DNA of 64,000 bases from the NCBI RefSeq assembly GCF_024521635.1, contig NW_026250406.1:1426001-1490000 (forward strand), written 5' to 3'. Both the position numbers and the translations under genes were made by a program. The notes beneath the pieces were generated by a model. It was given only the letters and a program-made list of their open reading frames with translations, was not told where the DNA came from and did not search any database. Positions 1-64,000 of the stretch are shown here, in pieces. Source of the DNA: Tricharina praecox. Lineage: Eukaryota. Numbering within the stretch: the first letter of the stretch is position 1; each line of letters starts with the position of its first letter.

Positions 1-1425
1 AAGAAAAATCAGTGTCATCTTAAAAGCGGAGACAAGGTCGGTTAAGCTTCGAACTCACAGAGGTTTCGATATTAGAGGCATGAGCAATTTACATCATCTT
101 CCTTCTCCGTACCCACTTCATTACCAGTCACGCGGTGCTTGAAATCACTTTCGTCGTCGGTACTTGACATTAGATGACATTTCCCGAAGATTTGATTGAA
201 ATAAAGGTTGAGAGGAAAGCTCCGCCAGACTTGGATGGCGAGGCGGGGGAGGGAAGGGAAGCATTTGGGGCAGAACACGACGGCCCAGCAGAATACTGTG
301 TCTGCGGCCTGTCTAGGGAGGCGACGAGTGACGATATGTGACTGTCTATTCTTGGTGCCATTTCCAGTGTACTTGTTTTGGTACGCAGCGGCGCCGTACG
401 GTACTGACCGGTAGCGTGGTTGCTAGTCGGCCGAGCGGTTGAGACGCCGCTACCGGCCAGCACTGTGTGGCCTCGCTGCCTAACAAATAAGGCTGCGGGC
501 GAAATATATTGAAGAACTTTCTACCTCTCCCTCATCGCCAACGAAGTTGACGATCTGGGGGGGCTTGATGTCGGCGAGCGTGGCACTAAGCATCTGCGAA
601 TCAGGAATGAAGAACCGGCAACGATAGAACGAACCGGAGATTGATCGCGAGACGGCCGTTGGGCAAAAGTAATGCGAAGCTGCATTCATGTAAATTCTAG
701 TCTGCATGTAGTGTAAGGTGTGTCACGTGATACTACCGAGTGATATTTACATATGGTGTCCCCTCGGTCACTCCCGGTACGAACGCAAAAACTGTTACCA
801 CCTCCTGCCGGTAAGAGGCTTGAGTACCGCAAGAACCAAATACAGAGGTCTTCTACCCGGGCTGAACTCAGCAATTTCACTCAAATCCCCTCGCCGATTG
901 CATGGCCCAGAGCATTAGACTACGCGGTGGTTTTTGCCGTACTGGAAACATTAATCCGATACCTATGAAGCGCGGGTGCACTCACCACGAAGAACCTCAG
1001 CCGCAAGACTGTCTGCGTTGAATGAGCGATCAACATGACGTATGCTTTGAATGGATCTGATGCGAATTCTTTCTACGTTTGAACGAACGATAAAGACAGC
1101 ACGGTTATCACGGCGAGGAGCAGCACGAGGACACGTTATTTGCGACGGGGCCAGCGAGCTATTCGTCGTCACACAACGGGCAAGAATCGATGTTCGTCGC
1201 CGTACTTCGATGTCTACCTGCTCTTCCTACAGCCGGTACGCCTTGTTCTCCTATGACGTCCTGCAGTACCACTATCACCGCGGATCTAGCACTCTGGCCT
1301 CTTCGTCGTTTGACGCCTGATATTTTGTAGCTTGCTTACAGCCATATACCATCTGGGTAGAAAATAAACGGGCACTCTGCAGCATCGGTGCTTGACGAAG
1401 TGACGGTTGAGAATGCCAAAGGAGA

Positions 1426-1640
1426 TGAGATCCCAGACGAATATTCCCGCTCTTCCTTGTGGCCGCGGGTGGCACACAGGAAGCGGGATTCCACGAGGGA
1501 TATTTTTGTCGTCCTTTGCAGCCGCGGGTGGCCCGCAGGAGATGATGGAATCCCACGAGGAATATCTCTATTCTCCCTTACAGCCGCGATTGGCCCGCAG
1601 CAGATGCGATCCCACGAGGGATCTTCTCACCACCCACTGT
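1426..1640 (+). repeat. Degenerate ~60-bp tandem repeat, about 3.5 units
   Basis: Recurring GA(A/T)(T)CCCACGAGG(G/A)AT...(C/T)AGCCGCG(G/A)(G/T)TGGCCCGCAG units starting near 1428, 1486, 1548 and 1608. Confidence 0.75.
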
Positions 1641-2092
1641 GCTTCATAGCCGTGTTTGCCTCGCGGATTAATGTAGCAGGCTTGTTCCCGACGCTCTTGC
1701 ACCGCGGATGGTCGCGACCAGACGAGCGTATGATATCGAACTCGTAGACGGTAGTAGTAACGATTCATCTATTTGCGAAATCACCTTTGAAGCACTGGAA
1801 CCTGCACAAGATTCTCGACCAACGAGTCTTCCAAACGATCAACACCATACACAGACAACCACAAACCCATTCTCCACGCAATCCGGCACCAGATTTCCCA
1901 CAGAACCCGTTCTTCAGAAAGCCACCAGGACGCACACCCTCACCTACAATTGTTGCGCAAACCAGTAACCGAAGCGGCAATCCGCAGCGAATCCTCCCAA
2001 AGCAGATCCTTTACGCTTTGATATGGCGCCCCAACGTAGGTCCCGATCTATCTACCTAATATGTAACTTCAAATAACGGATTATGATCTCTA

Positions 2093-2600
2093 GCCACCAT
2101 TAAACTGTCGCTGTACTACCGCAAGCCACCGCCACATCCGGTCGGTATCCCGATCTTTCCCGATCGGTTCCAGGCCCAAGTGTTCAAGCCCATCCTCGAC
2201 ATCTTCGGGGTGACAAATTATGACCAAATCAGGTTTGATTTTCGCTTCGAGGTGCTGCGGATGTTCCGTCAGCAACCGGAGCTGATGGGTTTGCCGGTCA
2301 GAAGCACGGCTCAGAAGGACGATTACGTGCTGCATCTGGCAGTGGGACCTGTGCCGTCAAGAGGTCGAGCCGCTCCTCACGAAGATGGACGACTATTTCG
2401 GCAACGTGGGACTGGACGAGCGACACAAGAGACACGCGAAGGGATACCTCCTGTATCTCCTGATATGAGTCATTGCTCGGGCTGGGCGGCACGCGGACCG
2501 GCATAACTTCGACTACGAGGCGGCGGCAAGGGGGAGCTCGGGCAATTAGACGTAGATGGAATCATGGAATACTGTTGGTGGACAAGGGCTTCAAATGCGG
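2093..2600 (+). pseudogene. Disrupted hypothetical protein gene
   Basis: Protein-like reading FKPILDIFGVTNYDQIRFDFRFEVLRMFRQQPELMG..., continued after a frameshift by QWDLCRQEVEPLLTKMDDYFG...KGYLLYLLI*VIARAG. No family recognised. Confidence 0.35.
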
Positions 2601-3561
2601 CTGTTTGGAATTAGAGGACCCTGCGAACGGTAGCGATTGAGTCGGGCAATGTGTAGTCCCACTCCTTAGATAGCTGTTTTCTTTGCTTTCTGTACTACCA
2701 CAAATGCTATCGAATACTGGACCTTCTTAATGCAGACTGCTTTTATTGTTTCGCAGTCGACTACCATCGACTGCCGCAGAGCCGACCGTACAGGAGTAAC
2801 ACTTCCTAGGAATGCCCCCATTGAATCGACGACTCTGAACGGAGTGCACATCTGGATGGCAAAGTGTAGAGCTGGTTGCCAGGCTGTAGCTTTTGTGATC
2901 ATCCAATGCCTCATGTGATTCATTACTGATTACCCATGCTGCGGCGGAGAATCGCCATGATAGAGACTTCAATTATAGCCTCACTAGAAACTCGTCCAGG
3001 CTCTGCACTTATTGCGGGAATACTCAAATACTCGAGTGCCGTCGACAGTCGTCCGTGCCGGTGAAATGTTAGACAGCCTGACTACACACCCAGCATTCCA
3101 TCTGATGGACTCGACTATCGCGAGCACTTCCTACCCAGTATGCGAACGGGTATCAATAATTGGATAATCTGGGAATCAGCACTAATGCTTGAACAATTTC
3201 GCGCTGAAGCCAGGATCCATTCAGGTTGTGTATGTATTTATGAATCGTTCGTTGTCTAGTATTACCTCCCGAACTTTTCATTTCTGTCATGTGTTGGTTT
3301 CCATCCGCTGTGTTACATGCGAGGATTTCTCGCGTGGCACCCTCGGGTGTATGTACGACTAGGGTAAAAGGTACATAGCGTGGGCGGGCCGCGGTCATCC
3401 TGGAGATCTGCGAATATGTAGCCCAATGCGGCAGCTTTCGCCTCCACCCGGCCCCCGGGTGGCAATTACACCGCGGAGGCGCAGTATGCAGCATGTCCCC
3501 ACATCAGTCGATATAACCATTGCGATCGCCCTCGCATTCATGCAATCCCCCAACAACCAAC

Positions 3562-5715
3562 ATGTCTTCAACTCGCGCCCCCGATGAGGCCGACCCGCTC
3601 GCAGCCCTCTCTGGCGTGCAGCGCCAGGAGCTGATCCGCCTAGTCATGTCGATCGCAAAGCACATGCGTCACGCACTCCGCCTCGCCACCAGCACCCCGC
3701 AGCCCTCCTCCGACAAACGACTCAGCACGCGCCTCTACCGTCTGGCAATGCGCAGCTTCGATGGGTGGCGTGACGAAGTTCTTGTGCGGATCAGCGCGGT
3801 GCTGCAGGTGCCGGTGCCGAAAGACGTGGACGACAAGCGAGAAGTTACCCCGCACGAAGACCCGTTCCTGCACGTGCACTTCCCGCCGTTCGCGACAACT
3901 CTCACGCACCTCGAGAAGCGAGAGGTTATCGTCGAGTCGCTGCTGCTGTTGCTGCTCTCGCTGAAGTCGTATGATGCACGCTCCCGCGTCCTACTCCTGC
4001 ATGTCGTGTCCTCCCTCGCCCTCCCGCTCGACTCCCTCCTCGACATCGAAGCGAAAACCGCCAAGACGCTCCTCGAAACCGTGCAGATGACTGCCGAAGC
4101 CGAGTCCGCGAAGCGCGTCGAGGCGTCCCGCTCGTCGAACAGATGGAAGATCGGACTGGCGTCCGTCGCGGGGGCCGCGCTGATCGGTGTTACCGGTGGT
4201 CTCGCAGCACCAGTTGTGGCGGCAGGTATCGGAAGTTTGATGGGGGGCGTCGGACTCGGTGCTGTGGCAGGGTACCTTGGTGTTGTCGCTGGCAGTAGTA
4301 CCATCATTGGTGCGCTTTTTGGGGCGTACGGCGGGAGAATGGGCGGGCAAATGATGCAGCGGTATGCGAAGGAGGTGGAAGATTTCAAGTTTATCCCTGT
4401 CGACGGGTCCTCCGAATCGCGATTGCGCGTCGGGGTGGCAATAACGGGCTGGGTTGTCGATGGGGAAGCGGAGGTTGTGGATCCCTGGCGGAGTGTTGGC
4501 GGGGGTCTCGAAGCCTATGCGCTGCGGTGGGAACTCGACGCGTTAACGGAGCTCGGCGTATCGCTTTCGGAGATCTTGACCAGTACCGCCATGAGCTGGG
4601 TCAAGCTCGAACTCGCCAAAATCACCCTATCCGCTGCGTTATACTCCGTCATCTGGCCGTTGGCAATGCTCCAGACCGCGCGCGTCATCGACAACCCGTT
4701 CTCGATCGCGAAGCACCGCGCCGACAAGGCTGGGCTGGTTTTGGCGGACGCGATCATCAACAAGGCGCAGGGAAATCGGCCGATTACGCTCGTCGGATAC
4801 TCTCTCGGCGCGAGGGTGGTTTATAGCTGTCTCCGCTCGCTTGCGGAACGTGGTGCTTATGGTATGGTGGAGAATGTGGTGTTGATGGGCGCACCCGTGC
4901 CGGCAACAGTGGCGGAATGGCGGGAGCTCCGCTCGGTCGTGGCTGGGAGAGTCGTCAATGTCTACAGCAAGCAGGACTATGTCCTCGCATTTCTGTATCG
5001 GACGAGCAGTGTGCAATTGGGTGTGGGAGGGCTTCAGGAGATTCAGTTGGAGGGAGTGGAGAACGTCGATGAGGGAAAGCTGGTAAGCGGGCATTTGATG
5101 TATCGGCATGCGGTTGGAAGGATCCTGAAGGGCCTATTGGTGGGAGATATGGTGCTTGCGGAGGTGGAGAAAGGAGAGATTACTTTGAAGGATCTGGTCG
5201 AGCAGGAGGAGAGAGCGGCGGACCGGACGATCAAGATGGTGGAGAACGACAAGGAGATGGAGACAAAAAACGACACGAGTAACGAAAGCCAGAAGGAGGT
5301 CTCCCTGCTCGACTACGAAGCGTCCGAACCGGTGAAGACCATGCATTTCGAGACGCTGCATACTGACCACCGCAACGGACCTAGCAAAAACCGATTACAG
5401 ACGCAACATCCGCTCGATTCAGACGTCGGCGAACTTCAGCAACTCGAAATGAGGCCTGATCAGCAACACGGCCTCAGCAAGAACCTGTTACAAATGAAAC
5501 AGCCACTTGATTTAGACGTTGGCGATCTTCAGCAGTTGGAGGCAAGGCCATACACTCCCGTGTCCGAGCCCGATCCTGAGGTAAAGGATCTAGAGTCGGG
5601 AGAGCACAAAGCAATCCCAGAGGAGGATCGTGAGCGGAATATGGATGCTGTTTTGTCACGTGTGGAAGCAAAGCTTGCTGCGATGAGGATGAAACGCGGG
5701 GGAGCGAATAGATAG
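3562..5715 (+). CDS. DUF726 family (TMCO4 / yeast Mil1-like) membrane-associated alpha/beta-hydrolase-fold protein, 717 aa, intronless
   Basis: Long ORF; first ATG at 3562 (the track start is TTG). Family hallmarks: YDARSRVLL, WKIGLASVAGAALIGVTGGLAAP glycine-rich hydrophobic segment, IDNPFSIAKHRADKAGLVLAD, nucleophile elbow LVGYSLGARVVY, VENVVLMGAP, NVYSKQDYVLAFLYR and a C-terminal GH. Confidence 0.93.
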   Translation: MSSTRAPDEADPLAALSGVQRQELIRLVMSIAKHMRHALRLATSTPQPSSDKRLSTRLYRLAMRSFDGWRDEVLVRISAVLQVPVPKDVDDKREVTPHEDPFLHVHFPPFATTLTHLEKREVIVESLLLLLLSLKSYDARSRVLLLHVVSSLALPLDSLLDIEAKTAKTLLETVQMTAEAESAKRVEASRSSNRWKIGLASVAGAALIGVTGGLAAPVVAAGIGSLMGGVGLGAVAGYLGVVAGSSTIIGALFGAYGGRMGGQMMQRYAKEVEDFKFIPVDGSSESRLRVGVAITGWVVDGEAEVVDPWRSVGGGLEAYALRWELDALTELGVSLSEILTSTAMSWVKLELAKITLSAALYSVIWPLAMLQTARVIDNPFSIAKHRADKAGLVLADAIINKAQGNRPITLVGYSLGARVVYSCLRSLAERGAYGMVENVVLMGAPVPATVAEWRELRSVVAGRVVNVYSKQDYVLAFLYRTSSVQLGVGGLQEIQLEGVENVDEGKLVSGHLMYRHAVGRILKGLLVGDMVLAEVEKGEITLKDLVEQEERAADRTIKMVENDKEMETKNDTSNESQKEVSLLDYEASEPVKTMHFETLHTDHRNGPSKNRLQTQHPLDSDVGELQQLEMRPDQQHGLSKNLLQMKQPLDLDVGDLQQLEARPYTPVSEPDPEVKDLESGEHKAIPEEDRERNMDAVLSRVEAKLAAMRMKRGGANR
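5365..5550 (+). repeat. In-frame ~90-bp (30-aa) tandem duplication in the C-terminal tail of the DUF726 gene
   Basis: SKNRLQTQHPLDSDVGELQQLEMRP versus SKNLLQMKQPLDLDVGDLQQLEARP. Confidence 0.85.
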
Positions 5716-6380
5716 TGGTCGATAAAGTGGCGCAAACGAATATAACAGTAATTTCATCAACCAATGAAGCCGTGGGTATGATTGCGGTGCACAGTGACGG
5801 GTGTAAAGCCCGTGTAGATCGTGGAAGTGGGGGGTTTCCAGCTCGATAAAGCTGATTCAGAGTGAATGCGCTGGAAGTGCATACGTGAAGATCGACAATC
5901 GCCGCCATATTCAACATCAAGTGGGCTTTTTTAGGCGGCAATGCGATAGCATATCCATCCATATTTTCAGAACAGCCCGTCTGTACGGGCTCCGTAGGTT
6001 TCCAAAAGAAGAATCGATTTAGGCGCTGTGATCTCTGTCGCTAGCTCTATTCTACACCCCCGGCCTATGATGCAACCAGCCAACGAGATAATGCCGCCCC
6101 ACATGAAGCCTGCAACGCCACAACAGCATAACTCACGTGATGGCGTTGTTACCACCACCGTTCTCTACCAAATATAAAGTTGTGACTGGGTTTCGCTTAT
6201 GTTAAACCCTAATTTCATCCCACAGACCCTTCTACCACACACACAACCCTCGCTCCATCCTACTTCTACTTTGCACCCATCCATTTTCCCTTCTTCCCCA
6301 CAATCATCTCTCTTTCTTGCCCACTAGCATCCCCAATCAATGCTACTTAGCAACCATCCTTCGAACGCCCCTCCACAACA

Positions 6381-7400
6381 ATGCCGCTCATCAACCCCGC
6401 CTCCCACAACAACAACAAGACAAGAAAAAGAATGGCCGGCGAAACCATCTTCAATGTGGGTACGCCCAGCGAGGACGCAGCCGCCACGACGGAACACACC
6501 CAAGCACTGCCGGTCATTGCCGACGATTCTTGGGTCGAAAACTGGGACTTGAACGTCCTTCACTGCGGATCTTGCGAGAGACCGTTTGTGACCAAAGACG
6601 TGTTGCTTTCTTCGCCGCGCACATGTGAATGTGAGAACCTTTAATCTTCCCACCCGCATGGATGGTACATACTGATGCAGACCTATAGGCAGTGGCGCAT
6701 GACTCCCGTTCGGGCGGGAGTTGGTCGCTTCCGCAATCCGTTGCGGAAACTGGCCAAGAAGGGAGGAAGCAGAGAGGGGGCCTGTGTGGGTGGAGTAGGG
6801 GGTAAGAACCGATCACATTTTCTACTTTTACTGTTAGTTCATACTAAGCGACCCATAGGTTATCCCCCACTCCGGTAGCTGCGCACAGCCTAGGAGCTGT
6901 TGTGCGTGGAATAGGGGTAAGAATCGCCCACATATTCTGCTTTGATTGGTCGTTCATGCTGACTGAGTCATAGGTTTTCCCCTATTCCACATTGGCTCAC
7001 TGCGGGGAGGGGATGTGTCCTTGAAGAAGGAGTAGCTGTGTGCGGAGGAGGGGCAATAGATGAAAGACTGGTCCGCGAACCACAACACGGACTGCGGTTA
7101 CTCCAAACTCGGGGACGATGCGCTTGGTAATACGTATCACCTATTTACGCAGCGTTACTCGATGGAGGAAGACTAGTGTTGGGTGTGGAGTAGGGGTAAG
7201 AATCGGTCACATTTTCCTCTTTTACTGGTATTGCATACTAATCGATTGGTAGGTTATCTCGCACTTGGACTACACGATCGAGGTTGTCATCTCGATGTGA
7301 TCGAGGGGATCAAAGCCTTCTATATTTCAGGGGGCTTCCCCCTCCAACAGAAACAGCATCAACTGGGATCTCTGCGATGGATAGGGGTTGGTCATTAGAG
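6381..7400 (+). pseudogene. Degenerate multi-exon gene built from repeated exon+intron units
   Basis: An ATG ORF at 6381 with a CGSC motif, then three homologous ~57-bp GTAAGA...CT(A/G)A...TAG introns (6802-6858, 6917-6973, 7196-7251), each preceded by GTGGA(G/A)TAGGG. Confidence 0.5.
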
Positions 7401-7411
7401 TTTGCGATCAT

Positions 7412-7879
7412 TGTCAAGAATATTGATGATGAAGATAGGGATGAATAGATGGATAGAAAATGTTCAGTTAATTCTTTACTACTGGTCGGGCTAGATAGGC
7501 CCTCTATATACACGTTCGTCTGGGCCAAGGCAGAATACTCTTACTTGAGAGATACTCAGGTCCTTCCGCTTCTGAGACGAGCAGTGTTCTACATAGACCA
7601 GTCCCGACCAAATTTGGGTATAGTCGGGTTGGTCGGGATATATTCCGGCAAAAAAAAACTCTCGTCTGGTCGGTTGGGGTATATCCCGACTAAAAAAAAC
7701 TCTGGTCTAGTCGGTCGGAATATATCCCGACTAAAAAAAACTCTCGTCTGGTCGGTCGGTCGGTCGATCGGTCTGGTCTATGTAGAAAGCGGGAGACGAG
7801 CACGGTCCGTGCCGCGTCAGCAGGTGGAGCCATTGGGATCGTGAGTCTACTAGAGCCTTCCGGACGTCTAATCTTGACA
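7412..7879 (-). mobile_element. Solo LTR with 5-bp TSD, interrupted by a MITE
   Basis: Ends TGTCAAGA...TCTTGACA; ATCAT direct repeat at 7407-7411 and 7880-7884; reverse-complement homology to 23731-24004 and 39631-39879. Confidence 0.9.
7582..7792. mobile_element. hAT-type MITE (211 bp) nested in the solo LTR
   Basis: 8-bp TSD GAGACGAG (7574-7581 and 7793-7800); imperfect TIRs CAGTGTTCTACATAGACCAG / CTGGTCTATGTAGAAAGCGG; internal ~40-bp tandem units and GGTC-rich subterminal repeats. Confidence 0.9.
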
Positions 7880-8778
7880 ATCATGAAGCAAACGATGGGT
7901 TGCGGGAATTTACTGTTTGCATGAGTGTGCGAAGCGTTAATGCAATACCTTTTTTGGGGCAACATGTGTTATTCGACTATCTGAGCGCATGGTGGATGTG
8001 TCGTGCTGTCTTTCCTGTTTGCATAATGCTCCATTCTACCCACTCTAGGCACCCCATAGCGAACTGTGACTCCTTGTGACCTTGTCTTGCACTCGCACTG
8101 TGGACTGGCCCAGACGAAGGTATATACCAACTCCGCATTGCCGTGAATATCTGGATCCAACGAATATCCGGGTCGTAGCAACCGTCAGGACATATATCAT
8201 AGAGGTACTCAGGGTAAATGATGCGTGGGTTTAGAGTGGTAGCGGTAATGGTTTCTTCGTCTTTGTTTTGTCGGAAGCTGTGGGAGCAGAGTGAAGTAGT
8301 GCTCACATCGAGCACGCATGCGCAAGGAAAAGGATGCGTAAAAGAGGGAGTAGCAGTAGTGATGAAGCTGGACACGCCGCTGAGCCTTTGAGAGGACAAG
8401 ACTTGTCTCCGCGCGCCCATCGCCCCACAGGAACTGCGCTTCGGGTCGCACTTTGCGAGTGATATATGCTGTATTAAATGCCACAGGACTGAGTAGCAGC
8501 TGGCAAAGTGTTGACGCCACGCGAGAAAATTACACGAATAGTATATGATCCTACGAACGCTCTCGAGCAATCCAGGCGCACAAACAGCCGTCGACTCCGA
8601 CGCTTGAACATGGCGATCCTTTGTGTGCAATTCGCATACGACTCGAAGCGGCATTCATCCACCGTTCTTTGATTCACTCCCTCTTATTCTCTCAACCCAC
8701 TTTGTGCATTCGAAGCCCCTGTTTATCGGTGAGTACTGTCTGAACTCACCTTGGACACCCCGCAACCCTGCCACAGTT

Positions 8779-9054
8779 ATGTACACCCGCAAGGCAACCT
8801 GCAGATGCATGATCAGCTCGCGATGCAAGCTTTTCCGGCGGTCTGGATTAGTCGTCGACGCTACGCAAGGCGTCAAGTTCTTCCCCTGCGATCACTATAT
8901 CCAGGCGCTTTGTCTAGCGAAGTGGGCGAAGAAGCAGGTTGCGGGGTCCATCGACGAGCATGTGCTCCCGTGCAACTGTAAGGTCCTTTACTCAGTGAGG
9001 GAGGCGGCTAAGATGTATTACGACGAGTTTAAGCATTTGCTGAAGACTCAGTGA
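8779..9054 (+). CDS. Small RING-finger-like protein or remnant (91 aa)
   Basis: TCRC...FFPCDHYIQALCLAKW...LPCNC resembles the RING pattern PCxHxxHxxCxxxW...CxxC with one ligand changed to Q; an upstream GTGAGT...CAG intron-like stretch at 8729-8776. Confidence 0.45.
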   Translation: MYTRKATCRCMISSRCKLFRRSGLVVDATQGVKFFPCDHYIQALCLAKWAKKQVAGSIDEHVLPCNCKVLYSVREAAKMYYDEFKHLLKTQ

Positions 9055-9246
9055 AGCAGGGAATGGACTGTGCGTCCTGTGGCGGTGAGATTTCTGGTAC
9101 CATGTATCTGGAGGTTATAGACGGTGTTTTTACATTCTTTTACCAGTATTTGGTAGCAATACAAAAGAATCTTGCGCATTAAAAATGTTGCCAGAACGCG
9201 TGCTTTAGCCTGACTCCTTCGACTAGAATTCAATCAGAGTTGACAA

Positions 9247-9774
9247 CAGGCCTGGGATTCGTCCGTCCCGTCCGTCCTTGTCTATGCCCCGAACGAGACG
9301 GAATTTGTCGGGCCCGGAATATCAAGGACTATAGGGCTCCGGGCAAACCGGGGGCGACTGGGGCACCATTCGGGCCCGGAAATTCGGCGCTAGTACTAGC
9401 CTGGGGCAGTAGCGCAGTGGCGCAGCAGGCAGGAATGATACTAAGGAGTTGGCAGCACGGCGAAGAATAGACGACTATAGGAAGTAGACGGCCAAGGAGA
9501 CACCTCTGCCGGCAGATCTTAAACTCTGTGGATGTCTGTTTCTCGCTGCTTAATCTCGTATCCGATCCGATCCAAAATTTTCATTGGCCAAAATATTCCA
9601 GATAGCCGGCACCGTACACTTAATAGCCAGCTACTTCCGCACTAAAGATTTCCGGGCCCCGGGCTTTTTGGACCTGGGACGGAGCCGTGTCGTCCGGCCA
9701 AATGCTTGCCCCAGACGGGACGGCGCCGCTGGGCCCCAATAGTTTTCCGTCCGGGCGGACTATTCCCAGGCCTG
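9247..9774. mobile_element. Non-autonomous hAT-type DNA transposon (528 bp)
   Basis: 8-bp TSD GTTGACAA (9239-9246 and 9775-9782); 19-bp TIR CAGGCCTGGGA(TTC/ATA)GTCCG with 2 mismatches; CCGTCC and GGGCCC subterminal repeats; no transposase ORF. Confidence 0.92.
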
Positions 9775-11073
9775 GTTGACAATTCCATTCATTGTCCACG
9801 ACATTCGGTGACCGAGGTAATTGTAGTATAGTGCAAGTTATTGAACAGGGTGGGAATGCGGAAGACTCGAGAGAAGCAAGGTGAAGACAAACGTAACGAT
9901 GACATTTTATTAAAGTGAGCTGGGAAGTATGTAGTTGGGCCAGTCAGTACCAGACGATTTCGGCACTGTCATCCACCACCGCTGATCGCCTCGCAATGGA
10001 ACATCCTTGGATAAAATCGAATAAGCGAGCACGTTAACTAGATCCTGGCCTTCAAAAAGGACGTTGAGTTAACCTTGTCGTGTCGCTTATTCAAATCGTA
10101 CATTCTCGTCAAGGGTGACCATTGGCGTGGCTTCACGAGCTACATAGCTGACGAGGGAGATGATACGGCTGTAGATTTGATGCCCAGAATTTGTTGCCAT
10201 CTTTTTTTGTTGTTTCGGAGTATAAGTTTTGACTAGGACGCGCATGTATCTCCGCAATTCAAAATCTTCCGTCCTTGCTGGGCTTGGTGTGACTAGCGTA
10301 GCCCTAAAGTCACGTGGATGAAACCGGGTAAACGATTGTCCGATGTGATCGCGGGTTGCTTCACCCCCACCCACACCAACTCTTCCTTCCTGCTACATCC
10401 TGCTCGACACATCCACCTTTCAAACCACCAAAGCATGCCCAACTGTTTTCCCTCAGGAGCCGTTTCTCATCGACCACCGAAACTATTGACAACCTACTTG
10501 GGTATGAATCATTTATTGCTATGTAAGTCGCACAGTCCAACAGCAACCCGGCAACATGTTGTCGACCAGGCCTGGTCTCTGCTCAAGGTTTACCTAGAGT
10601 TACTCTAACCATCGCCGCCTATAGATTTTACTCCATCGACTCACATCTCTCCTCATCCAGTACAACCACAGCCCATCCACTTGCGGCGGGCGCGCAGAGT
10701 CGCCACGCATTGCCACGAATCGCCGCTTTGCTCAACATACTATTACGGTGGCTGGCGACTGTCGATCGCCATATTACTGCGCGTCCCGCGGAGAAATGGG
10801 CATCATCAACATGCCCAAAATCGCACCACGGTGCGGTTCCTCTCTCCCAAACCGATTGGAGGCAGCAATGCCCAGCTGTAGAAGTAATCCTGGTTCCCTG
10901 AATCCCATCTACGCCAGAATCATACCAAAATGAACCAGAAAGTTTCTACGATCGATCGTGGGGCTCAGGTATCTCGTGGCCACTGGCCATGCACGCTAGC
11001 GGCAATGCGGATGCCTAGCATCACGGGGAGGAGACGTTGAAGGACATCCGTGGCCTGTGCGTGGTTCCAGTGT

Positions 11074-11960
11074 CAGTGGTGTGGTGATCAGGAGAGATCC
11101 CTTCCTCTGGCAGGGTGGAACCGTATGCATCGGAGTTGTGATACTTTTCACTTTTCTGTTCCTGCTTTAGGGGACCTGAAGGTCCCACGGTGCGTGGTAT
11201 GCGCTATGAGGCTTTATTCGGGCCGGCTCAGCCCGAAATCCGACCTGATTCCTTCCTGACCGTTGGACCACTTCATCGGATGAAGTGAGTGGAGGAATAA
11301 GAAGCCCCGGGGATACTTGGGCAGGACAACGCATGATATTATACCCCAAAGCAACCATTTTGCCTGCAGGAGGTAAGGTCGTATCTGAGATATTCAGGCA
11401 ATTTCTGACGCTGACTGGAACATGATTTACAGGCAATACGAGGACCCTGAATTCGTCCGACATATATCGAGGCCATAAGCACCCACGTCATCCCGATGCC
11501 CTTTGCTACGCCGCTCAATGCCAGTGGTGCGGTTAGCCGCAGCGTTCCATTCCTCCGGCAGGGTGGAATCGCACGCAACGGAGTTGTGAGATACTTTTCC
11601 GTCCATGATTTAGGGGACCTGAAGATCCCCCATGGACGGTGCGCGGTATGCGCTGTGAGGCTTTATTCGGGCCGCCTGAGCCCCAAATCTGACCTGCTTC
11701 CTTAGTTAGAGGAGAAATTAAAGACCAACCCATAACCGGTACGAGGTTTGAATCTCAATGGTGGGGTTATCCGCAGTGACCTCTTCCTCTGCCAGGGTGG
11801 AATCGTATGCAACGGACTCGACCACTACAACACCGGCTAGCCTCCTTGAAGGTCCCCCATGGCCGGTGCACGGTTTGCGCTGTGAGGCTCTATTCGAGCC
11901 AGTCGATAACGAAATCCGATCTACTTCTTTACGGACGGTTCGTCCACCTTATCGGATATA
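11074..11960 (+). repeat. Three diverged copies of a ~200-bp coding-like module with a CxxC motif
   Basis: Copies start near 11074, 11522 and 11757 and translate to LGDLKVPRCVVCAMRLYSGRLSPKSDL, LGDLKIPHGRCAVCAVRLYSGRLSPKSDL and LKVPHGRCTVCAVRLYSSQSITKSDL. Confidence 0.8.
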
Positions 11961-13755
11961 GTTGGCGAGGGAGGAAAAAGTACGCACATGGGCATGACTG
12001 AAACGAAGCTAAGTCCAGCTGCTCCTTTGACTTGCAGAAGGTGAGGGCGAACCTGCTGGGTTAATGGCGAAATTTACGACGCTGATACGAATAAGATTAG
12101 TCTGATGTGTAGTTGAGAGGAAGGTTCAGCTTTATTAAACGTCTGCATGATGGAATGCTTTGGGAGAAGACAAAAGCGGAGATTCATTGTGAAGTGGAAG
12201 CAGAGTTAGGGGTCGGAGTATGGTATCAATAAATCAAATGCTACATCCTACTTAACCATCATAGACCGGTCTTTTATATGTCCTCAGCTGTTGTTTTTTG
12301 TATTGTCGAGATAGATGTTCACCAGCGGCAGCAGCTTCCGCCGTGGGAACAAACAATGAAAACGCTGCTTCGGCTGCAGCCTCGACCGATTGATTCCACG
12401 AATAAGATCATGAACACATAGGGATGAATTGCTTCACTCTAGACTCGCCTGTGCAGCAGGCGAAATGGCGACGGCGAGGAGAAGAGTGAAATTCTCCGAG
12501 GGGAATCGTAACCCTTTGCACACGGACTAAAAGTCTGCAACGAGCCACGATGACTCGCGTTTCACCAACTCCGGCTTCACTTCAAGAAGGTTCCAATGTG
12601 ATGCATGTGGCCCCACCACTGCTAGATACGCAAACTCAGAGATGCGAATTTCTTTCATGCAACATGTCTTGTGCGCTAAATTGTTTATTTTGCGGATAGT
12701 GAGTACCGGGTGATGATAATTTCCATACGAGGAGGGCCACCGCACGAGACTACAGCTCAGAACCGACAAATCGAGCCTCTTCGCAGGTTCACGTTGAAAC
12801 TCTCCCAGATTCAAGGGATTTGACTGTCATTTCTGTTTCTTGTATCTGGTGATGGAATTGCTTTCTCATAACCATATTCTATAATATTTACCACTGCAAT
12901 GCTCAACACGTCACTGAATTTTCAATGATTCCCGACGATCACCTGATGAAACTCAGTTGGCCTGGCAAGCAGTGTGCAAATGTGTAGTGTGACCTAATGT
13001 GACTGCGGCTTCGAGATTTTGCTAGTTTTTGTGGGTTCAGGGCTTCGACTTCCACAGAAACAATTTCTTCCGCTTCCTGTACTTCTAACACCTTCCCCCC
13101 CACAACACAGCCTTCCTTACAGCACACAACCCGCCTTACAACATACAATCCTCCTTCAACCACACGACCCCCGCTTACGACACAAACAATCTCCACCGCC
13201 GTTCGCTGAACAAGCTCGTCATCTACTCTTTCCTTCCATGCTTTTCTGGATGTTTTTGCCCTCCTTTCCCCGCTTGAGTTCGCTTCCGCTCCGTCCTCTT
13301 TCTCCATTTCCCACCATCCTTTGCGATCACTATTACCACCTGCTTTCGTCGATCAACTTGATGGGTGTTTCAAGGCAATCGCACCCAGCAGGTTCGTAAT
13401 AGCTCTTCCACTCTGCACTTACTGTTTCGGCTAAACACTGACTTTAACTCCGACAGCAGTACCTGCTGAAGATAGATACCGTGGGGTACCCGCGCCGCAT
13501 ACGAGCCTCTCCGATCAGCCGGTGCTTGGTGCGTTCATCACATACCTACGGTCATCGCCGTAATCGGGTAAGATGACAGTTCCTTCTGTCAAGTGGTCTG
13601 GCCGCTTACATGGTCATGAATAGGCAGCTCACGCCGTGCCTTCGTACGGCTACTGTCTGATGTTTCGCGCGCCCCAGTGGCGGCGTAACACTGGATTGAA
13701 GGGGAACCTCCGAGTTCTCCTTCGCGCGCTTCTCACAATCATTCAGATAACGAAG

Positions 13756-14970
13756 GTATGTAGTTAGCACCCAGCTTTTTTTTTACATACTCGCAGTCAA
13801 TTCGTTGCTAATGTAGTATTTGCAGAAGCCAAGCCAGACGAGCAGAAGGTGCGAGACGACGACCGCGATCCCGAGGATGACACCCGCGAGAATACGGTAG
13901 CTGCACGTGTTGCGGTCGGACATCCACGTGATGATCAACTAGGCCCGTCCGGCTTCCGGTGGCCCCGATACTTTATCGGGGCCGCCGATGAGGAGTCCAC
14001 CGATTAGTCGGTGGACTCCGCCGGGCGAGGAAAACCTCAAAAAGCCAAGAGTGACCTCGGGTACAGCTCCGAAGTCAACGATGAGGATGTTGTCCACCTC
14101 TTCACGGAAACAGGACCCGCCGGCATGGTGACATACCATGTCACCTACAAAACTAGTGAGAAATACTAACGTCATACAGGTGGGGGCCAGGGACGTTTAC
14201 GAGTTTGTTTCTCCAGAACGTGTGGCGAAATACGAGCATGAATAGTTCGAGCAAGATGAGAATATGGAAACATGTTATGACACGATGAACGGAGTGGGAT
14301 GGGAGACCCGGTGTACGACCAAGACGCTCCTTCGCAAGTACAAGAAAGAGGCCCGGGAAGCTGTGAAAAACGCCAATAAGTCCAAGGTCGGAGCCGGAGA
14401 CAAGTGCCAGGTCGGAGCAGGAAAAAAGACCAAAGTCGGCAGATACTAAGTCTCGGATTCGGACCACAATGACCAAGACGAGATCATCGCTTCGGACAAA
14501 GAAACCGACTACGATGAAGCTGCCGAGTCTTTCGGGTCAGACAGCGAGATCGACGAGACACCGAAGCGTACCGGCAAGGTTTACTCCACTGAAGTGGACC
14601 CTGATTTCAGGGCCCGCTACAAGCACCTAGACTTTGAGCACCTCGATGAGGTATCTGGAATGCCAAGGCTGCCCAGCAGGAGCATGCGATCGCGCAGTCG
14701 CGCGAGGAGGGCGAGGGAGAGGGGGGGTTGGTTTGGTTGATCTCGATGTGAATCTTTCGGAGATAATCACGGATCCGACAGCTGGGGCGTTCAGAGGCTG
14801 CTGGGACAGCACGAGTTGCAGTCTGACGATACCAACGCTTTGCCCTAGTCCCACCTGGAAGAGTTTCCAAGTAGGAGTATTCCGATTCCGCCCAGGTGGC
14901 GGGATCGGATCAAGTATCCCACTCCGCCTAATGACGGAGTGGGGAAGTTCCCACCTGCATCAGGAAAAAA
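13756..14970 (+). pseudogene. Disrupted acidic/basic low-complexity protein gene
   Basis: Canonical intron at 13756-13824 (GTATGT...GCTAAT...CAG), then D/E/K-rich frames (EAKPDEQKVRDDDRDPEDD; LLRKYKKEAREAVKNANK; SDKETDYDEAAESFGSDSEIDE) broken by stops. Confidence 0.45.
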
Positions 14971-15021
14971 AATCTACTTCATTAGAGTGTCCACTGCCTA
15001 TTGATGTGGTGTCACGGTGAC

Positions 15022-15460
15022 TGCAGTGGGTGCATAGGGAACGGTGGTAGGGGTTTCCACCCTATCCCGAGTAATATTCCGTGGGCACGACGTCAGGTGG
15101 GCTCTGCAACATCTTTTTATTGATTGATATCACGTGGTCTATGTACGTACATAATGATAATGAATATACGCCCTGTTTTTACACCCCGTCGGTTGCCTCA
15201 ACTGTCCCGGGGCCTTCTCCGTCATCTCTTTCGGCTTCGTCATCTCGTCGGTGCCCTCATCTCTTCCAACGCCGCCCTCTATTCCGCGCGCTCCCAAAAC
15301 TCTTCCGTACCGCCCAATCTTCTTGGCTCCCACCGCTCCTCCCTGCCGTCGCCTTTTCCGGCCCCTCGACTCATCCGTGCCATCATCTCGTCCAACCCAG
15401 CGACTCTTCCGTGCTCCCACAACTCGTCCCTGTCCACAACTCCTCCGTGCCATCATCTAG
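15022..15460 (+). repeat. Dispersed repeat family with a sharp TG(C/T)(A/G)GTGGGTGCAT start, copy 1
   Basis: The first ~115 bp match the reverse complement of 62630-62744, and the first ~75 bp match 26447-26525; followed by CTCTTCCG/CTCGACTC-rich short repeats. The far end was not found. Confidence 0.7.
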
Positions 15461-17059
15461 GAAAAACACCGTGAAGCCTCGATACGAGTTGAGAGACCGG
15501 AAAACCTTGAAGAGGCCGAACAGGGTATGTTCCCCTCCCCTTCCGCTTCCTGCCTCCCCTCCATTGAAGATTCTACTAACTCACTTCAACAGCTCATTCA
15601 ACAGCTATTTTTGTTTTTATTTTATTTTTCTTCCATGTTGCGTTTGTTTTCATGTTGCGTTTGTTTTCATGTTGCGTTTGTTTTCAGAGCGGGGTTCTAT
15701 CCAATCAACTACAGGAGATAGATCGTCAATATACCGGGGTCCGTGACGACGTATTCGTTCCGCAACAGCGGAATCGAATGAACATTGAACAGCCGGAGCC
15801 TCGGCCCGCAGGTAATATTCTTTGCTGGTGCCGAAGTCGCGTCCGATTTCCGAGGATTCGTAAGGCCACGCAGGCCAGTTCCGTTGTTCTCCCGTCCCAA
15901 GCTGACACGATCGGCGTCTCGATGGTGCGGATGTAGACAGGGCACGGTACGGCTTCGCTGCACTTCAAAACCTCACCCAGGAACGCGTGCGTTCTCTTGC
16001 TACTCTGTTCCTGGAAGACCGGTCTGGACCGGACTACCGAAGCTTCACCTCAAATATCTATCGTGGGCTCCTGCGATGCAGGATCAAAGCGGGTTGTCAA
16101 AGGGGGTTTAATCGAACATCAAAAAGAAGAGGCCATTCCCCGTTCTAGATGAGCAGATGGGAACGCAAACGTATCATCGTTATTCATATGTGGGAGAAAT
16201 GAAGTACATGCATTTCCCCCATTTCCTCCATGGCCGTGACCGTATCTCCCTCGGTCCAGTTGACCTCCTGCCATCCCTTCCTATTTCTCCTCTGCCTCCA
16301 CCTATCCCTCCTCCTATCCTTCTCGTTCCTCCAGTTGTACTCCCCCCCCCCCCCCCCCCCCCCCCCTCCCTTCCGTAAATGACTTCCGACTATGCGATAC
16401 AAACCGGCGGCAATGAACTCACAGATCCACCAGTCAATCTTCCTTGCAACCGGATCGCACTGCATCCCGGATCGATGAGACAGTAACATCGCATTCTCCA
16501 AGACGACCAATGGGACAAGAACGAAGAAGACGAGACAGTTGAGTAGGCGATTCTTCACCCCCGCTACCTAAAGATGTGGGTAGGGAAGAAGGGGAAAGCC
16601 GATCTCAATGGGTCGCTGATAGTCGTGGGACCGGGGTCCGCGACGACGTATCACCCTTCTTGTCGATGGAGAGATTGCGCGCCACCTGAAGAGGTGGCTC
16701 GGCAGCAGCAAACGAGACAACCAGAAGGAATGGAAGGCTGCCGTGGGACCGGGGTCCGCGACGACGCATTCGTTCAGCAATAGCGGAGGGCGAATGAATA
16801 TCCAGCGGCCAGGGGCGCGGGCCGCAGGTATTTCTGTTCTTCACTGATGCCGCTTTAGCGTCCAATTGTCGTGGGATCGTGGCTAGTAGACGATCGTAGC
16901 TTGCGAAACAATCGCTGTTGGTGCGGGTAGATTCTTTGTGGACCGGGGCCTCAAATGTGTCTTTCGAGTCGATGAGTCGGCTCGGATGTGGAGTCCAATG
17001 TTGCATGTGTGATAAGGTGCTGGGGTTGAAGCCGGAATGTAGTGAGAGAGAGGAAGTAG

Positions 17060-17218
17060 AAAAGTGGGAGAGTACAGAAGTGGTGAAGTGTAGAAGCTGA
17101 GAAATGGAGCAGTGGAGAGGTTGAGAAGTGGAGAAGCGGAGAAGTGAGGAAGTGGGGAAGTGGAGTGGTGGGGAAGTGGGATTGTGGGATTGTGGGATTC
17201 TGCGATTGTGGGGGATGT
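17060..17218 (+). repeat. G-rich octamer minisatellite (GAAGTGGA switching to GGATTGTG), unit 1
   Basis: Directly visible 8-bp periodicity. Confidence 0.85.
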
Positions 17219-18379
17219 GACGGTGAAATGAGGTTTTCTTAGAGCAGCACAGCAATCCATTGTAACGAGCGGCAGTAGCGATAACGAGAGCAATCACAAG
17301 CAGCACTTCGCGCTCGTAAAATGTTTCCTGCAGGGTGTCATCAACCAGGCAAATCTCCCTCACAACCGATTGCAGACGCCAACGAAGGCGATCACTGATG
17401 AGAACGAAATCGAAGTCCTGGACTGAAACACCTGGCCAATGCCAAAGTTGCAGCTGTCATCGCAGGAGTTGCGTTCGATCTCTAATTGGTGGGGTAATCG
17501 GGGAGAATGCGAGCATGTTGGTATCGGCGTGCGATTCACAGAGTGCGAAACATGGTTGGTGCGAGGGTAATTCTGTCACTCTGTGCGAGAGTAATGAAGT
17601 TGAGCGTCTGCGACCAACATCGGCATCAGGACGAAAGAAAAATCCGTTGAGTGCGTGTAGGCGGTCCTGTCACTGGTAACGCTGCTAAAGTCCTCGCGAC
17701 ATTGCAAAGAGTTAATGCGTAGTCGCTTCCAGACATCCGATAGTAGTCGATATACGTATCGTATCGCATCCAACGATCTCGGACGGCCGATGCCTTGTCA
17801 ATTGCGTATCTGATCTCAGATGCCGAAAACCTACGTGCCTGCGTGACCTCTCGTTGAAGTAGACAACCATCCAGCAGTTCCTACTCTGCATAATGTTGAA
17901 AGAAGTAGAGAATCGAATTCGCTGTGCTGCCACCGGGGGATTTGTTGTACTAGGTGACGCCAGCATTGCGCGTCCAAAGGTTAACAGCCAACCATGGACC
18001 TGTGTCAAGAACCATATTCGTCTCTCGACCATCATACCACAGCACCTAGTATCTTAGAGGAACCATTACACCAGGGCAATTTCGAGCGTCGGGGTCGTAA
18101 GCCTCCTGTGGAAAACAGGAGACCCCGAAAAAGTCGAGGGAGTGGCCTAGTCAAGCAACGGATGAATTCCGGGAACATGTTTACTGCACGGAAGAGTTGA
18201 CAGCGCCGATAAGGTGATGGGGCCCATGAGATGTTGGTGCGGTATATTCATGAAACGGTCCAGTACAGGCTCCAGAAGAGTCAAGGGCCCGGAAGAGTCG
18301 AGGGAGAAGCCTAGTGATGGGAGCGGAAGAGGTGCGGCAGCGGGCTATTCAAGGCTCTGGTATAGTTAAGAGAACCGGC

Positions 18380-19440
18380 TACGCTGTAGACACCACTTGG
18401 GTACCGGGTGTATGTTCTGACCTCCTCTTCGTACACTATCTGCACATCCTCCTGGGAGATTGGCTTCAAACGGTTTCGAGATACCTGCAAAGGCTGCTGC
18501 AGATCATGGAGGTCCTGTCTTTCAGGCCGATGCTGCTTTTGGTGGCTTGCTGCGGATCTGGCATCTACTCCTGCACTTGCGTAGGTTACGCTACTGGTAG
18601 TGGGCATAGCGAACCATGTTGCGGTTGCGAAAACGGCGCCTGCGACGGAAGCTGTTATTATTAGTCTGAGGATGTTCCAGTTAGTCCTGCGGCAGCTGGG
18701 ACGGGTGTCGCTTCGGGAGCTGTCGTTTGTGTTCGGAAGCGGGTTCGGCGGATTCCAAAAACAGCAGTACTAGTGGGCTCACCACTTGTGGTCCACATTG
18801 ACAGGTCAACACAAAGTTAAGGTTTTTCTCTGGACTGTACTAGCAAGTGTATCAAGACCAACAACCTATGCATATATTGTTGGAATGCTACCACTATACA
18901 GGGCGTGGGTGGTCAGCAACGGTGGAGGCAGGTGGTGCCGGTAGGTGGTCGCCAGTAAGAGTCGTCAGCAGGATAAAAGAGTCGGTGGATAGCCGCCAAT
19001 GAAAAGGCAACTATCATACAAATCATTGTATCTTCGAGTGAAACTGTTTCCCGTGCCTTTCCACATATTTCGGCTTCCTGCAGACGTCAGGAGACTCTGT
19101 CGCGTTAAACAACGTTGATGTTGCAAAAATATTCTTACGCCAGTAATTGGAGGCAAATATTTGGTTCAAATTGTGTCTATTACACCATCCTCCTCACAAA
19201 GCGCGGCCAACATTTTCTCGATTGCTATAACATCCTCCTTCGTAGCTTCGATTCATCCTCCTACGTAGCTGTGCCAAATCCAGCTGATTAGCTATGATGC
19301 ATCTTTAATCGTACCGGCGGTTTATACTTATTCGTACCTGCAATATATCCTCCTTCGTAGTAGCGATCACATCATTCTTCTGCCAGCTTTCCCAGTAACC
19401 GACAGCTTCGCGCAAAACATCTCCCATTGGCCCTCGCAGC
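18380..19440 (-). pseudogene. Multi-exon hypothetical gene remnant, paralog A
   Basis: WESWQKNDVIATTKEDILQ, then an intron, ATKEDVIAIEKMLAALC...GVRIFLQHQRCLTRQSLLTSA and QIVYEEEVRTYTRYP; matches paralog B. Confidence 0.55.
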
Positions 19441-20454
19441 GTTGGTAACCGTGGAGGGTGATGAACGATCACCGCTGCGCTCACCACATGTCGTGGCTCC
19501 GCAGATATCGCCAGAAGAGAGCAATACGTCAAGGCCCCGCAGGCCAGTTCCGTTCTCTCGCATCGTCAGCCGACACGGTCGTCGTCTCAAATGTGGTGAT
19601 GTAGACAGGGCACGGTAGGCCTTCGCTGAGCTCCCAGCACCAACGCAGGAACGAGTGCCTTGTCGGGCTACTTGGTTCCTGGGAGACCGGCTTGGACCGG
19701 TATACCGACACTTCTCTCTTTAGGTGAACTTAACCACCTTCCAACCCCTCTTGTTTCTCCTCCGCCTCCTTCTCTGCCTCTTCCCAGCTCTCCTCCTATC
19801 ACTCTCGTTCCTTCTGTTGTTCACCCCCCGTTCCGTAGATGATTTCCGACTATCAGACTCTTGTCGACGTAGAAATTCCCCGCCACCTAAAGAGGTGGCT
19901 GGAGAAAAACGGAAGAGGGGACTTGTGCGAATCGAAGGACACCGTGGGACCGTAATCCGCGATGACGCATTGATCCAGCAACAGCCGATGCGAATGCAAA
20001 TCCTGACACATCTATTGGTCTGGTCAGAGATAATCATTTGCAACTCGAGGTGAGGTGCGACGGCGACTGGAAGCGGGGTCGTAATCGCCAGCCTTCTTCA
20101 TCTGTTTCAAGATGTTCGGCCAGTACTCCTTATCCTTTTGAACCGATCGCCGAGAGTCGTGGGACCGTGGTCCGCGACGACGAATTCGTTCAGCAGTAGC
20201 GAATCCGAATGGAAGGCCGCAGCCCCGAGTTGTTCCACGTGGTGACCCCGACTGCGGGTTCAATAGTCGATATGTGTGTAGCTGGCGCGTATCGTAGCTT
20301 GCGAAATGGTCGTTATTTGTGCGAGTAGATTGGTTGGGGGCCGGGGCCGGGAATGTATCTTTCGAGTCAATGAGCTGGCTGGGATGCGGAGTGCAATGTT
20401 GCGTGTGATTAGGTGCCGAGGTTCAAGCGGGAAAGAAGTGAGATAGGGGACGTA

Positions 20455-20617
20455 GAAAAGTCGGAATGTGGGAAAGTGGAGAGGTAGAGAAGTAGAGAAG
20501 TGGAGATGAAGAGAGGAGGAGAAGTGGGGAAGCGGATAAGTGGGGAAGTGGGGTTTTAGGGAAGTAGGGAAGCGCAGAAATGGGGTGGTAGGTTGGTTGG
20601 GTGGTGGGGTGGTGGGG
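20455..20617 (+). repeat. G-rich octamer minisatellite, unit 2
   Basis: GAAGTGG(A/G) units followed by G/T-rich GGTGG units, in the same flanking context as unit 1. Confidence 0.75.
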
Positions 20618-21389
20618 CAAACCGGGAAGTTTGGTTTGCCTCGGCGCGGAGCAGTAACGTGTGGTAGCGAGTGGCAGTAGCTAGGAGGAGGGCACTCTCA
20701 AGAAGCACCTCGCGCTCGAGCGATTTTTCTTGCACGCGGTCATCAATCAGGTTGCTCGCCTTGCAAATGATGGGTGATCAGAGTGATATCGCAATGCTAG
20801 ACTAAAAGTCTGGGTCAATACCGTAGGTGCAGCTGGCACCAGTCATCGCAAGAGCTGCAGTCGATCTCCGTTGTATCGGGTAATCAGGGGGAATGCCGGG
20901 ATGTTACCATCGGCGTGTGGTCAGACTGCGAAACCTACTTTGTGGTGAGGATTGGCAAGCTGGGGAAAATTCGGAGGAAGATTCTGTATGATAGCAATCA
21001 TAGTAGTGATCTCTAGGATGACAGTTACGTGCAAGTGCTAGATATTGCGAGGAGAGTACGATATGTCTTCTTCTTTCGGAATCTGCATTGTACACGTATG
21101 TAGCAGTCCTATAGGCACCGCGCCTATTCAGGCATCGTCTCCCATTGTGTGTGGTAAGTGGCTGGCTGCGATCAGTCTTAGACTGCTATCGATCCATGCG
21201 CCGTGCCTAGCTACTCCGAGTCTTGTTTTGTGTTCAGTACATGGAAAGCTGCGATCACTCAAGGAGAGCTGCGTTCAGGCATGGACCTCTGCAGTTAGGC
21301 ATGGACAACTCTGGTCACATGAAGTATTGGCCGAACTGAGCTGCCTGTCTCGGACTATTTCTAACTTGTGCCTCTGTTCCCAGAAAGCA

Positions 21390-22030
21390 TATGGGTACCG
21401 CGTTTATGTTTTGACCTCCTCTTAGTACACCGTCTGCAGCAGCTGCTGGTAGATGGCCTTGAATGAGTTTCACGAGAGCTACGCACGCTGCTGGAGATTC
21501 TGAAGATCTTCGTGTTGAGGCTGTTGCTGCTGTTGATGGCATGGAGGCAGAAGCTGCGGAACTGAACTTTGCCCAAGCACTAGCTTTTAATTTTCCATAG
21601 CAATTGCTGTTGCGGCGATAAATCCATTTGATGTTGGGGATTCTGTTGAGGTTAGTGATGCGGAAGGTGTTCCGGTCGGTCTTGGAGCAACCATAGGTCC
21701 CCTGTCTGCAGACGTCGCGATAATATGTCGGGTTAAAAAGAGCTGATTTTTCAGAAACGTTCTTATGCCATTAAACTATTTCTATCACACCGCATCAAAC
21801 TTACAAAGGGCAGCTAACACTTCCTCAATTGCTATAATATCCTCCTTTGTAGCTGAGAATATCCGTATTCGTACCTGTGATCTATTTTCCTTCGTAGCTG
21901 CGACACATCCAGCTCATTAGCTATGCGAGATACTTATTCGTACTTGTAATTATTGCTTATTCGTACCTTCAATATATCGTTCTTCGTAGCTGCAATTATC
22001 CCATCTCTCTTCCAGCATTCCCAGCGCCTC
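21390..22030 (-). pseudogene. Multi-exon hypothetical gene remnant, paralog B
   Basis: WECWKRDGIIAATKNDILK, then an intron, ATKEDIIAIEEVLAALC...GIRTFLKNQLFLTRHIIATSA and QTVY*EEVKT*TRYP with nonsense codons. Confidence 0.55.
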
Positions 22031-22467
22031 CCGTCATTAAATCGCTGGGGTTCAAGAAAAAACCCAGGAACGAGTAACTCCTCAGGCTTCTCCGCTCCTG
22101 GATGACTGGCTTCGACCTGTCAATCGATACTTCTTGTCGATGTACATATTACGTGCGACCCAGCAAATAGCTTGGGAGGCGCGATGGAGGCGACCCCGAT
22201 GGATGGCTGATCGCAAAGGGACCGGGATACCGATGACGAATTCGTTCAGCAACAGCGGAACCGGATGTAATTTCAGCGGCCGGGACCGCGACCCACCGGT
22301 GGATCCAATTGGTGATGCACATTCCGCATTCGATTCGAATCACTGTGGGCCGGGGCCGCATTCGTATTCTTGGAGTCAATGAGTCGGGTCGTAAGCGCAG
22401 TGCAATGTTGCAAGGGCGCTGAGGTGCTGGGGTTGAGGCCGGAGAGGAGTGAGAGAGGGGATGCAGA

Positions 22468-22682
22468 AAAGTGGGAGAGTGGAGAAGTGGTGATGTGGAG
22501 AAGTGGAGAAGTAGAGTATTGTTGAAGTGGGAAAGTGGGGTTATAGGATTGTGGGATTGTGGGATTGTGGGATTGTGGGACTTTGGGATTGTGGGTTTGT
22601 GGGATTGTGGGGTTGTGGGATTGTGGGTTTGTGGGGTTGTGAAATTGTGGGTTTGTGGGTTTGTGGGGTGTTGGGGGATGTG
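22468..22682 (+). repeat. G-rich octamer minisatellite, unit 3 (longest; about 16 GGGATTGT/GGGTTTGT-type units)
   Basis: Directly visible: ggattgtgggattgtgggattgtggga... Confidence 0.92.
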
Positions 22683-23730
22683 ACGGGGAAATGCGGTTTC
22701 CTTAGACGCGGAGGAGAAACCGTTCTCAGCGAGTGGCAGTAGCCAGAGCAAGAGCTGCCACAAGCAGCACTTCGCGGTCGTAAAATCTTCTAGGAAACTA
22801 CTAGCGGAGTAACGCCACACGGTAGCGCCGGTGTGCGGATGTGTTGCTTTGGGCATCCGGAAATTTATTTTGTCAAGCGTATCTGAGCAGAGTAGTGAGA
22901 GAAAGATGGAGATATGATTGCTAGATACAGAACCAAAGTGCGGACGACAGAAGGAGTATTTGAGGAAATACATAACATCAAGTCCCAAGATATCCGTCCG
23001 TTTTCCCATCATATCCGTCCGTTCCCAGCTACTGGGTCCATTGATGCCCGAGGACATTAAACTAAATCACCGACAATTTACACCTCTGGACGGGGCGGAT
23101 CAGCCCTCTGGAGACTTAGCCCGCGACGGGACGGGACGGACCTCTTCCTCACCATTGCCTTTGACTGGTCCGCGCAACCGATCGGTTACCAGTCCGTGTT
23201 CAGAAACTGTGCCATCTTCCTGCCTTCAGTGGATCGGATGCGGTGAGATTTAGTCAGGCATGAAGGCTATCTGAATCTTCTTCACAGCTTCGAGAACAGT
23301 CAAGGCACCACATGGAGCACCGGTAAGATGCCAGCGGATAGAGGTGCAAGTAAGCTGCGTGAGAATTACTCAAAGTTATCGTTGCTCGGATATCCGAGGA
23401 ACAAGAGCGACATGACCGTGATCATCCGCACATGTACCCATGTGTACATTTGGAAGGGTTGGGTGATTGAGATGGAAATAATCATTTTGACGCTGGCGCG
23501 TGGGCGGTGTGGCACAGCATGGCAGCTGAGCGCTCAACTAAACAGACGAAAAGATTGGATTATCCTCGGCAAACCCCGAAAGAAAAATTTAGGTGAAAGC
23601 GAGCGAGAAACAAAACTATTGGACCATGAAAACTGCAAGCAAGAAAGGAAAAGAATGCGCAACCAAAGAAAGATAGGAGTAGTGATGAAAGAGCACGAAG
23701 TATGGCTGTAGAAGGAATCATACCCAAATC

Positions 23731-24196
23731 TGTCAAGATTAGACGTCCGGAAGGCTCTAGAAAACTCACGATCCGAAAGGCTCAAGAAGACTCACGATCC
23801 CAAGGGCTCCACCTGATGACGCGGCACGGACCGTGCTCGCCTCAGAAGCCGAAGGATCAGACTATCACCTACGTAAAAGTATGCTGCCTTGGGCAAGACG
23901 AACGTGTACTTAAAAGGCATCTCTGGCCGACAAGAAGTAGGGAATCAATTCAAAATTGTCTATCTATCTATTCATCCTGATCTCCATCCTCCATATTCAT
24001 GACACTACCTAGGGTATATTAGACCTTTCACTACCTTTCTTTCTCTCCTTGAGTATCACCTACGTAAAAGTACGCTGCCTTGGGCAAGAAGAACGTGTAC
24101 TTAGAGGGCATCTCTGGCTAGACGAGAAGTAGTGAATCAACTGAAAATTGTTTATCTATCTATCCATCCCTATCTCTATCATCCATCTTCTTGACA
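23731..24196 (+). mobile_element. LTR copy (23731-24004) plus a partial second 3' half (24054-24196)
   Basis: TGTCAAGA...CATGACA, then a repeat of TATCACCTACGTAAAAGTA...TCTTGACA; homologous to the 7412 solo LTR; no TSD found. Confidence 0.85.
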
Positions 24197-25195
24197 CAAA
24201 CCCAAAGCAAATCAAACCACAAACAAGCACCCATTCCAGTGACGCGCCCAATCCGCCACGCCAGTAGTGCCCCATCCGTGTATCAAAGCTTACAAACAAC
24301 ATCGAAAAAGGAAGTTATATATTACGTCCTTCGTATTAAGGGCCCCAGTTCGGACAGGTATATTATTGGAACAATCACATCCACTGCTGTAGATCCTCCT
24401 GCGGGGGTTCCTCCGTTGTGTAGCTGGTTGTTCGCATCGTTCATATCGCTGAGTCCACGGCCGTCCGTCCCGCCCGTCCACTAGAAAAACCTTGGTCATC
24501 ATGTCGGAGGCGCTGATCACAAGAGAACACGCCGTCCGTCACCGTCCGACGCCCAGGACGGGCGGACCGGACGATAGAGAACACTGCATAACGACACCAA
24601 ACGCGGCGGCGATGAACACGAAGACGCCGGGGCGCGGGCGGCGCAGCCGCAGAGGTGGTTAGGGCCATGACCCCCGGACACTGTCCTCCTTGATGTACCC
24701 GTTTTCCTGAGTTCGGTCAGCCTGGAACAGAGGAAAAGACGACTCATGCGTAATCGTAAGATACTCACCGAGTTAGTCTCGAGGATGCAAAACGCAAAGG
24801 CGAAGGCCGCAAAGGAACCGGGGCGCAGGTGGCAACATGCGTCCACCCACTATGGCCCTTGACCTCTTCGGTTTTCTAGGTTCGGTTAGCTATGTGCAAA
24901 TGAGGAAGAGGAGTACTGCGGAATGAGGAGCTGCTCACCGAGTTAGTCACGAGGACATGATTCGCGGCGCCGGAGCGCCAGGGGCACGGGTTGTTCCACG
25001 TGGTGATCCCGATTTCCTTTTGGATAGTAGAAAACGTCGAACGCTCGTAGCTTGTGAGTATCACAGCTTTCGAATTAGTCTTGGGTTGTGCGAGTAGAAT
25101 CGTGTCCATGATTCGCCTCAGGAGGGGAGTACAATATTGCAAGTGTGTTGAGGTGCCGCGGCTAAAGCCGGAGAGTAATGTCTGAGGGGAAGTAG

Positions 25196-25292
25196 AAAAG
25201 TGCGAGAGTGGAGAAGTGGGGAAGTGGTGTTGTGGTGTGCTGAGGTTGTGGAATTGTGGGATTGTGGGATTTTGGGATGTGTGGGGGATGTG
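25196..25292 (+). repeat. G-rich octamer minisatellite, unit 4
   Basis: gagaagtggggaagtgg...ttgtgggattgtggga with the same flanks as the other units. Confidence 0.75.
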
Positions 25293-26446
25293 ACGGTGAA
25301 ATGCCGTTCAGGGCTGTCAACCGTCCGTCCGGGCTATAGGCCACTAGTGGACTGCAGTCCCTTCCCGTCCCGGGCAGGCTTTCCATACGACTGATCCATT
25401 CCGTTCGAAGGATGAAATGGCTGCATACCCGCCAGGTACCTGTAAGTACCTGATAGCACTAGCGTGCTATGCTGACTACTAGTCAGGGGAGTAGTACATT
25501 GCGCGCTGGCTACAAACAGGATATTCAGCCTTGAGTAGCATTTTTAGCGTCGTCAAACAATCGAACTCAGGGGATGGGCACTGCTGGACGTAGGAACGGG
25601 ACGGTGTGAAAGTTTTATATCGTGAGAAACACTGCGAAATGGAGTCGCACAGCCACACATCCGCACACCTGCGCCACTGCATGGCGCCACGCTGCTTGTA
25701 CTGTCCTAGTGGCGCAGTGAATTCCGGGCCTTGTCGCGTATCCGTCCTCATTTCACAAGCACCACTTCGCGCTCGTAAAGTGTTTTATGCATGCACTCAT
25801 CATGAGGCGAATCGCGTGCTCAACCAATTGCAGACGCTGACGCAGGTGAGCAGTGACATCAGAATCCTTCTCAAAACAAATTGTTAAATGCCGAAGAGGA
25901 AGCTGTCGTCGCGGGAGTTGCCGCCGATCTCCGCTGGGTCTGGTAACCTGGGAGAATGCGAGGATGTTGCCATAGGTGTGTGGTCGAGACTGCGAAACAT
26001 GCTTTGTACGAGGGCATTACCGTCGCTCTGTGTAAGGGTCATCAAGTTGAGCATCCGCCACCGAGTGAATGATATCATTCGAAGTCAAGCCCGCGGCCTG
26101 CAGAAAAGCCTCATGCAGCCCACCGAAGCCTGTCTCCTCCTCTTCATCATGGCGTCTGAGTGTGGCGGCGATCTTGATCGCCCTGCCGACCGAATCGACA
26201 CATCGCTACTGGGAGAAATCTTGACCACTTTACCTCATTCCGTACACCAGGAAACTAATATCTCTGGGAACGTGGTGCGCTGCCTGTATTATACATGCGA
26301 CGTTAGGCACGTCAAGTGCGTTAGCAGTGTATGAACGGATTCACCCATCATAGGCACTTCGCGGCCAGGACGTGGGGCCCATCAGTAAAAAAAACAATTA
26401 GCCGGATTGAACGGTCGACTGCTTGTTAGTGCATTGCTGCGGAGTT

Positions 26447-27020
26447 TGCGGTGGGTGCATCTGAAACGGTGGCGGGGCCTTTCACCTTACCATGAATGAT
26501 TTTCAGTTTGCACGACGTGAGGGTCGCATACGAACATCTTGTAAGTTCGTTTATATTAGGGGGCTCATCTACATAGCAGCAGGATCTACCCTGTCCATAC
26601 ATGATACATCCCGTCCGCTCCCTCCCTCTTCCGGGCTCCTGCAGCTCCTCCGTGCTGTCACCTCTTCCGCCCGTCGACTCGTCCGTACTCCCACAACTCG
26701 TTTGTGCCGTCACCCTTTACGTGCCACCCACTTTTCCATGCCGTCCCCTCTTCCGGCCCGTCTACTATTTCGCTCCCACAACTCTTCCTTACTCTCTCAA
26801 CTCTTTCGCCCCCTCAAATCTTCCATTTCCACAATTTGTTGGCACCGCCAACCCGTCGGTAGCATCATCCTTTCCGCAGTCCCTAAATTCTTCCGCTCCC
26901 GCAGGTCTCCTGTGCCCTCGGCTAAACCATCACCACAACCTTTCCGAGCCGTCAACTCGACCATTTCGTGTCGTCGTCGACGGCGTGATCTTGGATGCCA
27001 CCAGCTCTTCCGCTTTTGCG
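26447..27020 (+). repeat. Dispersed TGCGGTGGGTGCAT-start repeat family, copy 2
   Basis: Start homologous to 15022 and 62744; followed by the same CTCTTCCG-rich short repeats. Confidence 0.6.
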
Positions 27021-27278
27021 CGATCTTCTGAGAAACAGTTTTCTCTCGCTTCCCGTCAGGCAGCTAATAGCAAGTCTTCCTACTACGGCTCACAGTGTTG
27101 TGCCCGCCCTGCTGTAAGTACCGCTGATACTGTCTTTTCACTAGATACTGCTATTCGCAAACCGCCTTATTCTTCTACATTTATTTACTCGCCATGTCGA
27201 ATACGGTTCACCCGAATCGCTCCTTGCCCTGCATGAACAAAACAAGATTCGCTCAAGAAGCGGATGACTGGGGTCTAG

Positions 27279-27372
27279 CTCGTCCAGGTCGTCCAGGTCG
27301 TCCAGGTCGTCCAGGTCGTCCAGCGCGTCCAGCGCGTCCCGATCGTCCTGATCGACCTCATCGTCCGGCCGC
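27279..27372. repeat. 9-bp tandem repeat (CGTCCAGGT)n
   Basis: Four perfect units plus several variants; reads DALDALDDLDDLDDLDDLDELD on minus and RPGRPG on plus. Confidence 0.9.
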
Positions 27373-27440
27373 GGATACACATCACTCCTCATGCTCCCGC
27401 AACCGCTCCTCCTCGTCCTGCCCGTCCTACTCCTACATCT

Positions 27441-27748
27441 GTACTGGATTCGCTGCCATGGCTTGTGTCCTGGAACCGCTGTCATGGCCACTCCACTGGA
27501 TTCGCTATTAAGAACTGTGTTCTGTGATGATAGATGCCCTGCTAGGGCCTCAGTACTAGATTAGCTGCCATGCCCTCACTCTCGACTCGAGTCGCTGCCA
27601 TGGTCACTCTATTAGATTCGCTGTCGCTGCCTCTCTACTGGATTCGCCACCAGGACCTCAGTACTGGATTACTGGATTTGCTGCCAGGAACGCGCCACTG
27701 GATTCGCCTAAGACATTCCCTCTCGCTGCCGTGGACTTGATTCGCCTA
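27441..27748. repeat. Degenerate ~27-bp minisatellite with ACTGGATTCGC core
   Basis: About 10 cores near 27443, 27495, 27555, 27584, 27611, 27637, 27663, 27671, 27697 and 27735. Confidence 0.8.
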
Positions 27749-29105
27749 AAAATTGAGTAGTAGGCAGAAGGTGATTCCACCCGTGGCGAAGTGTGTTGTT
27801 CTTCGGATTTATCCGCACCCGCCACATCACACACCATCAGCTAACGAAAGGTCTTTCCACGAAACACCAGCACTCTGACCTGATATTTCTGGACTCTGCA
27901 GTCGGAGGCAAATGATGATATATAATGCCAGTCACAACGTCACCTTGATTGCTTTCTATCCCTTCCAACATCAGTCCTCCCCACATTCGCTACTCCACAA
28001 ATCCACACACCGCACTTCCAATACCCACGGATCAATCGTGCCGGCTAACTGACTTCCAAACCGTAAGCAGCGCAGACGGTGGAGATGGCCTCCCAAGAGA
28101 CCGATATGACCTCCATCTCGCCCTCGTTCACCACCTACACGTCACGTTCGTTCTCCACCTACATGTCGCCCCCGTTCATCACCTCCGTTTCCCCTTCATT
28201 CCGTATCTGCACTTCGCGCCATTTCCTCACCCCCACTCTGCCCGCGTTTCCCCACGGGCTATGTTGGCCGTCACAGCGACCGAGAGACACTATTCGCCTA
28301 GTAACGACAAAGATCGCAAGAAGATCCTCAGAGGAACGAACGCTATTGATACTGCTCCTTACTCTTATAGATCCGCTACGAATACCTTGTTCCTGCACTG
28401 CTACTCGTCCTGCCGGAAATAGCAACTGATTCACGGGAGAGTGCAACGTCCAGGCCACGCAGGCCAGGTCCGTTACTTCACGTCGTACCACGACACGATG
28501 CTGGCGTCTCCACCGTGCTGACTTGCACAGGGTACGACGGTTCTTCGCTGCCCTTCCAGCACTAACCCTGGAGTGAGTGCTTTCTCTTTCTGATCAGCTC
28601 CTGAAAGACCGGCTTCAATCGGTCTACCGACATTTTGTCGATGTAGACGTTCCTCGCCACCTAAAGAAGTGGCTGGGGAGCAACGAACGAAGCGACAGGA
28701 TACAATTTAACGATGCCGGTCGACCGAGGTCCGCGGCGACGTATTCGATATTCAGCGACCGGGGCCGCCGCGTGAATATCCTTTTCCTTGGTCTCGATGA
28801 AGCTGAAGTAGACGGCGTATGCATCGCCTTCGGTGCGCCTCCAGCATCAACCCAGGAACGAGTGTCTTCTCTACCTTCTCCGCTCCTGGGAGACCAGCTT
28901 CGGCCGGTCTACCGACAATCCTTGTCAATGTAAACGTTACGCGCGACCCAGCAAGAAACTTGGGAGGCACGATGGAGGCGACTCCAATGGATGGCAGATC
29001 GACAAGGGACCGGGTACTGGATGATGTATCCTCTCTTCAACAGCGGAACCGAAAGAACATTCAGCGAGCGGGGCCGGAGCGCAGATGTATCCTTCGAATT
29101 AAGCG

Positions 29106-29226
29106 CAGAAGTGGAGAAGTGGAGGAGTGAGGAAGTGGGGCTGTGGGATAGTGGGTAAGTAGGATTATGGGGTGGTAGGCAAGTGGGATTGTGGGGTGGT
29201 GGGGTGATGGGTTGTTGGGGGATGTG
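29106..29226 (+). repeat. G-rich octamer minisatellite, unit 5
   Basis: gaagtggagaagtggaggagtgaggaagtgggg...gggattgtgggg, then the conserved GGGGATGTGACGGGGAAATG. Confidence 0.75.
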
Positions 29227-30559
29227 ACGGGGAAATGCGGTTTCCTTAGACGCGGAGGAGAAACCGTTTCCAGCGAGTGGCAGCAGCCAGAGCAAGAGCT
29301 GCCACAAGCAGCACTTCGCGGTCGTAAAATCTTCCATGTGCGGGGGGTCATCACCCGGGCGCATCGCCCTCCCAAAACATCGAGACACCGACGCTTGCGA
29401 TCACAGTGATATCGGAATCCTAGTCTGAAAGTTCAGGTCGACGATGCCTAAGGTGCAGCTGTTATCGCGGGAGTTGCGATCGATCTCTATTTCTTTGGGT
29501 AACCAGGGAGAATGGGAGGACGATAGTATGCGCGTGTCAACCTGGCTGCGGAACCTGCTCTGTGCGAGGGTCATTAAGTCGAGTATCCGCCACAAACACC
29601 TATTGCGTGATTTTATACAGTGAGATGCCCACTGGCAAGCATGATGCAGCTCACCACTATTCTCTCCTCTTCTCCATCAGGCCGTCCGAGCCTGGCCGCG
29701 ATCTCGATTCCTGTTGAATATAAGAGGTGGCTGATCATGACAATAGTATTCGAGATAGCAGCAACATCGTGGGTAGCGAGCTCTCTCTATATACAAGCTT
29801 CGTTGGCCAGACAACCTCTGCATCAATCCCTTCCTGAGGCTGGTCTACCGGGCGCAGACAGAACACCCGAGTGCACTAGAAACATCTTCATCCCCGGACG
29901 TCGCATATTCTGACAATTTCCGACCGCCTGGCCAACCGAGTCGACACATCGCAACGCATAGTGCAAGAACGCAGTCACGCGGAAATAGTGTTTTCTTTTT
30001 CCTTTAACCATATTCAATCGATCTTTCTTCCTCCACCACGCCCTCATAAACCGTGATCCGTGGGGGAAACATACCCCGCCAAGGACCCTTTCGCCACGAA
30101 AGGCACTCACGAGACATGTGTTGCCCGATGCGCGGGCGGGAATAGTTACCCACGACTATAGAAACGATATGGGCCCGAATACTGATACGAGCAAGCAGGC
30201 CAGGTCATCGACACAAGTCGCTCAACGATGGGTTACCGACCCGCAGTAATTCTTCGTCCTATGTTTTATCAGCGGATTCGGGGTTGGGCTGAGGGGAGGG
30301 GAGGGGTGTGTTTTGGGAGTTGTAATTTCGTGGAGGTGTTGATACAAGTAGACGTCCTTAGGTAACAGGAAAGTAATCGATGCGAAAAAAAAATGGGATA
30401 GCAAAAGAACAGCATTGGGACTTGATAGTAGCTCGATAGTAGATTCACTAAACCACTCGCACTCGTACCGGCATAATGGAATGAAGTAATGCGAAAGACA
30501 ACTGACATTTAGCACTTTGATACCCAGCAACATTTGGCATCTATCAAGACGCTGATGTC

Positions 30560-32360
30560 CCGAAACCGTTCTAGTCTCACATCAAAACAGAGGGAAAATT
30601 GCGACTTTTCCAACCATAACAACAACTACTGCACCAAATCAACCACTTTTCTACTAAAACAACGCCTACTCGACTAAAACCACAATTACTCCACCAATCA
30701 GACAGGTCTACGGTCGTTCCTTCGGCAAAGAGTGTCGTCGGGATCCTAATCGTCTGGATATGGACCAAAACGTCAATACCCGGACGTAGCTCAACCGTCA
30801 GGTATGCATGCTCAAAGTCCTTGTGCTGGTACGACTCCCTGAACTGCCATATGCGTCTTCCTGAATCGACAATCGGATGAAGGAGTGTCTCGGCGATGGC
30901 CAAGATTATAGACAGGATGACTGCCCAATCCCCGATCGCCGGAGAGGAATGAACATTCCTCTCCGGGGCGCGGCGTATGAACACCGCAATTGCGATTCAC
31001 ACTCACTACTACCGCGAATATGCACATCAGCAACTACCCTTCACGATCAAATCCAATCGGCATGATGTAAAACACAGGAGACATACGTGTGAACAGTTCG
31101 CATTCTCCAACCCGACCACCAGGGTCCAGAGTCACAAACTCGGATTTCGCCCAGACCACCAGATCACCAGGGCCTCCGGTCATGATGCCAGCTCCAGCAC
31201 CGACCACCACGGTCGGGTGTCGCGATGTCAGCTCCGGCCACAACCACCAGGTTTGAGATTGTAGATCTCTCAGCGCGCCCCACGAACGATCGTCAGTCGC
31301 GAGCGAATGACGAAAGCAAGAGGTTTCTCGTTGATTTCGTGAGTGTACGATGTACGCCATCGTAGCGGTATCCGGTCTCCAACCCCAAGGGGTTCTTGTC
31401 GCCGCGAGTTACGCGGACAGGATTTCCCCGTCATTAACCAACCTTTGAGTGGCGGCAGGATTTTAGTCGTGATGCGTGAAGGGGAGAGGGTGACTAACGA
31501 CTGGAAACCCCGGCAAAATACGTCTGTCGGACGTCCGATCCCAAAAGCGGGAGGTTTCTCCCTGGAATGATGGGAGCACCCCTTGCCTCCTGAGGGGGAA
31601 CATATCTTCTCCCTTGAAGGTGGGCATTTGCCCAACCTTCGCGGGGCGATGGGGTGTCTAGGGGGGGGAAGACCTGCTTCCAACCTATAAGTGAAGAATG
31701 ATAGTATGAATGAGAATAGTATAGGAACAGGTTGACGAACACCTTTCAGCGACTGCATTACCACTTCGCCCTGAGGGAGAACATAAGTTCTCCCCTAAAG
31801 GTGAGTATTTGCCCAGCCTTGGCCAGGGTGAATCTACTAGTCGTGAATCTTCTTCCGACCTGTGAGTGGAGAATGTCAGGATGGATGGCACTAATAAACG
31901 AAGAGGGTGACAAACCGCAGATCAGCTGGCGCAAGCACAGTCGGCATGCTCTATGAAGATGCAGGTTGAAGAAAGGAAAAACGTATTCGTATGAAGATCT
32001 CAGAATCTTGTAATGTTGTCACGTGAAGAGGTTGAAAGATGAAAGTAAAAAAGAAGGCAAAGGGGGAAGGGAGGCAGGTATTGATAAGAATCGGGGGCAG
32101 CGGATTTGGCCGAAATTACCGCTAGTGGGCGCACACAATTGTGAGTTCCCACTAGCGGCGGCGCAAATTCTTCTCATGGAATTGTTTGTGTGGTCATGGT
32201 GCAAACATTAAACACATCAAATTTCAAAGTGGTGTGGAGATCGAGATCGAGTGAGAGAGTGTGTGAGGAGTCCAAGCGAAACAAACATGCACAATCTAAT
32301 GCTTGCAGTAAACCTCGTCACCCCGCAAGCGCGACTCGGTAGAAAGGCGATGTAGATAGA
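30560..32360 (-). pseudogene. Intron-containing gene remnant with a tandemly repeated exon, copy 1 of a ~1.8-kb direct duplication
   Basis: Collinear with 33135-34958; minus-strand introns and repeated exons reading EGWANAHLQGRRY and QGWANTHL*GRTY; also HAYLTVELRPGIDVLV (copy 2: HAYLKVELLPGIDVFV). Confidence 0.6.
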
Positions 32361-32996
32361 GAACCCCATCTACTGGCTGGAGCATATAGCAAGCTGGACA
32401 TACCAGGTAGCGCCGTTCTACGGTTGTACCAACCGGCGATCCATCATCCTCCCTGCGCCGATTCCCCCGCCGAACCTGTGGAACCTGCCGAATATCCACT
32501 CCAGTGTATTCTAGTCACGCGCACCGCTTTTCAACCCCTCCTCCTTGACCAGACCCATCGTCATCGACGAGAGCATACGAAAGCTGTTCTACCAGGATCA
32601 AGCAGGCCAATATCGACGAAAGAGGGCTAGCTGACTGATGGCGAGAGATGGAACTAAGAGTGCAGGTGGTTTAGGATTTCGTCCTGATATGTGGAGCACC
32701 ATGATGAGGCCCTGGCGAGGTAGAGGTTGCCGCGGGTGTATGTATCGGCATCGGTTGCGGTGGATCAATCCGGCAAAGGAAGACGTCCTCGTTATGGTAT
32801 CTCAAGGACTGCAGGGCTCCGAAGGCTAGATCCTGCCGATGTTGGTGCCAGCCGCTGCTCTGGAGCGCTTTATGCAAGAACGGAGACTACTAGGGATGCC
32901 TAGCGACGATCAAGGATACTCTCCCTATTGAGACCGACAAGAAGAACATTCCGCTGTGAATTATTGAAATCTCTGACTTTTATTGTACACTCGATA

Positions 32997-33131
32997 CTGT
33001 ATAGTGAAAGGGGGGGTAAAAAATACGCTTTGTGGCCGTACTGATAACGTATCTTGACCGTATTAATACGCTATTTTCCGTATCGGTACGGCCACAGAGC
33101 GTATTCTTTACCCCCCCCTTTCACTATACAG
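32997..33131. mobile_element. Tc1/mariner-type MITE (135 bp, TA TSD)
   Basis: TA|CTGTATAGTGAAAGGGGGGGTAAA...TTTACCCCCCCCTTTCACTATACAG|TA; ~50-bp near-perfect inverted arms around a short spacer. Confidence 0.88.
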
Positions 33132-33134
33132 TAT

Positions 33135-34958
33135 CTATTAAGACTCCCACTTTCCGAAACCGTTCCACTCTCACATCGAAACAGCGGCAAAAATACGATT
33201 TTTCCAGCCAAAACAACAACTAGATATTTTGACCAAAACAACAACCAATCCACCAAAACCGATCGGAACGCTGCAAAACTCGGACAGGTCCGTGATCGTT
33301 CCTTCTGCAACGAGTGTCGTCGGGTTTCTGATCATCCAGATATTGACGAAGACGTCAATACCGGGAAGAAGCTCAACCTTCAGGTATGCGTGCTCGAAGG
33401 CCCTGTGGTGGTAAAGTTCTGTGAATTGAGCTATGCGCCTCCCTGAATTGACCACCGGATCAAGGACTGTCTTGGCGATGAGGAGACAGTCCTTGATCAA
33501 GCAGCAACGACCTTGGAAAAGCCATCGTAACAGTATCCGGTATCCGGTCCCAATGGGATCTTGTAGCCGTGAATTCCGCCGACATGATCAACTGTTTGGA
33601 TGGACGGTTGACAGCCCTGCATTTGCCCAGCCTTCGCAGGGGGGTGTCTTGGGGGGAAGCGCTGCTTCCAAACAATGAGTGGAGAATGTTAGTATGTATA
33701 CGAATAGTATGGGAGGGGCTTGACGAACTCCCTGTAGATGGAACTCGACGAGCGGCGTGGGGCTTCGGCGACACGCGCGGCCGACGCCACGGTGGGTCCA
33801 TGAAGCTTGTGGTCCTACGTTCTCGTTTCTTTGTAACCACCTTGGAAAATAGTCGTTGCAGCTCTTCGATGCGCTCCGATGCACACTAGTCCGAGTTCCA
33901 CGAAACCTTGCGTTCTGCGAAAATGGAGGTAGTGTACATCGTTGTGGGAATTTACGTCGCATCTTCCGGCAGGACGCAGGAGGATATCCCAGATGTGCGC
34001 AAACCAACCGCAGGTGAGCGCACGATTTGAGTATCCTCTTTCCAATGAGCTGACGACCCCACCGACCGTCGCAATATTCGTCTGCCAGGGGAACCCTATT
34101 GGCAGTGAACATGGCGAAAACGTCGGTGGAGACGTGGAAATTGTGCCAGTGCATTCCCTGCGGCTCGTGCTCGCTTGCACCGAGGACTGCCGAGAGAAAT
34201 AGTCCTGCCCCCACTGAGGGAAAATAAAAGTTCTCCTTTGAAGGTGGGCTTTTGCCCAGCCTTCGTGGGGGATAGTTTCCAGGGGGGAAGACCTGCTTCT
34301 GACCTATGAGTGGAGCATGTGAGTATGGTTTAGTATAGTAGGAGGAGAGGTTGACGAACCCCCTGGAGCGACAGGAGCACTGCTCCCCCTGAGGACATAA
34401 GTTCTCCCTCGAATGTGGCTTTTGCCAAGCCTTCCCGTGGGTTGTCTGCTGGGCGTAAATCTCCTGCGGAGCTATGAGTGGAGAATGTCAGTATCGATGG
34501 CAGTAGTAATAAGAGAAGAAAGTGACAAACCGGAGATTAGCTCGTGCAAGCACGGTCGGTATGCTCTATGAAGATCGAGGTTGAGGAAAGAAAAACGTAG
34601 TAGTAGGAAGATCTCGAAATGTTGTAATGTTGTTAGGTGAAGAGGATGAAAGATGAAAGAACAAAGTAAAAAAGAAGGAAGTGGGGGAAGGGAGGGAGGT
34701 ATTTATAACAATCGGGGGCAGCAGATTTGGCGGAAATTGCCGGCTAGCGGACACACAGTTGTGAGTTCCCGCTAGCGGAGGCACAAACTCTTCTCATAGA
34801 CCTGTTTGTGATCGCGGGGCAAATGTCAAGCTTCAAAGAGGTTTGGAGAGCAAGTTCAAGTGTGAGAGAGAGAGTGGCAAATAAACTAGAACACGCGAAT
34901 GGTTGCAGCATACCTCGTCACCCTGCAAGCGCGGCTCGGTATATAGGCGGTGTAAATA
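33135..34958 (-). pseudogene. Copy 2 of the ~1.8-kb duplicated gene remnant
   Basis: Homologous to 30560-32360; the repeated exon unit occurs three times (near 33620, 34210 and 34385). Confidence 0.6.
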
Positions 34959-36200
34959 CAGTACAGACGGCTTCCGCCCACATGCTCGGTGGTAGACGAC
35001 CTTCGCAATCCAGCAGCATAGGTCGAGCTTTCGCATTGTGCGTCTGGATCATCCTTTCGGATGCACCGATTTTGTGCTGCGCAAAAGGTGGAGATGGCTC
35101 GAAGGTAATTCCGTGTTCTACGAGGATCGACCGAAACGAATGGTTATTGTATTCACCTTTACCATTGTCGCACCGGAACCGAGTAATCCGATTTTGCTGC
35201 AGTCTCGACTCGAACATGATCTTGAATTCTCGGAAGACTTGGCATATTTCTATATCCACGTAATTCGACTAAAGTCATCATTATAGAGAATATTGTACTT
35301 GCATCCGGATAGAGATTGGGGTTTTATCGGCCCACAGAGATCTGAGTGTATGAGTTCGAGGGGCCTTCCTGCTCTTCTGACCGGAGCATTCCTTTGAAAT
35401 TTCACCTTGGCCTTGGCCTGGACGCAGATTTGACATGTTGGAGTCTCAGAAGAATCAGAGGTGTCGATGTAGAGATCCTTCGGCAGAAGTTGACGGGGAT
35501 CTCCGAAGTTTAGATGCGCAAGACGGCGGTGCCAGGTATGAAGATCTTTGCGGTGCGAGGTTGAAGCTGCAGCAATTGCCGAGTGCGCACGCACGTGACT
35601 GATAGTGATTGGTTTGCCGAGGAGGACGCAGGTCCTACAGCCGAGATGTCGTTTGCCTAGAGGTTGTTCGGCAACAGTGTTAGATGATATGAATGATGTC
35701 GCTATTCGAGATCTGAAGGTGACATCGAAGCCAGCTTCAGTCAGTTGTGGGACCGAAGGAAGAAAGTTTCCAAAGTTAGGAACGTATAAAGCTTCCACCA
35801 TCAATGTCAGCCCACAGTCAAGCTGGAATTCGATTGTCTCTATTGCTGTGGCAAGACTTAGTGAGTCTGCCGATTCGACTTCCAGAGGTTTTTTGAGAGC
35901 TCAAACTTCTCGGAAGGGCAAAAGTTCAGCGGAGATGTGATGCGAGGGGCCGGAGTCGATTCTCCTGCTACATGTGGAGGTAGTTTTGCCGATTCTTATA
36001 TTATCGGAGAGACCGTTTACAACGGTAATGTTGGCATGATGTCCGGAAGTGGACTGGTGGCCTCGCTTTTCGTCTCATTCTTTTCTGATCGCAGCCGCCT
36101 TTCTCGTAACGTGGCATTCACTCGCCTTGTGGCTTTTCTTGGTGCAGTAGTAGCAGGTCATAGTAGCCTTTTCAGAGTCTTCAGGCTTACAAGTCCGTGT
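34958..36200 (-). mobile_element. Ty1/Copia remnant: gag zinc knuckle, protease, GAG-pre-integrase and integrase core
   Basis: CYYCTKKSHKASEC knuckle; RIDSGPSHH protease motif; WHRRLAHLN...CQICVQAK; LELIHSDLCGP; RFRCDNGKGEY; GASERMIQT; MWAEAV. Contains frameshifts and stops; no RT or LTRs attached. Confidence 0.93.
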
Positions 36201-39200
36201 GGGTAGTCACTGCTATTTCCTTGACTGGTCCGCACAATGGCGTCTTTGACGCTAGCGCACATCAGGAAGGAATAAAATCCGTTGGGTGCGAGTAGGTTGT
36301 CCTGACGCTGGCAACGCTGCTAACGCTCTCGAACGATTGCGTAGAATGAATGCCTACTCGTGTCTAGAAATGCGATACCAGTCGAACTACGTAACGCATC
36401 CAATGATCTAGGCTTGCTGGGAAATAACAATGCGCTGTCTGTTCCGTGTATGATTAGAGATGCCGGAAAACCCATGTGCCTGTGTGACCTTTCGTTCCAC
36501 CGTAACTTCTTGTTGAAATGGATAACCGTTGAAAATCTCTAAATGTTCACGGTCTATTTAAGGTAACATTCCTTTCGTATGTAAGAACATCTATTCTCTT
36601 CCAACTTCACTATATACCCTTCATAGACTATGCACATGCATCAAACTATATTCTAATAAATACATCCTTTTCATCCCCCGTCCTGCTTCTCCAGATCCTG
36701 CGCTTCCTCACCCTGCACCCTTTCCTCACCCTTCTCCCTTTCCTTCGTGGCTTCACGCGTGTAGGAGCACCGACTCCTCTTCTAGGCTGGCATGGCACAG
36801 GGGAAGGAGATGTATCCGCGGTGGCACCAGCAGCGCCAGAAACAGTACCAAGAGAAGTTCGGCGAGTAGCAGTAGGTAGGGCGAAGCGGGTATGTAGGGG
36901 GGTGGCGCTATCGAGGAAGTTAGCCGTATCGAGGAAGGAGCCGGTATCTAGGGAGGAAACCGTGTCAGCGACGTTTCCGGCAGGACGGGTAGTAGTAGGG
37001 AGAAAGGGGATTTTCAGCGGATCACAGGGGGTACGGAGAAGCGTCAGTGGCGTTGGGCGACTTGTAGGTAGTCGGCGTGACAGATTCATACATTTCTGGA
37101 GTAAGACATTTGGGGAGGAACGATGTCGAACGTACAGAAAAAGCAATCAGAGTTACGATGTGAGTGACCTTCCATATCATCATTCGCCTCGCAGGCTTGA
37201 GTGCGTGAGGATGAGGTCAGACTGATGGCGAGTGCTGTCGCCAGTGCTAATAAACCCAAAGAACCCTACACCTGACACAATTCGCGACGCGTAGAGTCCA
37301 CCATTAGAAAAACCATCTCCGCCGTCATCCAGGCTGATTCCGGCCTCCTTCTTCCAGATCTTCCTCGTCGTCCTCCTCCTCCACCTTCGCTGCCTATCCC
37401 TTCTCATCACCACGTTGTGCATGAACAGCCCCGGCTGCCCGATAGCTAGTGGGCAGTTCAGGCGGTTGCAGCGGGAGTGTGACGATAGAAAGCCTTCATT
37501 ATTCCCTGTCTTGCTGTAGCAGTAGATTTTCTATATTCACATGCTAACATTGCGACAAAAAGCGCCATGAGCCACATATATGTCCAGTGTACACTCCATA
37601 TCCAGTGGCGAGCTCATGGAATTGGCAGCGCAATTCTTCTGCGAATCCATTATTGCCGGCGGGAGAGCATTTGGCAGGAGAATCCAATGCATGGTGGCGA
37701 GGGCGCAATTCGACGGGGGATCATAGGACGACCATGCATCTGCAGCGGAGGTCGGGGGATGAGGCGAAGTAGGGGTAGAGGGTATCTGACAGGGTGAGTA
37801 AATAGAGGAGATGGCTGATGGCGAGCAACAGCATCTAGAGAGAAGTTAGGATTAGCGGCAGTTACAGGAAGGCAGTTACAGCACGGCGAGTGGCAGTAGG
37901 GAGACATGGTATTAGGTATTTCTAGCCAGAAGGGCAAGGAGAGTAAACTCTTTCCGCGGAATGGCTCGCAGCACGCGGAAAGAGTATTCGATCGAAACGA
38001 GGCTGGCAGCGAGAGCGTTTCGGCACCAGGACGAGCAGCACAAGGGGATTCTTTCAGCAGCAGGACGACCAAGAGGTTCCGGGTGAGGAGAAAGTCCCCG
38101 GTCGGGGAGATCCAGGTGAGGAGCAGTAGAGAGAAAAGGCATTCACAGCGGTGCCAGCGAGGTATCTGTTGTTCAGGGTCAAGTCAGCATGGCGCGGCCC
38201 CAATGTTAACAGCCTTCTATCGACATGAGTCACGAACAATATTGGTCTCCCACCCATCATACCGGAGCACCTATTACCAACAGCACCTATCCCACCAGGG
38301 CGATTTCGCGGGCCGGCGTCTTCAACACACTATGTAACCGCACCCATATGTTGAGGGCACCTCCGAGTTAACGTCACCCCCGAGTTGTTGGCACCACGTG
38401 TTGACGGGACGGGATAGTTGACAGGACGGGAGTCAAGGAACGGAAGGGTTGTCGGAGCGCAAGAGTTAAGAAAACCGACCAGCGACGGGCGAGGATAAGG
38501 TAGCCTTGTTAGAGCAAGGACGATTTGACGACACAGAATAGTTGTGGGAGTAGAAGACATGAGGGAGGAAGCCGACGTCGCGGACTAGAAACGTAGAGGC
38601 AGGGTCAAGGCCCCGGAACAGTTGTGGGAGGACGGAAGAGCAAGGCCGGAAGAGTGAGGGAGGGGGCGAAGAAGGTTTGTGGCCCCGGGAGAGTCAAGGG
38701 GCCTGATGAGTTGTGAAAACAACCTACTCATCCGCGCGGAGGAGCTTTGGGATCATGTCCAGTCCGCAGATGACTCTAGGGTGCAAGGCAGGACCCCGGA
38801 AGAGTCAGGTGGCATAAGATTCAGAGCACGAAAGAGGTGAGGGAGCCTACGGGGTGTCGATACTGCCATTTTCCAGATAGAAAACATGCAAGCAATGAAT
38901 AACACCAAAACCACACAGATTTCTGGGTGCGTTTTGCGCAACAGCGTTCCAACGAACGTTTCGACGTTCGAGACCTCCAGCAGACGTCGCTCCCAGCGAA
39001 TATGGGGGCGCGGGTCCGGTCAGACGGTCCCAACGCACTCGGCGCGACTGACGTAGCAATCATTATACTCGCATCCGGGTACGTTACCAGGATATATTCT
39101 CTTCATGACGCACTCACGGAGCGCTGTTGGGCAATGCACCAGAGGGAAATGGTTCTCCCGATGATAGAATCGAAAAGGGCCCGAATAGTATTGGGAGGAA

Positions 39201-39630
39201 GTAGGCTGAGCATCGAGGTCAACAACGTCATTGACACGCGTGTGTCGACGACAGGATACAGATCCCGCAAAGTTTCTATGATAAGTGTGAATAGGGCAAT
39301 ACGGGGTTGAAGGCGAGGCTGTGCTGGTTGGGGGATGTAACTTCATGGACGTAGGAATACATGTAAACACTCGATACTAGATTCGCTAAGCTGATCGCAT
39401 TCGCAGCCGCATAAATGGACGAAATAATGCGAAAGACGATAGAAGTTTAACTCATTGCTATGCAGTAACGTTTTGAATCTTCCGAACTGTGTTCGGACCT
39501 TCGACTATCCTCCTTGCTTTCCTTGCTTCCTGGGTTCGGTCAGCTATTGGGAGGTGAAAACTACCAGCAACGCGGAATAATAAGCTACTCTTCAGATTGA
39601 AACGACGACGCGAAACGCGACGGCGATGGG

Positions 39631-39879
39631 TGTCAAGATTGACGTCCAGAAGGGGCTAGAAGATTCAAGATCCCAAATGCTCCACCTCATGAAGCGGACG
39701 CGGACCGTGCTCATCTCAGAACCCGACGTATCTGATTATCTTATATGTATATGTATTGTGCCTTGGGCAAGACGAACGTGTATATAGAGGGCATCTCTGG
39801 CCCGACAAGAAGTAGAGAATCGATTCAAAATTGTCTATCCATCTATCCATCCTTATCTCTATCCTCCATATGCTTGACA
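39631..39879 (+). mobile_element. LTR copy of the TGTCAAG...CTTGACA family
   Basis: Full-length homology to 23731-24004; no TSD (ATGGG left, CTACC right). Confidence 0.85.
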
Positions 39880-41247
39880 CTACCTAGGTCATATCAGACC
39901 TCCATATCCTCCTTTCTGTCCTTGTTTCCTAACTTTCGTTAGCTACGAGCAGAGGAGGAACACAAAGAATGCGCAACCATGAGCTACTCACCGAGTTTGA
40001 GATCGTGACTGCAAATGCAACAGTAGTGATGAGAGTGAGGGCGCCGGGGCGCGGGTGACTCTTCGGCTTCGTTATCGTCTTTGAACGTGTCCGTGGCATC
40101 TCCCTGTCCGATGGTGTCACCGTCTTCGACTGCACATGTCGCTTCGTTGTAATGCTCTTCAGTCACCGCAGCATGCATTACCAGTCACCCATACGCCAGT
40201 CACCCATACGCCACCGCAGCTGGAAGACTGAACTTACCTGGCTCGTCCCTTGGGTGAACGGCTTGTGGAACGGCGATACGTTCCTCGGAAAGGCTAGGAT
40301 TTTCGAGGTCTCCGGTCTCAAGACATACTCAGTTGGATATACCATTATAGTGATGGTTTTGGAGGTGATTCATCAAAGTGATATTATTGGAGGATTATAG
40401 TTGAAGTGGTATGTTCGGGTGAAGGAGGGAGAGATAGAAGGGACGAAGAGGAAGAAACCAGGCTGCAACCCGCTAGGGCATTAGTAATTGCAAGCACTCA
40501 CCACAATTCCGTGTGGGCAGTGACTGGTATTTCCTGAATGGCCCGCACAATGGCTTCTTTGACGCTAGCGTAATACCACGTGGGGTCGGCAAGCGCCCAT
40601 GCAAACACTGCCTTCTCTCTCCCCTCATCTCTCCTTCGCTCTTCCACACATTTTGATTCTCCTACTCATCATCACTGACGTCCATGCGACGCTACCTGCC
40701 TTCTCTCTCCCCTTATCTCCCATTCTTTCTCCCACAAATTTCCCCTCTCCTGCACATCATTGCCTACGACCGTGCCACGCTACCATGGGGAGCGATCTGG
40801 GAGAATACCCGCACACACCTTCAAGGACCACGATTAGGTATGTAATTGCGCACACTAAGAATAACGCTACTAATCCTTTCTTAACTTCACCAAACCGCGG
40901 CGACACATCTCAATGCTGTTTATTATGATAACTGACGCAAAACAGTGGTTGTTGAAGGAGGGCCAAGGGAGATAATTCCTTTGCCCCCTTCAATTCCCGG
41001 ACACAGTTCCGCCATATGTACCGCCCCATGTCAGCGGGGGTAAGTCTGTTACTAGATCAACTTTCACTCCTCCTTCCTTTCTCCTTCATCATCTGGCAAC
41101 TAGAACTCTGCTACGAGATCATCACCAGCTCCACCGACAATCGAAAGGTAGATCTCCTCTTCCTTAATCGTCGCACTTAGTCATCATCCCTAACGTTCGA
41201 AATCCAATCCAGCTACTTACCTACCGTGTATTACCCGCACTAACAAG

Positions 41248-42100
41248 ATGAGTTCTGGTACCAAGCGAAAGACGTCGGACAGCGACGGTGAGGATGCGGC
41301 AAATCCTGCCGCTGTACCTGATGCGCCCTCACCAACCGCTCTTCCTGCCGCTGTCTGTGCAGCGCAGCCGGCTAGTCAGCCAGTCGACCAAGGCCAGCAG
41401 CCCGATCCGAACGGATCAGACCACATGATGCAGAACTTTGGAAGGACGACGCAGCAGCTCATTATGATGCTCTACGCTGCCCAACATACCCGTCTAGTGA
41501 CACGCCTCCTCCCGTATCAAATTTAGGTAAGTCAATTTCCATTGCCTGGGTTTCGTGCACGCCCGCCCACCGTCGAATATGGAAATACTGACGGCTCGGT
41601 GTGGGGTTTGCGTAAGACACTTCGGACGATCGCGTTAATTGTCTGCGGCGTCGATGCCTACAGGTACAATGCGCCCGGGACGAACGAGAAGGAATCGACC
41701 GAAAACCTGACGCTGATTGTTGCCCCGGTGTCGGTGATGTCCACCTGGACCGAGCAGGTATGAACGGCTCTTCGGGGTTATGCCTGTAATATGGGTGCGG
41801 CAGCACGGCGGATGCATGCCTTCTCAATTGCGCACCGTGTATCCAAGGAGAATCCCATCAATGTCGCGGTCTACCATGGGCCACGGAGATACTCGATAAT
41901 TTTCGCCGACTACGACGTGGTTGTAACAAGTTACTCCACTCTGGCCGCGGATTTCAGTGCTTCAGGCAATCGATAGTATGTCCCCTCCCCAACCGATCTC
42001 CCCACTTCCCCCTTTAATCAAAGCCGTGACTGATGTATCCAGTGCGGTTTCCGCAATTGTGCGGAGGAATGAACATTATTCTGCCGAAGGGGATCGGTGT
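41248..42100 (+). pseudogene. SNF2-family (HLTF/Rad5/Rad16-like) ATPase pseudogene, N-terminal lobe
   Basis: TRLLPYQI* (Q motif), GLRKTLRTIALIV (mutated Walker A GLGKT), TLIVAPVSVMSTWTEQ (motif Ia), VAVYHGPRR...DYDVVVTSYSTLAADF, and a degenerate IIL(D)EG(H) near 42075; introns retained. Confidence 0.9.
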
Positions 42101-44269
42101 ATCACCACAATGGTGACGATGCTAGGAGTTGCCTCCTTGATGGGAGATGCTCATGTCCTCACGCCTCTTCCCGACCCCTACTGTAGCGGTGGGCTGTTGT
42201 TACGGAAATGTGGCTGCTGCTGAGAATATATCTTCTGGTATGGAGGTGGAGGCTTGATGATCAGGAGAAGGGTTTTTGTCCTGAATTCAAACTGAACGGC
42301 TACTAGCCAATTGCACATTATGATGGAAATAATTGAGGATTTTGAGCTGTCTACACCGGAGGGAAATCTCTGCAGTGCGACCGTGTGCTGTCAGTTCTAA
42401 TCATCCCCTGGTAGATATGTGTGTAAAAACAATCAAACCGTAGAGACTCGTTCCTCAGCACGTAGTAACGGTGTTTACCTTTCGGACGTCTGTTCATACC
42501 CTCATACAGACCTCGCGGGAGATCTACCTCCTCCGCTCTATGGCCGATTGTTGGTACTGCGAAGGTTTTTGGTGCTTTCTTCCGGTCGCTACTCGGTCGA
42601 TACATGTAATCCGGCGGCCTAGTAGTTTCATCGATGTAGAATTTTCATTTTGCTTTCCAATGCGATGTTCTATCCGAATACGTGATCTATCGCAACATGT
42701 CTTTATATCCTTCCATCTCGAATCCGTACAGCAATGAGAAGGAAGTACCCCTGCCAATTCGCGATGTTCTGATTTTCGACGAACCCCAGCGAACATCTCC
42801 GGTTCTCGTATCCTGCTCGTGTGTGCTACAAAAGCATATCACCATGCGAATTGCAATCTGATTGCCACGAAGACTCTCAAAGATCACGGAAGTCTCGCCG
42901 AAGGCACACCTTGGTTGTGGTCGTATGCACGGTCATACCAGGACTACCGTAATCGGAATGTGATGTGTCAACCGTCACCCTGTACAAATAGCTTCTTATG
43001 AAGCCAAACTGGATCTTGATTCTTTCCGGCCGTGATAGACCAGAGTCCGTCACGAATAGAGTTAGAGAGGTCCACATTCGCCATGTCTGCTTCCAACTGT
43101 ATGAAAACAGAGGGATGAATGCTGGGGTCGAAACTATCGTGCGTGGTCAAACGGATCCTGCAGGCGAATGATTCGGGATGCTGCATACTGGAACTTCACT
43201 CAGCGCGGTGAATATTTTTTACGTATTCGTACTACTAGCTTTGTTTCGTGCGTCGATCCGGCGCATGGACTATGCTCGACTAGCCAGGAAACTAAGGGCG
43301 CCTAGTTAAGCGAGCGTAACACCTGTCGCACAAGGAGTCGAGGACCGCTGCCGAAAACTCGGGATGAAGAGCGAAAAAAATGATTCGAATAGTGGCTCGC
43401 ACACTAGAATCCGCAAGCTCGCGACGTATTGTATATTGCGCACAGCATAACCAAATATAAGCGTTTGATTTAACGGAATGCAATCTCCGCAATCGAAGGC
43501 CAGCATCTCCATCGCGAACTAAGTATGGTAGAAATAGAGCAGGATTGCGTAGACCCCGGTTGTTTTAGAATTGCGCACAGGAAGGATGAAGGAGTCGAGC
43601 GCGAAGCGGAGGAGCAAAACGTGTGAAGGTATACCGCACGATGATGGGAGAGAAACGGGGCCGGCCAAGGTTAGCCAAAAAAGCAGGCTGACCCTTGAGA
43701 AAGTGACGTAGATACCTGCTAATCGGATTTCTCTGACAGCTACTCGAAAGCTTTGCGTACCGCGCTCCCCAAGCTACAACTGTCTTGGCTCCCGTGACAG
43801 AAATGGCAAGCTGCATTAGCCACGTGATGTGCTCCCGTCGCGGGTCTAACCCTAAAGGTTAAACTAGTGTTAACGTTTTTCAATGCCTAGAAGTGGCGTG
43901 GACGTTCATCACCATGACTACCACCCCGTCTTTCATCCTTTCTCTCCCATTATCCTTCTTCTTCTCATTCTCTTCCTCCTCATCAACCTCCTTTGCTCAA
44001 CAACGACGACAACCACAACCACACATGATTACAGCCTTCCGGGGCGTATCCCTTTTTCCGGTCCAATCAGGCAAAAGCACAAACTCATGGTCGCCACCAT
44101 GGCGGTTCAAAAAAGGAGTCCGGCTTTCGACGGAGTCACTCCACCGCCGCTGAAGTATGTCATTCCCAGATTTCTCCTCTTCATTAAGCGATGCGTTTTG
44201 ACTGATCAGGTGGCAGCCACTCAACGGTCCCACGGTGTCTGACAAGACAAGCATGTCCGAACCTCCAGC

Positions 44270-44560
44270 TTTTTGGGTTTATATACCCGGCTACCGGGCC
44301 TGTGTGTATCCTTCACTCTCTCTCCGGGTCTTCAATTCCTAATGTTTTGTGTAGCAGACCCACGTGTTCATGCGGATGTTTGCTGAGCGGGCCCCGGGGC
44401 CTGCTCCTGCGCTGCTTCACGCAAAACATCGATACGCTCGAGGTGCCACAAGCACCATCAAACCCTCTTCCGCGTCAAACGTGCGACGCGGAGATCTGCG
44501 GAGCAACAGTCGTATGACAGAAAATTGTCTCGGCATTGAATTAGGACAATGAACCGTTTC
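44270..44560 (+). pseudogene. Sirtuin (Hst2/SIRT2-like) fragment, copy 1
   Basis: An intron-like stretch, then THVFMRMFAER and (frameshifted) GLLLRCFTQNIDTLE, the class I sirtuin TQNID motif. Confidence 0.85.
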
Positions 44561-44857
44561 GAAGACCGGCGACCGCTCCGCATTTGGAAAATGTCTGTCT
44601 AGATTAAGACGGACAAGAGAGTCATGTCTGAGCCACCTACGCTGCACCCACTGCGCCTCGGTCACCCACTCTTAATATCAACAGTCCCATTCGCATCTGG
44701 CCCGACACGACTGCGTTCAAATAGATGTTCCTAGTATGGGGAATACTCTCGCCTCTCAGACGTCTCGTCGGAGTTACCTTCTCCTGCCTCGTGTTGCGAA
44801 AGCGTCCACGACGTCGGAGACCAGTATTTCGTTTCTATCAACTACTACCAGACGCCA

Positions 44858-45280
44858 AAATGAGAGGAAAAGTCTACAGAGCCCTTCGACCAGTCGATGC
44901 CCCCAGCGAAGCTCTCGCGACGCGATCTCATCGTTGTCGCCGAGTACATCAAGTCGGGCAACTGCAAAAACGTCGTGTTCATGGTATATACCTACTCTTC
45001 ACTCCTCCCCTGGGCTCTTCACTCTCTCACCAGGTATCCAATTACTAATGTTTCGCGTAACAGAACAACGTGTTCATGCGGATGTTCACACAGCGGGCCC
45101 CGGGGCCTGCTCCTGCGGTGCTGCACGCATAATATCGACACGCTCGAGCTGCCACAAGCACCATCAAATGCACTACCGCATCGAACGGGCCACGCAGAGA
45201 TTTGCGGAGCTGGAGCCGAATGACAGAAAACTGTCTCGGCTCTCAACCAAGACAACGTCAGGGAACCGTTCGTCCTGACC
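44858..45280 (+). pseudogene. Sirtuin (Hst2/SIRT2-like) fragment, copy 2
   Basis: EEKSTEPFDQSMPPAKLSRRDLIVVAEYIKSGNCKNVVFM, an intron, then NVFMRMFTQR and GLLLRCCTHNIDTLE; the GAGISTxxGIPDFRS segment is absent. Confidence 0.85.
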
Positions 45281-45519
45281 AACTACCGTACAACCGCAAA
45301 CTGCCTTGCCCGGTACCTACAAGCTGTAATATGGAAGGTGTACGGCAAGGCGTCCCAGTGACGTCTGCCGAAATCACCGCTACTGTATTTGCGGGGCTTC
45401 CGCTTTACGGCAGTAATATAACCGCCCAACTCCTATAACCAAGCGGCTGAATTGCGCCGTGTGGGATTTCATCTTCGAGATTGTATCCAATGATTGGCGA
45501 GGCCGCCTTTCCAGTTGGT

Positions 45520-45720
45520 GGAGGAGGCTGCGGCCTGGGCCGAAGACTCTGGCTTTATTTTTATTTTTGCTTTTTGTTTTTTGTGTTTGTTTTTGTTTTG
45601 TTTTTGTTTTTGCTTTTGTTTTTGAGGAGGTCGCGGCCTGGGCTGAAGGCTCGGGCTTCAATTTTTGTGTTTGCTTTTTGTTTTTGTTTTTGTTTTTGTT
45701 TTTTTGCTTTCTGCTGTAGT
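45520..45720. repeat. ~103-bp tandem duplication, each copy ending in a (TTTTTG)n microsatellite
   Basis: GAGGAGGCTGCGGCCTGGGCCGAAGACTCTGGCTT versus GAGGAGGTCGCGGCCTGGGCTGAAGGCTCGGGCTT, each followed by TTTTTG runs. Confidence 0.88.
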
Positions 45721-46396
45721 AATTAATTTTACTTGTTGCTTTATTACACCTTGTCCTGCCACGAACAAGATTTGATGTCGACTTCGCAACTTTGTATTTC
45801 TACCTGTAGACGATCGTAAGGTGATCCTGATGAGGCGGGATGGTTGACATCGGTTTCAACGCTGGAGGATTACTGTCATCGCGTGGTTCAATACCGCTCA
45901 CGGCCCCACCCAACCAGGCCCGCCTGATCGAATGCTAATTCCATACGAGATTGATGCTACAACCTTTTGCTTAAATGTAGGCATTCATACAGTCGCTGCC
46001 ATTGACGGACAGCCATTTCACCCGTGTGTAGCCCACAGCTGACTCTTTTACACGCAAGATGACAATCTTACTAAAACCTGTGCTTTGCAGTAGTACCAGC
46101 GATGAGAGCTGCTAGATACCTGTGAGGATTAGTGTAAAATCAAATTAGTAATACCTAAATCAACAGCTGCTTTCTACACATTCACCTGAAGCCTAAATGT
46201 AAGCCGCAGCAATTAAAGCTCAGTAAAGATGCCTATGTCTGCTATATTCGCGCAGATAGAGATCGAATCGTTTTTTCTTTTCCTGCAACCCTCGCTATTC
46301 CGGCTTCTCCGCCGTTACTACCATTCTCGCCAGTACTATGACGTTTGAACCCCGATTGCGAACAGTGACATGCCCAGTGACCCTTGGTAAGAGCTC

Positions 46397-47897
46397 CTAG
46401 TCATCTCGCTCCAACTCAGGCTCATTGCTTCGAGTCAAAGCTTCGAAAATCTTCTTGACCTTCTTGATCTGCCACATAATTAGCATTACTGTTATCACTT
46501 CATTCTCCTGGATCATCAGCCATGAAACCTACACCCCGTCCAATGGTAATCTTCTTAGCCTTCTCCGCCGCCAACCTCCCTTGCTCCGCCTCCCACTCGT
46601 CCACGCCCAATGTGAAAGTAAATCTCTCCTCCAGCGTCTTACGCGGGGGGAAGAAGCTCGGATAGATCCTTGGCATCGGCGCCTTTCTCGGGGCTTTTGT
46701 GTGTGCAGGCCGCTTCTCTGGCATCAGCATGTCGTTGAAGTGCAGACACGTATGCAAGTAATCCGACCTCGGCTGTGTGGTCATGGACCAACATCCCATC
46801 GGGCGATTCCTAAATTTGGTTCCGAGTTCGCCGTACAGTCCTTGAAAGTTGGTGGTGTAGGAGTAAACGCAGTCTTCATGCGGGAATACAGGGCTGGGTG
46901 GCCGTCGAGGAACCTCGGGTTCGTCGCCGAAGTCGATTTTTCTCAGCCCCTGGATAGCCGGATCGGTCGGGTCTCCGAATAATACCGCCTGGCGCCGCGC
47001 CCGTCCGTACGAATACGCTGTCCCCGCACGATGCCTGTTGCGACGGTCCAAAGACTTGACAGGAGGACCGAGATTGCTCAGGGTTTGCGCCCGTTTCAGT
47101 GCGCCCCGGGGGACCAGGATGTTGGCGATTTCGGCTTTGGCGGCGGCGAGAGCGTTGTGGTATTCGTCCACCGGAAGCGCGCAGTCGGCGTCATGCGGAT
47201 TGGCATTGGCGACGATTGGGTAGTCGAATGGGACCGTCTCTGGGGGAATAGGGGGTGGAGGGGGTGGAGGCAAGCATATGCGGGCAGTACTTGATGTGGA
47301 GCTCCGTTGCATGCGACGTGGTGAATAGCCTTCGATGAATAGCTGGCGTGCGGCAATCATGGAGGGCCTTGTCAACGGCGGCGATGGCGCTGAGATTGAA
47401 CGCAGGCGATTGGCATTGGCGTCTCCGAACAGATCATTGCCCTCATAGATTTGAGGATGACCATCCTGGCCGGAAAGGACGCGGCTAATGGCCTCATTCG
47501 CCGACTGTAGCTGACGTCGCGGAGGCTCATGGTACCAGTGCGCTTCCTCCGGAAGCTGATAAGGCTGCTGATAATTGTGAGGACGGATTGGAGGAGCTAT
47601 GTTTGTTGCGCTGCGCTGGATTCGGATCCTCGAGGGACCGCCATTGAAAGCCTCCGGAGGCATAGGCATGTCATGCAGCGGGTAGGGACTGCTCATTGCG
47701 GGGGAAGGCTCGGACGCCGAGCGAAGGCGCTCCGCATTGGAAAAGCTGTGTTCATATCCCATCTCAGCTAGGTAGTGCGGTGCTCTGCGAATGTATGGTA
47801 CGCGGTGTGGAGGGACGGAAGGAGGTCTATCATCGTCCTCAGGCTCTGAAGGCCGACACTGTCCTGGTGGCGGAAATGAAGGGTTGTTGCTCCACAT
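46397..47897 (-). CDS. Proline-rich hypothetical protein, 2 exons (47897-46533 and 46468-46397), 478 aa
   Basis: 465-codon ATG ORF; a 64-bp intron GTAGGT...GCTAAT...CAG (46532-46469) splices in frame to IKKVKKIFEALTRSNEPELERDD*. No domain recognised. Confidence 0.75.
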
Positions 47898-49164
47898 GGT
47901 TGTGAGTTGTTACACGGTGGACTCGGTCGGTACGGTGGTGGGATACGGTGGTGGGATGTGAGAGAATTGTGGCTTGTACAATGGCAGTCGCTGAGAAGAT
48001 CCCACTCACACTGTGGGGCATGAGGGGGCTGGCGCATTCGAGTGGTCTGATGGGCGGCGACCGTTGTAGTAGTTGGCGCTCGGCCTGTCGTGTGTGGTAT
48101 AGGGTAATAGGTAGGTCACGGCGTTCGGGTTTTTTACTGTTGAATATATTGTCGACCTCAGACTAGTGACACCCGCTTCTCTATATCGCCGATTCGCTGT
48201 GGAAGGCCGCAAAGAGGCGTTCGCCTTTCCCCTACTTTGCTAGCAATGAAACACTGCAGCGTCACCCCTGATGGAGTTTTACGGCTATCGAGCTTTTCCA
48301 TCATCAATACCATCACCCGTGTTCTTGTTGGATCACATATCTCGAATCGTCAAGATATTTCAAAAATGAGGGAACAAGCACTTCGCTGTTGTTGCGGGAA
48401 GTAGGTCCACGCTAGCCCCGCAATCGCGCCTGAACTAAGCGAGGTAGTCGGTTACTATTCCGGGATTTGCGCGATCAAAATCATATTTTTGGTGGTGGTT
48501 CGAAGGATTGTGGTGAATAATCGCAATTTATGCATGGCAAGGTCTACCAGAAGACCAGAAGGTACTGAAGTTTGAATCTTAGGGGAGTTTGCAGAACACT
48601 GAGTGAGGCGGATATCGCCACCGTCACAAGCACAGAGGTCACGCTGCAAGGCATAAGCGCGGTCAACGTCACGTGATAAACAGAGTCGCTAGCGAGAAGT
48701 GGAGCTTCGAAGGGCTTGTGTTACAAATATGCCGCACGGTAGGGCAAATCATATCACGTCTACTCACACTTATCTGCTTATAAGCAGTCACATAAATCAA
48801 CGCACACACAAATTTTAACCGAGCGCACACTGGCAACCATGCCAAGTCTCGCCCGCACCCCAACAAAACCCACACGCGTCTTCCTCGAATCACATCTCTC
48901 TTGCCACTCTTCTACTCATCCCTCTCTCCCATTAGTTCCACTATTCATCTACTCCAACTACACCAACTACGCCTACCACCCGTACTCTTTCCCTACATTG
49001 TCCTCTTCCCACAACTTCCACCCTTTCAACACCCCCCTTATTCCGGCTTCACCTGCACTCTCCCGCGACAGCGTTCGAAAAAAGCTGCCGAAGAGTAATT
49101 TCGGTGACATCTGATGACGACTTAATCTCGTCATTGGGCTGGGCCATTAAAAATGGCCCTCAAG

Positions 49165-50177
49165 CGATGTTTTCTCGTGCATCGATTGCTCGACTACAGG
49201 GATGCGGTCAGGTTCGTATAGATGTCTTCCCTCTACTGACCAATCATGTTCCTTCGCATACTGAGCTCTGTGATGGATTACTAATGTATTTTGTTCGAAT
49301 AGGTTGTGCAGGAGCTGGACGTTGTCAGTGTGCGGTGTTGCTGCCTCCGACACGTTCGGCGTCCCGAACACGTCTATCGGAAAACACGTCTTCTTCCGTA
49401 CCAGCTTCGGGTAAGCCAAGTTTCATCGCCCGGGTTTCGTGCATCTAGATCTTAGGGGAAACTGACGTGTCCGATTACTCTTATAGGGTCTCGAGTGGCT
49501 CCTGTAGCAGGAAGATCCGGACTTTCCCACAGTTGACAAGGAAGTAAAGCTGTGGGAAAAGATGAGAACAGACTATCACCTGTACATACAGACGGTAACC
49601 GGATGGCGCAGTATGGACATATCACACCTTGTCACCGGGGGTATACTCGCGGACGATATGTTTCGTGCTCGCTCGCCAGCTCGTCATCGCCCATGGGAAT
49701 GCTGTCTAGTGCGTGTAGGGCATGGACGTTCAGATTTCCCACAAGCTGTGTTTTTTCCAGCGTCCATCAATCGCATGGATGCGACCTGGTACGTACATAT
49801 GTTTCTCCTCCTCTGAAAAATCATGTTCTTTCAAGTACTGAGCTCTGAAATTGATAACTAATCTGTTATGTTTCAATAGGTGGACGCCGGAGGGGGACGT
49901 TGCTGGCGTGCGTCGTTGCCGCCTCCGACAGGTTCGGCGCCTCGATCGTGTACAGCTTGTTTTTGAGGACAGCGTTCAGGAGCGCGTGTTGGAGGTGCAG
50001 AATAGGAAGCGTGCGTCGGTGATAGCCGAGCTCGGCGAGGGTGCAATGGAAAGGACGCACGAGGATATCAAGGCTGTGCTGGCTGAAGATGAGTCCCACG
50101 ATGACGAGGCGGACGAAGATGACCCCAAAGACAATAAGTTTAAACGGCCGAGCTCGGTGAGGGCGGAATGGCACTGA
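49165..50177 (+). pseudogene. Scrambled SNF2 (HLTF/Rad5-like) pseudogene: C-terminal piece, then Q motif/motif I piece, then C-terminal piece
   Basis: KTRLLPYQLR, intron 49411-49486, GLEWLL*QEDPDFP...KLWEK...TGGILADDM; then MDATW, an intron, WTPEGDVAGVRRCRLRQVRR...LVFEDSVQERVLEVQNRKR (motif VI region and tail). A homologous intron+exon also precedes the Q motif (49212-49375). Confidence 0.88.
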
Positions 50178-51267
50178 GGTTGATGGTATCAAGGCTGTGA
50201 TAGCTGGTGATGGATCGAAAGTTGATGAGAGAGTATGGGCCATTTGCAAATGATGAATATAAGGGGTAGATAAACACAACAATAGTATTCAATACAGTAG
50301 CAATATCGCGAGCAGCTCTCTCCCTCTCCATGCACAGTGTTCATAGACTACACTAACAACGCTATAGGAGTTTCTCTTACTACAGTAAAACGGCTGGTGG
50401 GGAGTAGCGGTAATGCGGCTGGCTTTGATGTACACCGTGCCACTTAAAAAAACTTGGAATGTAGACAGCCTGATTTGTGGGCAACCCTAGCTTATTACTG
50501 GCTTCATTTGAACCGGCAGTGAAGTAAAAGTCGGTATTCCGATGCAGGCAATAACGCAGTCAACTTTGGGGAGAGCTAAGGTTTCCGGGAGCTTGCAGCG
50601 GAATTCTTGCGCACTTCGAAACACAGCCCATGTGAGTCGTAAATTGTGATAAAACCAGCGTTGCCATACAACTAGCGTTACTGTACAAGAGTTGGAGATA
50701 TTCAAAGCTAGCCGTAGGTCAGAAAGAACTGCTGAGCCGGAGCATCACTAACTCATCTCTTCTACATCCTCGCCAACTCATCTCTTCCGCTGCGCCTGCA
50801 AATACTCGTCGCAAATATCCACACCTTACATGCAACTATCGTCACGAGCCGGCAGTTTTGATGAAGTTGAATTCCTATACAGATACTCACACCTTCATAC
50901 TCAGCGATCCTAATTCCTGGTTATGTGGAGGAGCTGTAGGAGGGGTTGTCGTCAAGAGGCGGAAGTGAAGGAGGACTGCTGTCGGTGGGAGAAGACGGAT
51001 GTGGTTTGCAGAGCGAACAAACGTCAGCGGGCATGGCGGGTATAGCGGGGTCGTATGCTCTCTTAGCCATCTCCTCCTTCTTCTTTTTATTCTTCCGCAA
51101 CTCCTCCTCCCTCCCACAACTCCTCCCCCCCATAACTCTTGTAGGAGATATCTGCATCGATAAGTTCAGGAAATAGTTCCGTCGCCCGTCGACCGTCAGC
51201 CGAGCTCGGATACTCCACGAGAGTACACTAGGGGCATCGTCATCTCCGGACTTGCCATATTCTGACA

Positions 51268-51500
51268 GAAATGACCCTCGATCACTGTTTTCTCCCTCTT
51301 CCGTTGGTCGCAGAGATGAGACATGTGCGTACATCTATCCCCCGTCTTCTGAAGAATCAGGTTTCTTCGTGTGGTGAGCTCTGCAATGGATTGATAATGT
51401 GTTTTGTTTCAATAGGCAAAGGTAGGAGTGGGTTTTTGCCGATGTGCGGCGTTGCCGCCTCCAGCAGGTTCCGAGCGTCGGACAGGTTCGGCGCCCCGGA
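51268..51500 (+). pseudogene. Third copy of the SNF2 C-terminal exon-intron-exon unit
   Basis: The intron with AATCA(G/T)GTT...TGAGCTCTG...TGTTTCAATAG and the exon GTGCGGCGTTGCCGCCTCC...GACAGGTTCGGCGCC match 49212-49365 and 49789-49945. Confidence 0.75.
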
Positions 51501-54500
51501 CACCTGCACCCGAGGATATCTCGGTGGGGTGTGAAGCCTTCACCAGCTCTATGAGCCGAGGCAAGCTGACCATCAGGAACGACAATATTGATGCTGCACC
51601 TCCTCCGCTCGTCAGCTGCATTCCTCCCCCACATGCTTTACCTAGCTGCTAAGAACTCGATGAACAATGTAAACAGCGTCATAGACAAAAACAATGACTG
51701 TATCTGCATATACTGCGCTTCTCTGTCCCGCATCTCCGGCGGAGCGGTAGGTAACAGTACCTTTGTTACGGAAGAAGCTTGTGCTGAAGCCCATGCTGAG
51801 GCTTACATGCACGCAGACGTGCGGAGCGTCTGGGAGAGCAGGAAATGGCCGGACGGACGGCCCACAAAGCATAGCCCGCCTGGACCCGGACGGGAGAGGA
51901 GAAGGACCCGTCGGCGGTCATCGATATTGCCGACTCGCAGCTTTGGGCGGCCGGTGTCGTCCTGGAGAGGCCCTTCAACATCCCTCCATTCCGCTTCCCC
52001 CAGAGCACTGGTGGGTTCGCGGATATCAACGCGGGTGGTGCTTCCCAATGGGAAGAAAAGATGGAAGAGGCCTACAAGATCCAACTGCTGGGTGCTTTGC
52101 CAGCTCCACTGATGAGCGGCTTGCCGTGGTTCGAGGATCTTTTGACGTGGGTAAGTTCTTCATAATTTCCCGTCTGGAAAACTGTTTGAGCATGCAATCA
52201 ATTGCCAAAAGGTGATGTCACTGCACCTCCAAATGGTCGGTGCTACTGCATAGGACCAACGTGGTCCCTGCATCCTGCCTGCGGGCACTGACAAGCTCCA
52301 CAGATTACATTTGCATCAGAAATCCATTGCCGACAAACCTGGCCAGAAGCAGATATTTGGGATTAAGCCCAGATCCCGTGTGAAGGATCTGCTCTCGAGG
52401 TTTGTTACCTGCTGTTATCAACAGTGTCTGGAAGGTTTAGAAATATACTTCAGCCTTCCGCCAAACCTCGTGGTGGGGAATTACCACGCCATTCCCTCGG
52501 GAATGTATTAAACTTCGGCGACCCGGCACTATTGGAATGCCGTCCAACAGAGCGCTGCTTCGCCTGTGCACCCCGCTGGGGGAAGGATGTCACGACCGTA
52601 AGATCGCCAAAGCATTTTCCAGTCAGAACAGATTGTTGATAGTGCCAGACCACAACTGCGGCGGCGAGGTCAAGCTCGCGCAGACTATCACATCCTCGGT
52701 CCCTGAGAGAAGATAATGATCGAACACGCCCCAACCCGCCTCGGGCGGCTTGGTGATTCCAAAAGACGCCGTCGTAAGTGATTCATTCTAGTCTTCGATT
52801 CCACTAGACTAATAGGTTTTCGCAGTTGGACAATATCGACAAGGGAAGAGACACCCCGATGGTGCTAACCTAACGGACAATAAAGGCACATTGGCATGCG
52901 GAAGCTTGAAACGTTAAGTGTAATGATGGCGGAGCCAGGGCCGGAACGACCTTTCTCCGAATATATGAAGCTTTGGGGTTTTTGGTGAAGTTACTGGGAC
53001 CGCAATTAAAAACTATTATTACATACTACTACTGTTCTTCCATCCCGCGTACGCATCCTGTATGCCCACCATCTATCATGTGATCACCGTTTTGCCAATT
53101 CTCAGTGTTGACCAGTTTTAACCGCATACTGAAATCGAAGTTCTGCATGGGGTTGCGTTCGGGCGCACCCATAACGAGTTATGTTCGTTTTGGTGGTGGA
53201 GATAGTGGATCTGTTTTCATCGTGTCTATATTTCTCAGGAACTCCAGCTGAAACATCAACCGTTGAAAGGCCGTTAAATGTTACACCTGCGGATTTCCTT
53301 ACGAGTTTCTAATAATTGCGATTCTTTTCGCATGATCTTCTCCTCTGCCGCACCGATGAGAAAAGGAAATCCAGTAAATAAGGGTTGATTTTGTTTCCCT
53401 GATCGAATAAACACAAAAGAAGAATTTATCCGAATATCCACTGTCATCTGGGTGGATAAGCAATATTTAACGACACGAGTAAATGCAACCAAGAGAGAGG
53501 GAAGCGACTACTACTACTCATGATGTCGACCGGGGAAGGTGGAGAGAGAGGAATTGCTCTCGACGTAGTGCAACATTCTCCTCATACTATGCGAATAAGC
53601 CGCAACGGAGATCACTGAAATCATAGCTGCCGGAGAGCCGGAAAGATATATCTCGCAGTGAAGCAATCCTATTTAGGATATTCCTGCGGGCCGCGACGAA
53701 TTATGGCTCCGGATTTGACCTGTCATTCTGACAGTCGGTGGCCACTGAAGGGAGATTGAGAATGTTGAAAGTGGCGTTTGTGGGGTTAAATTTGAAAATA
53801 AATGTGTCGGGGCTGGTAATGGTGGTTTATTTGCTCCTCATGAAATTCGGTGCCTTGGATAAACGCTTTGCAATGTAGCGGTCTCGTTGTAGCTCTGTGG
53901 ATCGGCTATGTTGATGTCGACAAGCAAATCGGGATTCGGAAAAGACATTGAAAAAAGGTAACATACCCGGCCGATCCCCTTTGCGCCATCTGCCCTCACG
54001 CCTACACAAACTACACCGCTCCACTCGAAGTTTACTATGCTGACTCACCATACATTCTACCTCCCTCTGCAACATCAACAGATCATCCACTCAGTGGTTC
54101 GCCCGTTTAACTTCATCTTCTCCCCAACGGGCATCGCACAATCGTCTTCCAGCAACCAACCCTAGAATATGGCTGCTGCGCACACGAATCCCCTTCCCCG
54201 AACATGGCTCTAACCCATAGCGAAGTGGTTTCCGCACATGGGTCTACCCCATTGCGAAGTCATGCCTTCTTGCCGTTCGCCAGGAAGATTGCATCGACGT
54301 AATTCTCGGTGTTTACACCCGGTCGAAGTCCTGTGCTTTGCCTAGCCGTACCGCTCGCACGATTGAACCATGACCGGCGTCATTCCATCCATCGGTTTAC
54401 GCCTCATCAGCACTTGAAGCTCGGAGGTGTCCAAAGCGGAAGACCTTTTGGTGGAAGCAATAGGAGACGGCGTAAGCACCCTCTATTCTATTTTCAAACC

Positions 54501-56590
54501 ATATCGCTCTATATGATCTAACGTAGCAGTCAGGCTGCCTCGGAAGAGTTTCCTCCATATTGGATGGTACGGGTCTTTCGTATACCAATCCAGTGGCTTC
54601 GTCAAATTGTTGAAGGGTTCCCCTAATGGATCACCAGACAGCGAAGGTTACTTCGAGTGAATCATTAACATTTGAATGAAGAAAGTCTTTGCTTCGAGAT
54701 TGTTGTGGATGTAAATACCCGCTCAAATTACTCTTATCGCCGCCTTGGCACCGTTCATTCCGGTGGCTAACCTTTTTCATCGGCAGGATTGAAGAAGACG
54801 AATCAGACTCCAATCTATGAGGTAGTTGATATGGCAAGTGGTACCGCAGTAACGTTATCACCAAGCAGAGGAAAACGATGGGAGACCTGAGTTCATGGAG
54901 GTAAGATCGTTTACCGGTGAGGTCAAGACTCATCTACGATGCGTTAGAAGTGCCGTCCTGCCAGTGGAGGAGGGCATCAATGGAATTACTGGAGGGGCTC
55001 GTTCTATACCGGCAGGTAACGTAATGCACTTCCTGTCTGAGAGATTGTCGTAACCAGTATCTACGCGGTGGTGTCCCAGATCTAAGCATTCTACAACAAG
55101 AATGAGGAGCGCAACCTGCGCACGGATAGCTGATGGATGCTCTACCCAACCGGACTCGAGGCCTCAATCGATACGACCACGAGTGCGTCGTCAAGTTACA
55201 TCAGTTCATAACGAGCCTTAAATGGCATATCTACGCTGATTAGGGGCAGGAATTCGGAAAAATCTGATTCACCAGGGTGGATGTGCATGAACTTTCCGTG
55301 TCGGGGTTCGAACCTGGGAATCGGAACTGACTCGAATGTTAGACTGCGACGACTCCGCGACACGCTGATGCCAGCCCAGTCGCTGGCGACTCCCCCATGA
55401 CCTCCATTGAATGGAATCGCTCCTGAAGAAGTGGCCGCTTACGATTTGCCGGCCGCTACTACACGGAATTCGCGAAGAAATGGGTACAAGTAGTTTCAAC
55501 GCAAGAAGACCTCCAACCTCTCGTGACTATAAAATTGACGCGAGAGAAACCTCCGAACCTCAAGAAAGGAAATTCCATGAATGGGATCCGTGCAGAGATG
55601 GGCGCCCACAAGGACAACGAGTCAACGAAATTGATATGTTTTTACGATGCCACTCTATTTTCCACACAAACCACAGCGTGATGGCGAGGGTATCAAGGAG
55701 AGCAACTGCTACACCGTGGTCGCCAAGTACGTATATCGAGCATAGAAATTCGGATCCAATGAAAATGGATGTTACGACGAGGCGTTTTGCGATCGAACGA
55801 ATGGCCTACGACTTCGATGCATGTACCAAAAATGTGGGTATATAGACAGATAGATGGTATTATAAATATCAGAAGCCTTTTCCTGCGCTACGGATACTCT
55901 ATATACGCAGTAGATACGTCAGTACGTGAGGACTCACTTCATGCATAGAAGGGCGGCCGTGCGGAACAAGTCACTGCCACCGAGCCGCGAGGTTACCATT
56001 ACCGTCCGGTGATACAAACTAAAGGAAGAAGTCATCGTACGTCCACTATGCCGGACCACTACGCACTAATACGAGTGCGGTTGCAGAACAATCCCACAAG
56101 GGGGAAGATCTTGAGCTATAACTAGCTTTGGATTATTCTAAGGTGTAGGGAAGTTTAGTGAGACTGATCTCCGAAGAGCGAATCTCGTAGGATTGCACAT
56201 GAGGACAACCTGATTGTTAGGGGAAGCGAGAGCATGAGAGATCGCCTGCCGTCACACAGCAGCTTTGAGACGATCATGTCCTACAGATCGCGCACATCGC
56301 TCAATGATGCGGCACATTGAATTCGGCCAAAGTACCTTCTTTGCACTGTCCCAACCGACGTCACAGCAGTCCATTGTGTATCAGATCTTTTGCGCAACAG
56401 AGGGTTTCCCAAGCCACGCGGAGACGATCTGATAGCGACTATAGAGAACCCCAGGTAGATTCCCAACATGACATTCTTGCGCATCCTTTCTACACCACAC
56501 ACAACCAAAGACTCAAACGACTTCCCACGACTCGAACTGAATCGCCACAACACCTCAAGCCCCAAACCACAAGACTCTACCGACATCACA

Positions 56591-56919
56591 ATGTCGCTAT
56601 TCAACGTCTTCCGCAAGCACTGCGCCCAGCGCTTCGGCAAGGAGGCGAAGGCCTCCCAGGTCATCGCCGTGTACTCGTACTGCTTCGTATGTTCCCTTCC
56701 TCCTGCTTTGGCCTTTCTATATCAGGAGCGACTAACCAATATCTCTCGAAACAAAGTTGAGCACTGGGCTCTCCTGGGTTGGCCCCTACTATGCCACGGT
56801 CAACAATGAAGGCAAGCCCTACGACAAGCGCGATGAGTACGTACACTGGTATGTATTATATGGCGCAATTACTGACGATGTTAAGGGAGTACCGAAACCT
56901 CATCCACTGTTGCCGATAG
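56591..56919 (+). CDS. Putative 69-aa microprotein, 3 exons (56591-56686, 56757-56836, 56886-56919)
   Basis: Introns GTATGT...ACTAAC...AAG and GTACGT...ACTGAC...AAG splice to 210 nt in frame: MSLFNVFRKHCAQRFGKEAKASQVIAVYSYCFLSTGLSWVGPYYATVNNEGKPYDKRDEEYRNLIHCCR*; C/G-ending codon bias. Confidence 0.65.
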
Positions 56920-59586
56920 GCTTACTTTCGGACATGACTTTCAAGGGTGTCTGGTGTTTCGTGTTCAAAGGCTGCCTGGTGTTTCTATTTCGGACTTGGG
57001 AGTTGATGATCGTTGGGGAGTGTCGCAGGTGGCATCTGGGAATACAAACATCGGGTCGCTAGACTTTCGCTTTTCTTCTGTGATACTTTGTCAAACGAGT
57101 GTTCTAATCATCCCATACTCCGTGGCCTGCACATCTAGAACTTGGAGTCGGAGATAATCCCTGAAGGAGCCACTCGTCACGTAGAACCGGTGGCGTCGCC
57201 ACCCACGAGGGGTCGAAGCCGTGATACCTACGTGGAGTCGCGCCAAATCCAGCGACGTAGGAGCGAACAGGGCTTGACAGTGACATCGAGTAGAAGCTGA
57301 CGAACTGAGCGAAGTTCCACCTCAACAGCTACACCGATTGCCTCTACATCATTCCGTTTGACGAAAACTCCCCACATTATGCCCGTAGTCTGCCTACGGA
57401 GCATCAACAAGTGCTGGAATTCGGTTCGAGACGTTGGACTACAGGCGAAATTATGAATACACTGGCCGCGGCCCAAGAAGCCTATCAGGCCCGAACGCAC
57501 AGCGCCACATTCCCTCCGCCGGAGGAATCCTGAGATCATCGCCACCCAGCACAGACGGTGTCCGACACATGAAAACGTCTCCCCAAACGAGAAGGCCCAA
57601 CGAATCCGTGGCGAAGCTGGTAGCCGAAAAGCCCACCGCCCTCGAAGTCGAAGCCCCCCCGGCTGCCTGAGTCAGCACAGCACCAGGTGAGTATCCCCCG
57701 TGATTAGCCAACGTGAGTCCTGGAGTCATCGCGGCTAACTTACACGCTGAAGAGAGGACATTCCTTCACGGCGGCCGATCAGTACCCCCAGGCGACGTGA
57801 AACCTCTCCGACCTCCGCTGCGGATGCTGTCAGCGATCACCATTGAGATGATTCGATCGCGCCCGTCACATACCGACCTCACCGCAATCGAGAAGGCAGA
57901 AGAATCGGTCACATGGGCTGCTGAAACCACAACCCCTCCGCGGTTTGACCCACCCCCGCCGGCTCAATCATTGCGGCACCGGACTACAGCCACCTCTTTA
58001 CTCGGCTCAGACGTGGACATGCGGATCCTAGAGGTCGCCCGAGAAGCAGAAGTAGCCAGGTGTCCGCGCAGGAGCTTACGAAGGTGGAGCTCAGGGTGAG
58101 GTGAGGCGGGAACAGGATGTCCGAGGAGGTTCAAATCTTACGAGGGTGATGAAGTTGAGGAACCACGAACAGTCACCAGTAACCAGTAGCCACTCCCTCC
58201 GCCCCCTCCGCCATTATGATCCTTCACGGCATCCGCTGACGAGCAAAGAGCGGCGCAGGTCAGAGCCACCCCCGTCAATCGCTCACCAGAAGTGCGGAAC
58301 CCCGGAGACCTAGGTACAAGCTGAAGACAGGGTACTGCCTCACTAGCGAGTACCTCCCGAGGAAGAAGATCGACTCCGACGTTCACTGCGAATAGTGTCG
58401 CTACAAGGGCCAGACCCAGGAACACCGCCTCCTCGAATGGATGAACAAGCTGAAGATACTATGTCCAAAGGAATAGATGGAGACGCAGAGGGGCATGGAT
58501 CGCTTCCAATTCCCAGACCTCTCTGCAGACGACCTCCTTGCCTCCACTGACGTGGGCAGGCGAATCCCAGAGGCCGCAGACGAAGATGCTCCCGACATCC
58601 TTCCACTCCTTGATGATATCTCCTCACCAGGAGGAACCGGTGTTAGGCTCCCTGCCACTCCCACTATTTGCCTACCAGAGGCGAGGAATCACGGATACCA
58701 CTTTTCTAGCTCTGGCCGTAGATGGGACACTGCCTCACCGGCTAGCACCTCTGGTATATGAGATGTCGCCCGTCGCCTTCTGCGGATGATGCCGATACGA
58801 CATCCCGCCCCAGACCGAGGAGCAAGTCTTCCGAGGTTACCCTAAGGTGAGAGGCAACAGATCATTGTGCGGGTAGAGGTCCGAACGGAGACGGTGACTC
58901 AGGGGAGAGGATGGCTTTTAAATCCGGGACTACAGATCTCTTGGCAGACGACCAGAACAGCCTGTCTAGATTTCTAGAATTTCTACCCGTCACCGATCTG
59001 GGCAGCCGAATCCTGGAGGTCGCCGAGAAAGATTGTCCAAGCGGGATTTCCGATTGGAATCCAAGGGAGCGGGAACAGCGGGAGCCGGAGTTGAAGCGAG
59101 AGGAGTAGGTGGGCCTCGACCCTTGGAGGAAATGGAACCACATCAGGAGAAAAAAAACTTCGTTGGGCGCGGGGTGAGGTTCGTACTGCGTGAACTGCGC
59201 ATGGCGTAACATGGTGGTTGGATAGGCACGATGCCATGTGACCACAGAGGTCCGTGCCGGACCAAAGCTCTGCATGCCAAACTGCAGCTCGCCAGGCCTG
59301 GCCCTAGCTAGCCAGGTGGTGCACACAGCGTAACACTCCGACTGGACTGGCACGATGCCTGGATTGATCGCAGTCCTTGAGCGATCGCATCTCGCCATCC
59401 ACCGCGCACAACGGAAGACTCTGACTGAGTAGGTACGGTGCCTAGATTTATAGCTGTCTGGGTCTCAAATATGCTACCCGTGTCGGAATGCGGATTGCGG
59501 AATAAAGACAGGGAACCCATACTGTGTTCGCAATATCTACCACCTGCACGTAACATTGCATATATAGATAAATACTGTAATTCCTA

Positions 59587-60990
59587 TCATACAGAATCCT
59601 CCTCCGAAAGCTCAGATCTCAGCTCATCGTCTTCTTCTTCTTCGTCAAAACCCTTTTTGTCATCAGTCTCCACAGCATGAAGCTTAAGCAGAATAGGACT
59701 AGTCGCCGAACGCCCCTCCTCCAGGATGTCCCCCTAATCCTGAATTTCCCCTTCCTCCTGAGTTTCCCCCTCCGCCTGGCTTTCCCCCTTCTCCTGAATG
59801 GCCCCCTCCTGCGGGATTTCTCCCTCCTTGGGGAAGTCTTTCCTGGCATTTGGCATCACCAATGGTCCTAAATCCGGATCACTAGGAAGAGGTTCCCCAC
59901 GGAATGCTTCCATTACAGCAGGATCCAACTCGCGAGTAGACTCCGTGTGCACCACTGGTGCCTTGTCGTCCTCATCGATAGAGGACCTGATCTTGATCTT
60001 CAGCGCGTTGCGTACTGTCAACACCGCCTTTTCCTGCATCCGATGATCCAGAAGGTTCCATGAATACATGAAATTACGGTACATTGCCATCGGCAAAGAC
60101 TGACAAGGGTACCAAGAGCCGTTCAGCAGGCTGGTCTTATGTTTTCAATTGCAGAAATTATGCCCGTAAGTAGTCTTTGATATTTCACAAGCATTGCTAA
60201 CAGTTATTGTAGCCTCCATGGGGGCGGATCTCCCCCACGCTTCTACCACTCCTGCAATGCACGGTGCACGGCTGTCACCACGTACACGAGCAAGGAGGGA
60301 GGTTACTCCTTCAATAACCAATTGTGTAGTCCGGCGTTATGACTACGGGACCTGTTGAAAAGTGCAGATGGAGGAACCGTGGAATTTGACTGGCAAAAAA
60401 AGGGGTTACTCGCCGCTACAAGATGTGTGAGACGATCCAAAGCAGCAGACAGATACACCGGTAATGGCACAGGCCTGGAGCACTCACCCTCAGTGGCAGC
60501 CCGCGGTCACTATCGCGGTATATGAAAGCATCATCACGAAGAGATTCATTTACCGCCACCAGACGCTCGGAAGCACTTCTATGGTCGTTCAGACCATACA
60601 GCTCCGCGATGCTGTTCAGCGCAGTCGAGATCCAGCTCGACTGGTTGGTGTTGTAGCCACTCTTGATATGCACCGCCGCGTACGGAGTAGTCTTAGCAAC
60701 TAGAATAATTTCCTGAACCCATTCCGGAGCAGGATATCACTATACGTACTTCAGGTTGTCCACTTTGCTGACTTCAGAGTCAATTTTCAAGCCTGTCCGC
60801 TGATTGGCTTCCGGCCACAGCTGGGCGACGATCTAAAAACCGGTCATGTTAGCGAAATAAGTGAACCCAATCAGTCTCATATCGTACCGAAGTGGATCAT
60901 CTCAACACCCGCAGACATAAAAGGGGTTTCTCGATAGCCATGCCGCTCGAGGAGATGCTTAACTACTTCCAGCACGCTGGGGACTTCTAG
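59587..60990 (-). pseudogene. DUF6532-like multi-exon pseudogene with an acidic 18-bp-repeat tail
   Basis: Exon translations YRETPFM, IVAQLWPEANQRTGL, IAELYGL...VNESLRDDAFIYRD and PPSLLVYVVTAVHRALQEW follow the order of the DUF6532 pattern as I recall it; stops and a frameshift are present; tail of EGEIPQ/EGETQE/EGEIQD repeats. Confidence 0.55.
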
Positions 60991-62149
60991 GTTCCCCTAA
61001 TACATCACGCTTCGTGAGCCGGGGTGATGTTACACCCAGCGAGCTGGCAATATACCTCAGGCATATGGGAATAAATTAGTACCGCTGTCGGTCATCGTCA
61101 ACCATTACTATGGGCAGTCATTGGAAGAACTCGGCCAGAATCCGAGGTTTTGGGACGAGCAATATCTCGTGATCGAGATTCAAACCTCACAGAGATAGCC
61201 GCTGGAACCTCGTGGAGGGTGGCTATGGACTCATTGGTGAGTTCGGGAGTGCGCGCAATCACCTAGGAAAATCTGTTGAGAATCTCACTAAGACTTGCAG
61301 GTTGTCGAAGGTTATCCTCCGTGGCCGCCATCGTAAAAGCATACTAGTTGCCGGTTCCGATACAAATAAAGTTTTATTTGGGGGTCAAAATAATCCTCCA
61401 ACGGTCGTCCCGGACAGGCGAGGCGAAACGTACCCGGTGGATATATGGGCGGAAGCCTGTCATCTGTCAGCACTTTGGAGAAGTTTGGATTAAAACTCGT
61501 CGAGTTGCATATACATACTTCTGCGATTGCTGCGGCACTTGAGGCACGTCATAAACAATAAGAAGACGCATGCTATCTGCGAGATAGTAGTCACCGGAAG
61601 GAAACCGAAGTAATCGAGCCAATAGGCTGCGGCTCAGTCGTTTGTAGTCGCCGACCAACTCAAGGGTGCATACGAGTTCGGCTTGGAAACACCAAAATCG
61701 AAGGTAGACAAGGGTTCGGTACCCGAAAACCCAGTGCCTAGAGCCATCACCCACATCTCGTGCGAGATACTCTTGTGTATTACTTAGGTAATACTCTCCC
61801 GAGCGCTCATAGTTAGACATCAGGCGTGGTGAGTCGTGTCGGTATAAAGACCGACGACTTTCCGCCGCAGAGAAGGCATCGACTACCATCACAGGGAGTT
61901 AAGCCATCACAATCAGACTTTGTTACTCTTGGATTTACTCTCTCTCCCTATTCGTGATTAGCCGATCATCAACCCTTCTCAGTTGTTTCCAAGAACAAGC
62001 CGCCGTGCAAATCAGTTGGGCCTCCACGTTCACTTCACCGCCATTGTACAGGTGCTGTTCTCTTCTGATCAGTAGACTGTCCTTGCCCGCTGCTGTGAGC
62101 GTGCCAACTGTGAACCACCCCGGTGTTACAGAAGCCGAGTGAAGGGGCC

Positions 62150-62744
62150 GGCCGAGGGCAGCGCAGGGGAAGAGCCCAGGAAGCCAGTCAGGTCCTGGAC
62201 GAGTCCATGGAGCACGGCGAGGCCAGAGAGGAGACCGGGCATCTAGTCGAGGCTGGGGAAGAATTTTGAGAGCAAGGGCGATGCTGGGGAAGAGCTGAGG
62301 GAACTGGCCAGTCAAGAGCGAGGACGTGGCAAAATGGTGGGAATATTTTGAGGTCGCGGAAGAAATGAGGGAGCTAGGGCAAGGTTGGAGCAGTGTTGGG
62401 GATGAGTTAGAGGTCACGGCAGAGCAAAGGAAGCCAGAGCAAGGCTGGGGCAAGTTCCGGGAACGGCTAGTCGACGGTGAGGCAGGGCGAGGCCGGCGAA
62501 CGGTCTAGGGAACCAGGCCAACCTGGGGAATTACATCTAGTCAAAGACGAGTCTGAGGAAGAGCAGAGGGAACGGACCAGTCAAGGGCGATACTGAGGAA
62601 TAGTTTGCGTAACGGGCCAGTCAAAGAACCACGTGATATCAGTCAATAAAACTATATGGCAAACCCCACCTAACGTCGTGTTCACGGAACATCATTCATG
62701 TTAGGGTGGAACGGCCTTCCACCGTTCCCTATGCACCCACCACA
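62150..62744 (-). repeat. Dispersed TGTGGTGGGTGCAT-start repeat family, copy 3, abutting the Copia RT
   Basis: The reverse complement of 62630-62744 matches 15022-15138; the Copia frame ends exactly at this boundary. Confidence 0.75.
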
Positions 62745-64000
62745 TAAGTTTGGCAGTTGCGGTACCCTTGAGATAGTGTAGGATTATCTTGACTCCGGTC
62801 AGCTGTGTAGCATAGGGTGTCTGGTTGTAGCGACCAAGGGCGGACACAGCAAATGCGTTATCCGGCCGGGTGCCGAGGGCTGCATATTACACATTGCCGA
62901 TAATGCGACGGTATATGATTAAGTCTGCCTCGGAGTCGGCGTCAGAAATGCAGTCGAGCTTGGTTTTGTCGTGAAGAGGAGTCGGGGCCATATTAGCATC
63001 TTCCATACCGAAGCACCTTAGAATCATGGCGATGTATGCACTTTGACCGACGGTGATGGATCCATCCGTTTTCCGATCGATTTCAATGCCGAGGAACTGC
63101 TTCTCTAGGCCCACGTTTGACATCTTTTACTGCCGCATGAGGTGGTTCTTGACGTCCATAGCCCTATCGGAGGCCGAGTCCCCATGGAAAACAATGATAT
63201 CGTCGATGTACAGTAGTATCATTACTGCATCGTCCCGGATGTAGAGGTTGATGTCGGCCTTGGACTGTATGAAGCCGAGCGACAGAAGGTAGTCATTGAT
63301 CTTATTGTATCACTGTTTGGGTGCCTGCTTTAAACCATTTAGGGGCTTATTCAGGCGCAGGAAACCGTTTCTGGGTGTCTCGTGAAGCCACTCGATACCA
63401 TCCGGGAGTTGCATGTAGACTTCAGCATCGATTGCAGGGTTGAGAAATGCGGTAACAACGTCAAGGTGATAGATCTTCCAACCGTTCTAGTCAGCAAAGC
63501 TTAGCAGATATTTCAGGGTAATCAGCTTACCAACTGGAGCAAAGGTCTCATCATAGTTGTGTCCCTAGACTTGCTTGTAGCCCTTGATCACAAGTCTGGT
63601 CTTGTACGGGGGTAGAACCATCTGGGTTCCTCTTAGTTTTATAGACCCCTTTGTAGCCAATAGGCTTGCTCCCAGTCTGCTCCATAGGCGTGAAGACCAA
63701 GTCCGTAGATGGCCCCATCTACGGACTCGGTTGAGAACGGACCGCATAAGTCGGAGTGAACCAGTTCGAATGGAGTCGTTCTGCGTTGCATCGGAATACG
63801 GACGATTTTCTGCTCGTGCTTGGCAAGCACGCATACCTCACAGATATCTGTACCGTGTGTATAGCCGTCGATTAAAGTCTTCATTGCGGCTGCGTGTAAG
63901 TGGCTGAGCCGCTTGTGCCAGAGGCTGGATTCCATGGTTGACAGACGTGGAGTTTGTCTCGATGCGTGTACGGGAACTGACTCTGAAGGGGTGGTGCCGA
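62745..64000 (-). mobile_element. Ty1/Copia remnant: GAG-pre-integrase and integrase start, an internal deletion, then reverse transcriptase (continues off the window)
   Basis: LWHKRLSHL...CEVCVLAK...FELVHSDLCGP, then YKTRLVIKGYKQ, ETFAPV, HLDVVTAFLN, GLKQAPK, LLYIDDII, FLGIEI, TRPDNAFAVS; several stop codons. Confidence 0.95.

Follow-up and report, generated by a model that had tools for sequence, protein, structure and literature searches.

Eroded remnants of SNF2-RING helicase and sirtuin genes in Tricharina praecox, one of them transcribed and others polymorphic, are best read as a decaying array of local gene duplicates

Broken pieces of two unrelated genes lie side by side in the stretch of Tricharina praecox DNA analysed here (64,000 nucleotides, hereafter the window), and the question they raise is whether a mobile element carried them there or whether they are what is left of genes that once stood in place. 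At 41.2-51.5 kb, on the + strand of a gene-poor, repeat-rich portion of a Pyronemataceae-like fungal chromosome, an SNF2-RING helicase gene of HLTF/RAD5-like type and a sirtuin gene of SIRT2/Hst2-like type have left remnants that bear introns. A sequence-only reading had described a broken SNF2 and sirtuin cluster here, and tblastn, a motif scan and matches to SIRT2 showed it to be real. Every nucleotide-binding motif in it is lost or damaged; scanned for motifs in all six frames, the 64 kb yielded only two QNID blocks (44419-44433 and 45125-45139), one GLRKT and one ILADDM, with no GAGxS, PDFR, GxGKT or LDEAH. Elsewhere in the window, similar decay is seen in diverged direct-repeat arrays at 15-30 kb, and a DUF726 gene is the only solid Pfam gene across the 64 kb.

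The closest protein found to the SNF2 pieces was P0001, a 773-amino-acid HLTF/RAD5-like SNF2-RING helicase of T. praecox, whose fold family was confirmed and which was the sole match at E ≤ 0.001 among 69 candidates in a word-limited search with a 78-amino-acid query; no other named Pyronemataceae protein was found beside it in that search. Using tblastn of P0001 against the window, six matches were obtained, three of them significant (41275-41973, residues 2-243, E 3e-69; 49508-49660, residues 93-143, 88% identity, E 8e-24; 49953-50144, residues 658-721, 69% identity, E 5e-19) and three of them noise (E ≥ 5), and a more sensitive tblastn widened the N-terminal match to 49384-49410 plus 49487-49660 (residues 77-143) and the C-terminal match to 49881-50144 (residues 633-721, E 9e-23). 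The segments are 53-88% identical to P0001 across residues 1-85, 86-143, 144-243 and 633-721, and unevenly so, with exon 2 at 88%, exons 1, 3 and 4 of the copy that we call alpha at ~72-78% (counted by eye on the alignment), the C-terminal tail at ~81% and motif VI at ~32%. Three SNF2 pieces had been reported; their presence held but their number did not, as self-blastn and MAFFT revealed five SNF2-derived segments, from at least two N-terminal and at least three C-terminal copies (41500-41559, for instance, matches 49384-49443 at 78% by self-blastn). HLTF/RAD5-type SNF2-RING helicases are the parent family of all five, but no segment has an intact Walker A, DEAH box, RING or motif VI, and they are remnants, not functional members. 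In the duplicate pairs transitions and transversions are roughly equal (17:19, 11:12, 13:11 and 12:11), no RIP signature was found in the cluster duplicates, RIP indices are normal and CpG observed/expected is ~1, which together indicates ordinary slow divergence.

Copy alpha has its own ATG in exon 1 (41248..41523, +; P0001-type residues 1-85 by tblastn), which ends in a TAG (41521-41523) at the position of a Q in P0001. The intron that follows (41524..41604, +) is a hybrid in which TTTCGTGC joins a 5' portion from intron 1 to a 3' portion from intron 2: the former agrees with the 5' end of intron 1 at 19 of 24 positions, the latter scores 9.5 with intron 2 but -4 with intron 1, and the AG of the hybrid's 3' splice site is now GG. 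Exon 2, the GGILADDM exon, was lost exactly between two 8-nt direct repeats of TTTCGTGC in the flanking introns (this 8-mer has 4 occurrences in 64 kb, three of them at these introns), and the hybrid intron is the scar of the deletion that took it out. Residues ~86-143 are absent, in agreement with the earlier statement that this copy lacks the GGILADDM exon. Exon 3 (41605..41757, +; residues 144-192) has, as also noted before, a Walker A of GLRKT instead of GLGKT (41605-41619) and matches Pfam SNF2-rel_dom with an E of 3.7e-5, its 23.4 bits being slightly below the 24.9 cut-off, while exon 4 (41827..41976, +; residues 193-243; SNF2-rel_dom E 0.024) ends in a TAG (41974-41976). Neither tblastn nor the motif scan gave significant homology downstream of exon 4, and so copy alpha is without the DEAH box, RING and helicase-C parts.

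A ~210-nt C-terminal unit is present in three diverged copies by self-blastn and MAFFT (U1, 49151..49367; U2, 49738-49945; U3, 51269..51480; all +), 69-73% identical overall and 74-75% in their common intron. U1, a C-terminal helicase piece (~residues 618-655) with the 91-nt parental intron, is fused at ~49362-49368 to an N-terminal piece, N2 (49362..49718, +), which comprises the end of exon 1 (TRLLPYQLR), intron 1 (49411-49486), exon 2 and unspliced intron-2 sequence. Exon 2 of N2 (residues 86-143, the segment 88% identical to P0001) carries a TAG at 49505-49507 and stops at ADDM, as had been claimed of this copy, its GGILADDM (49643-49660) being followed by intron sequence. U2 runs on into a C-terminal end (49738..50177, +; ~residues 622-721; stop at 50175-50177) in which motif VI is degenerate and the tail well kept; there is a partial internal duplication (50025-50091 linked to 50147-50212), and the PDB matches of this C-terminal region are to the C-termini of DDM1 and RAD5 (E 0.06-0.55). 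U3 is 69-72% identical to U1 and U2 and its 91-nt intron has GT..AG intact. The order of pieces on the + strand is C-terminal, N-terminal, C-terminal, and only a few bases are shared at the junctions (~49362-49368 and 49719-49738).

Two cDNA-like contigs from two studies, one in X3 (1145 nt) and one in X4 (1081 nt), match this chimeric unit (48890..50280, +) with 0-1 mismatches and three joints, giving exons at 48890-49211, 49303-49410, 49487-49788 and 49880-50280. The contigs lack the three introns of 91, 76 and 91 nt, all GT..AG when splice boundaries were checked, showing that the chimeric remnant is transcribed and correctly spliced; their strand is known from the GT..AG orientation only and abundance is unreadable from them. 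The sequence-only reading had named a lack of transcription among the findings that would refute it, and 48.9-50.3 kb does give RNA. Its claim that copying took place at the DNA level was borne out, two intron positions being confirmed by the spliced contigs. With the 76-nt and 91-nt introns out, colinearity with P0001 is restored at residues 85/86 and ~632/633. One frame of the spliced RNA is open save for the single TAG at 49505-49507 and crosses both chimeric junctions and ~98 codons that lie outside the parental coding sequence, which mildly favours a coding constraint, past or present. The unit is, however, CT-rich in its 5' part and hence stop-codon-poor there regardless.

This raises the alternative, which we consider unlikely, that the 48.9-50.3 kb unit has a function, as a young gene or as a regulatory RNA, acting either as a 175-amino-acid truncated SNF2-derived decoy or dominant-negative protein or as a long non-coding or small-RNA precursor which regulates the parent SNF2-RING helicase. 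Spliced contigs in two runs, the precise removal of three introns, a 175-amino-acid ORF (49562 to 50177), the frame through both junctions, and an exon 2 and tail that are far better conserved against P0001 than motif VI would all suit such a role. However, the in-frame TAG is in the RNA contigs too (matching the window), several upstream ATGs and a 58-amino-acid upstream ORF stand ahead of the 175-amino-acid ORF, the divergent strain of run X2 has 1-2-nt indels at 48988, 49031 and 49339 in the upstream part of the frame, exon D has no Pfam domain and, because all of the units are direct, there are no hairpin-forming inverted repeats. Pseudogene transcription is also common. Most likely, the chimeric unit is a pseudogene that is transcribed but in itself functionless. 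It resembles the transcribed or chimeric pseudogene RNAs known as pseudogene-derived long non-coding RNAs in being spliced, polyexonic and built of pseudogene pieces with an interrupted parental frame, but no antisense arrangement was seen here.

The sirtuin remains are two fragments, A and B. Fragment A (44188..44560, +; best match SIRT2, E 0.0034) consists of a degenerate N-terminal exon, an intron-like spacer and an exon with HVFMRMF, a frameshift and GLLLRCFTQNIDTLE. Fragment B (44897..45275, +; best match SIRT2, E 0.041) lies 706 bp downstream of A, is 84% identical to it over 224 nt, and has an N-terminal exon (44897-44983; its similarity to SIRT2 residues 14-34 falls short of significance by itself), a spacer (44984-45063) and an exon with a frameshift and GLLLRCCTHNIDTLE. 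The sirtuin identity is based on short matches to SIRT2 chains in GLLLRCFTQNIDTLE-type blocks, and no Pfam SIR2 match was found on the short sirtuin ORFs. As in Class I sirtuins (SIRT2/Hst2), the GLLLRC(F/C)T(Q/H)NIDTLE block is near-identical to SIRT2, but unlike those enzymes both fragments have a frameshift inside the exon and lack the catalytic histidine block and, as had been read from the letters and was upheld by the six-frame scan, the GAGIS/PDFR NAD-binding segment. A and B lack the same segment and carry the same frameshift, which suggests that their tandem duplication was later than the damage.

Both fragments sit in a ~3-kb block (42722..45713, no strand assigned) that is absent in a near-identical wild strain, seen in metagenome run X1. 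A soil-metagenome contig of X1 (2639 nt) aligns to 41652-42721 and to 45714-47256, 26 of its letters falling between the two parts, and so joins 42,721 to 45,714. Strains thus differ in whether they have the 3 kb with the sirtuin fragments (a presence/absence polymorphism); X1 depth was 0 over 43008-45011, where X2 has depth in every bin. The right edge of the block is in a masked (TTTTG)n tract, so the true breakpoint may be up to 26 nt further left. Since the strain nearest to the window has the absence allele and the more divergent X2 strain has the presence allele, a recent deletion is favoured over an insertion.

Gene fragments captured by Helitrons, Pack-MULEs and other transposons are chimeric, intron-bearing, derived from different genes and sometimes expressed, and the cluster fragments, with their expressed chimeric unit, are like them in each respect. 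That an unrecognised mobile element which captures genes (Helitron, Pack-type or large cargo-carrying) took up pieces of chromatin genes and brought them here as cargo, one of two possibilities in the sequence-only reading, nevertheless seems to us quite improbable. Pieces of two unrelated genes adjoining on one strand, and 3 kb present in some strains and missing in another, would suit it; so would the closeness of the SNF2 pieces to a T. praecox protein with no other named relative found in the word-limited search, which is unexpected by contrast with the intact DUF726 gene (54-58% identical to named Pyronemataceae; the species distance is uncalibrated because the T. praecox DUF726 match is a paralogue). 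Such patchiness combined with high similarity could mean that the gene family is mobile or was recently transferred, and the capture of gene fragments by fungal Helitrons is in the literature (PMC4289320, PMC5148889). Against this, RepHel, PIF1, DUF3435, KDZ, Plavaka, MULE and hAT were matched by none of 325 ORFs in a Pfam scan of the window (137 of ≥45 amino acids in 40.8-51.7 kb, where no transposase family was found, 100 of ≥110 elsewhere and 88 of 70-109 in the flanks), the sole mobile-element matches being degenerate remnants of Copia, one at 35.3 kb and the others at 62.9-64.0 kb (two gag_pre-integrase among the 100 ORFs and one RVT_2 among the 88). The edges of the 3-kb block (42722/45713) showed neither terminal inverted repeats nor target-site duplications nor 5'-TC...CTRR-3' ends. 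The SNF2 fragments have a metagenome depth of 7-9, the same as their flanks (~7), which is single-copy and not multi-copy depth. Copy alpha still has an ATG and an upstream region of its own, as would be expected of a gene in place; simple deletions between copies explain both the junctions and the loss of exon 2; and the strain distribution of the 3-kb block fits deletion better. The bias towards chromatin genes suggested earlier has two parent genes only as its basis.

An assembly artefact, with the scrambled order arising because contigs were collapsed or chimeric where repeats are many and a low-complexity tract lies at 45521-45715, is scarcely credible, as independent metagenome contigs cover 40404-42721 and 45714-47256, another is colinear over 48021-50089 with 2 mismatches and spans both chimeric junctions, and both cDNA-like contigs span these junctions also.

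The cluster is probably the eroded remains of locally duplicated genes, the non-processed pseudogenes of a birth-and-death array, and the alternative of neutral debris that had been offered alongside mobile cargo fits most of the data. As in such tandem families, introns are kept, there are several diverged local copies on one strand, and disabling stops, lost splice sites, exon-scale deletions, truncations and ongoing loss as a deletion polymorphism are seen, but the copies here are cut to pieces of 200-700 nt and re-joined into a chimera, and there are two unrelated parent genes. We infer that the helicase gene once stood here as several head-to-tail copies, with a SIRT2/Hst2-like sirtuin gene, or a fragment of one, beside them. 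Ordinary deletions at the DNA level, most of them ending within introns and at short direct repeats or microhomologies, would have removed whole exons and most of each copy, which would explain why the catalytic motifs are gone and why the P-loop exon is missing in alpha yet present 8 kb away in another copy; a deletion over the junction of two tandem copies would have left a C-terminal piece followed by an N-terminal one. The sirtuin fragment would already have been crippled when it was duplicated in tandem, and the remnant at 48.9-50.3 kb keeps a working promoter and splice sites, giving a spliced polyexonic RNA with its parental frame broken by one TAG. The two new results are that a chimeric remnant is transcribed and spliced and that the sirtuin-bearing 3 kb is polymorphic, the latter suggesting that erosion is ongoing, and on the best reading most of this region of the T. 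praecox chromosome is genomic debris of an ordinary kind, from a decaying array of local gene duplicates rather than from transposon cargo.

The best explanation for the cluster of SNF2 and sirtuin fragments is a local array of gene duplicates in decay, in which one chimeric remnant is still expressed and a deletion is still segregating. Descent of the SNF2 segments from that family is supported by a Pfam SNF2-rel_dom match (E 3.7e-5) and by tblastn with P0001, a 773 amino acid HLTF/RAD5-like SNF2-RING helicase named from Tricharina praecox, which was the sole relative of the exon query 41527-41760 among 69 candidates in a homologue search. P0001 gave three strong matches in the window, at 41275-41973 (residues 2-243, E 3e-69), 49508-49660 (residues 93-143, 88% identity, E 8e-24) and 49953-50144 (residues 658-721, E 5e-19), and a more sensitive run added TRLLPYQLR at 49384-49410 (residues 77-85), with exon 2 now covering 49487-49660 and the C-terminus (residues 633-721) covering 49881-50144. 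When the window was compared with itself, a C-terminal unit of ~210 nt appeared in three copies (U1 at 49151-49367, U2 at 49738-49945 and U3 at 51269-51480; 69-73% identical), which have one 91-nt intron in common with its GT..AG intact. Because of the P0001 matches and this three-copy unit we count five SNF2-derived segments, namely the copy alpha (41248-41976), U1, the N-terminal piece N2 (49362-49718), U2 with the C-terminal end (49738-50177), and U3; the sequence-only reading, which had listed three SNF2 pieces, was right as to their origin and short in their number. Alpha and N2 both contain the last part of exon 1 and adjoining intron (78% identity), and are therefore separate copies rather than the two halves of one gene.

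Alpha retains its own ATG, carries a TAG (41521-41523) where P0001 has Q, lacks exon 2, reads GLRKT and not GLGKT at Walker A, has GG where a 3' splice site AG once stood and ends at a second TAG (41974-41976), with no homology beyond residue 243, while N2 stops at ADDM, before Walker A, and is followed by intron 2 sequence. This bears out the description of a first copy without the GGILADDM exon and with GLRKT, and of a second ending at ADDM before GKT. GxGKT and LDEAH were absent from all six frames of the whole 64 kb, P0001 residues 244-632 were unmatched at a meaningful E-value by any segment in tblastn against the window, the motif VI region was ~32% identical to P0001 (counted by eye in the sensitive-run alignment), and exon D of the chimeric unit gave no match to Pfam Helicase_C. 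None of the segments thus has the intact Walker A, DEAH box, RING finger between the lobes or lobe 2 motif VI expected of Rad5/16-like helicases. A PDB search with alpha exon 3 returned chance matches only (E 0.2). Parental introns, verified by the spliced contigs described below, are combined with disabling lesions (TAGs at 41521, 41974 and 49505, a frameshift, the deletion of exon 2 and the loss of splice sites), as in a non-processed pseudogene. A CT-rich 88-nt tandem repeat in two copies (40608-40784), ~460 nt 5' of the alpha ATG, may be an old promoter region.

Some of these lesions suggest how they arose. The 81-nt “intron” of alpha is a hybrid, its opening 24 nt matching the 5' part of N2 intron 1 at 19 of 24 positions, followed by TTTCGTGC, and the rest resembling the post-ADDM sequence of N2, where intron 2 lies (score 9.5; the remaining intron 1 scores -4). 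TTTCGTGC occurs only four times in the window, three of them at these introns. Its placement and the hybrid intron show that alpha exon 2 was lost through a deletion whose endpoints were 8-nt direct repeats in the neighbouring introns. The fourth occurrence (43244) adjoins a DEAH-like trace at 43153-43188 (+), 1.2 kb 3' of alpha's last exon, which was considered as a DEAH-box remnant and rejected, as its 6 of 12 identities to P0001 residues 248-259 are not significant (E 28). Further downstream, the C-terminal piece U1 is joined at ~49362-49368 to the N-terminal piece at residue ~68, and N2 is joined to U2 at ~49719-49738, exactly at the end of intron 2. This order of C-terminal, N-terminal and again C-terminal pieces is that expected if deletions crossed from one head-to-tail copy into the next and subsequently removed the interior of one copy, and we suggest that it may have arisen in this way.

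The patchwork so formed is transcribed and spliced. Two cDNA-like runs from two studies, X3 and X4, gave one contig each (1145 and 1081 nt, 0-1 mismatches), aligning to the forward strand in four blocks, exons A-D (48890/48942-49209, 49301-49409, 49486-49787 and 49879-50263/50280), which are joined across GT..AG introns of 91, 76 and 91 nt. The RNA status of these runs is an automated guess rather than a recorded fact and the evidence for it is their spliced form; a DNA contig of X1, a metagenome run from a near-identical strain, retains all three introns, from which it follows that the spliced form derives from RNA, and the earlier claim that the fragments retain introns is confirmed. Residues 85 and 86 flank the 76-nt intron, residues ~632 and 633 flank the second 91-nt intron, and the removal of these two restores colinearity with P0001. 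Being both transcribed and spliced, the product is read as a transcribed pseudogene.

Whether it might do more was considered from its reading frame. The spliced sequence (1133 nt) is open in a single frame from 48936 to a stop at 50175-50177, save for one TAG (49505-49507) at a P0001 Q position, with many stops in the other two frames. Some 98 of its open codons lie outside parental coding sequence, a mild hint of constraint, but CT-rich sequence makes up the 5' part. The longest ORFs starting from an ATG in the parental frame encode 58 amino acids (from 49167) and 175 amino acids (from 49562), the latter with several ATGs upstream, and X2, a run from a more divergent strain, has indels of 1-2 nt at 48988, 49031 and 49339. 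We regard a functional role for the spliced product as improbable. A likeness to P0001 noticed by eye near the 5' end of exon A was discarded (local score 18, below the shuffle mean of 24.6, with 297 of 300 shuffles reaching 18). X3 and X4 have no cover over alpha, the sirtuin fragments or the ORF at 46.5-47.9 kb, and are uninformative on the expression of those regions.

The two sirtuin fragments, A (44188-44560) and B (44897-45275), contain direct copies at 44311-44534 and 45017-45240, which lie 706 bp apart and are 84% identical. Their GLLLRC(F/C)T(Q/H)NIDTLE blocks, with TQNID at 44419-44433 and THNID at 45125-45139, had SIRT2 chains as their best matches (E 0.0034 and 0.041). No ORF of the fragments matched Pfam SIR2 and none of 102 candidates in a homologue search reached E ≤ 0.1, so that no fungal homologue was retrieved; the label “Hst2-like” therefore reflects the preference for SIRT2 only, and the map of these pieces was drawn from SIRT2 matches and by-eye reading. 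Fragment B begins with an ATG (44897) and an N-terminal exon like the part of SIRT2 preceding GAGIS, a match that is not significant alone, after which an intron-like spacer of ~80 nt runs directly into an exon starting ...HVFMRMF; the GAGIS/PDFR segment is therefore missing. The Rossmann NAD-binding motifs GAGxS and PDFR were found in no frame of the window in a six-frame scan, in agreement with the reported loss of GAGISTxxGIPDFRS from both copies and, together with the SNF2 motif scan, with the picture of a cluster whose nucleotide-binding segments are lost or damaged. Of the parts that carry the catalytic histidine and the zinc-binding cysteine pairs in a sirtuin, the AHG block was not found within the fragments, and by-eye reading alone gave a putative CxxxxC...V remnant following NIDTLE. 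The reading frame of both copies shifts at one common GC-rich palindrome before GLLLRC, and as their lesions are held in common the tandem duplication must have been later than the inactivation.

Four runs (X1-X4) were compared over 39000-54000, and six runs contain parts of the stretch. The X1 contigs (1269-4023 nt) have 0-3 mismatches to the window, and one is colinear with the window over 48021-50089, which shows that the scrambled order is real and not an artefact of assembly. A further X1 contig of 2639 nt matches 41652-42721 and 45714-47256 with 26 letters between, and X1 depth is zero across 43008-45011; 3 kb with both sirtuin fragments are therefore absent from the X1 strain, with the caveat that the right edge of this joint falls in a masked (TTTTG)n tract and that the joint appears in the table of pieces and not in that of joints. 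X2 has cover in every bin of the 3-kb block, so a recent deletion in the X1 lineage is the simpler reading. Two tandem units of ~100 nt, each terminated by (TTTTG)n, lie at 45521-45715, where the right edge of the deletion falls.

X1 depth rises to 42 at 50523-51023, against ~7 in the flanks, so multi-copy sequence lies between the chimeric transcript and U3. Counterparts of 50251-50322 and 51221-51267 lie 82 nt apart in a related stretch (29712-29915), which suggests that ~0.9 kb was inserted between them. X1 depth also approximately doubles over 39.5-40.5 kb, and a dispersed repeat of ~100-200 nt (67-89% identical), a candidate solo LTR or small non-autonomous element, occurs at 23827-24218, 39701-39901 (just 5' of the cluster) and, inverted, at 7412-7583.

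The proposal that the cluster is cargo of a gene-capturing element found no support. Helitron and Pack-type elements are recognised by a carrier enzyme in or near them, by defined termini and by several genomic copies with common boundaries. In the window no RepHel or transposase carrier was present among 325 ORFs scanned against Pfam, no terminal inverted repeats were found in 42400-46000 (around the sole candidate block tested, the strain-variable 42722-45713), no Helitron-type TC...CTRR ends stand at its 42722 or 45713 edges on either strand, and X1 depth is the same over the fragments as in the flanks, no more than a hint of single copy. The scan comprised 137 of the 161 ORFs of the cluster region (omitting 6 in the low-complexity tract at 45.4-45.9 kb and 18 that lie within the 46.5-48.0 kb ORF or overlap it), 100 of at least 110 amino acids elsewhere, and 88 of 70-109 amino acids from 29.8-40.9 and 51.5-64 kb. 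Nor was there a signature of RIP, which is recognised by an excess of C-to-T transitions, high TpA/ApT and low (CpA+TpG)/(ApC+GpT): transitions approximately equal transversions between the duplicates, TpA/ApT is 0.46-0.91 and the composite index 1.02-1.37 (38-54 kb).

Outside the cluster the window is poor in genes, and the 100 larger ORFs gave Pfam matches at E ≤ 0.001 only for an intact DUF726 gene (3517-5712, +; E 3e-117), by Pfam the window's only solid cellular gene, and for two Copia gag_pre-integrase remnants (E 8e-12 and 7e-9), and the 88 smaller flank ORFs gave a single match at E ≤ 0.01, a Copia RVT_2 remnant (E 4e-6). Apart from these Copia remnants (35253-35900, 62890-63126 and 63642-63998, all on the minus strand), the window yielded no mobile-element domains. 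A Clr2_transil match at 51570-52109 (+), which if true would be a third chromatin-related fragment, from a transcription-silencing protein, was rejected as within chance for 325 ORFs (E 0.0018; 19.5 bits, the cut-off being 27). A 469-codon open frame (46503-47909, -), lying between the sirtuin and SNF2 groups, is a proline-rich orphan with no Pfam domain, matching the window's own P0122 (411 amino acids) and, in 1.8 billion representatives, only P0123 (154 amino acids, 49% identity). The region 15000-30000 holds diverged direct repeats (D1-D4, D6-D9, D11, D17, D18 and D20; 60-88% identical, spaced ~2-6.5 kb) and looks like another decaying tandem family; its ORFs of 283 (16608-17456, -) and 305 (22152-23066, -) amino acids have no Pfam match, and a Protein Atlas search with the latter gave no usable match.

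The main misfit with simple decay is the closeness of the dead pieces to P0001 (88% in exon 2 and, by eye, ~72-78% in the alpha exons and ~81% in the tail), although the species distance is uncalibrated. For comparison, the DUF726 product is 54-58% identical to those of the named Pyronemataceae Sphaerosporella, Wilcoxina and Pyronema, with a next-best match at 68%, and in a tree of 15 proteins it groups with two metagenome proteins and then with these three genera, the T. praecox match being a paralogue; this tree places the fungus among Pyronemataceae-like Pezizomycetes. The exon search that returned P0001, which was word-limited, showed no named relatives besides T. praecox, and metagenome contigs searched with P0001 gave only two distant loci (38% and 29% identity). 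That the SNF2 family is patchily distributed, or even mobile, is treated as an open lead and not as evidence. A more far-reaching reading, to which we give little credence, is that the spliced remnant is not noise but a recently domesticated product, whether a truncated protein keeping only the N-terminal exon 2 surface and the C-terminal tail or a regulatory RNA, which would modulate the parent SNF2-RING helicase, within a patchy and possibly horizontally moving SNF2 family in common with Tricharina.

Read as a decaying array, the region serves mainly as a clear case study in the dismantling of gene duplicates within a fungal genome, by exon-precise loss via 8-nt intron repeats, by fusion of neighbouring tandem copies, by renewed tandem duplication of a dead fragment and by loss that is segregating among wild strains. 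It also carries a warning for annotators, in that a spliced and healthy-looking transcript can stem from pseudogene pieces patched together. The finding would be of wider interest should the chimeric transcript prove to affect its parent helicase, or the SNF2 family prove mobile between genera.
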